Below are positions 1 through 64,000 of a DNA stretch of 64,000 bases, one piece after another. The stretch's first letter is position 1; the number at the start of each line of letters is the position of its first letter. Under the pieces are notes generated by a model, which worked only from the letters and a program-made list of their open reading frames with translations, was not told the origin of the DNA and did no database searches. The position numbers were made by a program, and so were the translations under genes. This DNA comes from Clostridia bacterium (lineage in GTDB: Bacteria; Bacillota; Clostridia; TANB77; CAG-508): NCBI GenBank assembly GCA_017510245.1, contig JAFWNQ010000013.1, positions 3,361 through 67,360 of the forward strand, read 5' to 3'.

Positions 1-2521
1 TATTACAGATTTAAGTATGCTAGAAGGAAACAAATTGTATATGATTGACTTATCAGGAAATAAAAACATTAACAATTTAGATAAAATAAAAAATGTTGCT
101 TCTATCACATATAAAAATGGAGGGATAACTGACTTATCAATTTTTAATGACTTTGAAGCATCTGAATTATATTTATCAGAAAATGAAATAACAGATTATT
201 CCGTAATAGATCAAAATGAAAATGTTTATATACTAGATTTATCTTATAATAATATTTCTGATATTTCTTACATAGATGGAAAACAAATCTTTCTTGAAGG
301 AAATTATATTATGCCAAGGGCTTGGATTCCATACAATGTTAGATCAATAAAAAAGCAAACATATATAGAATCTTTAAAAGTAGATATAACAAGAGATAAT
401 ATTTTTCAAGATATTGCTGCAAATTTAAGTGAATTTCACGAAAATGGTATTAATTTTCAGATAACAAATGCAACCATTGATTATGATAAAAAAATATTTA
501 AAATTGATGACTATGATAAAGATGTAGTAATAAAATTCTTAAATGGAAATTTTGAAGGAAGCTCAATTACATATAAAATAGAAAGAATAGAAGGATCTGA
601 AATTTCTTATATATTTTTAGATAGAAGTAAAATTAAAAATATATATTTAGAAGGCGACAGCATTAGTAAAAATGATATTACTGTTTATGCATATTATGAC
701 AATGATAGTTGTAATGAGATAGCAGATTATACGATTGAAGGCGGTGACAGTTTAATTGTAGGAGAAAATGAAATAATAATTAAAAAAGATAATTTTGAAA
801 ACTATATATCAGCATTTGCAGTTCCAAAAGATAGTGTTATAGAACTAAATTTTGAAAATAAAGACATATATTCTTCTGTCTTAAATCAACTAAAAGAAAT
901 GGAAAAAGAAAGGATTTTTTATCCAGATTATTATGATCATACTTATATAATTGTTGATAGTAATGACTCAAAACAAAAAATATTAATGCTAAAAGAAGCT
1001 CTAATGGATATTTCATATCTAAATATTAGCAATGATGAAATAACAAAAATAGATGATATTAAACAATTAAAAGGTTTATCAGGAATTAGTTTAAATGGGA
1101 AAAATATTGAAGATATTTCTGCATTAAAAACAATTAAATCTTATTTAGACTCTAGGGATGATTTGATGGACTATGAGAAATATATTGGATTGTCTTTAAA
1201 AAATAATGAGAAGATAACAAGCATAGATGATAATATTTATAACTCTTTAACACTAAATAATACTAAAATTGAATCAATTAATAGTTTGACTAACTTAAAA
1301 TCTATACAGTTTACTGGAAACAAAATGCTGGAAATGGATAATCTAGTAGACAAATTAAGAATAATAAATATAAGTGTAAAAACAAGTAAAGAAGATACAG
1401 ATAAAGATGAAGAAGGAAATATTATTCTTCCAAAAATAATTAAAACATACAAAGATAAAGGTTTTGAAATAAATGCAACTATATATGATAAGCTAAGAGA
1501 TGAGCATTATATTAATTCAGCTGATACAACAAACTTAGAATTAAAAGAATTAAATGGTAATATAATAATTGATTATAATGATTTAAAGGAATTAGAATAT
1601 AATGGAATAGAACAATACATAGAAGTAAATATTGTCGATAATAATTATGAATATGCTGACTTTAGCTTTAAGTATTTAATAGACTATAAAGTATTTGATT
1701 CTTTAGAATTAGAAAAAAAAGAACCAATTGAAATTGAAGAAGATTCAATTCCTGACTTATCTGATGTAGTTATTTATAAAGTATACTCTAATAAAGAGAA
1801 AGAGAAAATTACTGATTTTGAATATGATAAAAATCCTGTTAATGAAGATATTAAGTCAATAGAAATATCATATTCTGAAGATGGAATTACAAAGACTATA
1901 AATGTTCCAATTACAGTTACTGAACATATGCATGAATGGGGAGAATGGATAGTTACAAAAGAGCCTACTGAAAACGAAGAAGGTCAAAAAGAAAGAGTAT
2001 GCTTAAAAAATAAAAATCATAAAGAAATTGCCACAATAGATAAACTACCAGAGATTCAATATAAAATAATTGAAGGAGCAGATCAAACAATTAAAGATGA
2101 TACAAGCAAAGATTTAATAATAAAAATCAATGGAGATTATGAATTATTTGATAAACTATATATTGACAAAAAAGAAGTTGACACAAATAATTATAGAGTT
2201 TCCAAAGAAAATACTCTAATTACAATTTCATCAGATTTTTTAAACACTTTAAGTGCTGGTATGCATTCGGTAAGAGCAACATATATAAATGATAAAGAAG
2301 TTACAACCACATTAACAATTGCTAAAAATGAAACTAATAGTGATGATAATAAAAACAATAACGAGACAGAAAATAAGAATGAGATGATAAAAACAAATAA
2401 TAATATCACAACAAACTCTCCAAAAACAGAAGATAATATAATGATATATGTTTTTATGCTTGTACTTAGTATGGTAGGCTTAATTGGAACAGGAATTTAT
2501 ATAAAAAAAATAGAACTATAA
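1..2521 (+). CDS. Leucine-rich-repeat surface protein with C-terminal hydrophobic anchor (5' partial, frame open to window start)
   Basis: Frame open from nt 2. Repeated LxxLxLxxNxIxDIS LRR units are followed by a Thr/Asn-rich stalk and a C-terminal TM segment (IYVFMLVLSMVGLIGTGIYI) with a KKIEL tail. Confidence 0.6.
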   Translation, partial: ITDLSMLEGNKLYMIDLSGNKNINNLDKIKNVASITYKNGGITDLSIFNDFEASELYLSENEITDYSVIDQNENVYILDLSYNNISDISYIDGKQIFLEGNYIMPRAWIPYNVRSIKKQTYIESLKVDITRDNIFQDIAANLSEFHENGINFQITNATIDYDKKIFKIDDYDKDVVIKFLNGNFEGSSITYKIERIEGSEISYIFLDRSKIKNIYLEGDSISKNDITVYAYYDNDSCNEIADYTIEGGDSLIVGENEIIIKKDNFENYISAFAVPKDSVIELNFENKDIYSSVLNQLKEMEKERIFYPDYYDHTYIIVDSNDSKQKILMLKEALMDISYLNISNDEITKIDDIKQLKGLSGISLNGKNIEDISALKTIKSYLDSRDDLMDYEKYIGLSLKNNEKITSIDDNIYNSLTLNNTKIESINSLTNLKSIQFTGNKMLEMDNLVDKLRIINISVKTSKEDTDKDEEGNIILPKIIKTYKDKGFEINATIYDKLRDEHYINSADTTNLELKELNGNIIIDYNDLKELEYNGIEQYIEVNIVDNNYEYADFSFKYLIDYKVFDSLELEKKEPIEIEEDSIPDLSDVVIYKVYSNKEKEKITDFEYDKNPVNEDIKSIEISYSEDGITKTINVPITVTEHMHEWGEWIVTKEPTENEEGQKERVCLKNKNHKEIATIDKLPEIQYKIIEGADQTIKDDTSKDLIIKINGDYELFDKLYIDKKEVDTNNYRVSKENTLITISSDFLNTLSAGMHSVRATYINDKEVTTTLTIAKNETNSDDNKNNNETENKNEMIKTNNNITTNSPKTEDNIMIYVFMLVLSMVGLIGTGIYIKKIEL

Positions 2522-2665
2522 AAATACAGGTATAAGTGGGATAGACATATCTATCATAACAAAAAGACTTCTTAATTTGTTTTCACTACAAAATATATTT
2601 TCATTTAATACCACATAGAGACATCAAAATAGCTGGATTTTTCTAGAAATTTATGATATAATATT

Positions 2666-3560
2666 GTGAAAACAAAAAAGGAAAGAATATATATGGGATT
2701 TGAAGAAGAATTTTTTGAAATATTAAAACAAAGTGCAATTAAAAGAAGAGATGATTATTTGGCTAGATATGGAAATGAAGAAGAAATGAAACCAGGTGAT
2801 AAATCTTTTTATAGAATAAATTACAAGAATACTACTAGAGTGGCATTAAGAAGATTTAATGATAAGATTAACTGTGGCGGATATGCTTTAGAAATTGATG
2901 AGCGTATGTATCCAAATGAATCAACATTAAGCAGATATGTCTCAAGCATTTTAGAGACTTTTGACTTTGTAAGACTGATCGGAGATGAACCATTAAAAGA
3001 TGATGAGTATTTAGTCTTTTATAGACTATGAAAAAAATAAAGGAATAAACAGAGGTCATCATTTTATAAAAGTTGAAGATGACGGATTAGTAATAGAAAA
3101 GAATGGATATGGACAACCAAGAATTTTTGATGGATGGCATAAAAGATATGAAGGAAGTCCTGAAGTTGCATTTGCAGTAAAAAAAGATCATGATCATTAT
3201 TTTAAACATGGAGATGAAGTAATTGAACTAAAACAAGGATTAGACTTTAGCGAAACAGTTTCAAAAGCTATTGAAGAAAGATCAAATTGTTTTTCGTATC
3301 ATTGTCACAACTATAGACTTAAGAGGAATAAAAATGGTGAAATAATAGTTGTAAATGATAATGGGGAAAGGATTGCAGGTGTATTTTCAAATGGAGATGG
3401 TATATCAGTTAGTGTTGATGATGATAAAAATGAATATGTAGAAAACTTAACTGGACCAGTGCAGCCTATAATACAAAATGGAAGGATGATTAATTTAAGA
3501 GAATTTAGAACCAGAAGAACCAGAAGAGTCAAAAGTGAAAAAGGAGATAACAATAGATAA
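2666..3560 (+). pseudogene. Hypothetical protein split by an apparent +1 frameshift (ORF 2666..3031 continues in the next frame 3015..3560)
   Basis: The second coding-looking frame (KVEDDGLVIEKNGYGQPRIFDGWHKRYEG...) has no start codon and begins right at the stop of the first ORF. The junction lies in a T-run/A7 homopolymer (cttttatagactatgaaaaaaataa). This is either a pseudogene or a sequencing indel. Confidence 0.45.
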
Positions 3561-3598
3561 AGTGTTAATGAGATATTAAGGAAAATTCCTGTAAAAAC

Positions 3599-3627
3599 TT
3601 GACTTTTAGCACAAAAATAGGTATAAT
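3599..3627 (+). promoter_or_regulatory. Sigma-A-type promoter upstream of the rimP-nusA-infB operon
   Basis: TTGACT at 3599-3604, a 17-nt spacer and TATAAT at 3622-3627. A 9-bp hairpin (AGAGTGGAA/TTCCACTCT) follows in the leader. Confidence 0.45.
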
Positions 3628-3713
3628 AATATTGTACATAAAAGAGATAGCAAGAGTGGAAGCCAATTCCACTCTTTACTTGTGTAATTAAATAATAGTA
3701 GGAAGGAAAAATA

Positions 3714-4193
3714 ATGACTAGCACAGAAAGTAAAGTTGAAAAAATAGTTAAGCCGGTTATTGAAAAACTAGGTTATGTACTATATGATGTCATTTATGAA
3801 AAAGAAGGAAAGGATAATTATTTAAGAATATTTATAGACAAAGATGGAATAATCAGCATAAATGACTGTGAAAATGTTAATAATGCTATAACAGATATTT
3901 TAGATGAGAATGATATAATTAAGAATTCATACATGTTAGAAGTATCATCTCCTGGAATAGAAAAAAGGCTTAGAAGTGATGAACATTTAGAACAAAACAT
4001 TGATAAGAAAATTGAAATACACACATTTAAAAATGATGAAAGCACAAATTCAAAAATAATATTAGGATTTTTAAAAGGTTTCGACAACGATTATGTAAAA
4101 ATAGATGTTACAGAAAATGATAAACTAAGGACAATAAGTATTAATAAGAAAAACATTTCAAAAATAACAACAGTATATGATTGGGAGGTATAA
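3714..4193 (+). CDS. rimP: Ribosome maturation factor RimP
   Basis: 159 aa, matching the RimP size and the conserved rimP-nusA-infB gene order. RBS AGGAAGGA upstream. Confidence 0.8.
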   Translation: MTSTESKVEKIVKPVIEKLGYVLYDVIYEKEGKDNYLRIFIDKDGIISINDCENVNNAITDILDENDIIKNSYMLEVSSPGIEKRLRSDEHLEQNIDKKIEIHTFKNDESTNSKIILGFLKGFDNDYVKIDVTENDKLRTISINKKNISKITTVYDWEV

Positions 4194-4199
4194 TATAAA

Positions 4200-5378
4200 A
4201 TGAAGAGAAAAGCTAAGAAGATTGAAAAAAGAGGCATTGACACAAAGGAACTACTTGAAGCAATGGATGAATTAGAAAAAACTCAGGGGGTTAAAAAGGA
4301 AGTTTTAATGGAATCTATTGAACAAGCTTTAGTACTTGCATATAAAAGAAACTTCGAATGCTCAGATGAGAACATTAAAGTTGAGCTAAACAAAGGTGAT
4401 GGACAAATGCATGTTTATCAGCTTAAAGACATAGTTAAAAAAGTTGAAGATGATAAAAAAGAAATATCTTTAAAAGATGCCAAAAAAGTTGATAAGAATT
4501 TTAAAGAAGGTGATGTTGCTCAGATTGAGCTAATTCCAAAAGAATTTGGTCGAATTGCAGCTCAGACAGCAAAACAAGTAATAACACAGAAAATTAGAGA
4601 AGCTTCTAGAGATGTTATTTTTACAGAATTTGCAGGTAAAAAGGGAGAAATTGTTACAGGTTTAGTTCAAAAGGCAGATAATAGAGTAGTAATAATGGAT
4701 CTTGGTAAGATTGAAGGAATTATGCCTAAAAAGGAGCAAATTCCAACTGAAAAGTATAATGTTAATGATAAAGTTAAAGCTTGTATTATTAGTGTTGAAA
4801 AAGGTGTTAAAGGATCAACACAAATTATTCTTTCAAGATCAAGTATTGATTTTGTTAAAAAGTTATTTGAAATAGAAATTCCAGAAATATATGAAGGCGT
4901 AATAGAAATAAAGAGTATTTCAAGAGATGCTGGTTCAAGAAGTAAAGTAGCTGTATACTCTCCAAATCCAAATATAGATCCTGTAGGATCATGTGTTGGA
5001 CAAAAAGGGATTCGTATTCAAAATATTATTAATGAATTAAATGGAGAAAAAATTGATGTTATAGAATGGAATGAAGATCCATCAATATTTATTTCTGTAG
5101 CTTTAGCTCCAGCAAAAGTATTAGCTGTTGATGTAAGAGAGGATGAAGAAGGAAGATTTGCTCAGGTTATAGTACCAGATGATCAATTATCATTAGCTAT
5201 AGGTAAGGCTGGCCAAAATGCTAAGTTAGCAGCTAAACTTACCGAATGGAAAATAGACATTAAGAGTGAATCTCAGTTTAGAAAGATGTTAGAAGAAGCT
5301 GAACTAGGTGAAGAAGACTCTGAAGAAATAATAGAAGAGAATTTTGAAAATGATTCATCTGATGATATAGATGAATAA
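4200..5378 (+). CDS. nusA: Transcription termination/antitermination factor NusA
   Basis: 392 aa with an S1/KH-like domain layout (GKKGEIVTG...; tandem KH region GxxGxxI). An acidic C-terminal tail is present. Sits between rimP and infB. Confidence 0.85.
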   Translation: MKRKAKKIEKRGIDTKELLEAMDELEKTQGVKKEVLMESIEQALVLAYKRNFECSDENIKVELNKGDGQMHVYQLKDIVKKVEDDKKEISLKDAKKVDKNFKEGDVAQIELIPKEFGRIAAQTAKQVITQKIREASRDVIFTEFAGKKGEIVTGLVQKADNRVVIMDLGKIEGIMPKKEQIPTEKYNVNDKVKACIISVEKGVKGSTQIILSRSSIDFVKKLFEIEIPEIYEGVIEIKSISRDAGSRSKVAVYSPNPNIDPVGSCVGQKGIRIQNIINELNGEKIDVIEWNEDPSIFISVALAPAKVLAVDVREDEEGRFAQVIVPDDQLSLAIGKAGQNAKLAAKLTEWKIDIKSESQFRKMLEEAELGEEDSEEIIEENFENDSSDDIDE

Positions 5379-5486
5379 GATGAAAGAATTAGAATAAAGT
5401 TATAATAAGTTGTAAAGGGGCAAAGTATTGAATATATTTAATGAAATTTTAACAAGAAATGATTTTATTAAAGAGGAGGTGATTTA

Positions 5487-8330
5487 ATGGGAAAGAAAAA
5501 AGTATATGAATTAGCAAAAGAATTAGATATTAATAGTAAAGAATTAATTTCTATAGCAAAAAAACTAGGAATTGAATTAAAAAGTCACCTAAGTACATTA
5601 GAAGATAATGATGTGGAAAAAATTAAGAATAGTGCTAATAAAAAAGAAAATACAAAACCTCCTAAAAAGGAAAAAGAGGATATTAAAACTACTGGACAGG
5701 TAATTATTAGAAGAAAAGTTATTGTTGATGAAGAAGATATTAAGAAACAAGAACAACCTAAATCTAGTAAAGAAGGAATAGGCTTTACAGAAAGACGAAA
5801 CAAAGATTTCAATATTGTTTATAGAGAAAAACCAACAAGGCCAATGACTGTTAGTGAGTTATTTGGAATTAAGCCTAAAAATAATAAAAAGGAAGTTGAA
5901 AAGCCTAAAGTAGAGAAAAAAGTAGAAGAAAAGCCAAATACTGAGGCTGTTAAAGAAGTAAAAACTGAGGAAAAAACTAAGGCGACAAAAGTTGAAAATG
6001 AAGTTAAGACTCAAAAACAAGTAAAAACTGAATTCAACAGAAACAATAATAACTTCCAAAATGGCTATCAAAGAGGTAATAATTACAACAATAGAAACAA
6101 CAATAATATAAGAAATAATAATAACAATAACTTTAATAGAAATAATAATGTTAATTTTAACAGAAATAGAAATAATAATAACAATAATAATAGTAGCTTT
6201 AATAATAGAGATTCATTCAATAATAGGACAGGATTTAATAGTAATCGTCGACTTCAAAATAGGCAAAATGAAGAACCAATAACAACTGAATTCCTAGAAA
6301 AAGAAAATCAAAGAGATTATACATCTAAATTTATTGATAAACAAAAAGCAAATAGAAATTTTGAAGAGAAAAAGAAGAATACTAAATCTAGAAGATTTTC
6401 TCAAAATGATAATTTTAGTGAAGACAGATTAAGAGATTTAAAACAGGTGAAGAATCTTTCTAATATGTTTGGTGACCAAGAAGGTGGAATGCTTGACTAT
6501 TATGATTTATCAAATAATAAGGGAAATAGAAGAAGAAAAACAAAGAAAAATTCTAGTAGTACAAAGCAGCAAATATTTGAACTAAAAGAGATTACTATAC
6601 CTGAAAATATTTCTGTTAAAGATTTGGCTACAGAATTAAAGAAGACAAGTGCGGACGTTTTAAAGAAACTTATGGAATTAGGTATTATGGCAAATCTAAA
6701 TCAAGAGTTGGATTTTGATACATCATATTTAGTTGCCGATAGTTTTGGAGTAACAGCAAATAAAAAAGAAGTTATCAGTGATGAAGACATTTTATTTGAT
6801 GATTCTGAGGATAAGGAAGAAGATTTAGAAAAGAGACCTCCTGTTGTTGTAGTAATGGGACACGTAGACCATGGAAAAACTTCTCTATTAGATGCAATTA
6901 GAAATACTAATGTTATTGAAGGAGAGGCTGGTGGAATTACACAGCATATAGGTGCATATAAGGTAAAAGTTAATGATAGAGAAATAACATTTTTAGATAC
7001 CCCAGGACATGAAGCTTTTACTAGTATGCGTGCAAGAGGAGCTCAGATAACAGATATTGCAATATTAATTGTTGCAGCAGATGATGGAGTAATGCCTCAA
7101 ACAATTGAAGCTATAAACCATGCAAAAGCAGCAGAAATACCAATAATAGTAGCTATTAATAAAATTGATTTACCAGGTGCAAATGTTGAGAAAGTAAAAC
7201 AAGAATTAATGAAATATGAACTAGTACCAGAAGAATGGGGGGGAGATACAATTTTTGTACCAATCTCAGCTAGACAAAATATCAATATTGATAATTTACT
7301 AGAAATGGTGTTATTACAGGCTGATATATTAGAACTAAAAGCAAATCCAAATAGACAATCAAAGGGTACAGTTATTGAAGCAAGACTTGATAGAACACAA
7401 GGACCAGTTGCAGCATTATTAGTACAAAGAGGAACACTAAATGTTGGAGATACTATAATAGTTGGATCTTCAATAGGTAGAATAAGAACAATGACTAATG
7501 ATAAAGGCAAGAACGTAAAAGTTGCCGGACCATCAACTCCAGTTAGGGTTACAGGATTAAAGACTTTACCTGAAGCAGGTGATACATTCTACGAAGTTAA
7601 GAATGAGAAAGTTGCAAAACATCTTATTGAACAAAGAAAACTGGAAAATAGAGAAAAAACAATTGCAAATGATAATTTAGTAACACTAGACAATTTATTC
7701 CAAAAACTTGAAAGTGAAGGATTAAAACAACTTAATATAATTGTTAAAACTGATGTTCAAGGTACTGCTGAAGCATTAAAAACATCTCTTGAAAAATTGT
7801 CTAATGAAGAGGTAAGAGTAAAAGTATTGCATGCAACTGCAGGTGGAGTTACAGAAACAGATATAGACTTAGCAAAAGCAGCAAATGCAATAGTAATAGC
7901 ATTTAATGTAAGACCAGTAGGAGCAGCACAGAAAAAAGCAGAATTAGAGCAAGTTGAAATTAAGCAATATTCAATTATTTACCAAGTACTAGAAGATGTA
8001 GAAGATGCAATGAAAGGAATGTTAGAACCAGAATACAGAGAAGTAAATATTGGAAATGCTGAGGTTAGACAAACATTCAAAGTTTCAAATGTTGGAACAA
8101 TTGCAGGATGCTATGTAATAGATGGTAAAGTTGAAAGAAATGCAGGTGTTAGAGTAATTAGAGAAGGTGTTGTAATACATGATGGAAAACTTGTTTCACT
8201 AAAAAGATTTAAGGATGATGCAAAAGAAGTATCTAAAGGATTTGAATGTGGTATGCAAATTGAAGATTATGATGATATTAAAGTTGGAGATACTATAGAA
8301 GCATATATACAAGAAGAAATAAAAAGATAG
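5487..8330 (+). CDS. infB: Translation initiation factor IF-2, with a long Asn-rich low-complexity N-terminal region
   Basis: GTPase motifs [13 protein letters not shown] and NKID are present. The C-terminal domain is IF-2 type. Strong RBS AGAGGAGGTG. Confidence 0.95.
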
Positions 8331-8399
8331 TAAATACATTTATTTCTATTAAAGTTAAAAATGTTATAATGTTATAATATTAAAATATTAAAATATTAA

Positions 8400-8546
8400 A
8401 ACTTTACTGTCGGTACTTATGAGGCTACAAAAATTGGCGATAAATATTGGCTTTTCACTATATCTAAATATGCCAATTTTTGAGCCAGAATTGAAAGAGC
8501 CTCTAATCGCCCTAAGTTACACTCAGGCTGAGTGCTGCGCGTTTTC
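8400..8546 (+). ncRNA. Candidate structured RNA / sRNA in the infB-rbfA intergenic region
   Basis: Nested inverted repeats gaggct(8421)/agcctc(8498), aaaaattggc(8429)/gccaattttt(8472) and ggcgat/atcgcc. A terminal hairpin CACTCAG-gc-CTGAGTG is followed by a T-run. Tandem TATAAT boxes (tgttataatgttataat) lie upstream. No protein-coding frame. Confidence 0.25.
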
Positions 8547-8655
8547 TAATTTTAAATTATAATATTCAACTCGATAAGTTTTGAAGCAAAAAACTATTAA
8601 ATCAATACATAGAATAAGTTGTATTGTATAATGAGAGCAATAGAAAGGAAATTTT

Positions 8656-9009
8656 ATGGGAAGCAATCCAAACAGATTGGCTAGAATAAATGAAGAATTA
8701 AAAAAAGAAATAAGCCAAGTTATCAACTACGAACTTAATAATTCAAATGTGACTGGAATGATAAGTGTAACAAGAGTCAAAATATCACCAGACTTAAGAT
8801 ATGCAAAAGTATATGTTAGTATTTTTCAATCTAAAAATGTAGTAAAAACATTGGAAGGATTAAAAAAATCTGAAGGATTTATAAGATCAAGAATAGCAAA
8901 TACAATAAATTTAAGAACTACACCAGAACTAGTATTTGTACACGATGATTCAGAAGAACAAGGTGCAAGGATCGACAAAATATTGAGAGAATTAAACGAA
9001 AACAAATAA
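8656..9009 (+). CDS. rbfA: Ribosome-binding factor A
   Basis: 117 aa, at the conserved position downstream of infB. RbfA-like KH fold sequence (RINEELKKEISQVI...). Confidence 0.85.
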   Translation: MGSNPNRLARINEELKKEISQVINYELNNSNVTGMISVTRVKISPDLRYAKVYVSIFQSKNVVKTLEGLKKSEGFIRSRIANTINLRTTPELVFVHDDSEEQGARIDKILRELNENK

Positions 9010-9123
9010 AGTCAAAGAAATCTGCCAAAAGTGAAAAGAATTATTATAAAAGTAATAGATGAAATATATATCATAGTGAATAATGATATTTGACTATTTT
9101 GGCATAAGGAAAGGAAGAAACTG

Positions 9124-10077
9124 ATGTCAACATTAGATGAAATTAAAAATAAAATAGAAGATGCAGAAAAAATAGCATTACTTGTACATGAGAACCCGGA
9201 TGGAGATGCTATCGGATCAGGTTTAGCAATGTACTTATCGTTGAAGAGATTAGATAAAGATGTAGAACTAATTATTCCAAAATACCCAAGAGTTTTTACA
9301 AATTTACCTCATATAGAAGAGGTTAAAGAAACTGGAAGTTATGATAAGTATGATTTAGCTATATCATTAGACTGTGCAACAATTAAATTATTAAATGGAT
9401 GGGTTAATTATTTTGAAGATGCAAATGACAGAATAGTTATAGACCACCACAGTTCAAATGAAATGTTTGGTGATATTAATTTTGTAGAACCAACATCTCC
9501 AGCTTGTTGCCAAACTTTGTATCAAATGTTTAAATTTTATAACTGGGAAGTAGATAATGAAATAGGAACATGTTTAATGGCTGGAATTATAACAGATACA
9601 GGTGGATTCCAATATTCTGGAGTATCTAAAGAAACTTTTGAAATAGTATCAGAATTAATTGAATTAGGAGTTAATATCCCTAAGCTATATAAACAATTGT
9701 TATCTACCAACACAAAAACTAGTTTTGAATTAAGAAAATTAGCAATGGATAGAATGGAGTTTCTTGAGGACGGTAAGATTACATTTACATATATAACAAT
9801 AGAAGATGAAGAAAAAATAAATGCTGAAAACGGTGACTATGAAGGTATTGTTAATGAAGGAAGAAATATTGAAGGAGTTGAAGTATCAATATTCTTACAT
9901 GAGCAAAATGATGGATTCAAAGCATCACTTAGAGCTAATGAGTATGTGAATGTTTCAGACGTATGTCTAATGTTTGGTGGAGGAGGACATCCAAGAGCAG
10001 CAGGTGCTAAATTCCAAGGAACACCTCAAGAAATAAAAGAGAAAATAGTTCAAGAAGTAAAAAGACAATTAAAATAG
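9124..10077 (+). CDS. nrnA: DHH/DHHA1 family phosphoesterase (NrnA-like bifunctional oligoribonuclease/pAp phosphatase)
   Basis: DHH motif (IDHH) and DHHA1 motif GGGGHPRAAG are present. Conserved position after rbfA. Confidence 0.8.
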   Translation: MSTLDEIKNKIEDAEKIALLVHENPDGDAIGSGLAMYLSLKRLDKDVELIIPKYPRVFTNLPHIEEVKETGSYDKYDLAISLDCATIKLLNGWVNYFEDANDRIVIDHHSSNEMFGDINFVEPTSPACCQTLYQMFKFYNWEVDNEIGTCLMAGIITDTGGFQYSGVSKETFEIVSELIELGVNIPKLYKQLLSTNTKTSFELRKLAMDRMEFLEDGKITFTYITIEDEEKINAENGDYEGIVNEGRNIEGVEVSIFLHEQNDGFKASLRANEYVNVSDVCLMFGGGGHPRAAGAKFQGTPQEIKEKIVQEVKRQLK

Positions 10078-10085
10078 ACATGTGC

Positions 10086-10140
10086 AGACTTGGGGACGTC
10101 CATTAAAAGTCTAAGTCAATGGAGAAGCCATTGGGGACGG
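10086..10140. repeat. Solo copy of the GGGACGTCC-core palindromic repeat (hairpin AGACTT-GGGGACGTCCATTAA-AAGTCT), plus a second GGGGACGG motif
   Basis: Same 19-nt core (TTGGGGACGTCCATTAA) as the elements at 15227 and 15379 (inverted). Lies immediately after the nrnA stop. Confidence 0.5.
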
Positions 10141-10186
10141 AGAATTATGGTAATAAAAACCTAAATCATGAAAATAAACAAAACAC

Positions 10187-10215
10187 TTGACTATTATAGG
10201 GTTAGATAGTATAAT
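10187..10215 (+). promoter_or_regulatory. Promoter of the metK leader
   Basis: TTGACT at 10187-10192, a 17-nt spacer and TATAAT at 10210-10215. Confidence 0.5.
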
Positions 10216-10235
10216 TAGTATTGTAAAATTTAATA

Positions 10236-10381
10236 AATATGTTATCAAGAGTGGACGAGAGAATCGGCTCAATGACTCCACAGCAACCTACAAAAAGGTG
10301 CTAATACCGACAAAGCAAAAGCTTTGAATGATGACTATAATAAAGTCTAAATTGAGCTTTGCTTTTGCAAAGCTTTTTTTG
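10236..10381 (+). promoter_or_regulatory. SAM-I riboswitch (S-box) with intrinsic terminator, upstream of metK
   Basis: S-box consensus blocks TTATCAAGAGTGGACGAGAGA...GGCTCAATGACTCCACAGCAACC...AAGGTGCTAATACCGACAAAGC. Followed by the terminator AGCTTTGC-tttt-GCAAAGCT plus T7. Confidence 0.85.
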
Positions 10382-10404
10382 ATAGCATTAGAAAGGAATA
10401 AAAG

Positions 10405-20573: not shown

Positions 20574-20810
20574 TTATTGTAATAGATCCTCATAAAGTCT
20601 AACTATTCCAACTCCAACAAAGGTAACTCCATACAGTGGACAGATGAAAAACAAAAATCCACCAACAAAAAGGAGTTCAATATCAACTAAAGGCCGAATA
20701 TGAAGCAAATAGTTGAGCGGACCTGCTGGAGAGAAAACGTAGTGCAAAAATAGAAGAATAACTCCAATGAATAGTTCAAAAACGTGTGCCTTAAAGTACT
20801 TCTTTTGCAT
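20574..20810 (-). CDS. Small integral membrane protein
   Basis: 78 aa with two predicted TM helices. Confidence 0.4.
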   Translation of the reverse strand: MQKKYFKAHVFELFIGVILLFLHYVFSPAGPLNYLLHIRPLVDIELLFVGGFLFFICPLYGVTFVGVGIVRLYEDLLQ

Positions 20811-20976
20811 TTTTTCCTCGATTCTGGTTTGAGTGGGAATAATCTAAAGAATTCCCAAATTTCAAAAATACGGTATTTTAATTATAACATATTTTGTTAA
20901 TAATTACAAATTTGGTTGACAATTACAACCTAATATGATAAAATTGGAAATGATTTTCAAATTACAAGGAGATGTT

Positions 20977-21363
20977 ATGAAAAAACTATATAGAACCGAG
21001 CAGAAAAAAATTATATATGATTTTCTTTTTGATAATGAAGATAAATTTGTGAGTGCTGAAGACATACTTGATTTTTTGAAAAAAAATAATCAGGAAGTAG
21101 GACTTACAACTATTTATAGATATTTGAATTATCTAGAAGAGAATAATAGTGTGAGAACTGAGATAAGAAATCACACAAAGTATTTTCAATACATCACAGA
21201 TGAATGCTGTAAACACTTTCATCTGAAATGTAAAAAATGTGGAAAAACAGTTCATCTGGATTGTAAAGAATTTGAAGATGTAAATGAACATATAATAAAT
21301 GAACATAAATTCAAAATTGACCATAACACAATAATTTATGGCATTTGTGAAAAATGTTGTTGA
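20977..21363 (+). CDS. zur: Fur-family zinc uptake regulator (Zur)
   Basis: N-terminal winged-helix region, C-terminal CxxC...CxxC zinc sites (CKKCGK...CEKCC). Directly precedes the znuACB genes. RBS AAGGAG. A possible operator (paired AATTACAA repeats) lies at 20893..20925. Confidence 0.75.
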   Translation: MKKLYRTEQKKIIYDFLFDNEDKFVSAEDILDFLKKNNQEVGLTTIYRYLNYLEENNSVRTEIRNHTKYFQYITDECCKHFHLKCKKCGKTVHLDCKEFEDVNEHIINEHKFKIDHNTIIYGICEKCC

Positions 21364-21377
21364 TAAGGAGATTATTA

Positions 21378-22346
21378 ATGAAAATAAGAAAGATAGTTTT
21401 TAGTATAATTGCATTTGCTATAATAGGATTGCTAGTATTCTTTTTATTATATGGTAGCAAGAAAAAAGAAATTAATAGTGAACAAAAAGTAAAATTGGTA
21501 TCTAGTAATTTTGCTAGTTATGATTTTTTAAGAGCAATCACAAAAGGTAATAATAACATTGAATTAGTATTCTTGATTGGACCGGGTAAAGAGGCTCACA
21601 GCTATGATCCAACAGCACAAGATCTAATTAAAATTGGTAATGCGGATTTATTTGTTTACATTGGTGGAGAAATGGAAAAATGGGCTGATAAAGTTTTAGA
21701 ATCAATGAATGACAAAAATGTTAATATTATGTGTATTGCTGATTTTGCAGATACGATAAAAGAGCAAGAAGTTGATGGTGCAGAAGAAGAGAAAGAGAAA
21801 GAGGAGGAAGAAGAAGGAGCTTTTGATGAACATATTTGGAGTTCACCCAATAATGCAATAAAGATGATAAATGCTTTAGAAGAAAAAATGGAAGAAATTG
21901 ATGCTGAAAACTCAGATTTGTATCGTAAAAACGCAGATGAGTATATAAATGAAATACATGAAGTAGACAATAGAATTCAAAGCATCATAGATAATAAAAA
22001 AAGAGATAGACTTATATTTGGAGACAAAATGCCGATGCAGTATTTTATAAACTATTATAACTTAAAAGTGAGTGCTGCTTTCTCAGGATGTAGTACTGAA
22101 ACTGAGCCATCAGCTAGTACAATAACATATTTAGAAAAGATAGTAAAAGAACAACAAATCCCAGTAGTTTTATATATAGAACTAAATAACGGGAGAGTAG
22201 CAAAAACAATAGCTAATGAAACAGGAGCAGAAGCTTTACAAATACAAACATTGCATAATGTAAGCTTAGATGATTTTAATAATGGAGAAACATGGATAAG
22301 TTTAATGAATAGAAACATAGAAGTACTTAGTAAGGCATTACAATAA
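21378..22346 (+). CDS. znuA: Zinc ABC transporter substrate-binding lipoprotein (ZnuA-like) with acidic Glu-rich loop
   Basis: TroA-like fold signature and a charged loop EEEKEKEEEEEGAFDEH. Signal peptide/TM at the N-terminus. Operon with zur/znuCB. Confidence 0.75.
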   Translation: MKIRKIVFSIIAFAIIGLLVFFLLYGSKKKEINSEQKVKLVSSNFASYDFLRAITKGNNNIELVFLIGPGKEAHSYDPTAQDLIKIGNADLFVYIGGEMEKWADKVLESMNDKNVNIMCIADFADTIKEQEVDGAEEEKEKEEEEEGAFDEHIWSSPNNAIKMINALEEKMEEIDAENSDLYRKNADEYINEIHEVDNRIQSIIDNKKRDRLIFGDKMPMQYFINYYNLKVSAAFSGCSTETEPSASTITYLEKIVKEQQIPVVLYIELNNGRVAKTIANETGAEALQIQTLHNVSLDDFNNGETWISLMNRNIEVLSKALQ

Positions 22347-22426
22347 GAATTAAGATAATAAATAGCTGACTAAACTTAATAATTCTATTTTAAATTCATA
22401 CAAAAATAATATGAAAGGAATTGAAA

Positions 22427-23104
22427 ATGAATTTAATTGAAGTTAGAAAACTAAATTATAGTTATCCAACTAAAAAGAATACACTGAAAAATATTAGCTT
22501 TGAAGTTGAAGAAGGAAGCATTACATGTATTGTTGGAGAAAATGGATCTGGAAAAAGCACATTGATTAAGTGTATTCTAGGATTGATAAAAGGATACACT
22601 GGTGAGATTTCCAAGGATACTACTATTGGATATTTACCACAGAAAAGTGCAATTCAATCAAGTTTTCCTGCAACAATAGAAGAGGTTGTTTTATCTGGAA
22701 CTATATCTAGAAATGTTAGAAGTATTTTTTATAAAAAAGATGATAAAGAAGTTGCAAATGAAATAATGAAGAAATTAAGAATTTATGATATTAGAAAAAA
22801 AAGCTTTTCAGATTTATCAGGAGGGCAACAACAAAGAGTTTTAATTGCAAGGAGCTTATGTGCAAGCAAAAAATTAATTATTTTAGATGAACCAACAAAT
22901 GGACTTGATCCAAGCATTGCAATTCAAATCTATAAATTACTTAGTGATTTAAGAAAAAAAGAGGGATTGACTGTTTTAATGGTTTCACACGATATTGAAA
23001 GAGCACTAAAATATGCTGATAAAGTAATAGAAATAAAAAATGGACAGATATCATATGAGGGACAACCTTCGGAATATAAGCTAGGAGGTGAAAAAAATGT
23101 TTAG
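22427..23104 (+). CDS. znuC: Zinc ABC transporter ATP-binding protein (ZnuC-like)
   Basis: Walker A GENGSGKST, signature LSGGQQQR, Walker B ILDEPT. Confidence 0.8.
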   Translation: MNLIEVRKLNYSYPTKKNTLKNISFEVEEGSITCIVGENGSGKSTLIKCILGLIKGYTGEISKDTTIGYLPQKSAIQSSFPATIEEVVLSGTISRNVRSIFYKKDDKEVANEIMKKLRIYDIRKKSFSDLSGGQQQRVLIARSLCASKKLIILDEPTNGLDPSIAIQIYKLLSDLRKKEGLTVLMVSHDIERALKYADKVIEIKNGQISYEGQPSEYKLGGEKNV

Positions 23105-23918
23105 CACAGTAGTTGAAATGATGTCTCATGTATTTATTCAAAGGGCAATTTTAGTTGGAATACTTGTAAGTTTGTGTGCTGCATTACTAGGTGTCAGTTT
23201 AGTTTTGAAAAGGTATAGCATGATTGGAGATGGTCTTTCTCATGTTGGATTTGGAATAATGACAGTTTCATCCGCAATTGGAGTTGCAACTCCACTATAT
23301 ATTGCTATTCCGGGAGTAACAGTTTGTGCAATACTACTATTAAAAATAGGAAACAGTAAAAAGATAAAAAGTGATAGTAGTATCGCTTTAATCTCAAGCA
23401 CAGCATTAGCTATAGGTGTTGCTGTTACATCAGTTACAACAGGTATGAATACTGATATATGTAACTTTATGTTCGGAAGCATCTTAGCAATGAGCAAAAG
23501 TGATGTAATGATAAGCGTAATTGTAAGTATTATTGTTGCTATTTTATTTATAATCTATTATAGAAAACTATTTGCTGTAACTTTTGATGAAGAATTTGCA
23601 AAAGCAAGTGGTCTTAAGTCTAATAGATATACAAGTCTAATTGCAGTTCTTACTGCATTAATAATAGTAGTAGGAATGAGAATGATGGGCGTAATGTTGA
23701 TTAGCAGTATAATTATTTTTCCTGCACTTACATCAATGAGAGTTTTTAAATCTTTTAAAAGTGTTGTAATTAGTTCAGGAGCTGTTAGTGTTATTTCTTT
23801 TCTAGTAGGAATATATCTTGCTTATATATATAATATAAGCACAGGGGCAACAATAGTACTTGTTAATCTAATGCTATTTATTTTATTTTCAATTATAGAA
23901 AAAATAATACATGAATAG
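23088..23918 (+). CDS. znuB: Zinc/manganese ABC transporter permease (ZnuB-like)
   Basis: 276 aa polytopic membrane protein. Its start overlaps the znuC stop (translational coupling). Confidence 0.75.
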   Translation: MKKMFSTVVEMMSHVFIQRAILVGILVSLCAALLGVSLVLKRYSMIGDGLSHVGFGIMTVSSAIGVATPLYIAIPGVTVCAILLLKIGNSKKIKSDSSIALISSTALAIGVAVTSVTTGMNTDICNFMFGSILAMSKSDVMISVIVSIIVAILFIIYYRKLFAVTFDEEFAKASGLKSNRYTSLIAVLTALIIVVGMRMMGVMLISSIIIFPALTSMRVFKSFKSVVISSGAVSVISFLVGIYLAYIYNISTGATIVLVNLMLFILFSIIEKIIHE

Positions 23919-23955
23919 AAGAATGTTAGTATCTATGGAAAGGAATGATATTAAA

Positions 23956-24558
23956 ATGAAAAAAATACTATGGATTGTCTTGTTATTAATTATAATTGGA
24001 GGAAGCATTGTATTCTTAACACTGAAACCTAAAGCCGCAAGTGAGAATAATGATACAAATGGAATTGAATTCAATAAAAGTAACAATAATGAGAATAATG
24101 AAACTGAACAATCAGAAAATAGTAAAGAGTATAGCAAAATAGAACTATCAGATGGAATTCTATATGCTGTAGATGGAGAACAATTAAAATCTGATTTTGT
24201 TTTAGGAGATAATTATTTTGATACTACAATAAGTGATATGTATGTAAATCCAGAAGATTACTATGATATGAACATTGAAATTGAAGGTATGTACCTTACA
24301 GACGGAACATATACTTCTGTTGGAAGATATTCTACATCAAGCTTATGTGCTTATTGCCCAGCAGGTTATTCTTTTATAGAATACCAGCTAGATGGAGAAA
24401 TAGATAAAGAATTAAAAGCGGAAGAAGACTGGATTAAAGTTATAGGAAAACTAAGGAAAGGTAATGATGAATCATCCTTTTACCAGGATTATTTTTATAT
24501 TGAAGCTTTAAATATAGAGATAATGAATAATAAAGGAAATGATACGGTAAATAATTAA
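23956..24558 (+). CDS. Membrane-anchored secreted hypothetical protein
   Basis: MKKILWIVLLLIIIGGSIVFL signal/anchor, an Asn/Glu-rich linker and a Cys-containing domain (CAYCPAGY). Confidence 0.5.
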   Translation: MKKILWIVLLLIIIGGSIVFLTLKPKAASENNDTNGIEFNKSNNNENNETEQSENSKEYSKIELSDGILYAVDGEQLKSDFVLGDNYFDTTISDMYVNPEDYYDMNIEIEGMYLTDGTYTSVGRYSTSSLCAYCPAGYSFIEYQLDGEIDKELKAEEDWIKVIGKLRKGNDESSFYQDYFYIEALNIEIMNNKGNDTVNN

Positions 24559-24597
24559 TAAAAATGAATTTGTTGCTTTAAGAAAGGATTAATAACA

Positions 24598-25563
24598 ATG
24601 AATAAGTATGTTTGTAAAATAGCAACAAAAGATGAAATAATTGAGAAATTCAATTATGAAATAGAAAAACATCCAAATGATAATAGATGGTCAATATGGA
24701 AAAATGAGGCATTGCAATGGTATAAACAAGGAAAAATAATTGTATATATTGGAATTCTAAATGGAGAAATTATTACCGAAGCTACTGCAATAATAGATAA
24801 GACAGCAGTTCAAAATGCAGGCGAAAAAATGGACGATGATGAATTAGTAAATAGTACTATGGCATATTTAAGTGCTTTTAGAACTAAAGCTGAATATGAA
24901 GGCAAGGGATATTTTTCAAGACTATACAAGTATATGGAGAATGATCTAAAAGGTAAAGGATACAAGCGTCTTTCACTTGGAGTCGAGCCAAAAGAAGTTA
25001 GAAATATGAAAATTTATTTCAATTGGGGCTTTGACAGATTCATAAAAACTGCATATGAAACATATCCACCAAAAAATGATTATGTTGATGAAGAAAGCAT
25101 TTTAGTTAATTATTATTATAAAGATTTAGAAGATGTTGCAAAAATATATAAATTGAAATATAATAAGAGTACAAAAAAAGGTGGAGGAAAGAAAATGAGA
25201 AAAATAGTATTTTATAGATGTAATGAATGTGGTAAAATTGAATGTGTGATTGATGGAGAAAACAAAGAATTGATGTGTTGCGGAAAGCCAATGGAAGAAT
25301 TAAAACCAAATACAGTAGATGCAGCAGTTGAAAAACACGTTCCAGTATACGAAGAAGATGGTGATATGATAAAAGTAAAAGTAGGTGATGTAGAGCATCC
25401 TATGACAGAAGAGCATTATATTATGTGGATAGCTTACTTTGATAATAGCAAAGTATTCTTGAAAAGGTTAAATCCAACAGATAAACCAGAAGCTGAATTT
25501 AAAAAGACAGATTTATTTGAAATATATGCATTTTGCAATTTACATGGACTTTGGAAAAAATAG
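24598..25563 (+). CDS. dfx: In-frame fusion ORF: GNAT-like acetyltransferase N-terminal domain + desulfoferrodoxin (superoxide reductase) C-terminal module
   Basis: The C-terminal 122 aa carry the desulforedoxin site CNECGKIE...CCGKPM and the SOR centre EKHVPV...HPMTEEHYIMWIAYF...C..H. An internal RBS AGGTGGAGGAAAG lies 7 nt before an in-frame ATG at 25195. The N-terminal ~199 aa carry the GNAT motif-A-like RTKAEYEGKGYFSRL. Confidence 0.7.
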   Translation: MNKYVCKIATKDEIIEKFNYEIEKHPNDNRWSIWKNEALQWYKQGKIIVYIGILNGEIITEATAIIDKTAVQNAGEKMDDDELVNSTMAYLSAFRTKAEYEGKGYFSRLYKYMENDLKGKGYKRLSLGVEPKEVRNMKIYFNWGFDRFIKTAYETYPPKNDYVDEESILVNYYYKDLEDVAKIYKLKYNKSTKKGGGKKMRKIVFYRCNECGKIECVIDGENKELMCCGKPMEELKPNTVDAAVEKHVPVYEEDGDMIKVKVGDVEHPMTEEHYIMWIAYFDNSKVFLKRLNPTDKPEAEFKKTDLFEIYAFCNLHGLWKK

Positions 25564-25566
25564 GGG

Positions 25567-25594
25567 TTGACAATTATGTAAATTATGGTATAAT
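25567..25594 (+). promoter_or_regulatory. Promoter (TTGACA-16-TGgTATAAT) of the ABC-2 transporter operon
   Basis: Consensus -35 and extended -10. Confidence 0.5.
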
Positions 25595-25678
25595 AGTATT
25601 ATATTGAATAAAGTGAGTATGTATAGATTTTTAAATCGAGCTACATAGAAGTTTAAAACTTTACACGTTAATAATAAC

Positions 25679-25719
25679 GGAGTCACGATTAAAATGTTAA
25701 TCGTGGCTCTGTTTGTTTT
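25679..25719 (+). terminator. Leader terminator/attenuator upstream of the ABC-2 transporter
   Basis: GGAGTCACGATTAA-aatg-TTAATCGTGGCTC (13-bp stem, one G-U) followed by TGTTTGTTTT, 50 nt before the ABC ATPase start. Confidence 0.5.
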
Positions 25720-25768
25720 AAATTAAGATTAAATCCATAATTGAAGAATACTAAAGGGGGATAAGAAA

Positions 25769-26575
25769 ATGGAAAAAAATAATGTAATTGAAGTTGAAAA
25801 TTTGAAGAAAAATTTTATAGTTAAGCAAAAGGAAAAGGGATTTAAAGGAAGTTTAAAGTCAATATTTAAACCAAAACTAAAAGTTGTAAAAGCTGTTAAT
25901 AATATTAGCTTTAATGTTGAAGAGGGAGAGATGTTAGCTTTTATTGGTCCAAATGGTGCAGGAAAATCTACAACAATAAAAATGTTAACAGGAATATTGT
26001 ACCCTGATAGTGGCAGAATTAAAGTACTTAATATTGATCCAACAAAACAGAGAAAAAAGTTAGCATATAAAATAGGAACTGTGTTTGGACAAAAGGAACA
26101 ATTATGGATGCATCTAACTCCATATGATAATTTTAAATTCTTTGGAGCTATATATGACTTATCTAAAGAAGAAACAGAAAAAAGAATTGAAGAGATCAAT
26201 AGTTTGTTTGATCTAAGCAAATTTATTAATACACCAGTAAGAAATCTAAGTTTAGGACAAAGAATATTATGTGAAATCGCAGCATCTCTAATACATAAAC
26301 CTAGAATACTATTTTTAGATGAGCCAACAATTGGTCTAGATCCTGTTGTAAAGGAATCAATTAGAAAACTAATTAAAAAAATGAATAAAGAATACAAAAC
26401 TACTATTTTTTTGACAAGTCATGATATCTCAGATATAGAAAAATTATGTAAGAGAGTGATAATTGTTAATAATGGAAAAATAGTTTTAGACGATCAATTA
26501 ATAAATTTAAAGAAACAAGAAGGCACTTTAGAAGAGATTATTAGTAAAATTTATAAAGGAGAAAAAACAAAATGA
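25769..26575 (+). CDS. ABC transporter ATP-binding protein (ABC-2 exporter type)
   Basis: Walker A GPNGAGKST, signature LSLGQRIL, Walker B LFLDEPTIGLD. Confidence 0.85.
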   Translation: MEKNNVIEVENLKKNFIVKQKEKGFKGSLKSIFKPKLKVVKAVNNISFNVEEGEMLAFIGPNGAGKSTTIKMLTGILYPDSGRIKVLNIDPTKQRKKLAYKIGTVFGQKEQLWMHLTPYDNFKFFGAIYDLSKEETEKRIEEINSLFDLSKFINTPVRNLSLGQRILCEIAASLIHKPRILFLDEPTIGLDPVVKESIRKLIKKMNKEYKTTIFLTSHDISDIEKLCKRVIIVNNGKIVLDDQLINLKKQEGTLEEIISKIYKGEKTK

Positions 26576-27363
26576 GAAAATATACAGTGATATACATGGC
26601 TAATTTAATGAGTAACTTACAGTATATGGCTAATATTATTATTAATTCGCTAGGATTTATAGTTCATATATTTATTTTCTTTCATGTTTGGAATTATATA
26701 TATGAAAATCCAGCAGAATTGATTTATGGTTTTAGTAAGACTCAAATGGTATGGTATGTAACTATTACAGAAATAATTTTTTGTAGTGTAGCAGGAAGGA
26801 GAATGGTAAGAACAATTTGTAATGAAGTTAGAAGTGGAAATGTTGCCTACAATATTAATAAACCATATAGTTATGTAGGATATATAATGTTTAGCAATTT
26901 AGGAGAAGTAACAATTAGACTAGTTTTTTACGTAATGATTGGTTTAGGATTAGGTATTACATTTTTAGGAAGTATACCAACAATAACAATAATTGAGGGA
27001 ATAGTAATTGCAATATCGTGGATTCTATCGATAATAATTAATATGTTATTTCTAACTTTTATTGGATTACTTGCTTTTATTATGGAAGATTCTAATCCGA
27101 TGTATTGGTTATACAGCAAAATGCAACTTATTTTTGGAATTGTATTTCCATTAGAGTTCTTCCCAACAGCTATACAGCCTATAATTAAAATTAGTCCAAT
27201 ATTTGTTACTAGCTATGGACCAGCTAAATTATTTATTGACTTTAATTGGAGATTTGCAATAATTGTTATTCTTGCACAAATAGCTTATTTGCTAATAAGT
27301 TTGGGTCTTTGTAAACTGATGTACATGAAAGGGGTGAAAAAACTAAATGTTAATGGAGGTTAA
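26572..27363 (+). CDS. ABC-2 family transporter permease
   Basis: 263 aa, six TM segments. Overlaps the neighbouring genes by 4 nt and 17 nt. Confidence 0.7.
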   Translation: MRKYTVIYMANLMSNLQYMANIIINSLGFIVHIFIFFHVWNYIYENPAELIYGFSKTQMVWYVTITEIIFCSVAGRRMVRTICNEVRSGNVAYNINKPYSYVGYIMFSNLGEVTIRLVFYVMIGLGLGITFLGSIPTITIIEGIVIAISWILSIIINMLFLTFIGLLAFIMEDSNPMYWLYSKMQLIFGIVFPLEFFPTAIQPIIKISPIFVTSYGPAKLFIDFNWRFAIIVILAQIAYLLISLGLCKLMYMKGVKKLNVNGG

Positions 27364-28141
27364 AAATCAAATAAACGTTACACTAAAATCTATTAAGTAT
27401 TCTATTATGAAGGAGATGTTGAATAAAGGAACATTCCTAATGAATATATTTTTTATGATTTTGAATGATGCAAGTTTTATTATTCAATGGATTATAATAT
27501 ACAACATAAAAGAAGATGTTGGAGGTTATACATTTAACCAAGTATTACTACTATGGGGAATAGCAGCAGGTATTTTTGGTGTTTCAAGGTTTTTGTTTAA
27601 AAATGCTTTTCATTTATCAGATTTTATTACAAATGGAAAACTTGATAGTTACTTAGTACAACCTAAAAATGTTTTGCTTGCAGTAATTAGTTCTTCTTCT
27701 GATTCTTCAGCACTGGGAGATATATTTTATGGATATATTCTGGTATTTCTTAGTGGATTTACTGTTATAAAGTTTTTGCTATTTACACTTTTTATGATTA
27801 CAGGGGCAATAATAGTAACAGATATCGCTATAATATTAGGAAGTTTAAGCTTTTGGATTAATAGAAGTGATATTTTAGCAGACACAGGAAATGGTTTAAT
27901 GACTAATTTTGCAACATATCCTGATGGAATATTTAAAGGAAGCGCAAGAGCAATGCTATATTCTATTATTCCAGTTGGAGTTACTGTATATATGCCTGTT
28001 CAAGTATTAACTTCATTTAACTATAGTATGTTTTTTATAATAAATGTAATCACATTAATACTTACATTTTTTACTTTTTTTATTTTTTATAAAGGATTAA
28101 GGAAATATAGTTCAAGTAACTTAATGTTTTCAAAAATATAG
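27347..28141 (+). CDS. ABC-2 family transporter permease (second subunit)
   Basis: 264 aa polytopic membrane protein, paralogous architecture to 26572..27363. Confidence 0.7.
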   Translation: MLMEVKNQINVTLKSIKYSIMKEMLNKGTFLMNIFFMILNDASFIIQWIIIYNIKEDVGGYTFNQVLLLWGIAAGIFGVSRFLFKNAFHLSDFITNGKLDSYLVQPKNVLLAVISSSSDSSALGDIFYGYILVFLSGFTVIKFLLFTLFMITGAIIVTDIAIILGSLSFWINRSDILADTGNGLMTNFATYPDGIFKGSARAMLYSIIPVGVTVYMPVQVLTSFNYSMFFIINVITLILTFFTFFIFYKGLRKYSSSNLMFSKI

Positions 28142-28142
28142 A

Positions 28143-28170
28143 AAGTGGGATTATTTTTTAATTCCCACTT
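28143..28170 (+). terminator. Rho-independent terminator
   Basis: AGTGGGAtT-attttttA-ATTCCCACT hairpin. Confidence 0.5.
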
Positions 28171-28310
28171 CTATTACTTTATAACAATATTGACCATCTG
28201 GGCGACAAGTTTACTTAGATATATCAATTATTTTCTAATTTAGTAAAAAAATGTTGCTTTTTTTTATTTATTTGATATAATATAAACATCTGAATTAGGG
28301 AGGATAAGAG

Positions 28311-28811
28311 ATGAAAAAGATACTGTTTAATGTACTAGTAATCATCTATGTAGTAATTGCAATATTTACGACAATGTGCTTATTAAATTACAATGAGTAC
28401 AAGGTTTCACAATTTGGAGATAAAACACTAGTTATCATTGATAAGGATGAAGAAGGTATAGATTATAAAAAAGGAGACTTAGTAATTGTTGATAAAAAGG
28501 GGTATGAGTCAGCGAATGAAGGAGATACCTTAATTTTCTATGAAAATGATGGAATAAAAATTACTAAGATATTAAAGAAAAATGACTTTGGGGATGCAGG
28601 AATAACATTTACAATTGATGGAAATTATCAGGTTGTTCATGAAAATGTTATTGGAATAGCTAAAAATGCAAAAGTTATTAGTAAGGTTGGAGGAATATTA
28701 GGCTTACTTCAATCAAAATGGGGCTTTTTATTCTTGATAGTATTCCCTTCACTTTTAGCATTTTTACATCAAGTATATGAACTAATACTTGAATTATCTA
28801 ATAAAGAATAA
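28311..28811 (+). CDS. Degenerate SipW-like (S26) signal peptidase paralog lacking the catalytic Ser and His
   Basis: SipW topology (N- and C-terminal TM) and GDLVIV box are kept. The catalytic SGSMEP is replaced by SQFGDK. The ITHR His motif is replaced by IKITKI. Confidence 0.55.
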   Translation: MKKILFNVLVIIYVVIAIFTTMCLLNYNEYKVSQFGDKTLVIIDKDEEGIDYKKGDLVIVDKKGYESANEGDTLIFYENDGIKITKILKKNDFGDAGITFTIDGNYQVVHENVIGIAKNAKVISKVGGILGLLQSKWGFLFLIVFPSLLAFLHQVYELILELSNKE

Positions 28812-28827
28812 TATCAAAGGAATAAGT

Positions 28828-29445
28828 ATGAAGAAAACATGGTTTTTAGTAGGAGCACTCATGTTGCTAATTACAACATATGAAATAATAAGTTCATATG
28901 CGAAGTATACATCGGAAGCTACTGGAACAATAGAAAAAAATGCTGGAGCATGGATGATTAAAGTAAATGATAGTAATATTGCTACCGGCAATTTGGAAAC
29001 AACATTTAATATTGATAGTTTAACATATCCATCTAATGATTTAGTGGCTGAGAATAAAATAGCACCATCATCTAGTGGATATTTTGATGTAGAGATAGAT
29101 GCAACTGGTAGTAGTGTAGCTGTTAGATATGATATAACACTAGACACGGCACAAATGAATATTAGCGAAGGAATACATTTTCAAAATGCTTACAAAGTTG
29201 TAAATAATTCTGAAGTTTCAGAAGGAATTATAAGAACTGGCGCAAATACATATTCTGGAATAATATCTTTGAACAGCATACAAAATGGTGAAAAATGTAA
29301 ATTACGTTTTTATATAGGTTGGGATGAAGATGAGTCTGGAGAGTCAGATGAAAACGACTCAGTATTAGGTCATTTAAAAGATATTTCAACATCTCTGCCA
29401 GTTGAAGTTGTTGTTACACAGTATTTAGGAGAAGAAATATCTTAA
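28828..29445 (+). CDS. TasA/camelysin-family secreted protein with SipW-cognate-class signal peptide
   Basis: MKKTWFLVGALMLLITTYEIISSYAKYTSEATG signal. RBS AAGGAATAAGT. Confidence 0.7.
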   Translation: MKKTWFLVGALMLLITTYEIISSYAKYTSEATGTIEKNAGAWMIKVNDSNIATGNLETTFNIDSLTYPSNDLVAENKIAPSSSGYFDVEIDATGSSVAVRYDITLDTAQMNISEGIHFQNAYKVVNNSEVSEGIIRTGANTYSGIISLNSIQNGEKCKLRFYIGWDEDESGESDENDSVLGHLKDISTSLPVEVVVTQYLGEEIS

Positions 29446-29459
29446 TCTTTGGAGAAAAT

Positions 29460-30050
29460 ATGGATTTAATAAACAAAATAGTAAAAATTTTTTTTAATAT
29501 AATACTATCATTAACTGTATTAATATTTATAATTGTAGTTTATAACTTTTTTCAAATTGAAATTCTAAAGAAAGACTATACTGCTTTTTTTGGATATACT
29601 TCATTTGAAGTAGTAAGTGGAAGCATGTCAGAAACAATAGAAATAGATGATTTGGTAATAGTTAAAATAACAGATGACTTGCAAGAAAATGACATAATCT
29701 CTTTTAAAGATAATGATGAAATAATAACACATAGACTAATTAAAATTGATGAAAATACACTTTATACAAAAGGAGATGCTAATAACTCAGAAGATAAAAC
29801 AATAGATAAATCTCAAGTTATTGGAAAAGTAATAAAAGTATTACCCAGATTTGGAATTTGGGTAAAAGTTTTTTCAGACACAAAAGTTATAATATCGATA
29901 ATTATAACATTATTGCTATTTGGATTTGCAATAGAGAAAGAAGAGAATAAAGATATAACTGATTCAAAAGAAAAAAAATCTTTATATAGGTTTATGAGAA
30001 ATAGGAGAGAAAAGAAGAATGGGAAGAGCGAGGAGAAGGGAGAAAGCTAG
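29460..30050 (+). CDS. sipW: Signal peptidase I, SipW type (archaeal/ER-like S26B)
   Basis: Catalytic VVSGSMSETIEIDDLVIV and IITHRLI motifs. C-terminal TM plus a Lys/Glu/Arg-rich tail. Confidence 0.8.
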   Translation: MDLINKIVKIFFNIILSLTVLIFIIVVYNFFQIEILKKDYTAFFGYTSFEVVSGSMSETIEIDDLVIVKITDDLQENDIISFKDNDEIITHRLIKIDENTLYTKGDANNSEDKTIDKSQVIGKVIKVLPRFGIWVKVFSDTKVIISIIITLLLFGFAIEKEENKDITDSKEKKSLYRFMRNRREKKNGKSEEKGES

Positions 30051-30594
30051 AGCATTATATAAAAAAATTGCTTTCTTTATTATATCTATATTGCTAATCA
30101 TAACTACAATTAGATTTACCCTGTCCAGATACAGATCAAGAGGACATTCAGATGCAAATGTAGATTTGGCTTTTTACTTATTTAAAGAAGAAAGTATATC
30201 TCAAGAACTAAAACTGGAAAGCATTCTGCCTAGGGAGTTGCCCTATGTATATGACTTATATGTAGCAAATCACGATGATACAGATAGAACAGAAACATCA
30301 ATTCAGTATACAATACAAATAATGACAACAACTAATTTACCATTAAATTTTAGTGTCTATAAGGATGATAACACTGAAGAAGACCTTGTAACAGGTATAG
30401 AAACAAGAACAGATACTGATGGAACATATTATAAATTCATAGATGTTCAAGGAGGAAGCTTTGGATTCAGAAACGATGAAGAAGCTACATATAAACTTCA
30501 TGTAACATTTCCTAAAATATATAATCAGTCAGAATATGAAGGCATAGTAGAATATGTTAAAATTACGATAAAATCTAATCAAAAGTTAGAATAA
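30019..30594 (+). CDS. Secreted protein with variant SipW-cognate-like signal (TLSRYRS)
   Basis: Basic N-terminus, TM, then FTLSRYRSRG. Overlaps the sipW 3' end by 32 nt in another frame. Confidence 0.5.
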   Translation: MGRARRREKARALYKKIAFFIISILLIITTIRFTLSRYRSRGHSDANVDLAFYLFKEESISQELKLESILPRELPYVYDLYVANHDDTDRTETSIQYTIQIMTTTNLPLNFSVYKDDNTEEDLVTGIETRTDTDGTYYKFIDVQGGSFGFRNDEEATYKLHVTFPKIYNQSEYEGIVEYVKITIKSNQKLE

Positions 30595-30609
30595 TAAAAA
30601 GGAAGAGAA

Positions 30610-31494
30610 GTGGATAAAAATATTTCAAATAAAAAGAAGAAAAGAAAATCAAGAAGAAGACATAAACAACCTAATTTTATATTGATACTAATAGTATTTG
30701 TTATAGCTATATTTCTTATGCCTAAATTTATATCAACAGCGAAGTATATTTATAATGTAGTACATGAACATTATTTATCTTCAAAAGACTTTTTCTTCAC
30801 AAGTGATAAATTGAGTATAAATCACACAGAATATGAAATAACAAATAACTGGTCTGGAGCAGAAACCTATGTAATTACTGTTAACATGAGTAGTAAAGAA
30901 AATGATATGGCATATACAGAATCTGATATTAAGTATCAGATTTCATATACTTGCTCAGATAATATTAGTTGCACTTTAAATAAAAATGAAGGAACTATAG
31001 TAGGAACTGATAATAATGGGGTTAATGAAGACTACTTTACTGCTAGTATAAATCCTGCTGGAGGAACTGCACTAGCTGAAGGTGAAGTTGCATGGATTGA
31101 ATTAACTGCTACATCTACAGAGCCATATACTCAAACGTTGACTGGAAAACTTATACTTGAAGTTGGTTCAGCAGAAATAACCTATGAAATAATTGATTCT
31201 GAAAATCAACCATATTTAACAGTTAATATAACAAATTCACAGAGTGTTGGAACAGATGTAACATTATCTTATAGTCCTAATACACTATTGTTAGATATGA
31301 CAAGTAGATTTAGACTAAATTCTAATAATCACGGAGATGAAACAATAAACGGTTATAGCTATTATAATAGCATAACATCATATGTAGAATCATTGAGCAC
31401 AACTTCAGTTAAGTTTTACAAAAAAGATCCAACACAAAACTATTCATATACTAACGGATCTAGTGGTACACCAGTAATAACATTAACGCATTAG
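30610..31494 (+). CDS. TasA-like secreted protein (signal ...FISTAKYIYNV)
   Basis: Poly-basic N-terminus, TM, and a SipW-cognate-like motif. Thr/Ser-rich beta-rich body. Confidence 0.55.
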   Translation: MDKNISNKKKKRKSRRRHKQPNFILILIVFVIAIFLMPKFISTAKYIYNVVHEHYLSSKDFFFTSDKLSINHTEYEITNNWSGAETYVITVNMSSKENDMAYTESDIKYQISYTCSDNISCTLNKNEGTIVGTDNNGVNEDYFTASINPAGGTALAEGEVAWIELTATSTEPYTQTLTGKLILEVGSAEITYEIIDSENQPYLTVNITNSQSVGTDVTLSYSPNTLLLDMTSRFRLNSNNHGDETINGYSYYNSITSYVESLSTTSVKFYKKDPTQNYSYTNGSSGTPVITLTH

Positions 31495-31506
31495 TATGGA
31501 GGTCGT

Positions 31507-32514
31507 ATGACAACAAATTTAATGGAACAATATTTAAATATTACAAAACTCTTTATTAAGGAGTTTACAAAGCTTTTCCTAGAAGAAGAATATAAAGAAG
31601 ATATTTCGAAAGAATTTATATCAGCATATATAGATTCTAGAATATATAATTATAGTGGAAATAATGAAAAGTTTTTTTATAAAAGAATTTACCAGAACTT
31701 AATAAACATTAAAAATGAACTAATTGGTAAACTTGATAAGAATTTAGAAAAAGCTATAGAAGATAATCTAAGAATTTATCAATTTGTATTCTACATTGAT
31801 GGAGTTAGACCAATTGGTGATTTAAATGAGTTTGTAAAACTAATATGTGAAAAGAGAAAAGAAATAATAGATAAAAATGAAACAAAAGATACAAACTTAT
31901 CATTTAATAGATTGATAAAGAAATATAATGAAGATAAAGAAAAGTTTTTTAAGAATTATGAAACTACAGATTTTTCTCTTGAAATAGAAAAATACATTTT
32001 AGTTGATGATACATATAAAGCAAAGCTTAAATACAATTTTAGAATTCCATATATATATAGTCAAAAAGTAATAGATGAAGTGTACAATAGTGGAACAGTT
32101 AATGAGGACAAATTGATTATAGAATATACTTTACTAACTCTAAACTGTATAAAAGAGATTAATAATGGAAATTTTACTACAAAGTATTTAGTCGAATTTG
32201 CAAATACTCTTTTTGACAAAAGTAACAAAATAAAACAATCGCTTAGAGTTCTTAATAATCAAGCAATACAGGAAAAAATAATTCTAAAAGTTAATTATGC
32301 TGATTATGAAGAAAATAAGGAACTTTTCTATGAGTTAATAAAGGAAGGATTTAAATTTGCAATTATAATTGATAATTCATTTAAAGCAGATATGATAAAT
32401 CTAAAAAAACTAAACATGTTTGACTATTTATTAGTGCCAGAAAAAAGTGAAAACTACTATGACATAAAGTATTATGAGAATAACATTACAAATATTGTAA
32501 TATATGATGTATGA
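31507..32514 (+). CDS. Cytoplasmic hypothetical protein of the cluster
   Basis: 335 aa, no TM, Lys/Glu/Tyr-rich. Confidence 0.45.
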   Translation: MTTNLMEQYLNITKLFIKEFTKLFLEEEYKEDISKEFISAYIDSRIYNYSGNNEKFFYKRIYQNLINIKNELIGKLDKNLEKAIEDNLRIYQFVFYIDGVRPIGDLNEFVKLICEKRKEIIDKNETKDTNLSFNRLIKKYNEDKEKFFKNYETTDFSLEIEKYILVDDTYKAKLKYNFRIPYIYSQKVIDEVYNSGTVNEDKLIIEYTLLTLNCIKEINNGNFTTKYLVEFANTLFDKSNKIKQSLRVLNNQAIQEKIILKVNYADYEENKELFYELIKEGFKFAIIIDNSFKADMINLKKLNMFDYLLVPEKSENYYDIKYYENNITNIVIYDV

Positions 32515-32529
32515 TAAAGAGGTGTATAT

Positions 32530-34065
32530 ATGGATACATTTTTGAGATTTTTATATGAACTAATAAACCAAATAGTATCAGGGATATTCTCGATTTTTAA
32601 AGGATTCATTGAAGGATTTAAACAAATTTTTAATTTTACTGCATTCTACAATTTAGTAACACACTATAAAAATGACTTTTCAGGTCCAGAATGGTTATTA
32701 GTAGCTATAACAGTGTTATTTATGATAGTGTTATATGGAGGAACTCTATTCCTAATTGTATTTGGAATAAAAAAACTAATAAAGAGAATTAAACCTATAA
32801 ACAAAGGCGAATTATTAAATGAAGTAGATGAGCTAAACAAAAAAGTAATAAAACTATCTAAAGAAAAAGACGAGATATTAGCAATGAAAGTTTCCCAACT
32901 TGGATTAAAACCAGATCAGCCATTAGAAGGTGATGAAACTGTAGAAGGCGAGGCACAAGAAGGTGAAGAAGCAGTTGGAGAAAATGGAATAAGATTTTCT
33001 AAATTAAATCTAATAGATATGGAGTATGCTGACTACAAAATAAAGAACTATGGAAATTCTTTTGACTTACCAGAGCTATGTGATAATTTTAGAAATTTTG
33101 CAGCATCTAAATTAAAACTATTTTATAAAGAAAGACTTATTAGAACATTTGTGGCAGGTCTAGCATCAACAAGACTAGTTATTCTACAAGGTATCTCAGG
33201 TACTGGTAAAACATCTCTTGCTTATGCTTGGGGAAAGTTTATGAAACAAGATTCTTGCGTAGCATCAGTTCAACCATCTTGGAGAGATAGAACTGACTTG
33301 TTTGGATATTTTAATGAATTTACAAAGAAATTTAATGAAACAGAATTGTTAAAAGAGATGTATATAGCCGACTATACTGATGATGTTTATACAGTAATAC
33401 TAGACGAGATGAACTTATCACGTGTTGAGTATTATTTTGCTGAAATGCTATCAATACTTGAAATGCCAGACAAGAAAGAATGGATAATTGAAATTGTTCC
33501 AAACACATGGGCAAGTGATCCAAAGAAATTAATACAAGGAAAAATACAAGTACCACCGAATATGTGGTATATTGGAACAATTAATAATGATGATTCAACA
33601 TTTGCTGTAACAGATAAGGTGTATGATAGAGCAATGCCTATAGATATTAATGAAAAGGGAGAACCTTTCACACCAGATGATATTGATGCACAGAATATTA
33701 ACTATTCATATTTAGATAAACTGTTTACTGAAGCAATGGAAAATTTTGAAATATCTCAAGAAACACTAGATAAGATAGAAAAAATGGATGACTTTGTTAT
33801 CAAGCACTTCAGAATTGCTTTTGGTAACCGTATTGTTGCACATATGAAAAAGTTTGTTCCAGTATATGTAGCATGTGGTGGAACAGAAGTAGAAGGGGTA
33901 GATTACTTTATAGCTAAAAAGATTCTAAGAAAATTTGAACAATTAAATATGGCATTAATTAGAGATGAAATTGATGGATACATAAAGTTTTTAGATGATA
34001 CATTTGGAAAGGGAGCAATGGCAGAATGCATTGAATACTTATTAAGACTTAAGAAGATGGCATAG
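32530..34065 (+). CDS. Membrane-anchored McrB-like AAA+ (AAA_5) NTPase
   Basis: TM helix at residues ~55-80, a coiled coil, an acidic linker, then Walker A ILQGISGTGKTS and a McrB-type Walker B/sensor TVILDEMNLSRVEYYFAEMLSILE. Confidence 0.65.
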   Translation: MDTFLRFLYELINQIVSGIFSIFKGFIEGFKQIFNFTAFYNLVTHYKNDFSGPEWLLVAITVLFMIVLYGGTLFLIVFGIKKLIKRIKPINKGELLNEVDELNKKVIKLSKEKDEILAMKVSQLGLKPDQPLEGDETVEGEAQEGEEAVGENGIRFSKLNLIDMEYADYKIKNYGNSFDLPELCDNFRNFAASKLKLFYKERLIRTFVAGLASTRLVILQGISGTGKTSLAYAWGKFMKQDSCVASVQPSWRDRTDLFGYFNEFTKKFNETELLKEMYIADYTDDVYTVILDEMNLSRVEYYFAEMLSILEMPDKKEWIIEIVPNTWASDPKKLIQGKIQVPPNMWYIGTINNDDSTFAVTDKVYDRAMPIDINEKGEPFTPDDIDAQNINYSYLDKLFTEAMENFEISQETLDKIEKMDDFVIKHFRIAFGNRIVAHMKKFVPVYVACGGTEVEGVDYFIAKKILRKFEQLNMALIRDEIDGYIKFLDDTFGKGAMAECIEYLLRLKKMA

Positions 34066-34077
34066 GAGGAGCATTTA

Positions 34078-35160
34078 ATGAGAGAACTTGAAGTTACGAA
34101 TTTATATGATAGTATTGATGAACAAAGACTGGAAGATTTCAATAGCAAATTGGATTCTAGCATGAGGGTTAAAACTGATTACTTTAAGGATGATAATGAT
34201 TTTGAATGGGTAGATAAATTTGAACAATTATTACCTTATATAGAAAAGATACTTAGAAATCCAAAAAGATTTATTACAACAGAAGAAGAAATTGTAAAAA
34301 TTGAATCAGCAAAGAAAGTTGGAGTTGAAACAGTAAAACATCTTGCAAAGCATACTAATTATATACAAGATATTGATGAAGAATCAGGAGATGTAATACC
34401 ATCAAAACTATTGAATGTATTAAAAGAAGAAACATTTAATACATATGAAAATAGATTTATTTATACATTAATTCAAAGAGTTAGAGACTTTATAAAAAAA
34501 CGTAAAGATAATATAAAAAGTAATCCACGACTTAAGGATAATAAAAAGGTTGAGTATACAAGTTCAACAATGGTTGGAGAAGAAAAAATTAATGTTAATA
34601 TTCAATTAAATACTGACCTTGACACTAAAACTGAGGTAGATAAAAGAATACTAGAAAGAATCAAAAAGATAGAAGACAATGTTAAAGACATGCAATATAC
34701 TGAAGTTTATAAAGAATTAGAAAAAGAAGGAGTGCCACTTGTTACTCCACCAATAAAGAAAACTAATGTAATATTGAAAAATGTTAATTTCCAATATGCT
34801 ATGACATTATGGGATTACGTTAATGAAAATATTAGTAAAAAGGATAATCCAGTAAAAAAGAATAAAGATTATATGGAAAAAGGATCAATAAAAGGTTTGA
34901 TTGATGAGACTTTTTTACTTGAGTATTTAACAGTAAATAATATTAATAAGGATGAAGAATTTATTAAAGATGCAAAGGAAAAAACCTTAAGTAGAATGTT
35001 AGATAAAATTATTGACTTGAATCCTGAATTAACAAAAAAGGAATTACAAGAAAAACTAGGTTTAGAATTTGATAAAGCAATAGAAAGAAGAATTGCTACA
35101 AAGAATGACATAGAAAAAATATTCAGAAAATATTTAAACAGATATCTTGAAAAAGTATAA
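34078..35160 (+). CDS. Partner protein of the McrB-like NTPase (possible McrC-like/DUF2357-like; unverified)
   Basis: Starts 13 nt after the AAA+ gene. 360 aa, charged, no TM. No clear PD-(D/E)xK motif seen. Confidence 0.4.
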   Translation: MRELEVTNLYDSIDEQRLEDFNSKLDSSMRVKTDYFKDDNDFEWVDKFEQLLPYIEKILRNPKRFITTEEEIVKIESAKKVGVETVKHLAKHTNYIQDIDEESGDVIPSKLLNVLKEETFNTYENRFIYTLIQRVRDFIKKRKDNIKSNPRLKDNKKVEYTSSTMVGEEKINVNIQLNTDLDTKTEVDKRILERIKKIEDNVKDMQYTEVYKELEKEGVPLVTPPIKKTNVILKNVNFQYAMTLWDYVNENISKKDNPVKKNKDYMEKGSIKGLIDETFLLEYLTVNNINKDEEFIKDAKEKTLSRMLDKIIDLNPELTKKELQEKLGLEFDKAIERRIATKNDIEKIFRKYLNRYLEKV

Positions 35161-35172
35161 TATGGAGAAAAT

Positions 35173-35829
35173 ATGATGATAAAAATAATAAAGGGAATTT
35201 GGGCAGTAATTAGAGCAATATTGTCTGTACTATTAGTAATACTATTGGCAATAGTTCTTACGCAAAGATTAACAAATAACAAAAATGCTGTTTTAGGATT
35301 TAGAATTTTTACTGTTGTTACAGAAAGTATGGTTCCACAGTTTGAAGTAGGAGATGCTATTTTTACTAAACAAATTCAACCTTCTGAAATAAAAGTAGGA
35401 GATGATGTTACTTATATAGGTACAGAGGGAAGCTTTAAAGATAAAATAGTAACTCACAAAGTTATTAAAGCAGAGAAGAATGAGGAAGGTAAATACATAT
35501 TTGTAACTAAAGGAATTGCAAATGAAAAGGAAGATCCTGAAATAAATGAAACACAGATTTATGGAAAAGTATTATATAAAATAAGAAGCATTTCGTATAT
35601 TAATAGAGTAATTGGTAATCTATATGGAATGTACTTTGCAATATTTATCCCATTAGGAATAATAATGTTTATAGAGTATGCTGGTTATAAAAAGGACTTA
35701 AAAGATGAGCTTGAAGAAGAAAATGAAGAGGACGAAGAATTAGAAGAAAATAAGATAGATAAGCATAAAGAGAGAAGAATGGAAAGACGAAAAAAAAGGA
35801 GAGAAAAAAGGAGTAATAAAGAAAAGTAA
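35173..35829 (+). CDS. sipW: Signal peptidase I, SipW type (second copy)
   Basis: VVTESMVPQF Ser box, IVTHKVI His box, C-terminal TM and a KRREKRS tail. Confidence 0.75.
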   Translation: MMIKIIKGIWAVIRAILSVLLVILLAIVLTQRLTNNKNAVLGFRIFTVVTESMVPQFEVGDAIFTKQIQPSEIKVGDDVTYIGTEGSFKDKIVTHKVIKAEKNEEGKYIFVTKGIANEKEDPEINETQIYGKVLYKIRSISYINRVIGNLYGMYFAIFIPLGIIMFIEYAGYKKDLKDELEEENEEDEELEENKIDKHKERRMERRKKRREKRSNKEK

Positions 35830-35873
35830 TAATACTTGTATGAATCACTAAAGAAAGGAGGCATGGGTATTAA

Positions 35874-36530
35874 ATGAATAAAAAAAGAAAAGAAAAGCTT
35901 TCAAGAAGACAAAGAAGAATAAAAAAAAGAGTTACATTTAGAACTTTATTTTTACTAGCTATAACCCTAATTTTTAATACCTATGCATGGTTCCTATATA
36001 TAACTACTGTTTCTTCTAGCATTACTGCCCATGTTGAAGCGTGGCATGTTGAATTCAAAGTTGATGATGATGTGGTTGAGAAAGAATTACCTATTGTTGT
36101 TGAACACGCATATCCTGGAATGCAAGACGTTGAAAAAACAATAGATATAATAAATGGAGGAGAAAGAAGTGCTGATATTCAGTACATAATAAAACATGTA
36201 AGAATCTTTGATACATTGTATGTGGCTACTGACCAGCTTGAATCTGGCGAATCAGTTCCAGCAGGTGCGGAAACTTCTACTTCCAGCGGACTTATTTCAA
36301 AGATACAGAATGATTATCCTTTTTCTATTACAATATCGACAAGTGACGGCACAATTGCTGCATCAGAGCAGGGAAGCCTTACTGTTACGTTTACGTGGCA
36401 ATATGAATCAGGTGATGATGCTACTGATACTGATTATGGAACAGAGGCGTATACTTATTATCAAGACAATCCTGGAAGTGATGCAATAGAAATATTACTA
36501 AAACTAACAGTAACACAACATGAAGACTAG
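35874..36530 (+). CDS. TasA-like secreted protein (signal ...NTYAWFLY)
   Basis: RRQRRIKKR then TM, then TYAWF. Asp/Thr-rich C-terminus. Confidence 0.6.
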   Translation: MNKKRKEKLSRRQRRIKKRVTFRTLFLLAITLIFNTYAWFLYITTVSSSITAHVEAWHVEFKVDDDVVEKELPIVVEHAYPGMQDVEKTIDIINGGERSADIQYIIKHVRIFDTLYVATDQLESGESVPAGAETSTSSGLISKIQNDYPFSITISTSDGTIAASEQGSLTVTFTWQYESGDDATDTDYGTEAYTYYQDNPGSDAIEILLKLTVTQHED

Positions 36531-36654
36531 TATAAAGGTTTTTGTAAAAAGAAATAACATATTAACAAATGATTATACTTATATAAAAACGTAAAAAAAG
36601 AAATGTGAAGAGGACTTAATAAAAAGTTCATTACACATTTCTTTTTTTACGTTT

Positions 36655-37266
36655 TTATGCTGTTAACTGCTCAAAAACAATATTTGCTTCTATTACTGCC
36701 TTGCCATTACTAATGGCAATTGCTGTATCTTCAATGTCATTAAGTGTTTCTGTATCGTGGTCATCATTCCAAGTGACATAAACTCTAATTGTTGAAGAAT
36801 TAACTGAACTTGCTGAACTACCAACTATACTGGTTTGATCTGAAGTTAAGTAGGTGATGTTTTCTTGAAGTCCTGGATAAGAGTATCCTGCAACTTTTAC
36901 ATCTGAAATATCATTTACACTAGTGCCAGAAACAGTAATCGTATATTTAAAAGCTAATGAAATATTAGATGAATCAATTACTAAATCAAAATATCCCATA
37001 GCACTTGGAACTATATAGTCTGGATCATAGTAATCATTTTCTGAAAATATTAAGTTTAGAGTTTGACTAAAATCAGAATTCTGAATAATATCCTGATTAT
37101 TTAATAGAATTTTCCAACCGTCAATTGCAAAATTAGCATTTGAATCAATTGACGATAAATATTTTGCATAAGTAGACCTAATTATTAATAATGAAATAAT
37201 TAACCAAACAAATGCAAAAAATAGTATTATTTTTTTCTTCATAAGAGTACTTTTCCTTTCTAACAA
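36655..37266 (-). CDS. TasA/camelysin-like secreted protein (signal ...RSTYAKYLSS), opposite strand
   Basis: MKKKIILFFAFVWLIISLLIIRSTYAKYLSSIDSNANF. Confidence 0.65.
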   Translation of the reverse strand: MLERKSTLMKKKIILFFAFVWLIISLLIIRSTYAKYLSSIDSNANFAIDGWKILLNNQDIIQNSDFSQTLNLIFSENDYYDPDYIVPSAMGYFDLVIDSSNISLAFKYTITVSGTSVNDISDVKVAGYSYPGLQENITYLTSDQTSIVGSSASSVNSSTIRVYVTWNDDHDTETLNDIEDTAIAISNGKAVIEANIVFEQLTA

Positions 37267-37486
37267 TGCTGAGTAGCATACAAAAGTATTAATAATCTAA
37301 CTAATTTATATTATAACATATTTAGACAAAATAAAAAGAAATATTACAGAAATGTTAAAAATATGTAAAAATAATGCAAAGAAAATGTAAAAACTTTGTA
37401 ATTGTATTACTCAATACAATATGCTATACTTTGTATAAATCAATATTGTATATATTGTTTATTCACAAAAAAAGTTGGTGTTACAC

Positions 37487-38263
37487 ATGCAAGAAAATCA
37501 AGAAAACCATAGTGTTGACAATCTAAAGAAAGACAATGTCGAAAAAGGAAAAAAAATATCTGAGAAAAGAGAAACAAGGAAGAAAGCAAAAAAAATATCA
37601 GATATAGGAGAAAGAACAAAAAAACTGAAGAATATCCTTATAATAATGCTACTATTCTTATTAATACTTTACTTTGTTTTAAGAATAGCTTATGAAACAG
37701 GAAGGTTTACAGTAGTTCTTGATTCTTCATCAGATATGAAAGGCGCTTTGGTAATGTATGCAAACAAAAACGAAAAACTAACTAGAAGAACATTACAAGC
37801 AGATGTTTTAGATTTTATGACTAACATTTCAGGGGATTGGATACCAGAAAACATTAATGATGAGGCAGATGGTGGACACAATGGGGAAAACTATATTGCA
37901 TATACATTCTATATTGAAAATATGGCTGACGAAACAATTCATTATTGGTATAGAATTTATATTGATGATATAGTAAGAAATGTTGATAAAGCAATTAGAG
38001 TAGCAGTTTACTTGAATGGTGAAAAAACAGTATATGCAAAAGCAAACAGTAGAACATCCGAACCTGAAAAAGATACAGTAGCATTTAAAGATGAAGAAAA
38101 TGTTATGTTGGTTCAAAGGAGAGATTTTAAATCTAAGGATGTAGACAAATTTACTGTTGTAATATGGGTTGAAGGTGATGATCCTGATTGCATAGATGAC
38201 CTGATCGGTGGAGAAATGAAAATGCACATGACCATAACTGAAGAACATATTAAACAAGAATAA
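37487..38263 (+). CDS. Secreted protein with variant SipW-cognate-like signal and a conserved C-terminal IWVEGDDPDCID motif
   Basis: N-terminal KK-rich region, then TM, then RIAYETGRFT. The C-terminus is homologous to that of 38287..39288. Confidence 0.55.
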   Translation: MQENQENHSVDNLKKDNVEKGKKISEKRETRKKAKKISDIGERTKKLKNILIIMLLFLLILYFVLRIAYETGRFTVVLDSSSDMKGALVMYANKNEKLTRRTLQADVLDFMTNISGDWIPENINDEADGGHNGENYIAYTFYIENMADETIHYWYRIYIDDIVRNVDKAIRVAVYLNGEKTVYAKANSRTSEPEKDTVAFKDEENVMLVQRRDFKSKDVDKFTVVIWVEGDDPDCIDDLIGGEMKMHMTITEEHIKQE

Positions 38264-38286
38264 ACTTAAGGAAAAAGGAGAAAAAA

Positions 38287-39288
38287 ATGGGAAGAAGAAG
38301 TAGAAAAAGTAAGAGAAGATTAAATTCTATGTTTTTAGCAGTATTGCTATCAGCAGTTATGCTAATAGTAACAACATATGCATGGTTTTCTTCAAACAGA
38401 ACAGTTTCAATTGAAGGAATTACAGCAAAAGTTGCAGCAGCAAATGGCCTACAAATATCGTTGGATGGTGCAAACTGGGGCTCAAGTGTTACAGTAAATA
38501 CAACTACACTTGCAGCAGCAGATGACTATAATGACTATGTATTTCCAAATGAATTACATCCAGTATCAACAACAGGGACAACGCTTGATTCAGGAGATGT
38601 TAGTTTCTTTGCTGGATTAGTTAGCTCAGATGGATCAAAATTAACAAGTGCAGCACAGGCTGGTGCAGCAGATAATTTTATAGTATTCGATGTATATTTA
38701 AAAAATGCATCATCACAAACTTCAGATAATTTACAATTAGATACAAATACAGAAGTTAAATTAGGTGCTACAGAAGGAAAAGAGGGTGTAAGAGACACGG
38801 GTCTTGAGAATAGTGTTAGAACTGGATTCTTATTATATCCAACAACAGCACAATTTACAGCAGCTCAATCAGCTATAGCATCATTAGGTGGAGATAGCCC
38901 ATTAGTAGGAATTTGGGAACCTAACTACAATAAACATATTTTGGAAGTTGCAACTAATGACCCAAGAGTTGAAGAATCAACAACTAGTGATTTTAAAACT
39001 TTAGGATTATTAAATGCTGGTTCAGGAACACTAACTGGAATTGATGGAACTGATGATACAGACTTTATGGCAGAAACAAAGACAATAAGAACTGATGCTA
39101 AATTAACTGCACCTGTAAACCTTACAGCTGTAGATGAGACTGGAACTCAGTTTTCACTACCAGGAAATACAATTTCTAGAATGAGAGTATATATATGGTT
39201 AGAAGGACAAGATCCAGACTGTATAGACACAGCATCAACTGGTAAATATTTAGACTTCTTAATTAATTTAGCGAAGCCAACAGTTTAG
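38287..39288 (+). CDS. TasA-like secreted protein (signal ...TTYAWFSSN) with C-terminal IWLEGQDPDCID motif
   Basis: MGRRSRKSKRRLNSMFLAVLLSAVMLIVTTYAWFSSNRTV. Ala/Thr/Gly-rich beta body. Confidence 0.65.
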   Translation: MGRRSRKSKRRLNSMFLAVLLSAVMLIVTTYAWFSSNRTVSIEGITAKVAAANGLQISLDGANWGSSVTVNTTTLAAADDYNDYVFPNELHPVSTTGTTLDSGDVSFFAGLVSSDGSKLTSAAQAGAADNFIVFDVYLKNASSQTSDNLQLDTNTEVKLGATEGKEGVRDTGLENSVRTGFLLYPTTAQFTAAQSAIASLGGDSPLVGIWEPNYNKHILEVATNDPRVEESTTSDFKTLGLLNAGSGTLTGIDGTDDTDFMAETKTIRTDAKLTAPVNLTAVDETGTQFSLPGNTISRMRVYIWLEGQDPDCIDTASTGKYLDFLINLAKPTV

Positions 39289-39441
39289 TAAATGAATTAT
39301 ATATAAAGATAAGGAGTGGAGTGAAAGATAATATAAATAATTATAGAGTCTTTCACTTCCATTTTGAATTTTAATACAATTATGAAAATAAATATATGAT
39401 GTTTATTTTCATAATTGTGTTAGAGGAAATGAGAAAATAAG

Positions 39442-39561
39442 ATGAACGATATAAATTATAATGAATTGAATAATGAAGAACTACTTGATATGTATATAAA
39501 ACTTAAAGATTTTATTTCTTTTCTAAATGATGAGATAGAAAATAGTGAGGTGGAAAAATAG
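39442..39561 (+). CDS. Small 39-aa acidic protein preceding the coiled-coil gene (not in the ORF track)
   Basis: RBS GAGGAAATGAG, then ATG. MNDINYNELNNEELLDMYIKLKDFISFLNDEIENSEVEK. Ends 6 nt before the next gene. Confidence 0.35.
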   Translation: MNDINYNELNNEELLDMYIKLKDFISFLNDEIENSEVEK

Positions 39562-39567
39562 TATAAA

Positions 39568-41187
39568 ATGAAAAAAGAATTAGGAGCATTAGAAAAACTA
39601 AATAATCAAATTGACGTTGATAAAGAAGTTCTATCTGTTCTACCTAAAAATAATAAAAGGAATTTACAAGCATATAAAAACAAGGCTGATGAAATAAAAC
39701 ATGAATATGTAAATCTCTATGATAATGTTATTTTAGAACTAAAGAGAAGGACAATTAAGATTAAATCCATTGAGATAGATCCTAAGATTGAACAATTAGA
39801 AAATCAAATTAAGGAAATGGATAATGTTAAATTACTTGATAATAATATTACTTCTTTTGAAAAAATGGAATTAGAGGAAGTTCTTTATACACTAAAAAGA
39901 TTTTATAAGAATAATCTAGAACTAGTAAATGAAGCAATTGTTGCCTGCTTAGATAAATTTAGAATGGCAGGGATTAATTTAAGACAAGAAGACTTTGACT
40001 ATAGTATATATACAAATGAATATATGAGAGTATTTTTAGATGATATGAGAAAGGGAGACATTAATTCTTCTCGAATTAAAGATACATTTGAACAAATATA
40101 TTGGAAATGCTCAGATATTATAATTCATATAGAACTAAACTTTAGAAGTTTATATTTTAAATATGAAAAACAAATAAACAAATACTTCTCTGATATTAGT
40201 AAAGATAATATAAAGAGAATTGGACTTAATGAAAAAGAGGCAATTGAAAGATATAATGCATTGCAAAGCCAATTATTAGAGTTAAAAAATAGAGACACTT
40301 CATTAATTGTAGAAAGATTTTTAAAAAATGAAAAAAATCCAAAAGATTATGAAGAATCAAGTATAGAAAAGAATTATAAAAAATTAATTGGTAAAGATGT
40401 AAATGAATTGACTCCTGAAGAGCTTGTAGAAATTAATAAAAATATATACAGACTTCAAAATAGCTTATATGAATATAAACATTATTTAGAATTTAAGTAT
40501 ATATATGATGATGCAATAGAGGTATACAAAGATAATGAAAAATATAAAAACCTATATAACCAAAAGTATAAACAAATTAAAAAATTAGAGTCAAAATTAC
40601 GTAAAGCTAATAATAGGTTAAAAAAATATGAAAACCATATTGGAATTTTAAAAAAGATATTTAAAAGAAATACTAATAGGTTGGAAGAAGCAAATATAGA
40701 TATAAACAGCATTATTTTACAGTTAAGAGATGAATATAGAAAACTTGAAGAATACAAAACAAAAAATATCATTTCTACTGTGTTAAATGATGGATCTACT
40801 ATTTATGATGTTCTTATATTAGTATGTCAATTTCATAATTTTTTGGTTGACAGTATTATAAAGCAGAATCCCGATATAACTCAAGAAAACATTGAAGAAA
40901 GTATTAAGAAATATAATAGTTTTGTAAAATATCCTAGAATTACAATTATAAACAATATTAATATTAATGAAGATAAGAATATGGTTTTAATGATTAAGGA
41001 TAAGTACAATTTATGTAATCTTAATATTGAAAAGGGTGATTTAGATGTGGATAATTTGCCAAATCTAATAACTACAGTTAATAATATATGTGACAGTAAT
41101 TATATAAAAAATAGTAGTATTTCTGTTGATGAAATAAAATTTGTTTTGCAGAGTGAAAAGATACTAATTGAAAACAACAAGATATAG
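39568..41187 (+). CDS. Large coiled-coil cytoplasmic protein
   Basis: 539 aa with Lys/Glu-rich heptad-like repeats and no TM. Confidence 0.5.
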   Translation: MKKELGALEKLNNQIDVDKEVLSVLPKNNKRNLQAYKNKADEIKHEYVNLYDNVILELKRRTIKIKSIEIDPKIEQLENQIKEMDNVKLLDNNITSFEKMELEEVLYTLKRFYKNNLELVNEAIVACLDKFRMAGINLRQEDFDYSIYTNEYMRVFLDDMRKGDINSSRIKDTFEQIYWKCSDIIIHIELNFRSLYFKYEKQINKYFSDISKDNIKRIGLNEKEAIERYNALQSQLLELKNRDTSLIVERFLKNEKNPKDYEESSIEKNYKKLIGKDVNELTPEELVEINKNIYRLQNSLYEYKHYLEFKYIYDDAIEVYKDNEKYKNLYNQKYKQIKKLESKLRKANNRLKKYENHIGILKKIFKRNTNRLEEANIDINSIILQLRDEYRKLEEYKTKNIISTVLNDGSTIYDVLILVCQFHNFLVDSIIKQNPDITQENIEESIKKYNSFVKYPRITIINNININEDKNMVLMIKDKYNLCNLNIEKGDLDVDNLPNLITTVNNICDSNYIKNSSISVDEIKFVLQSEKILIENNKI

Positions 41188-41217
41188 AAAGAGAAAGGAT
41201 ATTTATTTTTAAAGAAA

Positions 41218-41805
41218 ATGACAATACAAAAGAATGGAGATATTAAATTATTAAAAGCAATTATAGTTTATCTTGCATATATAATAATTGTACCTTTTAT
41301 CATATATGATGTATATCTAATTGCACACAAAATTATGAATCCAAATTCTTCTCCTGAAATATTTGGAATGAAAACATTTAATATTATTTCAGGGAGTATG
41401 GAACCTAATATAAGTGTTGATGATATAGTAATTACAAAAAAGTGTGATAAGCTGGATATTCAATTGAATGATATTATCACATATAGAGCTGAAGGAGAAA
41501 CTATAACACATAGAGTTATCAATATAGAATTTATTAATAATAAAGTCTACTATACAACAAAGGGTGATTCTAATGAAGTGGCTGATTTAAAAAAAGTAGA
41601 GTATAGTCAAATAGAAGGTAAATATGTTGGAAGAATACCAAAGATAGGAAAGATATTTATTTTCTTTAAGAATAGTATAAACTTTTTTATAACTTTAACA
41701 ATTCTATTCTTATGCTACTTATGGCAGAGGAAAAGTATAAAAAAGAAGATTTTAAGAAAAGAAAAGAGAATTAAATTTGAAAGAAAAATGAGTTACACTA
41801 AATAG
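41218..41805 (+). CDS. sipW: Signal peptidase I, SipW type (third catalytic copy)
   Basis: ISGSMEPNISVDDIVI and ITHRVI motifs. N- and C-terminal TM helices. Confidence 0.8.
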   Translation: MTIQKNGDIKLLKAIIVYLAYIIIVPFIIYDVYLIAHKIMNPNSSPEIFGMKTFNIISGSMEPNISVDDIVITKKCDKLDIQLNDIITYRAEGETITHRVINIEFINNKVYYTTKGDSNEVADLKKVEYSQIEGKYVGRIPKIGKIFIFFKNSINFFITLTILFLCYLWQRKSIKKKILRKEKRIKFERKMSYTK

Positions 41806-41828
41806 TGTAACTCATTTTATAGTGAAAT

Positions 41829-43454
41829 TTATTTTTTTAATGGTAAATCATATTTAATTTTAAAACATGAGAATTTATCTAATTCATTATCATCTAAACA
41901 ATCTAAATAAATATCTAATTCATCCAAATCCTTACAAGCAGAAATGATAGCAGGATTTAAATCGGATTGAAACATTAATTCGAATCCTAACTCAATGGCT
42001 TCTTTTAAAGAACCTTTTTCTTTCTTTTTAATTAATTGAAAAGCTTCTCTAAATCTAGACTTAATTGGATTTTTGTATGTCTCCATAGGAACGACATACT
42101 CTTTTTCAATAATCTCTTCTAAACTAGAATACTTATTACTTGATTTTAATTTTTCCTTTATATCATCAAGCTTATAAGGAAGAATTACTTTTTTATTAGA
42201 ATCTGAAATAATTAAAGTATCATTATCTGATAAAGTATAGGTACTATCAATAATACTTGTTTCTGCTATATCATCATCTTGCTTAACGACTTTTTTATCT
42301 TCAGAAGATATATCATCATTATTCTGATCTGAATTATTATTTGCATCAGAATTATTATTGTTTTCAGCTGGAGAATTTTCAATAATTGTTTCTGCTTTTG
42401 CTTTTGCATTTGAAGAAGTCTTTTTTTGTTCAACTTTATCAAGTTCTTTAGTGATTTGAACTTCAGGCTCTATAGTTTCTTCAACGATATTATCATTATT
42501 TTCTGATAAAGAAGTAGAAGTGTGTGATAGTATGCTAGAATCAAAGCTTTCATCAGTAAAATTAATAATTCCACTTTCAGCTACTAGATTTACTTCACTA
42601 TTTGATATTTCTATTTCTATAAAATCATCACTTTTTGATACTTTAGAAACTTTGGTAATAGGTGATAATTCTAATTTTTCATTTGTGATAATTTTATAAT
42701 TTGATTTTATTTTTGCAATGTATAAGATATCACCATTGCTTGAATTTGAAATTTGAACACCTGATGTTTTTAATGATAAATTAAAACTTTCATCTTTAAT
42801 ATGTATGCTTGCAACTTCATTTTTAAATGAAATCTTATAATTTTCTTGAACTGTTGAAATTACTAAACTATCAGTTTCCTTTTTAGGAAAGAAACATAAT
42901 AGATCTGAAGCATATACATCAACATTTTTTTTGATAAAATCAAATTCTGATTTTGTTTTTTGACTACTTGAAGAAGAATATGTAATATCAAGGAAAGAAC
43001 AAGGCTTTAAAATATCATTTTTATATTTGTTTAGATTTGCTGAAATCTTTATATCTTCTTTGGAAGCAATGTTTTCAAAGTTAGTAATTGTTTGATAAAG
43101 AAGACTTTGAAGCAATTCAATATCATTATTTGTTTTTAATACTAGAGCATTATAAGTATTAATGTCTTTTGCGCTAAGTTTAAATTGCTTTTCTAATAAG
43201 TCTAAAGCATCATTTAAAGAATCTATACCTTCAACAATTGAATCAATTTGTTCAAGTGAACTTGTCAAATTATTCAAAAACATTGTTTTAATGTATTCAT
43301 TATCTATTTGTAATTCTTTAAATTCAGCAATATAAGAAGATAAAGAATTCTTAATATCTTTTTCATAAATAATATATTCATTTACAAGCTTTTTTTCAGC
43401 ATGTACCAATGCTTTAACATTTGTTTTTTTTTGAATTTTGTAGCATGTTAACAT
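41829..43454 (-). CDS. Coiled-coil / Ser-Asn-Asp-rich hypothetical protein, divergent from the giant protein gene
   Basis: 541 aa, no TM. Bidirectional terminator GAGTTACAC/GTGTAACTC at its 3' end (41786..41815). Confidence 0.45.
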   Translation of the reverse strand: MLTCYKIQKKTNVKALVHAEKKLVNEYIIYEKDIKNSLSSYIAEFKELQIDNEYIKTMFLNNLTSSLEQIDSIVEGIDSLNDALDLLEKQFKLSAKDINTYNALVLKTNNDIELLQSLLYQTITNFENIASKEDIKISANLNKYKNDILKPCSFLDITYSSSSSQKTKSEFDFIKKNVDVYASDLLCFFPKKETDSLVISTVQENYKISFKNEVASIHIKDESFNLSLKTSGVQISNSSNGDILYIAKIKSNYKIITNEKLELSPITKVSKVSKSDDFIEIEISNSEVNLVAESGIINFTDESFDSSILSHTSTSLSENNDNIVEETIEPEVQITKELDKVEQKKTSSNAKAKAETIIENSPAENNNNSDANNNSDQNNDDISSEDKKVVKQDDDIAETSIIDSTYTLSDNDTLIISDSNKKVILPYKLDDIKEKLKSSNKYSSLEEIIEKEYVVPMETYKNPIKSRFREAFQLIKKKEKGSLKEAIELGFELMFQSDLNPAIISACKDLDELDIYLDCLDDNELDKFSCFKIKYDLPLKK

Positions 43455-43610
43455 GTTCCTTTCTTTGGTAAAAAATAACTCAAAAAAATTATAACATAAA
43501 AAATAAAAAATGACTATAAAAAAATAAAAAAAAGTTATAAATTTTGTAGAAAAAAGAAAATAATATGCTATAATATAAATGGAAAATTGTAAAACTTAAG
43601 AGGAGAAAAA

Positions 43611-46600
43611 ATGATTTATAGAAAATCTTTATATAATAAAAAATTAAATAAAAGAAGAATGATAACAGTTATAACATTTGGAATAGTTTTTTTAATATCT
43701 ACTATAGCATACTATTTTGTTAGCCTATCATCAGCACAGAATGTATTAAAAGCTATGGTATATGTTATAGATGAAGAAGCAGAAGTTGAAATAACCAACT
43801 ATGAGTTGAAGGTTCCTGAGGAATCTGGAGAATACATTGCTAATTTTGAAATGTACCAAAATGGATTTAAGATAAAAAAATATACTGTTACTACAGAAAA
43901 AGAATTCAATGATATTAAAAGTAAATACGAAGGAGGAGATGTAGTAACAAATGAGAATGAAACAGATGAGACAAGTAAAAATGAAGATACTAACATAGAA
44001 AATAATTCTACTGATGAAATACAAAAAGAGAGTGAAGAAACAAATGATGAAGAAAAGAAGATAGAAATAACAAGCGGAGAAAAATATGAATTAACAACAA
44101 GAGAGATAGAACAAAAAAAGATTTATCTTATAGCACAATATGACTATAAAGAACAAAAAGGAGAAAAACTATACAATAAAGTCTTATCAAATACAGCAAA
44201 TAATAATAGTATTAGTATTACTGGCTATATGCCAAAAGACTCAACGATAAAAGTTAACGAAGTTGAAAAAACAGGTGTTGAGGACATAATTAAAGGTAAT
44301 TTCCAAGATGTAAATAAAAATGTAAATTTGGAATCTGCTTATGATATAAAAATTGTTTCAAAAGGAAATGAATATGAACCAGAAGATTTTGGTGAAAGCG
44401 TAAAAGTTTCAATTACTGGGATTGATGGAAAAACCATTAATGTTTGGCATGTAAAAGATGACAACACAGTTGAAATGATGGAATCATATAACAAAAATGA
44501 TAGTGTATCTTTTAAAAGTGATAGCTTCTCAATTTATGGAGTTGAAGTAGTAGAAGAAGAGGAAAAGGTAGAAGAAACTGACGAATCATTTCAAATCAAT
44601 AATAGTATAAAAGCAGCGCCTAGAAGAGCTCCAGCAAGAAATCTGCCTGATAGTATATTAGAAATTGACGATTATACATCAGACTACTATTATTATTTAG
44701 GACAAAATTACACATCTGACATTTCAGGAGAAAACCAAGAAATCTATTCAGAAAGTGATATGGCTAGAGTTACAGTTAATTATTACGGCTTTGCAGAAGG
44801 AGAAACCGATGCAGAACGTAAAGGAAGAATATCATTTGATGAAACACAAGACATAGTTAAGAATATTAGATGCTTACCGATTGTTAATGGTAGTGTTTCA
44901 ATAGAGTTAATGGATAATCCGTTTATGGATAAGCCAACAGGATATGGATTTGGAGGTTGGACTTCGTCAGCAGGGCAAATCAGTAAGGATTCCCACACCA
45001 ATGTTCAAACATTGACAGTAAGTACATCTGGAGATATAGTAGTTAATGTTTATGCGAATTGGCAAGAAGCCACAGTCGTTTATGTAAATGGAGAAGATGG
45101 AAATGATAATCTAAATGATGGATTAACAGAAGATAAACCATTTGGATCATGGGAGGCTGCATTTAAATATATTTCATCTCATAACAAAAGTGATAGAGAA
45201 AAAAATATCATAGTAGTAACTGGAGATTTAGATACGAGTATAAATTATACAAGACCAATAACTCAGAGAATAGCTAAACCAGCAGATGTAACGTTTACTT
45301 CTTCAACAACAGTTATTACTGGCACTGAAGTGGTTTTAGCAACTAATACTGGCAACAATGGAAATGCAATAACTGCATCTGGGTCAGGTGTTGTAAATAC
45401 GCAATTAAGCACAAATGAATTACCACCTGATGAAATAAAGTGGGTAATAACAGTTTCTGGAAATGGAAATAATGCTAGATATACTATATATAATCCTGCA
45501 ACTAATATGTATTTAGCTTGCAGTAGTAGTGGTGTTTTATCTATGAGTTCAACAGCAACACAGTTTAGATATAACAATAGAAGATTTTATTATACTGGAA
45601 CTAGATACTCATATTATTTGAGGTATACAAATGGAAGTTGGACTACATCAACTAGTTCATATAATGGGCAACAGTTTTATTTTTTAACATATACAGCTGT
45701 TGTAGATGAAAATGCAGAAGAAATAATTACTACAACAAGAGGGAGTCTAGCTGCTAATACATATTATTCAACAAGTCAAAATATACCTGTAACTGTAACT
45801 AGCTTATATAATCATACTGATTATAGGAGTGATGCTACAATTGATCTTACAACCTCAAATTATGATGATTTTGACATTCGTGCTGACTTTCAAATGAACC
45901 ATGTTAAAATAAATGCTAGTGGGTATACTACAAATAATGATGGAACAACTTTTTCTACATCATATCCTTGGCTTACCGGATATGCACATAATGTTAGAAT
46001 AGGAAGAGGAATCCAATGTGCAAATACACAAACTGCAGGATGCACTTTTGCAAATGTAATTGGAGGTGCAACTTCAGTAACTAATAACTATAATAATGCA
46101 TACAAACTAGTAGTGGAATCAGGAAAATACTCTTCTATTCAAGGATTCAATAGAAATGGAGCAAACAACTCATATTATGGAACAGTATTCCTTACCTTAG
46201 GAAATGATATTGATAGAAAAGATGCAAGTAATGACGACCTATCTGTATATAACATAACAACAATTAATTCAGGTGGTGGAACAAATGGAAAATCTAATAT
46301 TAGAGAAAAGGCCTGGCTAATAAATGTTAAAAGTGGAAAGTTTGGTACAGATTTTTTTGATACAAATGGAGCAAATAATGTTGATAGTGCTTATGCAGGA
46401 ATATATATGGGCGGATATGGAGCCTCTTCTTCAAATACAGTAAGAGATATTAGTGATAGATATATGATTGTAGAGGGAGGATTAATTGCCAATATAATTG
46501 GCGGACTTAAAACTACATCTAATTCTGGAGTTCTAACAAAATTTTATATGAAAGGTGGGGAAGCCTATAACATTGTTGGTGGAGCTGGTGTTTCAGCTAC

Positions 46601-49600
46601 TTATGAAGATCGATTTATCCAAATAACAGGAGGAAAAGTTAGATATAGTGTAAGTGGTGGATCAAATGGTGTTTATGCTTCAAGTACTACAAATAATGGA
46701 AAGCTTAATGGTGATACATTAGTATATGTTGGAGGAACAGCTCAGATTGGTACAGATGCAACATTATCTTCAACTGTTTATGGAGTTAAGGCAGGATGTG
46801 TATTAGGTGCAGGTAATGGTAACTATGATTATCGTAATAGTGGTGCTGGACAAGTATATACTACACATATTTTAGTAAATGATAGTGCTCATATATTAAA
46901 TAGTGTATATGGTGGTGGAAACTACGGAATAGTAGGAACAAGTGGTTCAACTACGGGTAATACAAAAATAGATATAATGGGAGGCACAATAGATCAAAAT
47001 GTATATGGAGGTGCTAATCAAAATAATATTTATGGTTCTACAACAATAAATGTTTCAGGAGGGCAAGTTAAAGGTGCAGTATATGGAGGTTCAAACTCTG
47101 AAGGTACAATTTCAACAACATCAAACATAAATGTAACTGGTGGAACTCTTGGAGAAGAATCAAATGGTGCAGATGAAGTATTATTTGGTGGAGGCTATGG
47201 TGCTTCAACTATAGTAACAAATGATGCAACTGTTAATATATTTGACACAGATGATAATGTTAATATATATGGAAGCTGTTATGGAGGAAGCTCTTTAGGG
47301 AGAATGTCTCAGAATGTTACTGTTACAATAAAGGATGATCCTTCAATAGAGAATACAATTAACATTGTAGGAAATGTTTTTGCTGGAGGAAAGGGAAATG
47401 CTGGAAATGCAGCAACTATTAATGGTGATGCCACATTATTAGTGGATGGTAATTCTCTATCACAAGCAAGTGTATTTGGTGGAAATGATATTAATGGTGT
47501 AACAAATGGAGATATAACTGTAAAAATAGGAGAACACTACAGTTCACAAGTATTAAATGTGTATGGTGGTGGTAATGAAGATGATACTGGTACAGAAGCT
47601 GATACCGTAAAAGTGTATTTGCTAGATTATGCAAATGTTACAAATGCTTTTAATGGTGGAAAATCTGCTAATTTAACTACTGGAGGAGTATCAGATACTA
47701 CAAGAGCCATCTATTTAAGGATTGGACATGCTCAAAACATTTTTGGTGGATCAGATACTTCAGGAACAGTTACTGCAAGTCATGTATATATTGAATCTGG
47801 AACTGCAGATAATGTATATGGTGGAAATAATGAAGGTGGAACAACAACTACCTCGTATGTATATATTACAGGAGGAACAACAACAAATGTATATGGAGGG
47901 GGATATTTAGCTACTACTCCAACAACAAATGTTAGTCTTACAGGAGGAACAATTACTAATGGATTTGGTGGAGGAAATGCTGCTAACGTTGGAACAGCAA
48001 ATATAACTCTAAACGGAACAAACTCTACAAATATATATGGAGGTTCAAATTCTTCAGGAACAGTTACAAAGGCAAATGTTACAATTACATCTGGAGCAGC
48101 TACTAATGTGTTTGGTGGAAATAATGCAGGTGGAGACACTGTGGATACCGATGTATTGATAACCTCTCAAGTTAAAAATGTATATGGTGGTGGAAATGAA
48201 GCCATTACTTCAGGAAATACAAATTTAAGATTAACTAATGCAAACATTACTGGAGATGCTTATGGAGGTGGTAATGGTGCTGCAGCTGTAGTAGTAGGAA
48301 ATAGTACTACTTTAGTTGAAGGGACTACTAGAATTGCAGATGATCTTTTTGGTGGAGGAAATGCAGCTGCTAATGGAAATCTTACAAATACTTCAGCTGT
48401 TGTAACAACTCTTATAACTGGAGGAACAATTGTAGGAGATGTTTATGGTGCTGCAAATACATCTGTTGTAAATGGTAATACATTTGTAAAAATAGGAACA
48501 GTAGCGGTTAATAATAATACAATGATAAAGGGAACTATAAATATTGGGGGAACAGTATTTGGAGGAGGAAAGTCAAATAGTGCAGGTTCAGAAACTTATG
48601 ACTTCTCTTTCGAAAGTGTTACTGGAGATGCAAATATAGATATAGATGCAACTGGATATGATGATGGAACATATTCATTCAATATAGGCAAAAGTGTATT
48701 TGGATCTGGAAATGCAGCTAAAATTTCTGGATACGGAATAGTAAATATTACTAATTATGGAACTGCAAGTAGTGTTAAAGAAAATGTATCAATACAAAGA
48801 GCAACTACAGTTACATTAAATAATTGCCATATGTATTTAGAAGGAACAACTGATACAACAAATGAAATTGCAACTGCTGTTTATACTTTTAATAGAATAG
48901 ATGATTTAATAATAAAGAATAATACAACATTATATTTGGAAAGTGGTGTAAATATTGTTTCTAAGATGGAAAGTTTAAACTCTTCAGGCGCAAAAGAAAC
49001 AGTAACAATTGGGGACAATGGAATAACAAACCAAAATGTAAATAATAAAATATATGTTGCTCAAGGTAGAAATATAATATTAAGAACTGAAGCAGGAACT
49101 GATGGAGAAGTATATGGAATGGCTTTTGTTGGACTGTTTAAAGGATCAACGAATCGTGAGTTTGGCATATATGGAAGCTCTTATACACAAGGAAGTTCGA
49201 TTTCAAGTGAAGTGGCAGATTTGTTTAACAGAAACTCTTATGTACAGGGAAAACATTATAATAATCATAATATTAAGGCAGATGGATTTTATACAAACTA
49301 TAATGATAATGGTGTAGTAAAAGTAGACTATATTACTCCAACACCAGAAGATGCAACATATTATCAGTGGATTATGGGAGAAAAATCAACAGACATTTAT
49401 TATGAAGACATAGAATTAATTGCTACAAAATATGCTACAACAGCTACATATGTGCTAAACTTGAATGGTTTAAGCTATCCTAATATGACGATAAATGTAG
49501 TAGGATTTGATGTTTCAGAATTAACAGGAAACATTACACTAAATGATCCAGGCACTATTCCAAATATTGCATCAACTGCACAAGAAGCTGATTCAAAATT

Positions 49601-64000: not shown

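Follow-up and report, generated by a model that had tools for sequence, protein, structure and literature searches.

A SipW-derived membrane protein with replaced catalytic residues heads a pilus-like gene cluster of uncultured Clostridia

Why would a gene cluster that encodes three predicted active signal peptidases of the SipW type open with a fourth relative that appears to have lost its catalytic residues? The cluster lies in a stretch of 64,000 nucleotides (the window) of contig JAFWNQ010000013.1 of a Clostridia bacterium, and the initial annotation had called the product of its first gene a catalytically dead SipW paralog. That description stands: the homology of this protein, here termed pseudo-SipW, to S26B/SipW peptidases is significant, its Ser, His and Asp are replaced, and its leading position in the locus is conserved. 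The three active SipWs counted in the same annotation are likewise borne out by their TIGR02228 scores (Table 1).

Ancestry, fold and topology of pseudo-SipW

The relationship of pseudo-SipW to signal peptidases is not apparent from simple comparisons. A Pfam search with the single sequence gives no match, S24 and S26 included, and pairwise BLASTP against SipW1 and SipW2 is not significant; the homology is thus visible with profiles only. When a profile of the pseudo-SipW family is aligned by hhalign with one of the adjacent SipW family, the probability is 92.8% (E 3.9e-7), rising to 98.0% (E 1.8e-13) with a broader profile. TIGR02228 is matched by 29 of 52 family members and the SipW model NF046067 by 27 of the 52, although the single sequence scores just 19 bits against TIGR02228 (E 9.8e-4), far under the 51.85-bit cutoff. 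These S26B models are the best family matches, and an S26A ancestry was not found. A HMMER search of PDB sequences with the family profile reaches SEC11A/C at E ~0.4, which is good for the alignment register but no proof of homology. Foldseek matches the AlphaFold2 (AF2) model to SEC11A/C and Streptococcus pyogenes SipA with probability 1.0, and further to LexA, UmuD and the cI C-terminal domain; probabilities for these matches are 0.9-1.0, but the E values (~5e-3) and TM-scores (0.41-0.48) are modest. The model thus predicts a LexA/signal-peptidase fold joined to membrane anchors. We conclude, from profile comparisons, that the ancestor of pseudo-SipW was an S26B (SipW/SEC11-type) signal peptidase; its kinship with S26, as the initial annotation had supposed, is far stronger than chance would give.

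The open reading frame is preceded by a GGGAGG ribosome-binding site. Hydropathy places hydrophobic segments at about residues 1-28 and 137-160, corresponding to those of SipW1-3, and the AF2 model (pLDDT 80.5) has helices at residues 2-25 and 136-163, so that both of the transmembrane anchors described earlier are indeed kept. Pseudo-SipW is a two-pass membrane protein with its N-terminus inside, an extracellular β-domain and a C-terminal helix. Only about six residues lie in the cytoplasm beyond the second helix, and any link to a cytoplasmic partner would therefore need to pass via the membrane helices. In some relatives the protein is prolonged by long C-terminal extensions; these are charged low-complexity tails, with the exception of one EAL-like fusion. 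Upstream of the gene, an extended -10 element (TGATATAAT) can be seen by eye ~30 nt 5' of the start codon. A scan for promoters and terminators around the start returned 14 promoter-like sites, against 16.6 expected.

Table 1. Features of the pseudo-SipW gene and its neighbours, numbered from the first nucleotide of the window
Feature	Position	Strand	Basis or remark
Pseudo-SipW gene (S26B/SipW-derived membrane protein, predicted to lack catalytic residues)	28311..28811	+	166 aa, ATG ORF
N-terminal transmembrane anchor, ~aa 4-27	28320..28391	+	hydropathy, AF2 helix
Nucleophile-box relic, aa 44-52, DKDEEGIDY	28440..28466	+	Glu47 (28449-28451) at catalytic-Ser position
Box C, GDLVIV, aa 55-60, retained structural motif	28473..28490	+	conservation
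His-box relic, aa 81-89, GIKITKILK	28551..28577	+	Thr85 (28563-28565) at catalytic-His position
Box D relic, aa 103-112, DGNYQVVHEN	28617..28646	+	six residues shorter than SipW
Box E, VIG, aa 113-115, retained	28647..28655	+	aligned to VIG of SipW (hhalign)
Juxtamembrane motif SKWGFLF..P and C-terminal transmembrane helix, aa 134-160	28710..28790	+	conservation
p205, secreted or anchored subunit, TYAxF-type N-terminus	28828..29445	+	conserved motif
SipW1, predicted active S26B signal peptidase (Ser55, His91, Asp112)	29460..30050	+	TIGR02228 66.6 bits, over cutoff
p191, N-terminally anchored or secreted protein	30019..30594	+	hydrophobic segment 10-37, syntenic
p294, N-terminally anchored or secreted protein	30610..31494	+	hydrophobic segment 18-47, syntenic
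p335, cytoplasmic, helical N-domain and EAL-like C-domain	31507..32514	+	AF2 pLDDT 89, pTM 0.88
McrB-like AAA+ GTPase, membrane-anchored	32530..34065	+	hydrophobic segment 49-84
McrC-like partner, DUF2357 N-domain	34078..35160	+	PF09823 at E 5.3e-18
SipW2, predicted active S26B signal peptidase	35173..35829	+	TIGR02228 82.8 bits; invariant S, H, D of alignment A2
p218, NTYAWF N-terminal motif	35874..36530	+	sequence motif
p203, p205 paralog, STYAKY motif	36655..37266	-	sequence motif
p262, N-terminally anchored protein	37475..38263	+	hydropathy, synteny
p333, TTYAWFSS motif, candidate major subunit	38287..39288	+	hydropathy, sequence motif
SipW3, predicted active S26B signal peptidase	41218..41805	+	TIGR02228 84.2 bits, NF046067 88.3 bits

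Catalytic boxes and family conservation

Judged from the alignments, pseudo-SipW has lost the Ser-His-Asp triad of the S26B enzymes, with Glu47, Thr85 and Asn105 in its place; the loss that the initial annotation expected a profile alignment against SipW/SEC11 to reveal is confirmed by both hhalign and HMMER. The nucleophile box SGSM(S/E) of active SipWs, with its second Ser catalytic, faces K45-D46-E47-E48-G49-I50 in all three alignments. Ser55 of SipW1 lies opposite Glu47 in two hhalign runs, with the same register against SEC11 in HMMER, and the nucleophile therefore corresponds to Glu47. The annotation was thus right that this box is lost but not about its location, which it had put at SQFGDK (residues 33-38) rather than at KDEEGI (45-50); SQFGDK corresponds to FFGYT, a conserved motif of the active SipWs located before their first strand. 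Among 273 aligned family members, column 47 holds E in 69, D in 68, N in 31, S in 23 and T in 12. Divergent members carry a recognisable relic at the right place (DDSLEPDY, DETLEPDY or DDKLEPEY, compared with SGSMEPxF).

The replacement of the His box ITHR by IKITKI was identified correctly: two hhalign runs place His91 of SipW1 opposite Thr85, and the HMMER alignment to SEC11 agrees. Column 85 holds A in 143 of the 273 members, G in 66, S in 15, T in 6 and H in none. All 120 members of the adjacent active SipW family show the His-box pattern, against none of 269 pseudo-SipW members. For box D the register against SipW1 is ambiguous, Asn105 lying opposite D106 in one hhalign run and D112 in the other with a six-residue gap in both, yet neither register gives a conserved Asp; column 105 is N in 150 members and D in 41. 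At the level of single members, then, a Ser at the nucleophile position survives in 23 of 273 and an Asp at 105 in 41 of 273, and a His in none. Two other boxes remain. The GDLVIV box had been reported as kept, and G55, D56 and L57 are invariant or almost so in alignment A1, as are I114 and G115 of box E, both of these being fully invariant.

The distribution of conservation along the protein is the reverse of that in the active enzymes. In the active SipW family the catalytic boxes are the most conserved segments (3.2-3.6 bits, compared with a mean of 2.67), whereas their equivalents in the pseudo-SipW family are the least conserved (1.4-1.7 bits, mean 2.10), the nucleophile-box relic being lowest of all at 1.40 bits. 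The top of the pseudo-SipW profile is GDLVIV, at 2.66 bits. The SKWGFLF..P motif with the C-terminal helix, at 2.64 bits, is also among the most conserved regions, and residues 136-152 hold 11 of the 31 invariant columns of A1. Median identity across species is 46% for pseudo-SipW, compared with 50% for SipW1 and SipW2 from the same loci. Pseudo-SipW is thus as conserved as the active SipWs, which marks it as a maintained pseudoenzyme and not a decaying copy, and we conclude that it is under purifying selection.

The family comprises 943 representatives (clustering at 50% identity, E<1e-3) and is present in at least 131 GTDB species. Among the members examined, none has a Pfam domain or a name other than 'hypothetical protein'. 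They can now be annotated by a simple rule: an S26B fold that combines a relic of the form xLEP with Ala, Gly or Thr in place of the His and with the SKWGFLF..P helix.

Gene neighbourhood and cytoplasmic components

The locus, a pilus-like gene cluster, is large and strongly conserved in uncultured gut and rumen Clostridia. In some 80 related loci or species the gene order is near-invariant (pseudo-SipW, p205, SipW1, p191, p294, p335, McrB-like, DUF2357, SipW2, p218), with pseudo-SipW the first gene of the block and p205 the next in nearly all; here p205 starts 16 nt past the pseudo-SipW stop codon. In SipW1 the residues S55, H91 and D112 are invariant in alignment A2. The putative substrates have N-termini that resemble signal peptides, with a conserved TYA[KW][FY] motif behind the hydrophobic segment. 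Searches of Pfam, NCBIfam and PDB profiles assign p205, p191, p294, p218, p203, p262, p333 and p539 to no family, and lend no support to a TasA-like or pilin-like identity for the neighbours. Among the ORFs of the locus that were examined, none was seen to encode a sortase.

Two further proteins widen the picture. The McrB-like GTPase matches Escherichia coli McrB (6ut6) at E 1.1e-6 over Walker A, Walker B and the signature motif, and NF008457 McrB at E 6e-7. Its signature INNDDS aligns without gaps to MNTADR of E. coli McrB and fits either NxxD or NxD plus D. A charged, seemingly helical stretch comes after its hydrophobic segment (residues 49-84), and Pfam FtsB/DivIC profiles do not match the protein. 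In the McrC-like partner no nuclease domain was detected. For p335, the best 50 Foldseek matches to the model are all EAL domains, led by FimX (E 2.2e-4). The EAL-like fold is seen by structure search only: a p335 profile finds nothing among PDB sequences, and at sequence level there is no EAL membership, with one weak Pfam match among 26 orthologues.

In the distant loci L004, L085, L086 and L087 the subunits are rearranged while pseudo-SipW, the p335-like domain and the McrB-like gene are kept. Two fusions involve the p335-like domain, one with a pseudo-SipW (L004) and one with an active SipW (L085), and both lie directly 5' of the McrB-like gene; each is a single observation on a metagenomic contig. 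Pseudo-SipW may, as the initial annotation proposed, be a chaperone, scaffold or regulator, and the evidence points to a wider complex that includes the EAL-like protein and the McrB-like GTPase.

The locus matches the one-paragraph description of the CoCoPALM class, which was named by Bell et al. (2024) with all analysis deferred. [quoted passage not shown] The locus has an McrB-like GTPase with an N-terminal membrane helix and a DUF2357 McrC homologue, and the associated peptidase family proteins are here three active SipWs and one pseudo-SipW. The CoCoPALM paragraph itself makes no distinction between dead and active peptidase paralogs and mentions neither an EAL-like component nor the fusions; the text portions of the supplements do not mention signal peptidase. 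Pseudo-SipW is a fixed component of a locus that is widespread among the Clostridia of gut and rumen and whose class, though it has a name, had so far gone without analysis.

Possible roles and relation to known systems

What, then, does pseudo-SipW do? With its catalytic residues lost, it is most likely a non-cutting assembly or scaffold subunit. By analogy with SipA of S. pyogenes, we think it probable that it serves as a non-catalytic subunit of a membrane machine that processes and assembles the secreted subunits of the locus. It would sit in the membrane beside the active SipWs, its retained peptidase-like domain holding the region of a subunit that follows the signal anchor, or docking an active SipW, without cutting. 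The conserved C-terminal helix may link it to cytoplasmic p335 and the membrane-anchored McrB-like GTPase, and its function would be analogous to that of SipA in pilus polymerisation. A bolder version, which we offer tentatively and think rather improbable, makes pseudo-SipW a transmembrane coupling subunit through which an McrBC-derived GTPase motor and a degenerate EAL protein gate subunit cleavage and polymerisation by way of SipW-fold proteins, of which one is dead and several are active. The GTPase and the EAL module, possibly sensing c-di-GMP, would be cytoplasmic, with the subunits that carry SipW-type signal peptides outside. If true, this coupling would amount to NTP-driven, second-messenger-controlled fibre assembly in Gram-positive gut anaerobes, by a previously uncharacterised machine unrelated to sortase, chaperone-usher and type IV pilus systems.

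The narrower proposal that pseudo-SipW is a holdase or chaperone, binding only the signal-anchor/cleavage region of p205 to present it for polymerisation or to keep it anchored in the membrane as the base of the fibre, with no structural role in a larger complex, draws on the close and nearly constant pairing of the two genes and on the precedent of SipA, which is inactive as a peptidase yet works on components of a pilus. We regard it as unlikely, however. The neighbour of pseudo-SipW varies in the distant loci (p294-like in L087, a SipW1-EAL fusion in L085, p203-like upstream in L004) while p335-like and McrB-like genes still co-occur with it, and family conservation is strongest in the C-terminal membrane helix, not in the extracellular domain. 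Less plausible again is a decoy or negative regulator that vies with the active SipWs for the shared TYAxF-type signal peptides, thereby delaying or gating cleavage, perhaps under control of the EAL-like protein. Its shared fold, topology and locus would suit it to such a role, and the L004 fusion to an EAL-like, FimX-like domain hints at regulation, but the cleft-lining catalytic boxes that substrate mimicry would need are the least conserved, and the fusion of the EAL-like domain to an active SipW as well fits a shared complex better than antagonism.

Might pseudo-SipW still be a protease, using relocated residues such as Ser/Thr33, Lys83 or, at the membrane surface, Ser135-Lys136? There is general precedent for pseudoenzymes whose catalytic residues have migrated, Ser135 is almost invariant, and ~86% of members have Lys or Arg at position 136. 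Against this, position 33 is variously Ser, Thr or Ala, Lys83 is kept in 157 of 273 members, the domain has no conserved His anywhere, and Ser135/Lys136 align with an S-D-x-K stretch of the active SipW1 family, which identifies them as a shared feature of the membrane interface. We consider residual proteolysis very improbable, and catalytic dyads formed by S33/K83 or S135/K136 were rejected on conservation and alignment. Finally, the loss of all the catalytic residues could be expected of a functionless, decaying SipW duplicate, but the gene is full-length and free of frameshifts, is found at a conserved position in at least 131 species with conservation equal to that of the active SipWs, and has acquired new, strongly conserved motifs such as SKWGFLF..P; this explanation is effectively refuted.

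A non-catalytic assembly subunit remains the reading that we prefer, and it can be set beside several known systems. With SipW of Bacillus subtilis and archaeal/eukaryotic SEC11 (MEROPS S26B, the 'ER-type' signal peptidase I), pseudo-SipW has in common the N-terminal anchor and the β-domain, and with SipW also the C-terminal helix. Box C (GDL) and box E (VIG) of these enzymes are retained, and the gene lies beside proteins with signal peptides like those cognate to SipW. Pseudo-SipW differs from SipW/SEC11 in its three substituted residues, its shortened box D, its scores below the family cutoffs and its former active site, which is the least constrained region of the protein. No inactive SipW came up in literature searches. 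The likeness of p335 to FimX, a regulator of type IV pili, and to other degenerate EAL receptors of the LapD kind is by model only; in LapD, a cytoplasmic EAL domain is linked to the regulation of a protease on the other side of the membrane.

[quoted passage not shown] Both proteins have the signal-peptidase fold without its catalytic residues, and the SipA gene lies inside a surface-fibre gene cluster, to which the pseudo-SipW locus, with its putative fibre, may be likened. To our knowledge SipA, of the S26A type and associated with sortase pili, is the one known case of an inactive signal-peptidase homologue that serves as an assembly factor. Pseudo-SipW represents a second, independent loss of catalysis, now in the ER/archaeal-type S26B (SipW) lineage. 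The dead peptidase, its EAL-like partner and the fusions of that partner to dead and live SipWs offer testable handles on how a repurposed McrBC motor might be wired to an extracellular fibre. The two systems are nevertheless built differently: SipA derives from a P-type S26A (Ser-Lys) enzyme and works with sortase-assembled pili, whereas pseudo-SipW derives from an S26B (Ser-His-Asp) enzyme, has two membrane helices, and is accompanied instead by three active SipWs and an McrBC-like module.

Kinship with S26B signal peptidases and loss of the catalytic residues

The pseudo-SipW protein has hydrophobic segments at residues 1-28 and 137-160, an arrangement that matches the three neighbouring SipW-like ORFs, and carries GDLVIV at residues 55-60; the coordinates and both these features were found as the initial annotation had described them. 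From its single sequence alone, kinship with the S26 peptidases is barely recognisable: there is no match to Pfam, BLASTP against the neighbouring SipWs is not significant, and TIGR02228 (archaeal/ER-type signal peptidase I) matches nearly full length at E 9.8e-4 (19 bits). A profile of 27 pseudo-SipW sequences aligned with that of the adjacent SipW family (23 sequences) at a probability of 92.8% (E 3.9e-7), and a wider profile of 52 sequences at 98.0% (hhalign, E 1.8e-13, 116 columns). Individually, 29 of these 52 members match TIGR02228 (best E 2.8e-10) and 27 match the Bacillus SipW model NF046067 (best E 4.7e-14). Foldseek searches with an AlphaFold2 model (pLDDT 80.5) retrieved human SEC11A and SEC11C, S. 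pyogenes SipA, LexA, UmuD and the lambda cI C-terminal domain, with probabilities of 0.9-1.0 but only modest E-values (~5e-3) and TM-scores of 0.41-0.48. The proposed S26 kinship is thus borne out, profile and structure evidence settling that the ORF is an S26B derivative. A word-indexed search gave 317 matches, all from Clostridia MAGs and all unnamed or 'hypothetical protein'; by exhaustive profile search the family comprises 943 representatives (50% clustering, E<1e-3).

Loss of Ser, His and Asp was checked by profile alignment, the register being agreed by three independent alignments (two hhalign runs and a HMMER alignment to SEC11A/C). Opposite the nucleophile Ser55 of SipW1 stands Glu47, in a family column (n=273) of E69, D68, N31, S23 and T12; opposite His91 stands Thr85 (A143, G66, S15, T6, and no His); and opposite the box D Asp stands Asn105 (N150, D41). 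Compared with SipW, box D is six residues short; one of the hhalign runs pairs Asn105 with D106, the other with D112. Ser55, His91 and Asp112 are kept in all three neighbouring SipWs and form invariant columns of the active family alignment. The His-box pattern [ST]H[RK] occurs in 120/120 active SipW1-family members versus 0/269 of the pseudo family.

The main reading of the initial annotation, a catalytically dead SipW paralog, is right, as is its replacement of the His box ITHR by IKITKI; the sole correction concerns the lost nucleophile box. SQFGDK (residues 33-38), to which this had been assigned, is the counterpart of FFGYT, a motif found ahead of the first strand in active enzymes; what actually remains of SGSM(S/E) is KDEEGI (45-50). 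The relic is plain at this position in divergent members, which read DDSLEPDY, DETLEPDY, DDKLEPEY or DSDLEPNY against SGSMEPxF.

Column conservation and alignment to the active family revealed no conserved alternative dyad. Two candidates were considered: for Ser33/Lys83, the first position varies among Ser, Thr and Ala and only 57% of members retain the lysine, while the active family has a similar S-D-x-K segment aligned with Ser135-Lys136.

Conservation of the pseudoenzyme

Across the 20 loci whose gene sets are complete, pseudo-SipW shows a median identity of 46% to its window counterpart, versus 50% for SipW1 and SipW2 and 36-43% for the putative structural subunits. The conservation profile of pseudo-SipW is inverted relative to that of the active enzymes. 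In the active SipW1 family the Ser, His, D and E boxes are the most conserved segments, whereas in the pseudo family the equivalents of the Ser, His and D boxes are among the least conserved, and box C and the SKWGFLF..P helix the most. Judged from its sequence family, pseudo-SipW is a maintained pseudoenzyme rather than a product of decay; on these conservation grounds it is unlikely to be either a dead gene or a cryptic enzyme.

Conservation (bits) of segments in the active and pseudo families
Segment	Active SipW1 family	Pseudo family
Mean	2.67	2.10
Ser box / relic	3.27	1.40
His box / relic	3.23	1.68
Box D / relic	3.55	1.53
Box E	3.61	2.41
Box C	3.15	2.66
Juxtamembrane motif and C-terminal helix	2.89	2.64

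The locus and its cytoplasmic module

Scanning one genome for each GTDB species turned up relatives of pseudo-SipW in at least 131 of them, all uncultured gut or rumen Clostridia such as Candidatus Scatovivens and Clostridium sp. CAG:780. The 80 loci retrieved share a near-invariant gene order: pseudo-SipW, p205, SipW1, p191, p294, p335, an AAA+ protein, a DUF2357 protein, SipW2, p218, p203 (opposite strand), p262 and p333, the p proteins being named by length. Three ORFs reading as ABC-transporter genes lie 5' of pseudo-SipW; in a relative with 49% identity a glycogen phosphorylase gene is found upstream, yet the downstream genes are unchanged, which places the locus boundary just 5' of the pseudo-SipW ORF. 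Many related species have one or two SipW3-like genes ~2 kb upstream of pseudo-SipW (loci L018-L028, L043, L046, L054, L059, L079 and L082), so that pseudo-SipW, said to head the locus, does so for the conserved core block but not necessarily for the whole system in every genome. SipW3 of the window lies 13 kb downstream.

Features of the window and of two related loci
Feature	Coordinates	Strand	Remarks
GNAT-desulfoferrodoxin ORF	24598-25563	+	321 aa; acetyltransferase aa 22-140, complete desulfoferrodoxin (superoxide reductase) aa 205-320
ABC-transporter ORF	25769-26575		Walker A GPNGAGKST
Intergenic region	28143-28310		5' of pseudo-SipW
Pseudo-SipW ORF	28311 (ATG)-28811 (stop)	+	166 aa; GGGAGG ribosome-binding site in front
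p335	31507-32514	+	335 aa, cytoplasmic; AlphaFold2 pLDDT 89, pTM 0.88
McrB-like AAA+ GTPase and DUF2357 McrC-like protein	32530-35160	+	511 and 360 aa; mid-locus
~540-aa protein	39568-41187	+	K/E/N-rich; flanks SipW3
~540-aa protein	41829-43454	-	K/E/N-rich; flanks SipW3
2559-aa protein	43611-51290	+	G/N/T-rich repeats reading as beta-helix-like
L004 fusion (P0362)	L004:5855-7900		681 aa; pseudo-SipW, cytoplasmic end joined to p335-homologous domain (BLASTP E 2e-11)
L085 fusion	L085:10775-12835		686 aa; active SipW1-like protein and p335-like domain; TGSM and THR boxes intact

The intergenic region contains an imperfect hairpin, AGTGGGATT...AATTCCCACT, directly 3' of the ABC-transporter gene, and an extended -10-like TGATATAAT ~30 nt 5' of the start codon; an automated scan of the region called neither. 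The GNAT-desulfoferrodoxin ORF represents either a fusion of an unusual kind or two neighbouring genes that share a frame and lack an intervening stop codon.

A common N-terminal pattern of basic n-region, hydrophobic segment and conserved TYA[KW][FY] motif is found in p205, p203, p218 and p333, and related motifs occur in p191, p294, p262 and the 2559-aa protein. In this they resemble the signal peptides of TasA, TapA and camelysin, which are cognate to SipW; a TasA-like fold was not confirmed by any of the sequence searches. The 2559-aa protein has no Pfam match and an N-terminus (basic region, hydrophobic segment, STIAYYF) like those of the small locus proteins; it is possibly a giant adhesin or a tip component that the SipWs of the locus process. 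The two ~540-aa proteins, without family matches, are probably coiled-coil; in L086 the gene immediately before pseudo-SipW encodes a homologue of the first.

p335 belongs to no Pfam or NCBIfam family. The top 50 structural matches of its model are all EAL domains, the best being the degenerate EAL of FimX, a c-di-GMP receptor domain (E 2.2e-4). Only 1 of 26 orthologues gives even a weak Pfam EAL match, and p335 lacks a canonical EAL motif, having VEF in its place. It may be a c-di-GMP sensor for the locus. The AAA+ protein carries a membrane segment at its N-terminus and matches E. coli McrB over Walker A, Walker B and signature motif (E 1.1e-6) as well as NF008457 (E 6e-7). Its neighbour carries DUF2357, the McrC N-terminal domain (E 5e-18); no nuclease domain was detected in it. 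These are the most conserved genes of the locus (median identity 70% and 50%, respectively).

In both loci the McrB-like gene directly follows the fusion; L004 has a second, free-standing pseudo-SipW, and in L085 a free pseudo-SipW just precedes the fusion. In L086 and L087 the order of secreted subunits varies, with pseudo-SipW, p335 and the McrB-like gene retained. The remaining long members of the pseudo family have cytoplasmic tails that are only charged and of low complexity. The fusions and the retained genes lead us to argue that SipW-fold proteins, dead and alive, operate together with the EAL-like protein and the GTPase in a single membrane assembly, and that pseudo-SipW is tied more constantly to this module than to p205 as a neighbour.

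Proposed role and known systems

Identity and topology, the lost catalytic residues, selection and genomic context are established for pseudo-SipW, which would be a non-catalytic membrane subunit of a processing and assembly machine. It could either grip the post-anchor segment of a subunit without cutting it, or dock an active SipW, and its conserved C-terminal helix would tie it to the EAL-like and McrB-like module. Rival readings make it a chaperone specific for p205, next to which it is encoded in the near-invariant order, or a decoy regulator.

In their passage on these systems, Bell et al. 2024 give the name CoCoPALM and defer analysis; the window locus fits their description, and at the signature motif, compared with the CoCoPALM NxD signature, its AAA+ protein reads INNDDS, which fits either NxxD or NxD with a further D behind it. 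For the FtsB-like N-terminus of CoCoPALM GTPases, the AAA+ protein gave no FtsB/DivIC profile match. We found no later mention of the term in the literature, nor any report of an inactive SipW/S26B paralog. By analogy, the closest functional precedent is S. pyogenes SipA, which has a signal-peptidase fold with Ser replaced by Asp, Lys by Gly and the peptide-binding cleft intact, and without which pili do not polymerise (PMC4049620). In view of SipA and of the remark on CoCoPALMs, a dead peptidase would by itself be no great surprise to specialists; the family is large and unannotated, and gives a way into an assembly system that is still unexplored. SipA is an S26A derivative in a sortase system, whereas pseudo-SipW, which we infer to be a pseudo-signal-peptidase assembly factor, derives from the S26B lineage and belongs to an McrBC-linked locus.

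Follow-up and report, generated by a model that had tools for sequence, protein, structure and literature searches.

McrBC is the textbook GTP-driven restriction enzyme. In the tapA-sipW-tasA and sipW-bsaA operons the substrates of the SipW signal peptidase are secreted, polymer-forming proteins, and SipW substrates such as TasA of B. subtilis normally leave the cell through Sec and are put together on its outside, with no NTPase dedicated to the task. The sipW-bsaA genes of C. perfringens constitute a SipW/BsaA matrix-fibre operon (PMC11580942). The CoCoPALM systems combine McrB GTPases, fused to an FtsB-like TM/coiled coil, with a signal peptidase association (Bell et al., eLife 2024, PMC11090510); that article gives them one paragraph and defers their analysis. 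According to the same article, CoCoNuTs which lose the McrC nuclease invariably come together with HEPN or other nucleases, and their predicted target is RNA (PMC11090510).

The window analysed here is a stretch of 64,000 nucleotides from a Clostridia bacterium (GCA_017510245.1 JAFWNQ010000013.1:3361-67360). Near its middle two ORFs on the same strand, termed ORF A and ORF B, follow a third gene:

31507-32514, plus strand: EAL-like gene, 335 aa, product predicted to be cytoplasmic (AF2 and Foldseek)
32530-34065, plus strand: ORF A, 511 aa, membrane-anchored McrB-family (NxD-type) GTPase (McrB matches, motifs)
34078-35160, plus strand: ORF B, 360 aa, McrC-like partner without detectable nuclease (DUF2357)

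ORF A, with the RBS AGAGGTG, starts 15 nt past the stop of the upstream gene, ORF B (RBS GGAGGAG) follows after a gap of 12 nt, and another 12 nt separate its stop from a SipW-type peptidase gene at 35173 that has its own RBS. The two ORFs are best read as a CoCoPALM-type derivative of the McrBC restriction machine, made up of an NxD-clade GTPase and a nuclease-less McrC; we hold this explanation as a whole, the role in fibre biogenesis included, to be probable with moderate confidence.

A phmmer search of the PDB with ORF A returned solely E. coli McrB (6ut6 and 7vsr, E = 1.1e-6; 6hz4, E = 9e-6), in an alignment covering residues 153-373 with GTINNDDS opposite GLMNTADRS. The NCBIfam McrB model matched at E = 6e-7, far below its equivalog cut-off, and ORF A is therefore a relative of McrB and not an orthologue. 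The PADLOC model PDC-M26A matched at 1.8e-35 over the GTPase core only (residues 196-319). By these sequence comparisons the kinship with McrB is statistically real and goes beyond a coincidence of motifs. The motifs of the core are as follows:

33190-33213, plus strand: Walker A, GISGTGKT, residues 221-228, invariant in alignment A1 and opposite GPPGVGKT of McrB
33397-33414, plus strand: Walker B, ILDEMN, residues 290-295, invariant in A1 and opposite IIDEIN of McrB
33583-33594, plus strand: McrB signature N352-N353-D354-D355, invariant in A1 and family-wide N-x-D-(D/E)

Residues 290-311 read ILDEMNLSRVEYYFAEMLSILE, a motif already quoted in the earlier note. The signature lies in the context GT-I-N-N-D-D-ST, and in the best 150 cluster representatives the family motif reads GT[AI]N-x-D-[DE]-ST, where x varies. 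Assigned by this motif alone, ORF A fits the definition of the NxD clade given by Bell et al. It has more than 8000 homologues, and among the cluster representatives are relatives of 700-870 aa without a TM helix, which are probably of the CoCoNuT type.

The N-terminal part of ORF A contains three further features:

32692-32769, plus strand: TM helix, residues ~55-80 (Kyte-Doolittle 19-residue windows up to 2.55)
32803-32910, plus strand: leucine-zipper coiled coil, residues ~92-127 (heptad pattern)
32911-32985, plus strand: acidic linker, residues 128-152 (10 D/E and 0 K/R in 25 residues)

The TM helix is the single strong hydrophobic helix of the protein; it is conserved in A1 and begins with an invariant P53-E54-W55. 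It is followed by KKLIKRIK, so that by the positive-inside rule the C-terminal GTPase is predicted to be cytoplasmic. The zipper (L95-V99-L102-V106-L109-I116) spans 3-4 heptads, of which L95, L102, L109 and I116 are invariant in A1, and the linker keeps its acidity among orthologues while varying in length and sequence. The DNA-reading N-terminal domain of McrB is replaced in ORF A by a conserved N-terminal segment, the TM helix, the zipper and the linker. The zipper would correspond to the "FtsB-like" stalk of Bell et al.

One rival reading is a general envelope or membrane-protein housekeeping machine without fibre specificity, for example a divisome-associated FtsB-like GTPase or an AAA+-type extractor that removes cleaved, very basic SipW-type signal peptides or charged peptidase tails from the membrane. 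FtsB homology of the stalk is reported by Bell et al. (PMC11090510), the acidic linker could engage charged substrate or peptidase tails, and the extreme conservation in small genomes described below would suit such a role. Against it, no Pfam match to DivIC/FtsB was obtained in ORF A at E<=0.1, division genes never adjoin ORF A in the loci examined, and the pore of the McrB ring is filled by McrC, which is not an obvious geometry for threading a polypeptide (Niu et al. 2020, as cited in PMC11090510). We regard housekeeping as an unlikely explanation.

In ORF B, Pfam DUF2357 (PF09823, the McrC N-terminal domain) was detected at E = 5.3e-18 (65.6 bits, cut-off 23.3) in residues 29-155, nt 34162-34542; the C-terminal half of the protein is charged and helical. 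Searches of Pfam, NCBIfam, PADLOC and PDB sequences revealed no nuclease family and nothing beyond DUF2357, the AF2 model had no Foldseek match in the PDB at E<=1e-3, and alignment A2 contained no conserved D...(D/E)xK of a PD-(D/E)xK site. Segment 58-125 is strongly conserved and has low confidence in the AF2 model, as do the long helices modelled at residues 270-359. On these sequence matches ORF B is demonstrably McrC-derived and appears to have lost the PD-(D/E)xK nuclease.

The family membership and the domain architecture proposed in the earlier note are thereby borne out: an McrB-like NTPase at 32530 with an N-terminal TM helix, a coiled coil and an acidic linker. Its description of the downstream ORF as occupying the McrC position without a PD-(D/E)xK site was also correct, and DUF2357 now goes beyond position alone. 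The Pfam search of both ORFs that it had proposed gave, besides DUF2357 in ORF B, a weak match of ORF A to AAA_5 alone (0.006).

The EAL-like gene immediately upstream was missed by the earlier note. The AF2 model of its product (pLDDT 89, pTM 0.88) displays a helical N-terminal domain (~1-150) and a degenerate EAL-like alpha/beta C-terminal domain (~150-335). In a Foldseek search of the PDB all 50 of the 50 top matches were EAL domains, led by FimX (4f3h, 1.2e-4) and followed by Bd1971, MorA and LapD; the probability was 1.00 nearly throughout and 0.92-0.99 in the six weakest, with TM-scores of 0.3-0.5, or 0.4-0.5 when scored on the target. At the sequence level no EAL (PF00563) match was found in Pfam or NCBIfam, by a profile against the PDB, or by hhalign against two canonical EAL proteins. 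The catalytic residues (the Glu of EAL, Asn, ExxE, DD, KxD) are not conserved in alignments A3/A4. Strands corresponding to the EAL sites were matched by eye from the order of secondary structure (KLKYN / YLVEF / ILKVN / IDNSF / LLVPE), and they carry a single nearly invariant Asp, D289. The assignment as a degenerate EAL-like domain thus comes from one high-confidence AF2 model together with Foldseek. Nucleotide binding by this protein is uncertain, because conservation is lacking at the catalytic positions and at many of those that would contact the ligand. It is proposed here as a third component, a c-di-GMP-type sensor or adaptor, by analogy with the systems compared at the end.

The pair is embedded in a cluster of genes for SipW-type peptidases and putative secreted proteins:

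28311-28811, plus strand: degenerate SipW-like pseudo-peptidase, first gene of the conserved cluster (TIGR02228, E = 1e-3 only)
28789-29445, 30019-30594 and 30610-31494, plus strand: three putative SipW substrates or subunits of the fibre, with the 29460 peptidase gene lying among them
29460-30050, plus strand: SipW/archaeal-type signal peptidase I (TIGR02228 2e-18, SipW 2e-14, Peptidase_S24 6e-7; SGSM, THR)
35173-35829, plus strand: SipW/archaeal-type signal peptidase I (TIGR02228 2.4e-23; TESM, THK)
35874-36530 (plus strand), 36655-37266 (minus strand), 37475-38263 (plus strand) and 38287-39288 (plus strand): four further putative secreted subunits (N-terminal motifs)
41218-41805, plus strand: SipW/archaeal-type signal peptidase I (SipW 4.6e-25, TIGR02228 8e-24; SGSM, THR)
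43611-51290, plus strand: giant protein of 2559 aa with a SipW-substrate-like N-terminus (…LISTIAYYF…)

The Ser and His motifs are intact in the three peptidases at 29460, 35173 and 41218. In the pseudo-peptidase at 28311, which is conserved in 66 loci, the S-M and T-H-R/K catalytic motifs are absent. The cytoplasmic tails of substrates and peptidases are unusually long and highly charged, that of the 35173 peptidase among them. The three upstream putative substrates have a basic N-terminal tail, a TM helix and an SSYAKY, TLSRYR or STAKYI motif, and are syntenic in 54-77 loci. The downstream four, syntenic in 56-79 loci, have the N-terminal motifs NTYAWF, STYAKY and TTYAWF, and those at 37475 and 38287 share a C-terminal W-x-E-G-x-D-P-D-C. 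We take these N-termini (TTYAWFSSN and similar) to resemble the signal peptide of the TasA/camelysin class. The sole sign of a SipW substrate in the putative subunits is this N-terminus of basic tail, TM helix and T-Y-A-W/K-F/Y motif, and neither single sequences nor a 21-sequence profile gave any match in Pfam, NCBIfam or PDB sequences, TasA, CalY and BsaA included. The "TasA-like" character which the earlier note gave to the fibres is thus at most putative. The giant protein, with partial homologues in the same relative position in 53 loci, has no Pfam or NCBIfam domain and probably belongs to the cluster's products as an adhesin on the surface or a component of the fibre.

At 51464 and 53036, further downstream, pseudopilin-like genes were observed. 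In canonical McrB the hydrolysis of GTP drives action on DNA. A membrane-anchored McrB-type translocase moving DNA or RNA together with the surface fibre, for uptake or export, could retain that action, which is likewise described by Bell et al. (PMC11090510), and could draw on the pseudopilin-like genes; yet neither the two ORFs nor the rest of the cluster showed a domain that binds nucleic acid, a nuclease, a helicase or a channel protein, and we consider such a translocase very improbable.

Related loci (n = 84) were compared around the pair. ORF B lay directly 3′ of ORF A in every one of them, the EAL-like homologue was immediately upstream of the GTPase in 74, and a SipW-like peptidase was found within 6 kb in 83 (57 of the 57 with full flanks). 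The 35173 peptidase gene itself has a counterpart in 83 of the 84. The SipW context noted earlier was thus confirmed, and the comparison of relatives that the earlier note had suggested showed the pair at one fixed place of the SipW operon in all 84 loci. The gene order from 28311 to 38287 is kept around the pair, and what lies outside it varies (MutS, rplS or an ABC transporter). No gene of the cluster is better conserved than ORF A, which has a median identity of ~66% against 30-45% for its neighbours. It is encoded in at least 582 GTDB species genomes, two of which are complete chromosomes as small as 1.26 and 1.55 Mb; the related MAGs retrieved belong to small-genome gut Bacillota and the module is chromosomal. 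Its near-universal conservation in these related MAGs suggests that the encoded surface structure matters for life in the gut.

No close relative of ORF A was found in IMG/VR, a phage collection gave two weak matches, and plasmid matches covered the GTPase domain only, at <=42% identity. Restriction, toxin and integrase genes were not found near the pair. Given its predicted co-transcription with the SipW operon and the co-inheritance of the pair, the module is most likely not a restriction or defence system. The data thus speak against the suggestion that a stray defence module had landed in the operon, and favour the second option of the earlier note, a motor co-opted by the fibre locus; the co-option is favoured by the fixed position in the SipW operon, by the high conservation of ORF A, by the other lineages described next and by the lack of close relatives in the phage and plasmid collections. 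A role in export or assembly is one that the motor may have. The claim that this option would be new did not survive, since CoCoPALM had already been named by Bell et al. (eLife 2024, PMC11090510).

Beyond these loci, relatives with 34-49% identity to ORF A keep the association. Six single- or double-TM relatives in this identity range were examined and five showed a SipW context; the association is kept in L085, L092, L094 and L096/97. SipW-like and/or subunit-like genes adjoin the GTPases in these and in L089, at a GC content of 31-49%, and genes resembling 37475 and 38287 adjoin the GTPase in L089, L092 and L097. Canonical genes of c-di-GMP-type signalling were also found: GGDEF, EAL and a 949-aa EAL protein flank the pair in L092, a canonical EAL protein of 325 aa is encoded between the McrB-like and McrC-like genes in L094, and a divergent GGDEF gene stands at the start of the cluster in L059. 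A link between the CoCoPALM-type locus and c-di-GMP-type signalling therefore appears to exist.

Other relatives, some of them more distant though membrane-anchored, have no visible SipW context. L087 is a stand-alone pair, in L090 two pairs stand in tandem next to a giant protein, and in L086 a trio of EAL-like, McrB-like and McrC-like genes lies directly after a prophage cassette of holin and M23/LysM endolysin. The site after a prophage lysis cassette is a typical place for defence cargo, and defence systems often contain TM effectors and nucleotide sensors. A defence-type origin or role of the module thus retains some probability. In that reading the pair would be a nuclease-free, membrane-acting module for abortive infection, descended from McrBC/CoCoNuT and only housed in a SipW operon, where infection would perhaps be sensed through a cyclic nucleotide held by the EAL-like protein and the TM and N-terminal segment of the GTPase would damage the membrane. 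That McrBC and CoCoNuT relatives are defence systems (Bell et al., PMC11090510) and that the GTPase domain matches a PADLOC candidate would agree with it. PDC-M26 as a full system was, however, not recovered, as ORF A alone matches and neither ORF B nor the EAL-like protein matches any PADLOC model. Moreover, a position fixed in all 84 loci, the spread over so many species, the absence from IMG/VR and, in this form, from plasmids, and the lack of restriction, toxin or integrase genes nearby all count against it, and ORF A evolves more slowly than any other gene of the cluster, contrary to the patchy, fast pattern usual in defence genes. We judge abortive infection a poor candidate for this locus, about as doubtful as housekeeping.

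The most likely function, to which our moderate confidence in the whole explanation extends, is that of a nucleotide-gated, membrane-anchored GTPase switch or motor controlling SipW-dependent fibre biogenesis. If the McrBC structures of E. coli and T. gammatolerans are taken as the model, ORF A would assemble in the cytoplasm into a hexameric ring tethered to the membrane through six zipper/TM stalks, and segment 58-125 of ORF B would insert into the ring as a plug and trigger GTP hydrolysis. The pair might then couple the cytoplasm to steps in which SipW acts on a surface fibre or pilus, be it processing, assembly or anchoring, with the EAL-like protein gating the GTPase as FimX and LapD would suggest. 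A motor is not obviously needed, because SipW substrates are normally exported and assembled without an NTPase. The fuller version, in which EAL-like protein, McrB ring and McrC plug form a second-messenger-gated machine required for, or licensing, the assembly or anchoring of a multi-subunit fibre with the giant adhesin, is put forward tentatively, as a possibility somewhat short of even. If true, no earlier McrBC derivative would have had a function outside nucleic acids, and the machine would add a new class to the NTPases of pilus or fibre biogenesis, one that is core to a large clade of small-genome gut Bacillota as yet uncultured. An McrBC branch devoid of DNA recognition and nuclease and provided with a membrane anchor would be a case of an AAA+ defence motor redirected to biogenesis at the cell surface, and a required GTPase would alter the picture of SipW/TasA-type fibres, which are thought to need none.

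FimX and LapD both have a degenerate, non-catalytic EAL domain as their c-di-GMP receptor; FimX controls a hexameric pilus-assembly NTPase (FimX-PilZ-PilB), and LapD acts by inside-out control on an extracytoplasmic protease that decides the fate of a giant adhesin (LapD-LapG-LapA). The present locus resembles both in the predicted EAL fold of 31507-32514 and in the presence of a hexameric-type NTPase, membrane peptidases and a giant protein. It differs in that 31507-32514 has no sequence homology to either and its ligand-contacting residues are not evidently conserved, and in that the NTPase is McrB-type, unlike PilB, and the proteases are SipW-type signal peptidases, unlike LapG. With tapA-sipW-tasA and sipW-bsaA it shares a dedicated SipW-type peptidase encoded with putative secreted substrates, but each of those operons makes do with one peptidase and one to three substrates and lacks an NTPase, whereas three or four peptidase paralogues, about eight putative substrates and an McrBC-like module are found here.

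The likeness to E. coli McrBC (6ut6, 6hz4, 7vsr) includes the AAA+ GTPase core, Walker A/B, the Asn/Asp signature and a DUF2357 partner directly downstream. Unlike McrBC, ORF A has a membrane stalk instead of an N-terminal DNA-binding domain, ORF B has no PD-(D/E)xK nuclease, the signature is NxD(D/E) family-wide instead of NxxD, and the module is chromosomal, core and inside a secretion operon, not in a defence island. CoCoNuT (CnuB/CnuC) shares the NxD McrB branch, fusions to coiled coils and an McrC nuclease that is often lost or inactivated (Bell et al., PMC11090510), but no nuclease was found in the ORF A/B locus, which has a TM anchor and a SipW context instead. The closest likeness is to CoCoPALM as characterised by Bell et al.: an NxD-type McrB GTPase with an N-terminal TM helix and coiled coil, an McrC homologue with an extra helical region, here a predicted one, and signal peptidase neighbours, and nothing here contradicts membership. 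The window provides a clean and complete example of it, with a three-gene cytoplasmic module of EAL-like protein, GTPase and McrC-like plug and a probable c-di-GMP connection. New relative to the published paragraph, and as far as a search of the article's main text shows, are the third gene with its EAL-like product, the GGDEF/EAL genes nearby, the count and types of the SipW paralogues and their substrates, and the lineage-wide conservation in small-genome gut Bacillota.

The two ORFs that the earlier note had described as an McrB-like NTPase and its partner were confirmed at 32530-35160. The pair and the gene directly upstream of it are as follows:

31507-32514 (+), ORF 31507, 335-aa product without a TM helix
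32530-34065 (+), ORF A, membrane-anchored McrB-like GTPase, 511 aa
34078-35160 (+), ORF B, McrC-like partner, 360 aa

A phmmer search of ORF A against all PDB sequences returned E. coli McrB as the sole match (6ut6 and 7vsr, E=1.1e-6; 6hz4, 9e-6). The alignment covered residues 153 to 373 and paired three motifs, GISGTGKT with GPPGVGKT, ILDEMN with IIDEIN and GTINNDDS with GLMNTADRS of McrB. The NCBIfam McrB model scored 6e-7, far below its equivalog cut-off, and ORF A is therefore a relative and not an orthologue. The NTPase core also matched the PADLOC defence-candidate model PDC-M26A (1.8e-35). Pfam AAA_5, proposed earlier as a check, was dropped as a classifier of ORF A owing to its sub-threshold score (E=0.006); the assignment to the McrB family was made instead from the PDB, NCBIfam and PADLOC matches and the motifs.

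The N-terminal 152 residues of ORF A comprise four elements: a start motif invariant across homologues (M-D/E-T-F-x-R-F-L-Y-E), a single strong TM helix (~55-80) with KKLIKRIK after it, a leucine zipper with heptad spacing (L95-V99-L102-V106-L109-I116) and a linker of 25 residues, of which 10 are acidic and none is basic. The TM helix, coiled coil and acidic linker described before are accordingly all present, and by the positive-inside rule the GTPase would be cytoplasmic. An exhaustive search among 50%-identity cluster representatives gave 765 clusters at E<=1e-30, and the 150 best representatives displayed the signature GT[AI]-N-x-D-[DE]-ST. Since x is variable, the NNDD of ORF A is to be read as NxD+D and not as NxxD.

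In ORF B, Pfam DUF2357, the McrC N-terminal domain, covered residues 29-155 (E=5.3e-18), and beyond it no match was found in Pfam, NCBIfam, PADLOC or PDB sequences. In a 28-sequence alignment, conservation peaked at residues 58-125 (…RNPKRFITTEEEIVKIE…KEETFNTYENRF…) and no D…(D/E)xK set was conserved in the C-terminal half, in agreement with the earlier view of a partner in the McrC position with no obvious PD-(D/E)xK site. ORF B is an McrC-derived protein without detectable nuclease. The strongly conserved but poorly modelled segment would fit a part that folds only within the partner ring, comparable to the McrC segment entering the McrB pore. A nucleic-acid translocase would be a highly improbable reading of the pair.

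Bell et al. (eLife 2024, PMC11090510) gave the name CoCoPALM to systems in which an McrB GTPase is fused to an FtsB-like TM/coiled-coil region and associated with signal peptidases, the McrB and the McrC homologue usually both having coiled coils. The systems were deferred to a future paper and placed in the NxD branch, with the signature "NxD… usually followed by E or a second D". No CoCoPALM entries were present in the accessible part of the supplement, and the literature search found nothing on CoCoPALM after the 2024 paper and a preprint of 2023. A co-mention of McrB and SipW in PMC11580942 proved to be merely an E. coli strain genotype. ORF A/B is a clear member of this named, uncharacterised class, and the idea that a co-opted McrB-like motor would be new therefore fails at the level of the concept. 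We are highly confident that the pair is an McrBC derivative of the CoCoPALM type that is free of a nuclease and forms an integrated part of a SipW locus.

The window is AT-rich (~28% GC) with nearly all genes on the + strand, and the pair holds a mid-position in a long co-directional cluster extending from 28311 to at least 51290. The upstream gene stops 15 nt before ORF A, and gaps of 12 nt separate ORF A from ORF B and ORF B from the next gene; ORF A, ORF B and the next gene are each preceded by a separate Shine-Dalgarno sequence (AGAGGTG, GGAGGAG and GGAG, respectively). Scans of 27.5-44 kb for consensus promoters (121 promoter-like sites, 118.5 expected) and terminators (2, with 3.1 expected) were uninformative in such AT-rich DNA, and the operon inference consequently rests on spacing and synteny. 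Outside the cluster, a single ORF at 24598-25563 (+, 321 aa) carries an unusual fusion of an N-terminal GNAT acetyltransferase domain and a desulfoferrodoxin in which both the N-terminal and the main domain are present.

More than 8000 ORF A homologues were present in the protein database, the best 120 of which were all full-length (~510 aa; identity 69-100%). Among GTDB species, each scanned through a single genome, at least 582 encoded ORF A. Nearly all of these are uncultured MAGs from gut or rumen, with labels that range over Clostridia, Bacilli, Tenericutes and Mollicutes and, for some bins, even Muribaculaceae. Complete chromosomes among the carriers measured 1.26 and 1.55 Mb. The host clade of gut bacteria is widespread, with isolates absent among the genomes retrieved.

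All window ORFs were compared by tblastn with 84 ORF A-type loci. An McrC-like gene lay immediately downstream of the GTPase in 84/84 loci, and a SipW-like gene within 6 kb in 83/84 (57/57 where both flanks were at least 4 kb). A homologue of ORF 31507 was located immediately upstream in 74/84. The gene order 28311-28789-29460-30019-30610-31507-[A]-[B]-35173-35874-36655-37475-38287 was kept, and the genes beyond the cluster varied (MutS, rplS/trmD or an ABC transporter). Median identity was 66% for ORF A, by far the best conserved product of the cluster, 41% for ORF B and 30-45% for the others, except 37475 (52%). In one orthologous locus spoIVA adjoins the cluster (L059:5030-7434), from which the small-genome hosts may be able to sporulate.

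The remaining features of the cluster and its 3′ neighbours are listed below, the signal peptidases being of the SipW/archaeal type.

28311-28811 (+), degenerate SipW-like paralogue, first gene of the cluster; both TM segments kept, catalytic Ser (S-M) and His (T-H-R/K) motifs absent
29460-30050 (+), signal peptidase; TIGR02228 2e-18, S-M and T-H-R/K intact
35173-35829 (+), signal peptidase; TIGR02228 2e-23, S-M and T-H-R/K intact
39568-41187 (+), ~540-aa protein without TM helices or family matches
41218-41805 (+), signal peptidase; TIGR02228 8e-24, S-M and T-H-R/K intact
41829-43454 (-), ~540-aa protein without TM helices or family matches, inside the cluster on the opposite strand
43611-51290 (+), giant protein of 2559 aa; N-terminal basic tail, TM helix and STIAYYF
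51464-52987 (+) and 53036-54322 (+), pilin-like gene pair; near-identical type-IV-pilin-like N-terminus KEKGITL[IV]ALVVTII, weak N_methyl match

Because its catalytic motifs are absent, the 28311-28811 product, kept in 66/84 related loci, is a probable pseudo-peptidase. About eight putative substrates (28789, 30019, 30610, 35874, 36655 on the - strand, 37475, 38287 and the giant protein 43611) begin with a strongly basic tail, followed by a hydrophobic helix and a motif like T-Y-A-W/K-F/Y; the motif resembles that of SipW substrates in the TasA/camelysin class. No link to TasA or any other family was found for them in Pfam and NCBIfam (E up to 10), by PDB phmmer or with a 21-sequence profile against PDB, and TasA-likeness was dropped. 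Of the proposed secretion/fibre locus, the SipW-dependent secreted proteins are supported and the TasA-like fibres are not. The giant protein contained no Pfam or NCBIfam domains and had partial homologues at the equivalent relative position in 53 loci; homologues of the two ~540-aa proteins were detectable in only ~20-28. The pilin-like products might be surface proteins with a pseudopilin anchor; that of 51464-52987 also contains DUF285, LRR and Listeria-Bacteroides repeat domains. The SipW paralogues 29460-30050 and 35173-35829 (C-terminus of the latter …EEENEEDEELEENKIDKHKERRMERRKKRREKRSNKEK) and the substrates 30610, 35874 and 37475 (a basic N-terminus of 60 residues) have cytoplasmic tails of unusual length and extreme charge, to which the acidic GTPase linker might dock. 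We consider a general housekeeping machine for the envelope or for signal peptides an unlikely reading.

Three architectures were found among the 150 best of the 765 cluster representatives: ~450-540 aa with 1-2 TM helices (the ORF A type), 550-730 aa with three or more, and 700-870 aa with none, the last probably CoCoNuT-like. Distant loci, with GTPase identity to ORF A where given, were arranged as follows:

L085, 41%; SipW-like gene and subunit fragment upstream, DUF2357 partner downstream
L086, 38%; L086:2686-8267, ORF 31507-like – GTPase – McrC-like, directly after a prophage holin and M23/LysM endolysin; contig ends shortly beyond
L087, 3-TM type; pair standing alone among metabolic genes
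L089, 34%; 37475-like and 38287-like genes upstream
L090, 2-TM type; L090:6475-13585, two tandem McrB-like/McrC-like pairs (492+668 aa, 517+669 aa)
L092, 48%, GC 43%; GGDEF – EAL – 37475-like – 267 aa – SipW-like – GTPase – DUF2357 – SipW-like – 76 aa – 949-aa EAL protein
L094, 48%, GC 49%; SipW-like – GTPase – canonical 325-aa EAL protein – McrC-like
L096/97, 49%, GC 31%; subunit-like genes – GTPase – McrC-like – SipW-like

At L085:2681-4036, on a 4.3-kb contig, the called product of 451 aa has an McrC-like N-terminal region with DUF2357 and ends as ribosomal protein L15 (Ribosomal_L27A); the fusion is probably an artefact of gene calling or assembly. L086, L087 and L090 are the exceptions. 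The L090 pairs follow a 1095-aa GH3 enzyme and precede a protein of >3176 aa, their second partner has a YDG domain in place of detectable DUF2357, and no SipW gene lies within 10 kb. The strongest single case for a defence-type role in some family members is the L086 trio, possibly a cargo of a prophage; stand-alone modules with a possible defensive function may occur in the membrane-anchored family at large. For the ORF A form, carriage by mobile elements was rejected, with no close relatives in IMG/VR, only two weak matches in INPHARED phage genomes, and PLSDB plasmid matches limited to the GTPase domain (identity <=42%). Together with the family spread, the fixed place in the SipW cluster between varied outer flanks and the contexts of relatives, this scarcity argues for a functionally integrated, vertically inherited component and against a mobile defence island. 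A resident defence module acting at the membrane is, in our estimate, improbable.

ORF 31507 had no family match in Pfam or NCBIfam. An AF2 model from 26 homologues (pLDDT 89, pTM 0.88) matched EAL domains in 50/50 of the best Foldseek hits in PDB, the first being that of FimX (4f3h, 1.2e-4; 4ag0), a degenerate domain that binds c-di-GMP. Bd1971, MorA, RocR and LapD were also among them. The match is limited to the C-terminal half (target TM-score 0.4-0.5); the alignment displays an EAL-like strand pattern (EYxLL … LDxSF … YIIV), and the catalytic residues are not conserved. No EAL homology at the sequence level was found by hmmsearch against PDB or by hhalign against two canonical EAL proteins of L092 and L094. 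The protein is thus predicted to be EAL-like by fold and not a member of the EAL family by sequence. Independent support for a c-di-GMP link comes from the canonical EAL and GGDEF genes that flank or split the pair in L092 and L094, and from a divergent GGDEF diguanylate cyclase gene at the cluster start in L059 (65% identity). This link and the third component appear to be new relative to Bell et al.

By analogy with McrBC structures (Niu et al. 2020, cited after Bell et al.), ORF A would form a hexameric ring whose pore would be entered by the conserved ORF B segment, and a basic residue of this segment contacting the signature Asp would activate GTP hydrolysis. We propose that six zipper/TM stalks suspend the ring from the membrane. 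As a GTP-driven switch or motor, it would control the SipW-dependent steps by which the secreted subunits and the giant protein are processed, assembled or anchored, a function to which we give slightly better than even chances, and the EAL-like protein would supply nucleotide-dependent gating. The original observation is upheld and its interpretation supported in part. The pair does not define a new class, and it offers new, testable details on a repurposed restriction motor and an entry point to an unexplored topic. The nearest functional analogies are two circuits governed by a degenerate EAL domain: FimX-PilZ-PilB, where its target is a hexameric pilus NTPase, and LapD-LapG-LapA, where it acts on an extracytoplasmic protease and a giant adhesin.

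Follow-up and report, generated by a model that had tools for sequence, protein, structure and literature searches.

Uncultured Firmicutes of gut and rumen often encode giant proteins that lack annotation. One such protein is encoded in the stretch of 64,000 nt from a Clostridia bacterium that was analysed here (the window), close to several genes for signal peptidases of the SipW type. Does this protein belong with the peptidases, or is it an adhesin that merely happens to be encoded beside them, and if it belongs with them, is its own N-terminal signal a substrate of one of them? The features discussed below are collected in Table 1.

Table 1. Features of the giant gene and its cluster in the window (aa, residues of the giant unless stated otherwise)
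Feature	Coordinates	Strand	Basis
SipW1 (predicted dead paralog), Tas1, SipW2, Tas2, Tas3, p335	28311..32514	+	Profiles, orthologs
McrB-like NxD GTPase, predicted N-terminal TM and coiled coil	32530..34065	+	NF008457 28.5 bits, AAA_5, PADLOC PDC-M26A 120.7 bits
McrC-N/DUF2357 partner	34078..35160	+	PF09823 65.6 bits
SipW3	35173..35829	+	TIGR02228 82.8 bits
Tas4	35874..36530	+	Orthologs in all loci
Tas5	36655..37266	-	Orthologs in all loci
p262 and Tas6, paralogous small secreted beta-sandwich proteins	37475..39288	+	Tas6 with invariant STYAWF
39-aa micro-ORF and p539 coiled-coil protein	39442..41187	+	Conserved in loci
SipW4, active-type ER/archaeal-type signal peptidase I, nearest the giant	41218..41805	+	TIGR02228 84.2 bits, NF046067 (SipW) 88 bits
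p541, conserved divergently transcribed 541-aa protein, no TM or known domain	41829..43454	-	Ortholog comparison
Giant protein gene, 2559 aa	43611..51290	+	ORF, homologs
Signal or signal-anchor, aa 1-42: basic n-region 1-17, hydrophobic 18-37, c-region S38-L-S-S-A42	43611..43736	+	Hydrophobicity, AF2
S30-T-I-A-Y-Y-F-V37, SipW-type motif of the first-pass annotation	43698..43721	+	Ortholog identity, hhalign
S40-S-A42, candidate -3/-1 cleavage site (cut before Q43)	43728..43736	+	Invariant in orthologs
N-terminal head: alpha/beta domain aa 45-106, acidic disordered linker 109-147, Ig-like beta-sandwiches 150-315	43743..44555	+	AF2 pLDDT and DSSP
Alpha+beta domain with divergent InlB-B-repeat-like stretch, aa 349-495	44655..45095	+	Sub-threshold PF18998, AF2 pLDDT >90
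Beta-rich repeat (solenoid-like) body, aa 500-1750	45108..48860	+	AF2 pLDDT mostly >90 up to aa 1200
Beta-trefoil (lectin/FGF-like) insert, ∼aa 570-700	45318..45710	+	Foldseek
16 confident N-[VI]-[YF]-G-G-[GSN]-N repeats	46887..48608	+	Repeat HMM
Family-specific C-terminal module, aa 1751-2559, no known domain	48861..51287	+	Homolog search, no Pfam match

The giant gene and its family

The gene is genuine, as the first-pass annotation had it: the 2559-residue ORF opens with an ATG that has a good ribosome-binding site, GAGGAG, 8 nt upstream, and its product has a predicted mass of ∼280 kDa. A DNA-level search of the gene for tandem repeats found none, and promoter and terminator scans of this AT-rich DNA gave nothing above shuffled expectation. 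Neither the whole protein nor any of seven segments of it matched a Pfam or NCBIfam family above cut-off, and a PDB sequence search with the giant as query returned no match. Homologs are nevertheless numerous. A word-index search found 75. Clustered at 50% identity, the family numbers at least 337 groups, counted as representatives that match the C-terminal module at E ≤ 1e-3 (176 do so at E ≤ 1e-30), and it occurs in at least 289 species genomes. Its carriers are uncultured gut and rumen Firmicutes, annotated as Clostridia or Bacilli MAGs. The family, unnamed and undescribed, lacks a Pfam domain and any relative of solved structure.

Domain architecture

The AF2 model, taken together with the homologs, suggests a layout of variable N-terminal domains of binding type, a long Gly-repeat stalk and a conserved 800-aa C-terminal module. 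The N-terminal head differs across the family and is followed by a second predicted disordered linker (aa 316–343) in addition to the one that it contains. The alpha+beta domain next to it has an invariant residue, G449, and holds the single match to PF18998 (Flg_new_2), at aa ∼443–484 in a region that AF2 models confidently as beta-rich; the match scores 19.1 bits against a cut-off of 23.6. This is the sole signal related to the Listeria-Bacteroides repeat that had been proposed for the protein; PF09479 finds no match in the giant, and BLASTP of the giant against the true Flg_new domain of a neighbouring gene gives an insignificant E of 12.

The beta-trefoil insert was recognized by Foldseek, whose PDB matches are Symfoil, FGF and botulinum HA33 (prob 1.00, TMt 0.55–0.73), with marginal E-values of ∼2e-3 (best 1.7e-3); FGF is matched in BFVD too. 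Foldseek returned no query range, and the limits of the insert given in Table 1 are inferred from its 12 strands. No beta-helix fold was returned from either database with the model of the giant.

The stalk had been described as dozens of YGGGN/FGGGNAA repeats with a period of ∼21 aa. Glycine-rich repeats are indeed present, but the units recognized by a repeat HMM between aa 1093 and 1666 number 16 at i-E < 0.05 and 22 with weak ones included, where shuffled sequences (n = 20) give 0–1, and their median spacing is 26 aa, neighbouring units lying 24–34 aa apart. The C-terminal module corresponds to the last ∼810 aa of full-length homologs, which are 2.5–3.5k aa long, and Pfam has no match in the C-terminal 800 aa of the giant. 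HMMs of the Tas families detect no Tas-like domain in the body of the giant, so that the giant itself is without sequence support as a fibre subunit.

A conserved cluster

The giant is a core syntenic gene of a SipW-rich cluster, not a free-standing adhesin. In the window the cluster comprises ∼17 genes (28311..51290), and it recurs in 9/9 metagenomic contigs compared, where one-to-one orthologs of SipW1–4, Tas1–6, p262, p335, the McrB-like gene, the DUF2357 gene and p539 flank giants that are 27–70% identical; SipW3, Tas4 and Tas5 have orthologs in every locus. Across 80 species-level genomes, the flanks of the giant carry Tas-like genes in 75, SipW in 71, p539 in 71, Tas6 in 69 and the GTPase in 52. 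Gene order is also recurrent: p539 lies directly downstream of the giant in 35/80 loci and Tas6 directly upstream in 33/80, and in ∼35/80 the giant has an active-type SipW paralog as its immediate neighbour or with p541 alone in between. A Bacteroidota relative, serving as negative control, has a T9SS tail instead and the cluster is absent. A functional link between giant and SipW is strongly supported by this context. Genes further downstream (DUF285/PARCEL and pilin-like) are not conserved beside giants, and for this reason we excluded them from the cluster.

Judged by profiles and motifs, the cluster holds three active-type SipW paralogs and one, SipW1, that is predicted to be catalytically dead. 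SipW4 carries the motifs SGSM, THR and KGD, and SipW2 (66.6 bits) passes the TIGR02228 cut-off of 51.85, as SipW3 and SipW4 do. In the GTPase, the motif GTINNDDST, with its NxD signature, shows no variation among orthologs whose sequences span it; a TM at ∼aa 55–80 of that protein is accompanied by a heptad-like stretch, which the Pfam models for DivIC/FtsB do not match at E ≤ 0.1. The DUF2357 gene adjoins the GTPase gene in all loci that reach that far.

Seven small secreted beta-sandwich proteins share conserved signal ends of the [ST]-x-Y-A-x-[FY] (STYAWF) type. They had been taken for TasA-like proteins, a label that we dropped when Foldseek with the AF2 model of Tas6 gave no significant PDB match. 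Nor do they match any Pfam or NCBIfam family, and PDB sequence searches with profiles of Tas6 and of Tas1/5 found nothing. Aligned by hhalign to a provisional TasA sequence, these profiles reach a probability of 0.2–0.3%, the sole pattern being a weak C-terminal alignment of F-x-Q-[YW]-x-G. With the model of the BsaA family, Tas6 reaches 12 bits.

The N-terminal signal and its candidate cleavage site

The hydrophobic segment at aa 18–37 (∼20 residues, KD19 2.05) is the only one in the giant. There is no LPXTG motif of the sortase-anchored type and no second hydrophobic segment. AF2 predicts a helix at aa 2–38 and a low-confidence loop at 38–42. The most conserved stretch in the N-terminal 500 aa is STIAYYFV: close orthologs are 72% identical there but 34% identical in the domain that follows.

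Within this stretch the motif of the first-pass annotation would put a cut after A33 (TIA-YY). That residue varies among close orthologs (A21/T8/S2). By contrast, all 31/31 have S40 and A42, which lie past the predicted helix, in the loop before the first strand. This pattern points to A42–Q43 as the likelier cut, with S40-x-A42 at -3/-1. Other subfamilies of giants retain analogous sites, T-[YF]-[GSA]/[DE] (the slash marking the cut) or [ST]-x-[AS]. The sequence S-x-A/Q is a textbook SPase I site, generic and open to any type I signal peptidase.

Resemblance of this N-terminus to the signals of the small proteins holds for its general form of basic stretch, TM and STIAYYFV, and for the profile comparison: hhalign of giant N-termini against those of Tas4/6 (score 25.5, P 9e-6; SipW TM controls 10–14) aligns STIA(Y/F)YF..N of the giants position for position with STYAWF..N, which is invariant in the Tas6 family. 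It does not extend to the Tas4/6 signal HMM, on which the window's own giant scores ∼5 bits and ranks 23–31 of 105 N-terminal TM regions, the level of a generic TM. TIGR04088, the model suggested for checking the signal, has no match at E ≤ 10 in the N-terminal 60 aa of the giant (membership of the class being set at ≥19 bits on the N-terminus). Among eight N-termini it scores that of Tas6 alone, at a sub-threshold 16.9 bits, and since it also misses 6/7 small proteins it is uninformative here. The proposal that the giant is a SipW substrate draws on its place in a SipW cluster, with SipW4 nearby, and profile tests of signal similarity are weak; that SipW does the cutting is what we infer.

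Proposed role and alternatives

On balance we lean towards the giant being an exported, repeat-rich (beta-solenoid-like) surface protein that is probably cut at S40-x-A42/Q43 by a SipW of the cluster and works with the small subunits in a surface fibre or matrix. It would be exported by Sec through its single N-terminal signal and then cut in the conserved c-region by one of the paralogs, SipW4, which adjoins the giant, being the obvious candidate. Thereafter the giant would serve, alongside the small subunits, in a fibre or matrix on the cell surface, as its large adhesive or stalk part. ‘Fibre’ is meant only as an analogy, given that no homology to TasA is detectable in the small proteins.

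Against cleavage, the signal would also suit an uncleaved type II anchor: the hydrophobic stretch is 20 residues long, the predicted helix is continuous from aa 2 to 38, and the TM sequence is unusually conserved, more so than the adjoining domain. The acidic disordered linkers would then span the wall, the stalk would show the C-terminal module outward, and the SipW paralogs would act on the small proteins only. The giant has no other anchoring motif, and we regard this as possible, if clearly the less probable course; an invariant -3/-1 pair right after the helix is hard to account for without cleavage, and the sites retained in other subfamilies and the adjoining SipW genes also argue for a cut. 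A cut by the housekeeping bacterial-type SPase I, with the giant an ordinary Sec substrate tied to the cluster through later assembly or co-regulation, seems to us rather unlikely. The textbook form of the site, the lack of a TIGR04088 match and the weak signal-profile score would all fit it, but four dedicated peptidase paralogs have been retained, one of them recurrently beside the giant, and the aromatic motif is in register with that of Tas6.

The body had also been likened to the Pmp parallel beta-helix, and its Gly-rich repeats of ∼25 aa do resemble Pmp repeats in style. That the giant is a member of the chlamydial Pmp/autotransporter type, or an unrelated adhesin merely lying beside SipW genes, is nonetheless most improbable. 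PF02415 has no match at E ≤ 1 in the whole giant or its seven segments, the motif is N-V-Y-G-G-G-N and not GGA[ILV]/FxxN, Pfam detects no autotransporter beta-barrel, and annotation places the hosts among Firmicutes MAGs. With synteny in 9/9 and 75/80 loci, adjacency by chance is excluded; this and the PF02415 result effectively refute both versions.

Should a SipW paralog process the giant as we favour, the known substrates of bacterial ER-type signal peptidases, matrix proteins of ∼30 kDa, would be joined by a protein of 280 kDa. A bolder version, which we offer only tentatively and think doubtful, makes the giant the main payload of a Gram-positive surface-appendage machine: small subunits matured by SipW, with the dead paralog as assembly factor, would form a fibre carrying the giant, and a restriction system would have supplied the membrane-anchored McrB-like GTPase and the McrC-like partner that power or gate assembly or extrusion. 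If true, this would be a new NTPase-coupled assembly pathway with the largest known SipW substrate.

Comparison with known systems

Chlamydial Pmp proteins (PF02415) and the giant both have short Gly-containing repeats and a presumed parallel beta-helix, but differ in motif, period and HMM match, and no autotransporter barrel was detected in the giant. Bacteroidota have giant beta-solenoid surface proteins that end in a T9SS domain (e.g. P0067; PF13287/PF13290/PF18962), whose Gly-repeat zone is homologous to aa ∼720–1660 of the window giant at 24–33% identity; they have a cleavable SP and a Por_Secre_tail, and lack both the C-terminal 800-aa module and a SipW/McrBC cluster.

In tapA-sipW-tasA of B. 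subtilis and sipW-bsaA of C. perfringens, as in the window, an ER/archaeal-type signal peptidase is encoded beside secreted substrates, whose signals end in a T-x-A-x-F type of motif like the STYAWF of Tas6/Tas4. Known SipW substrates are matrix proteins of ∼200–300 aa (∼30 kDa), in contrast to the 2559-aa giant. The window cluster further differs in having four peptidase paralogs rather than one, in adding the McrBC-like GTPase pair, and in small proteins with no detectable homology or fold match to TasA/camelysin (PF12389).

Judged by gene content, the cluster is of the CoCoPALM type. CoCoPALM was named in 2024 in a single paragraph that deferred fuller description to a later publication (PMC11090510, section 7); a search of the literature library found no follow-up. 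The features given there are an NxD (not NxxD) McrB-like GTPase fused to an FtsB-like TM and coiled coil, a DUF2357 McrC homolog and genes of the signal-peptidase family. Shared with the window cluster, as far as the CoCoPALM passages of that paper go, are the NxD McrB-like GTPase with TM and putative coiled coil, the adjacent DUF2357 gene, several signal-peptidase genes and Bacillota hosts; unlike the window cluster, the system as set out in those passages includes no giant, small secreted substrates or dead peptidase paralog. The link would supply this system, of which little has been described, with a candidate output, namely a very large surface protein and seven small secreted ones, and turns the role of McrBC-like GTPases beside signal peptidases into a testable question.

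Genomic context and synteny

The giant gene has an uninterrupted frame, an ATG start and GAGGAG 8 nt upstream, in a window of ∼28% GC that is chromosomal, since NusA, IF-2, ZnuA and Tex are encoded elsewhere within it. It belongs to a cluster in the order SipW1, Tas1, SipW2, Tas2, Tas3, p335, McrB-like GTPase, DUF2357 protein, SipW3, Tas4, Tas5 (minus strand), p262, Tas6, a micro-ORF, p539, SipW4, p541 (minus strand) and giant; SipW1–4 are SipW-type signal peptidase paralogs, and Tas1–6 and p262 are seven small secreted proteins, for which Tas serves purely as a label. SipW2, SipW3 and SipW4 score 66.6, 82.8 and 84.2 bits on TIGR02228, all above its cut-off of 51.85. In SipW1 and its orthologs (L004:19837-20454, L008:16542-17072 and L009:12049-12585 in related loci) the catalytic Ser (SGSM box) and His (THR box) are both missing. 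SipW1 thus resembles a dead peptidase, yet the cluster retains it, possibly in the role of assembly factor or chaperone.

One-to-one orthologs of SipW1–4, Tas1–6, p262, p335, the GTPase, the DUF2357 protein and p539 occur in 9/9 metagenomic contigs, with gene order sometimes circularly permuted and giants only 27–70% identical. Family HMMs run on the flanks of the giant in 80 species genomes found Tas-like genes in 75 loci, SipW and p539 in 71 each, Tas6 in 69 and the GTPase in 52, the last count being limited by flank length. The immediate upstream neighbor was most often Tas6 (33 loci) or a SipW2-like active paralog (19), then p541 or p539 (9 each); downstream it was p539 (35), SipW1 (21) or SipW4 (7). 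On this distribution the giant counts as a core gene of the cluster, and conservation of synteny makes its association with SipW strong. None of the cluster genes was present in the locus of a Bacteroidota relative.

Several neighbors are recorded for their own sake (see table). A gene of 36–60 aa is called at the micro-ORF position in 8/9 metagenomic loci; in the other, L009, the position lies beyond the contig end. The p541 gene, transcribed divergently from the giant, is conserved between SipW4 and the giant in Clostridia-type loci. Immediately 3′ of the cluster, two loci (L003:18616-27017, L006:20008-22202) carry a second module with a long SipW-type peptidase (379–390 aa) and a DUF5305 protein; in L003 it additionally includes a sortase plus a giant protein of CLIPPER/Flg_new type. 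Neither of the two genes that follow the giant in the window is conserved beside giants in other loci.

Features of the window and AlphaFold2 segments of the giant
Feature	Position	Remark
ORF, 834 aa	17..2521	Sizeable; no Pfam family at E<=1e-5
ORF, 435 aa	12303..13610	Sizeable; no Pfam family at E<=1e-5
SipW1	28311..28811	First gene of cluster
GTPase/DUF2357 pair	32530..35160	Membrane-anchored GTPase; mid-way in secretion-type cluster
p262	37475..38263	Paralog of Tas6
Tas6	38287..39288	343 homologs; near-invariant C-terminal YIWLEGQDPDCIDTASTGK
Micro-ORF	39442..39561	39 aa, acidic, just 5′ of p539
SipW4	41218 (start)	
p541	41829..43454 (-)	541 aa, acidic, no TM segment or known domain
Giant	43611..51290 (+)	2559 codons
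Helix	aa 2-38	
Loop	aa 38-42	Low confidence
Small alpha/beta domain	aa 45-106	
Linker	aa 109-147	Disordered, acidic
Ig-like sandwiches	aa 150-315	
Second linker	aa 316-343	
Alpha+beta domain	aa 349-495	Includes GYGFGGW stretch
Beta-rich body	aa 500 onward	Confident; 12-strand insert at ~aa 570-700
DUF285/PARCEL-repeat surface protein	51464..52987	True Flg_new domain (42.5 bits)
428-aa protein	53036..54322	Weak N-terminal methylation (pilin-like) motif

Architecture, repeats and relatives of the giant

The first-pass annotation had described dozens of repeats at about 21 aa and had named Pmp (PF02415) and Listeria-Bacteroides (PF09479) families. The repeats are real but fewer: an HMM seeded with seven obvious units and run iteratively detects 16 with i-E<0.05 (22 weak) over aa 1093-1666, with consensus x-N-[VI]-[YF]-G-G-[GSN]-N and a median spacing of 26 aa, against 0–1 units in shuffled sequence. 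The gene was searched for tandem repeats at the DNA level and has none, so the repeats are old. Neither family label found a match above cut-off, PF02415 and PF09479 never appearing in Pfam searches: the whole protein matches nothing at E<=1, and the only relevant segment match, to the divergent InlB B-repeat family PF18998, scores 19.1 bits where the cut-off is 23.6. Searches of NCBIfam found nothing meaningful, and those of PDB chains no sequence resemblance. The AlphaFold2 model (aa 1-1200, 51-sequence alignment) has a mean pLDDT of 86.7.

A word-index search found 75 relatives, of which ∼58 are Firmicutes-type giants of 2.2–3.4k aa without a Pfam domain; one of these, from an NCBI MAG, is 99% identical. 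The remainder are Bacteroidota giants sharing only aa ∼720–1660 and carrying PF13287/PF13290, one of them (P0067) also a T9SS tail (PF18962). With the C-terminal 809 aa as query, an exhaustive HMMER search brought up 337 representative clusters, 176 of them at E<=1e-30; where the matched protein is full-length (2.5–3.5k aa) the aligned stretch is the C-terminal ∼810 aa, and shorter matches look like fragments. Scanning one genome per GTDB species yielded 289 or more genomes with the family; the top 80 are all uncultured gut/rumen Clostridia and Bacilli MAGs, the Bacilli being RF39/‘Tenericutes’-labelled. Conservation across the family lies in the solenoid and C-terminal module; the head domains at the N-terminus vary.

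Signal segment and probable maturation

The giant begins MIYRKSLYNKKLNKRRM-ITVITFGIVFLISTIAYYFV-SLSSA-QNV. In 31 close orthologs, identity is 72% over STIAYYFV and 34% over the next domain. The first-pass annotation placed the -1 residue at A33, which varies (A21/T8/S2), whereas S40 and A42 are invariant; the likeliest putative cut is between A42 and Q43. In a subfamily typified by the relative P0025, IA is absent altogether and S-K-A↓ (arrow, cut) is retained. Giants from MAGs of Bacilli/RF39 type (L020, L037, L048, L051-L053, L060, L063, L067, L071, L074, L081, L089) instead have T-[YF]-[GSA]↓[DE]-[YLF] after the hydrophobic segment, nearer than the window giant's motif to the [ST]-Y-[AS]↓[KR]-Y of Tas1, Tas2 and Tas5.

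The signal had been likened to those of small TasA-like proteins. A TasA likeness of the small proteins themselves found no support: they match no Pfam or NCBIfam family and no PDB sequence, hhalign of the Tas6 and Tas1/5 profiles with TasA was negative, and the confident beta-sandwich model of Tas6 (pLDDT 87.3) has no significant match among PDB folds, TasA not being in the list. Their common ground with SipW substrates is the signal end and the pairing with SipW genes; in Tas6, Y31-A32-W33-F34 is invariant in 52 homologs. Likeness of the giant's signal to theirs gave a mixed outcome in profile tests. All giant N-termini align by hhalign with those of Tas4 and Tas6 (score 25.5, P 9e-6; SipW TM controls 10–14) in the register S-T-x-A-aromatic-aromatic-x-x-N, but a Tas4/6 signal HMM gives the window's giant only ∼5 bits (rank 23–31 of 105 N-terminal TM regions), and the L001 ortholog 11–12 bits. 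TIGR04088 has no score at E<=10 on the giant's first 60 aa; of the seven small proteins it scores only Tas6 (16.9 bits, cut-off 19), so the model is insensitive across the cluster as a whole, and the lack of a score for the giant means little. On our reading, the giant's signal is of one style with those of the cluster's small substrates.

Our best explanation is that the giant is exported, solenoid-like and surface-located, and forms the large component in a cluster of CoCoPALM type; one of the cluster's SipW paralogs probably matures it by cutting at S-x-A↓Q. The chief alternative is that its N-terminus stays uncleaved as an anchor. The N-terminal segment is the sole hydrophobic one of the giant, and a scan of the whole protein finds no LPXTG-like motif or C-terminal anchor; in the AlphaFold2 models STIAYYFV lies within the helix and SSA in the loop, and the STYAWF of Tas6 in a low-confidence stretch past its helix. 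Going by sequence alone, the signal may be cut by a SipW paralog or by a housekeeping SPase I, or may not be cut at all. The earlier observation is confirmed in part and its interpretation supported in part: synteny speaks strongly for the SipW association, cleavage of the giant by SipW is putative, and the family labels found no match above cut-off.

Comparison with known systems

The GTPase has a TM segment and a coiled coil, both N-terminal, and an invariant GTINNDDST, which is the McrB signature in its NxD form with a D after it; its match to the McrB model is weak, and its score on PDC-M26A, a PADLOC candidate model, is 120.7 bits. Its partner DUF2357 is the McrC N-terminal domain. The pair fits the description of CoCoPALM by Bell et al. 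(PMC11090510); unlike the window's cluster, the system in the passages there on CoCoPALM, pilus or signal peptidase includes no giant, small secreted substrate or dead peptidase. A literature search found no follow-up description, and as far as these sources extend the system is already named and never characterised. The giant itself is a variant of the giant repeat adhesins and of SipW-dependent matrix systems.
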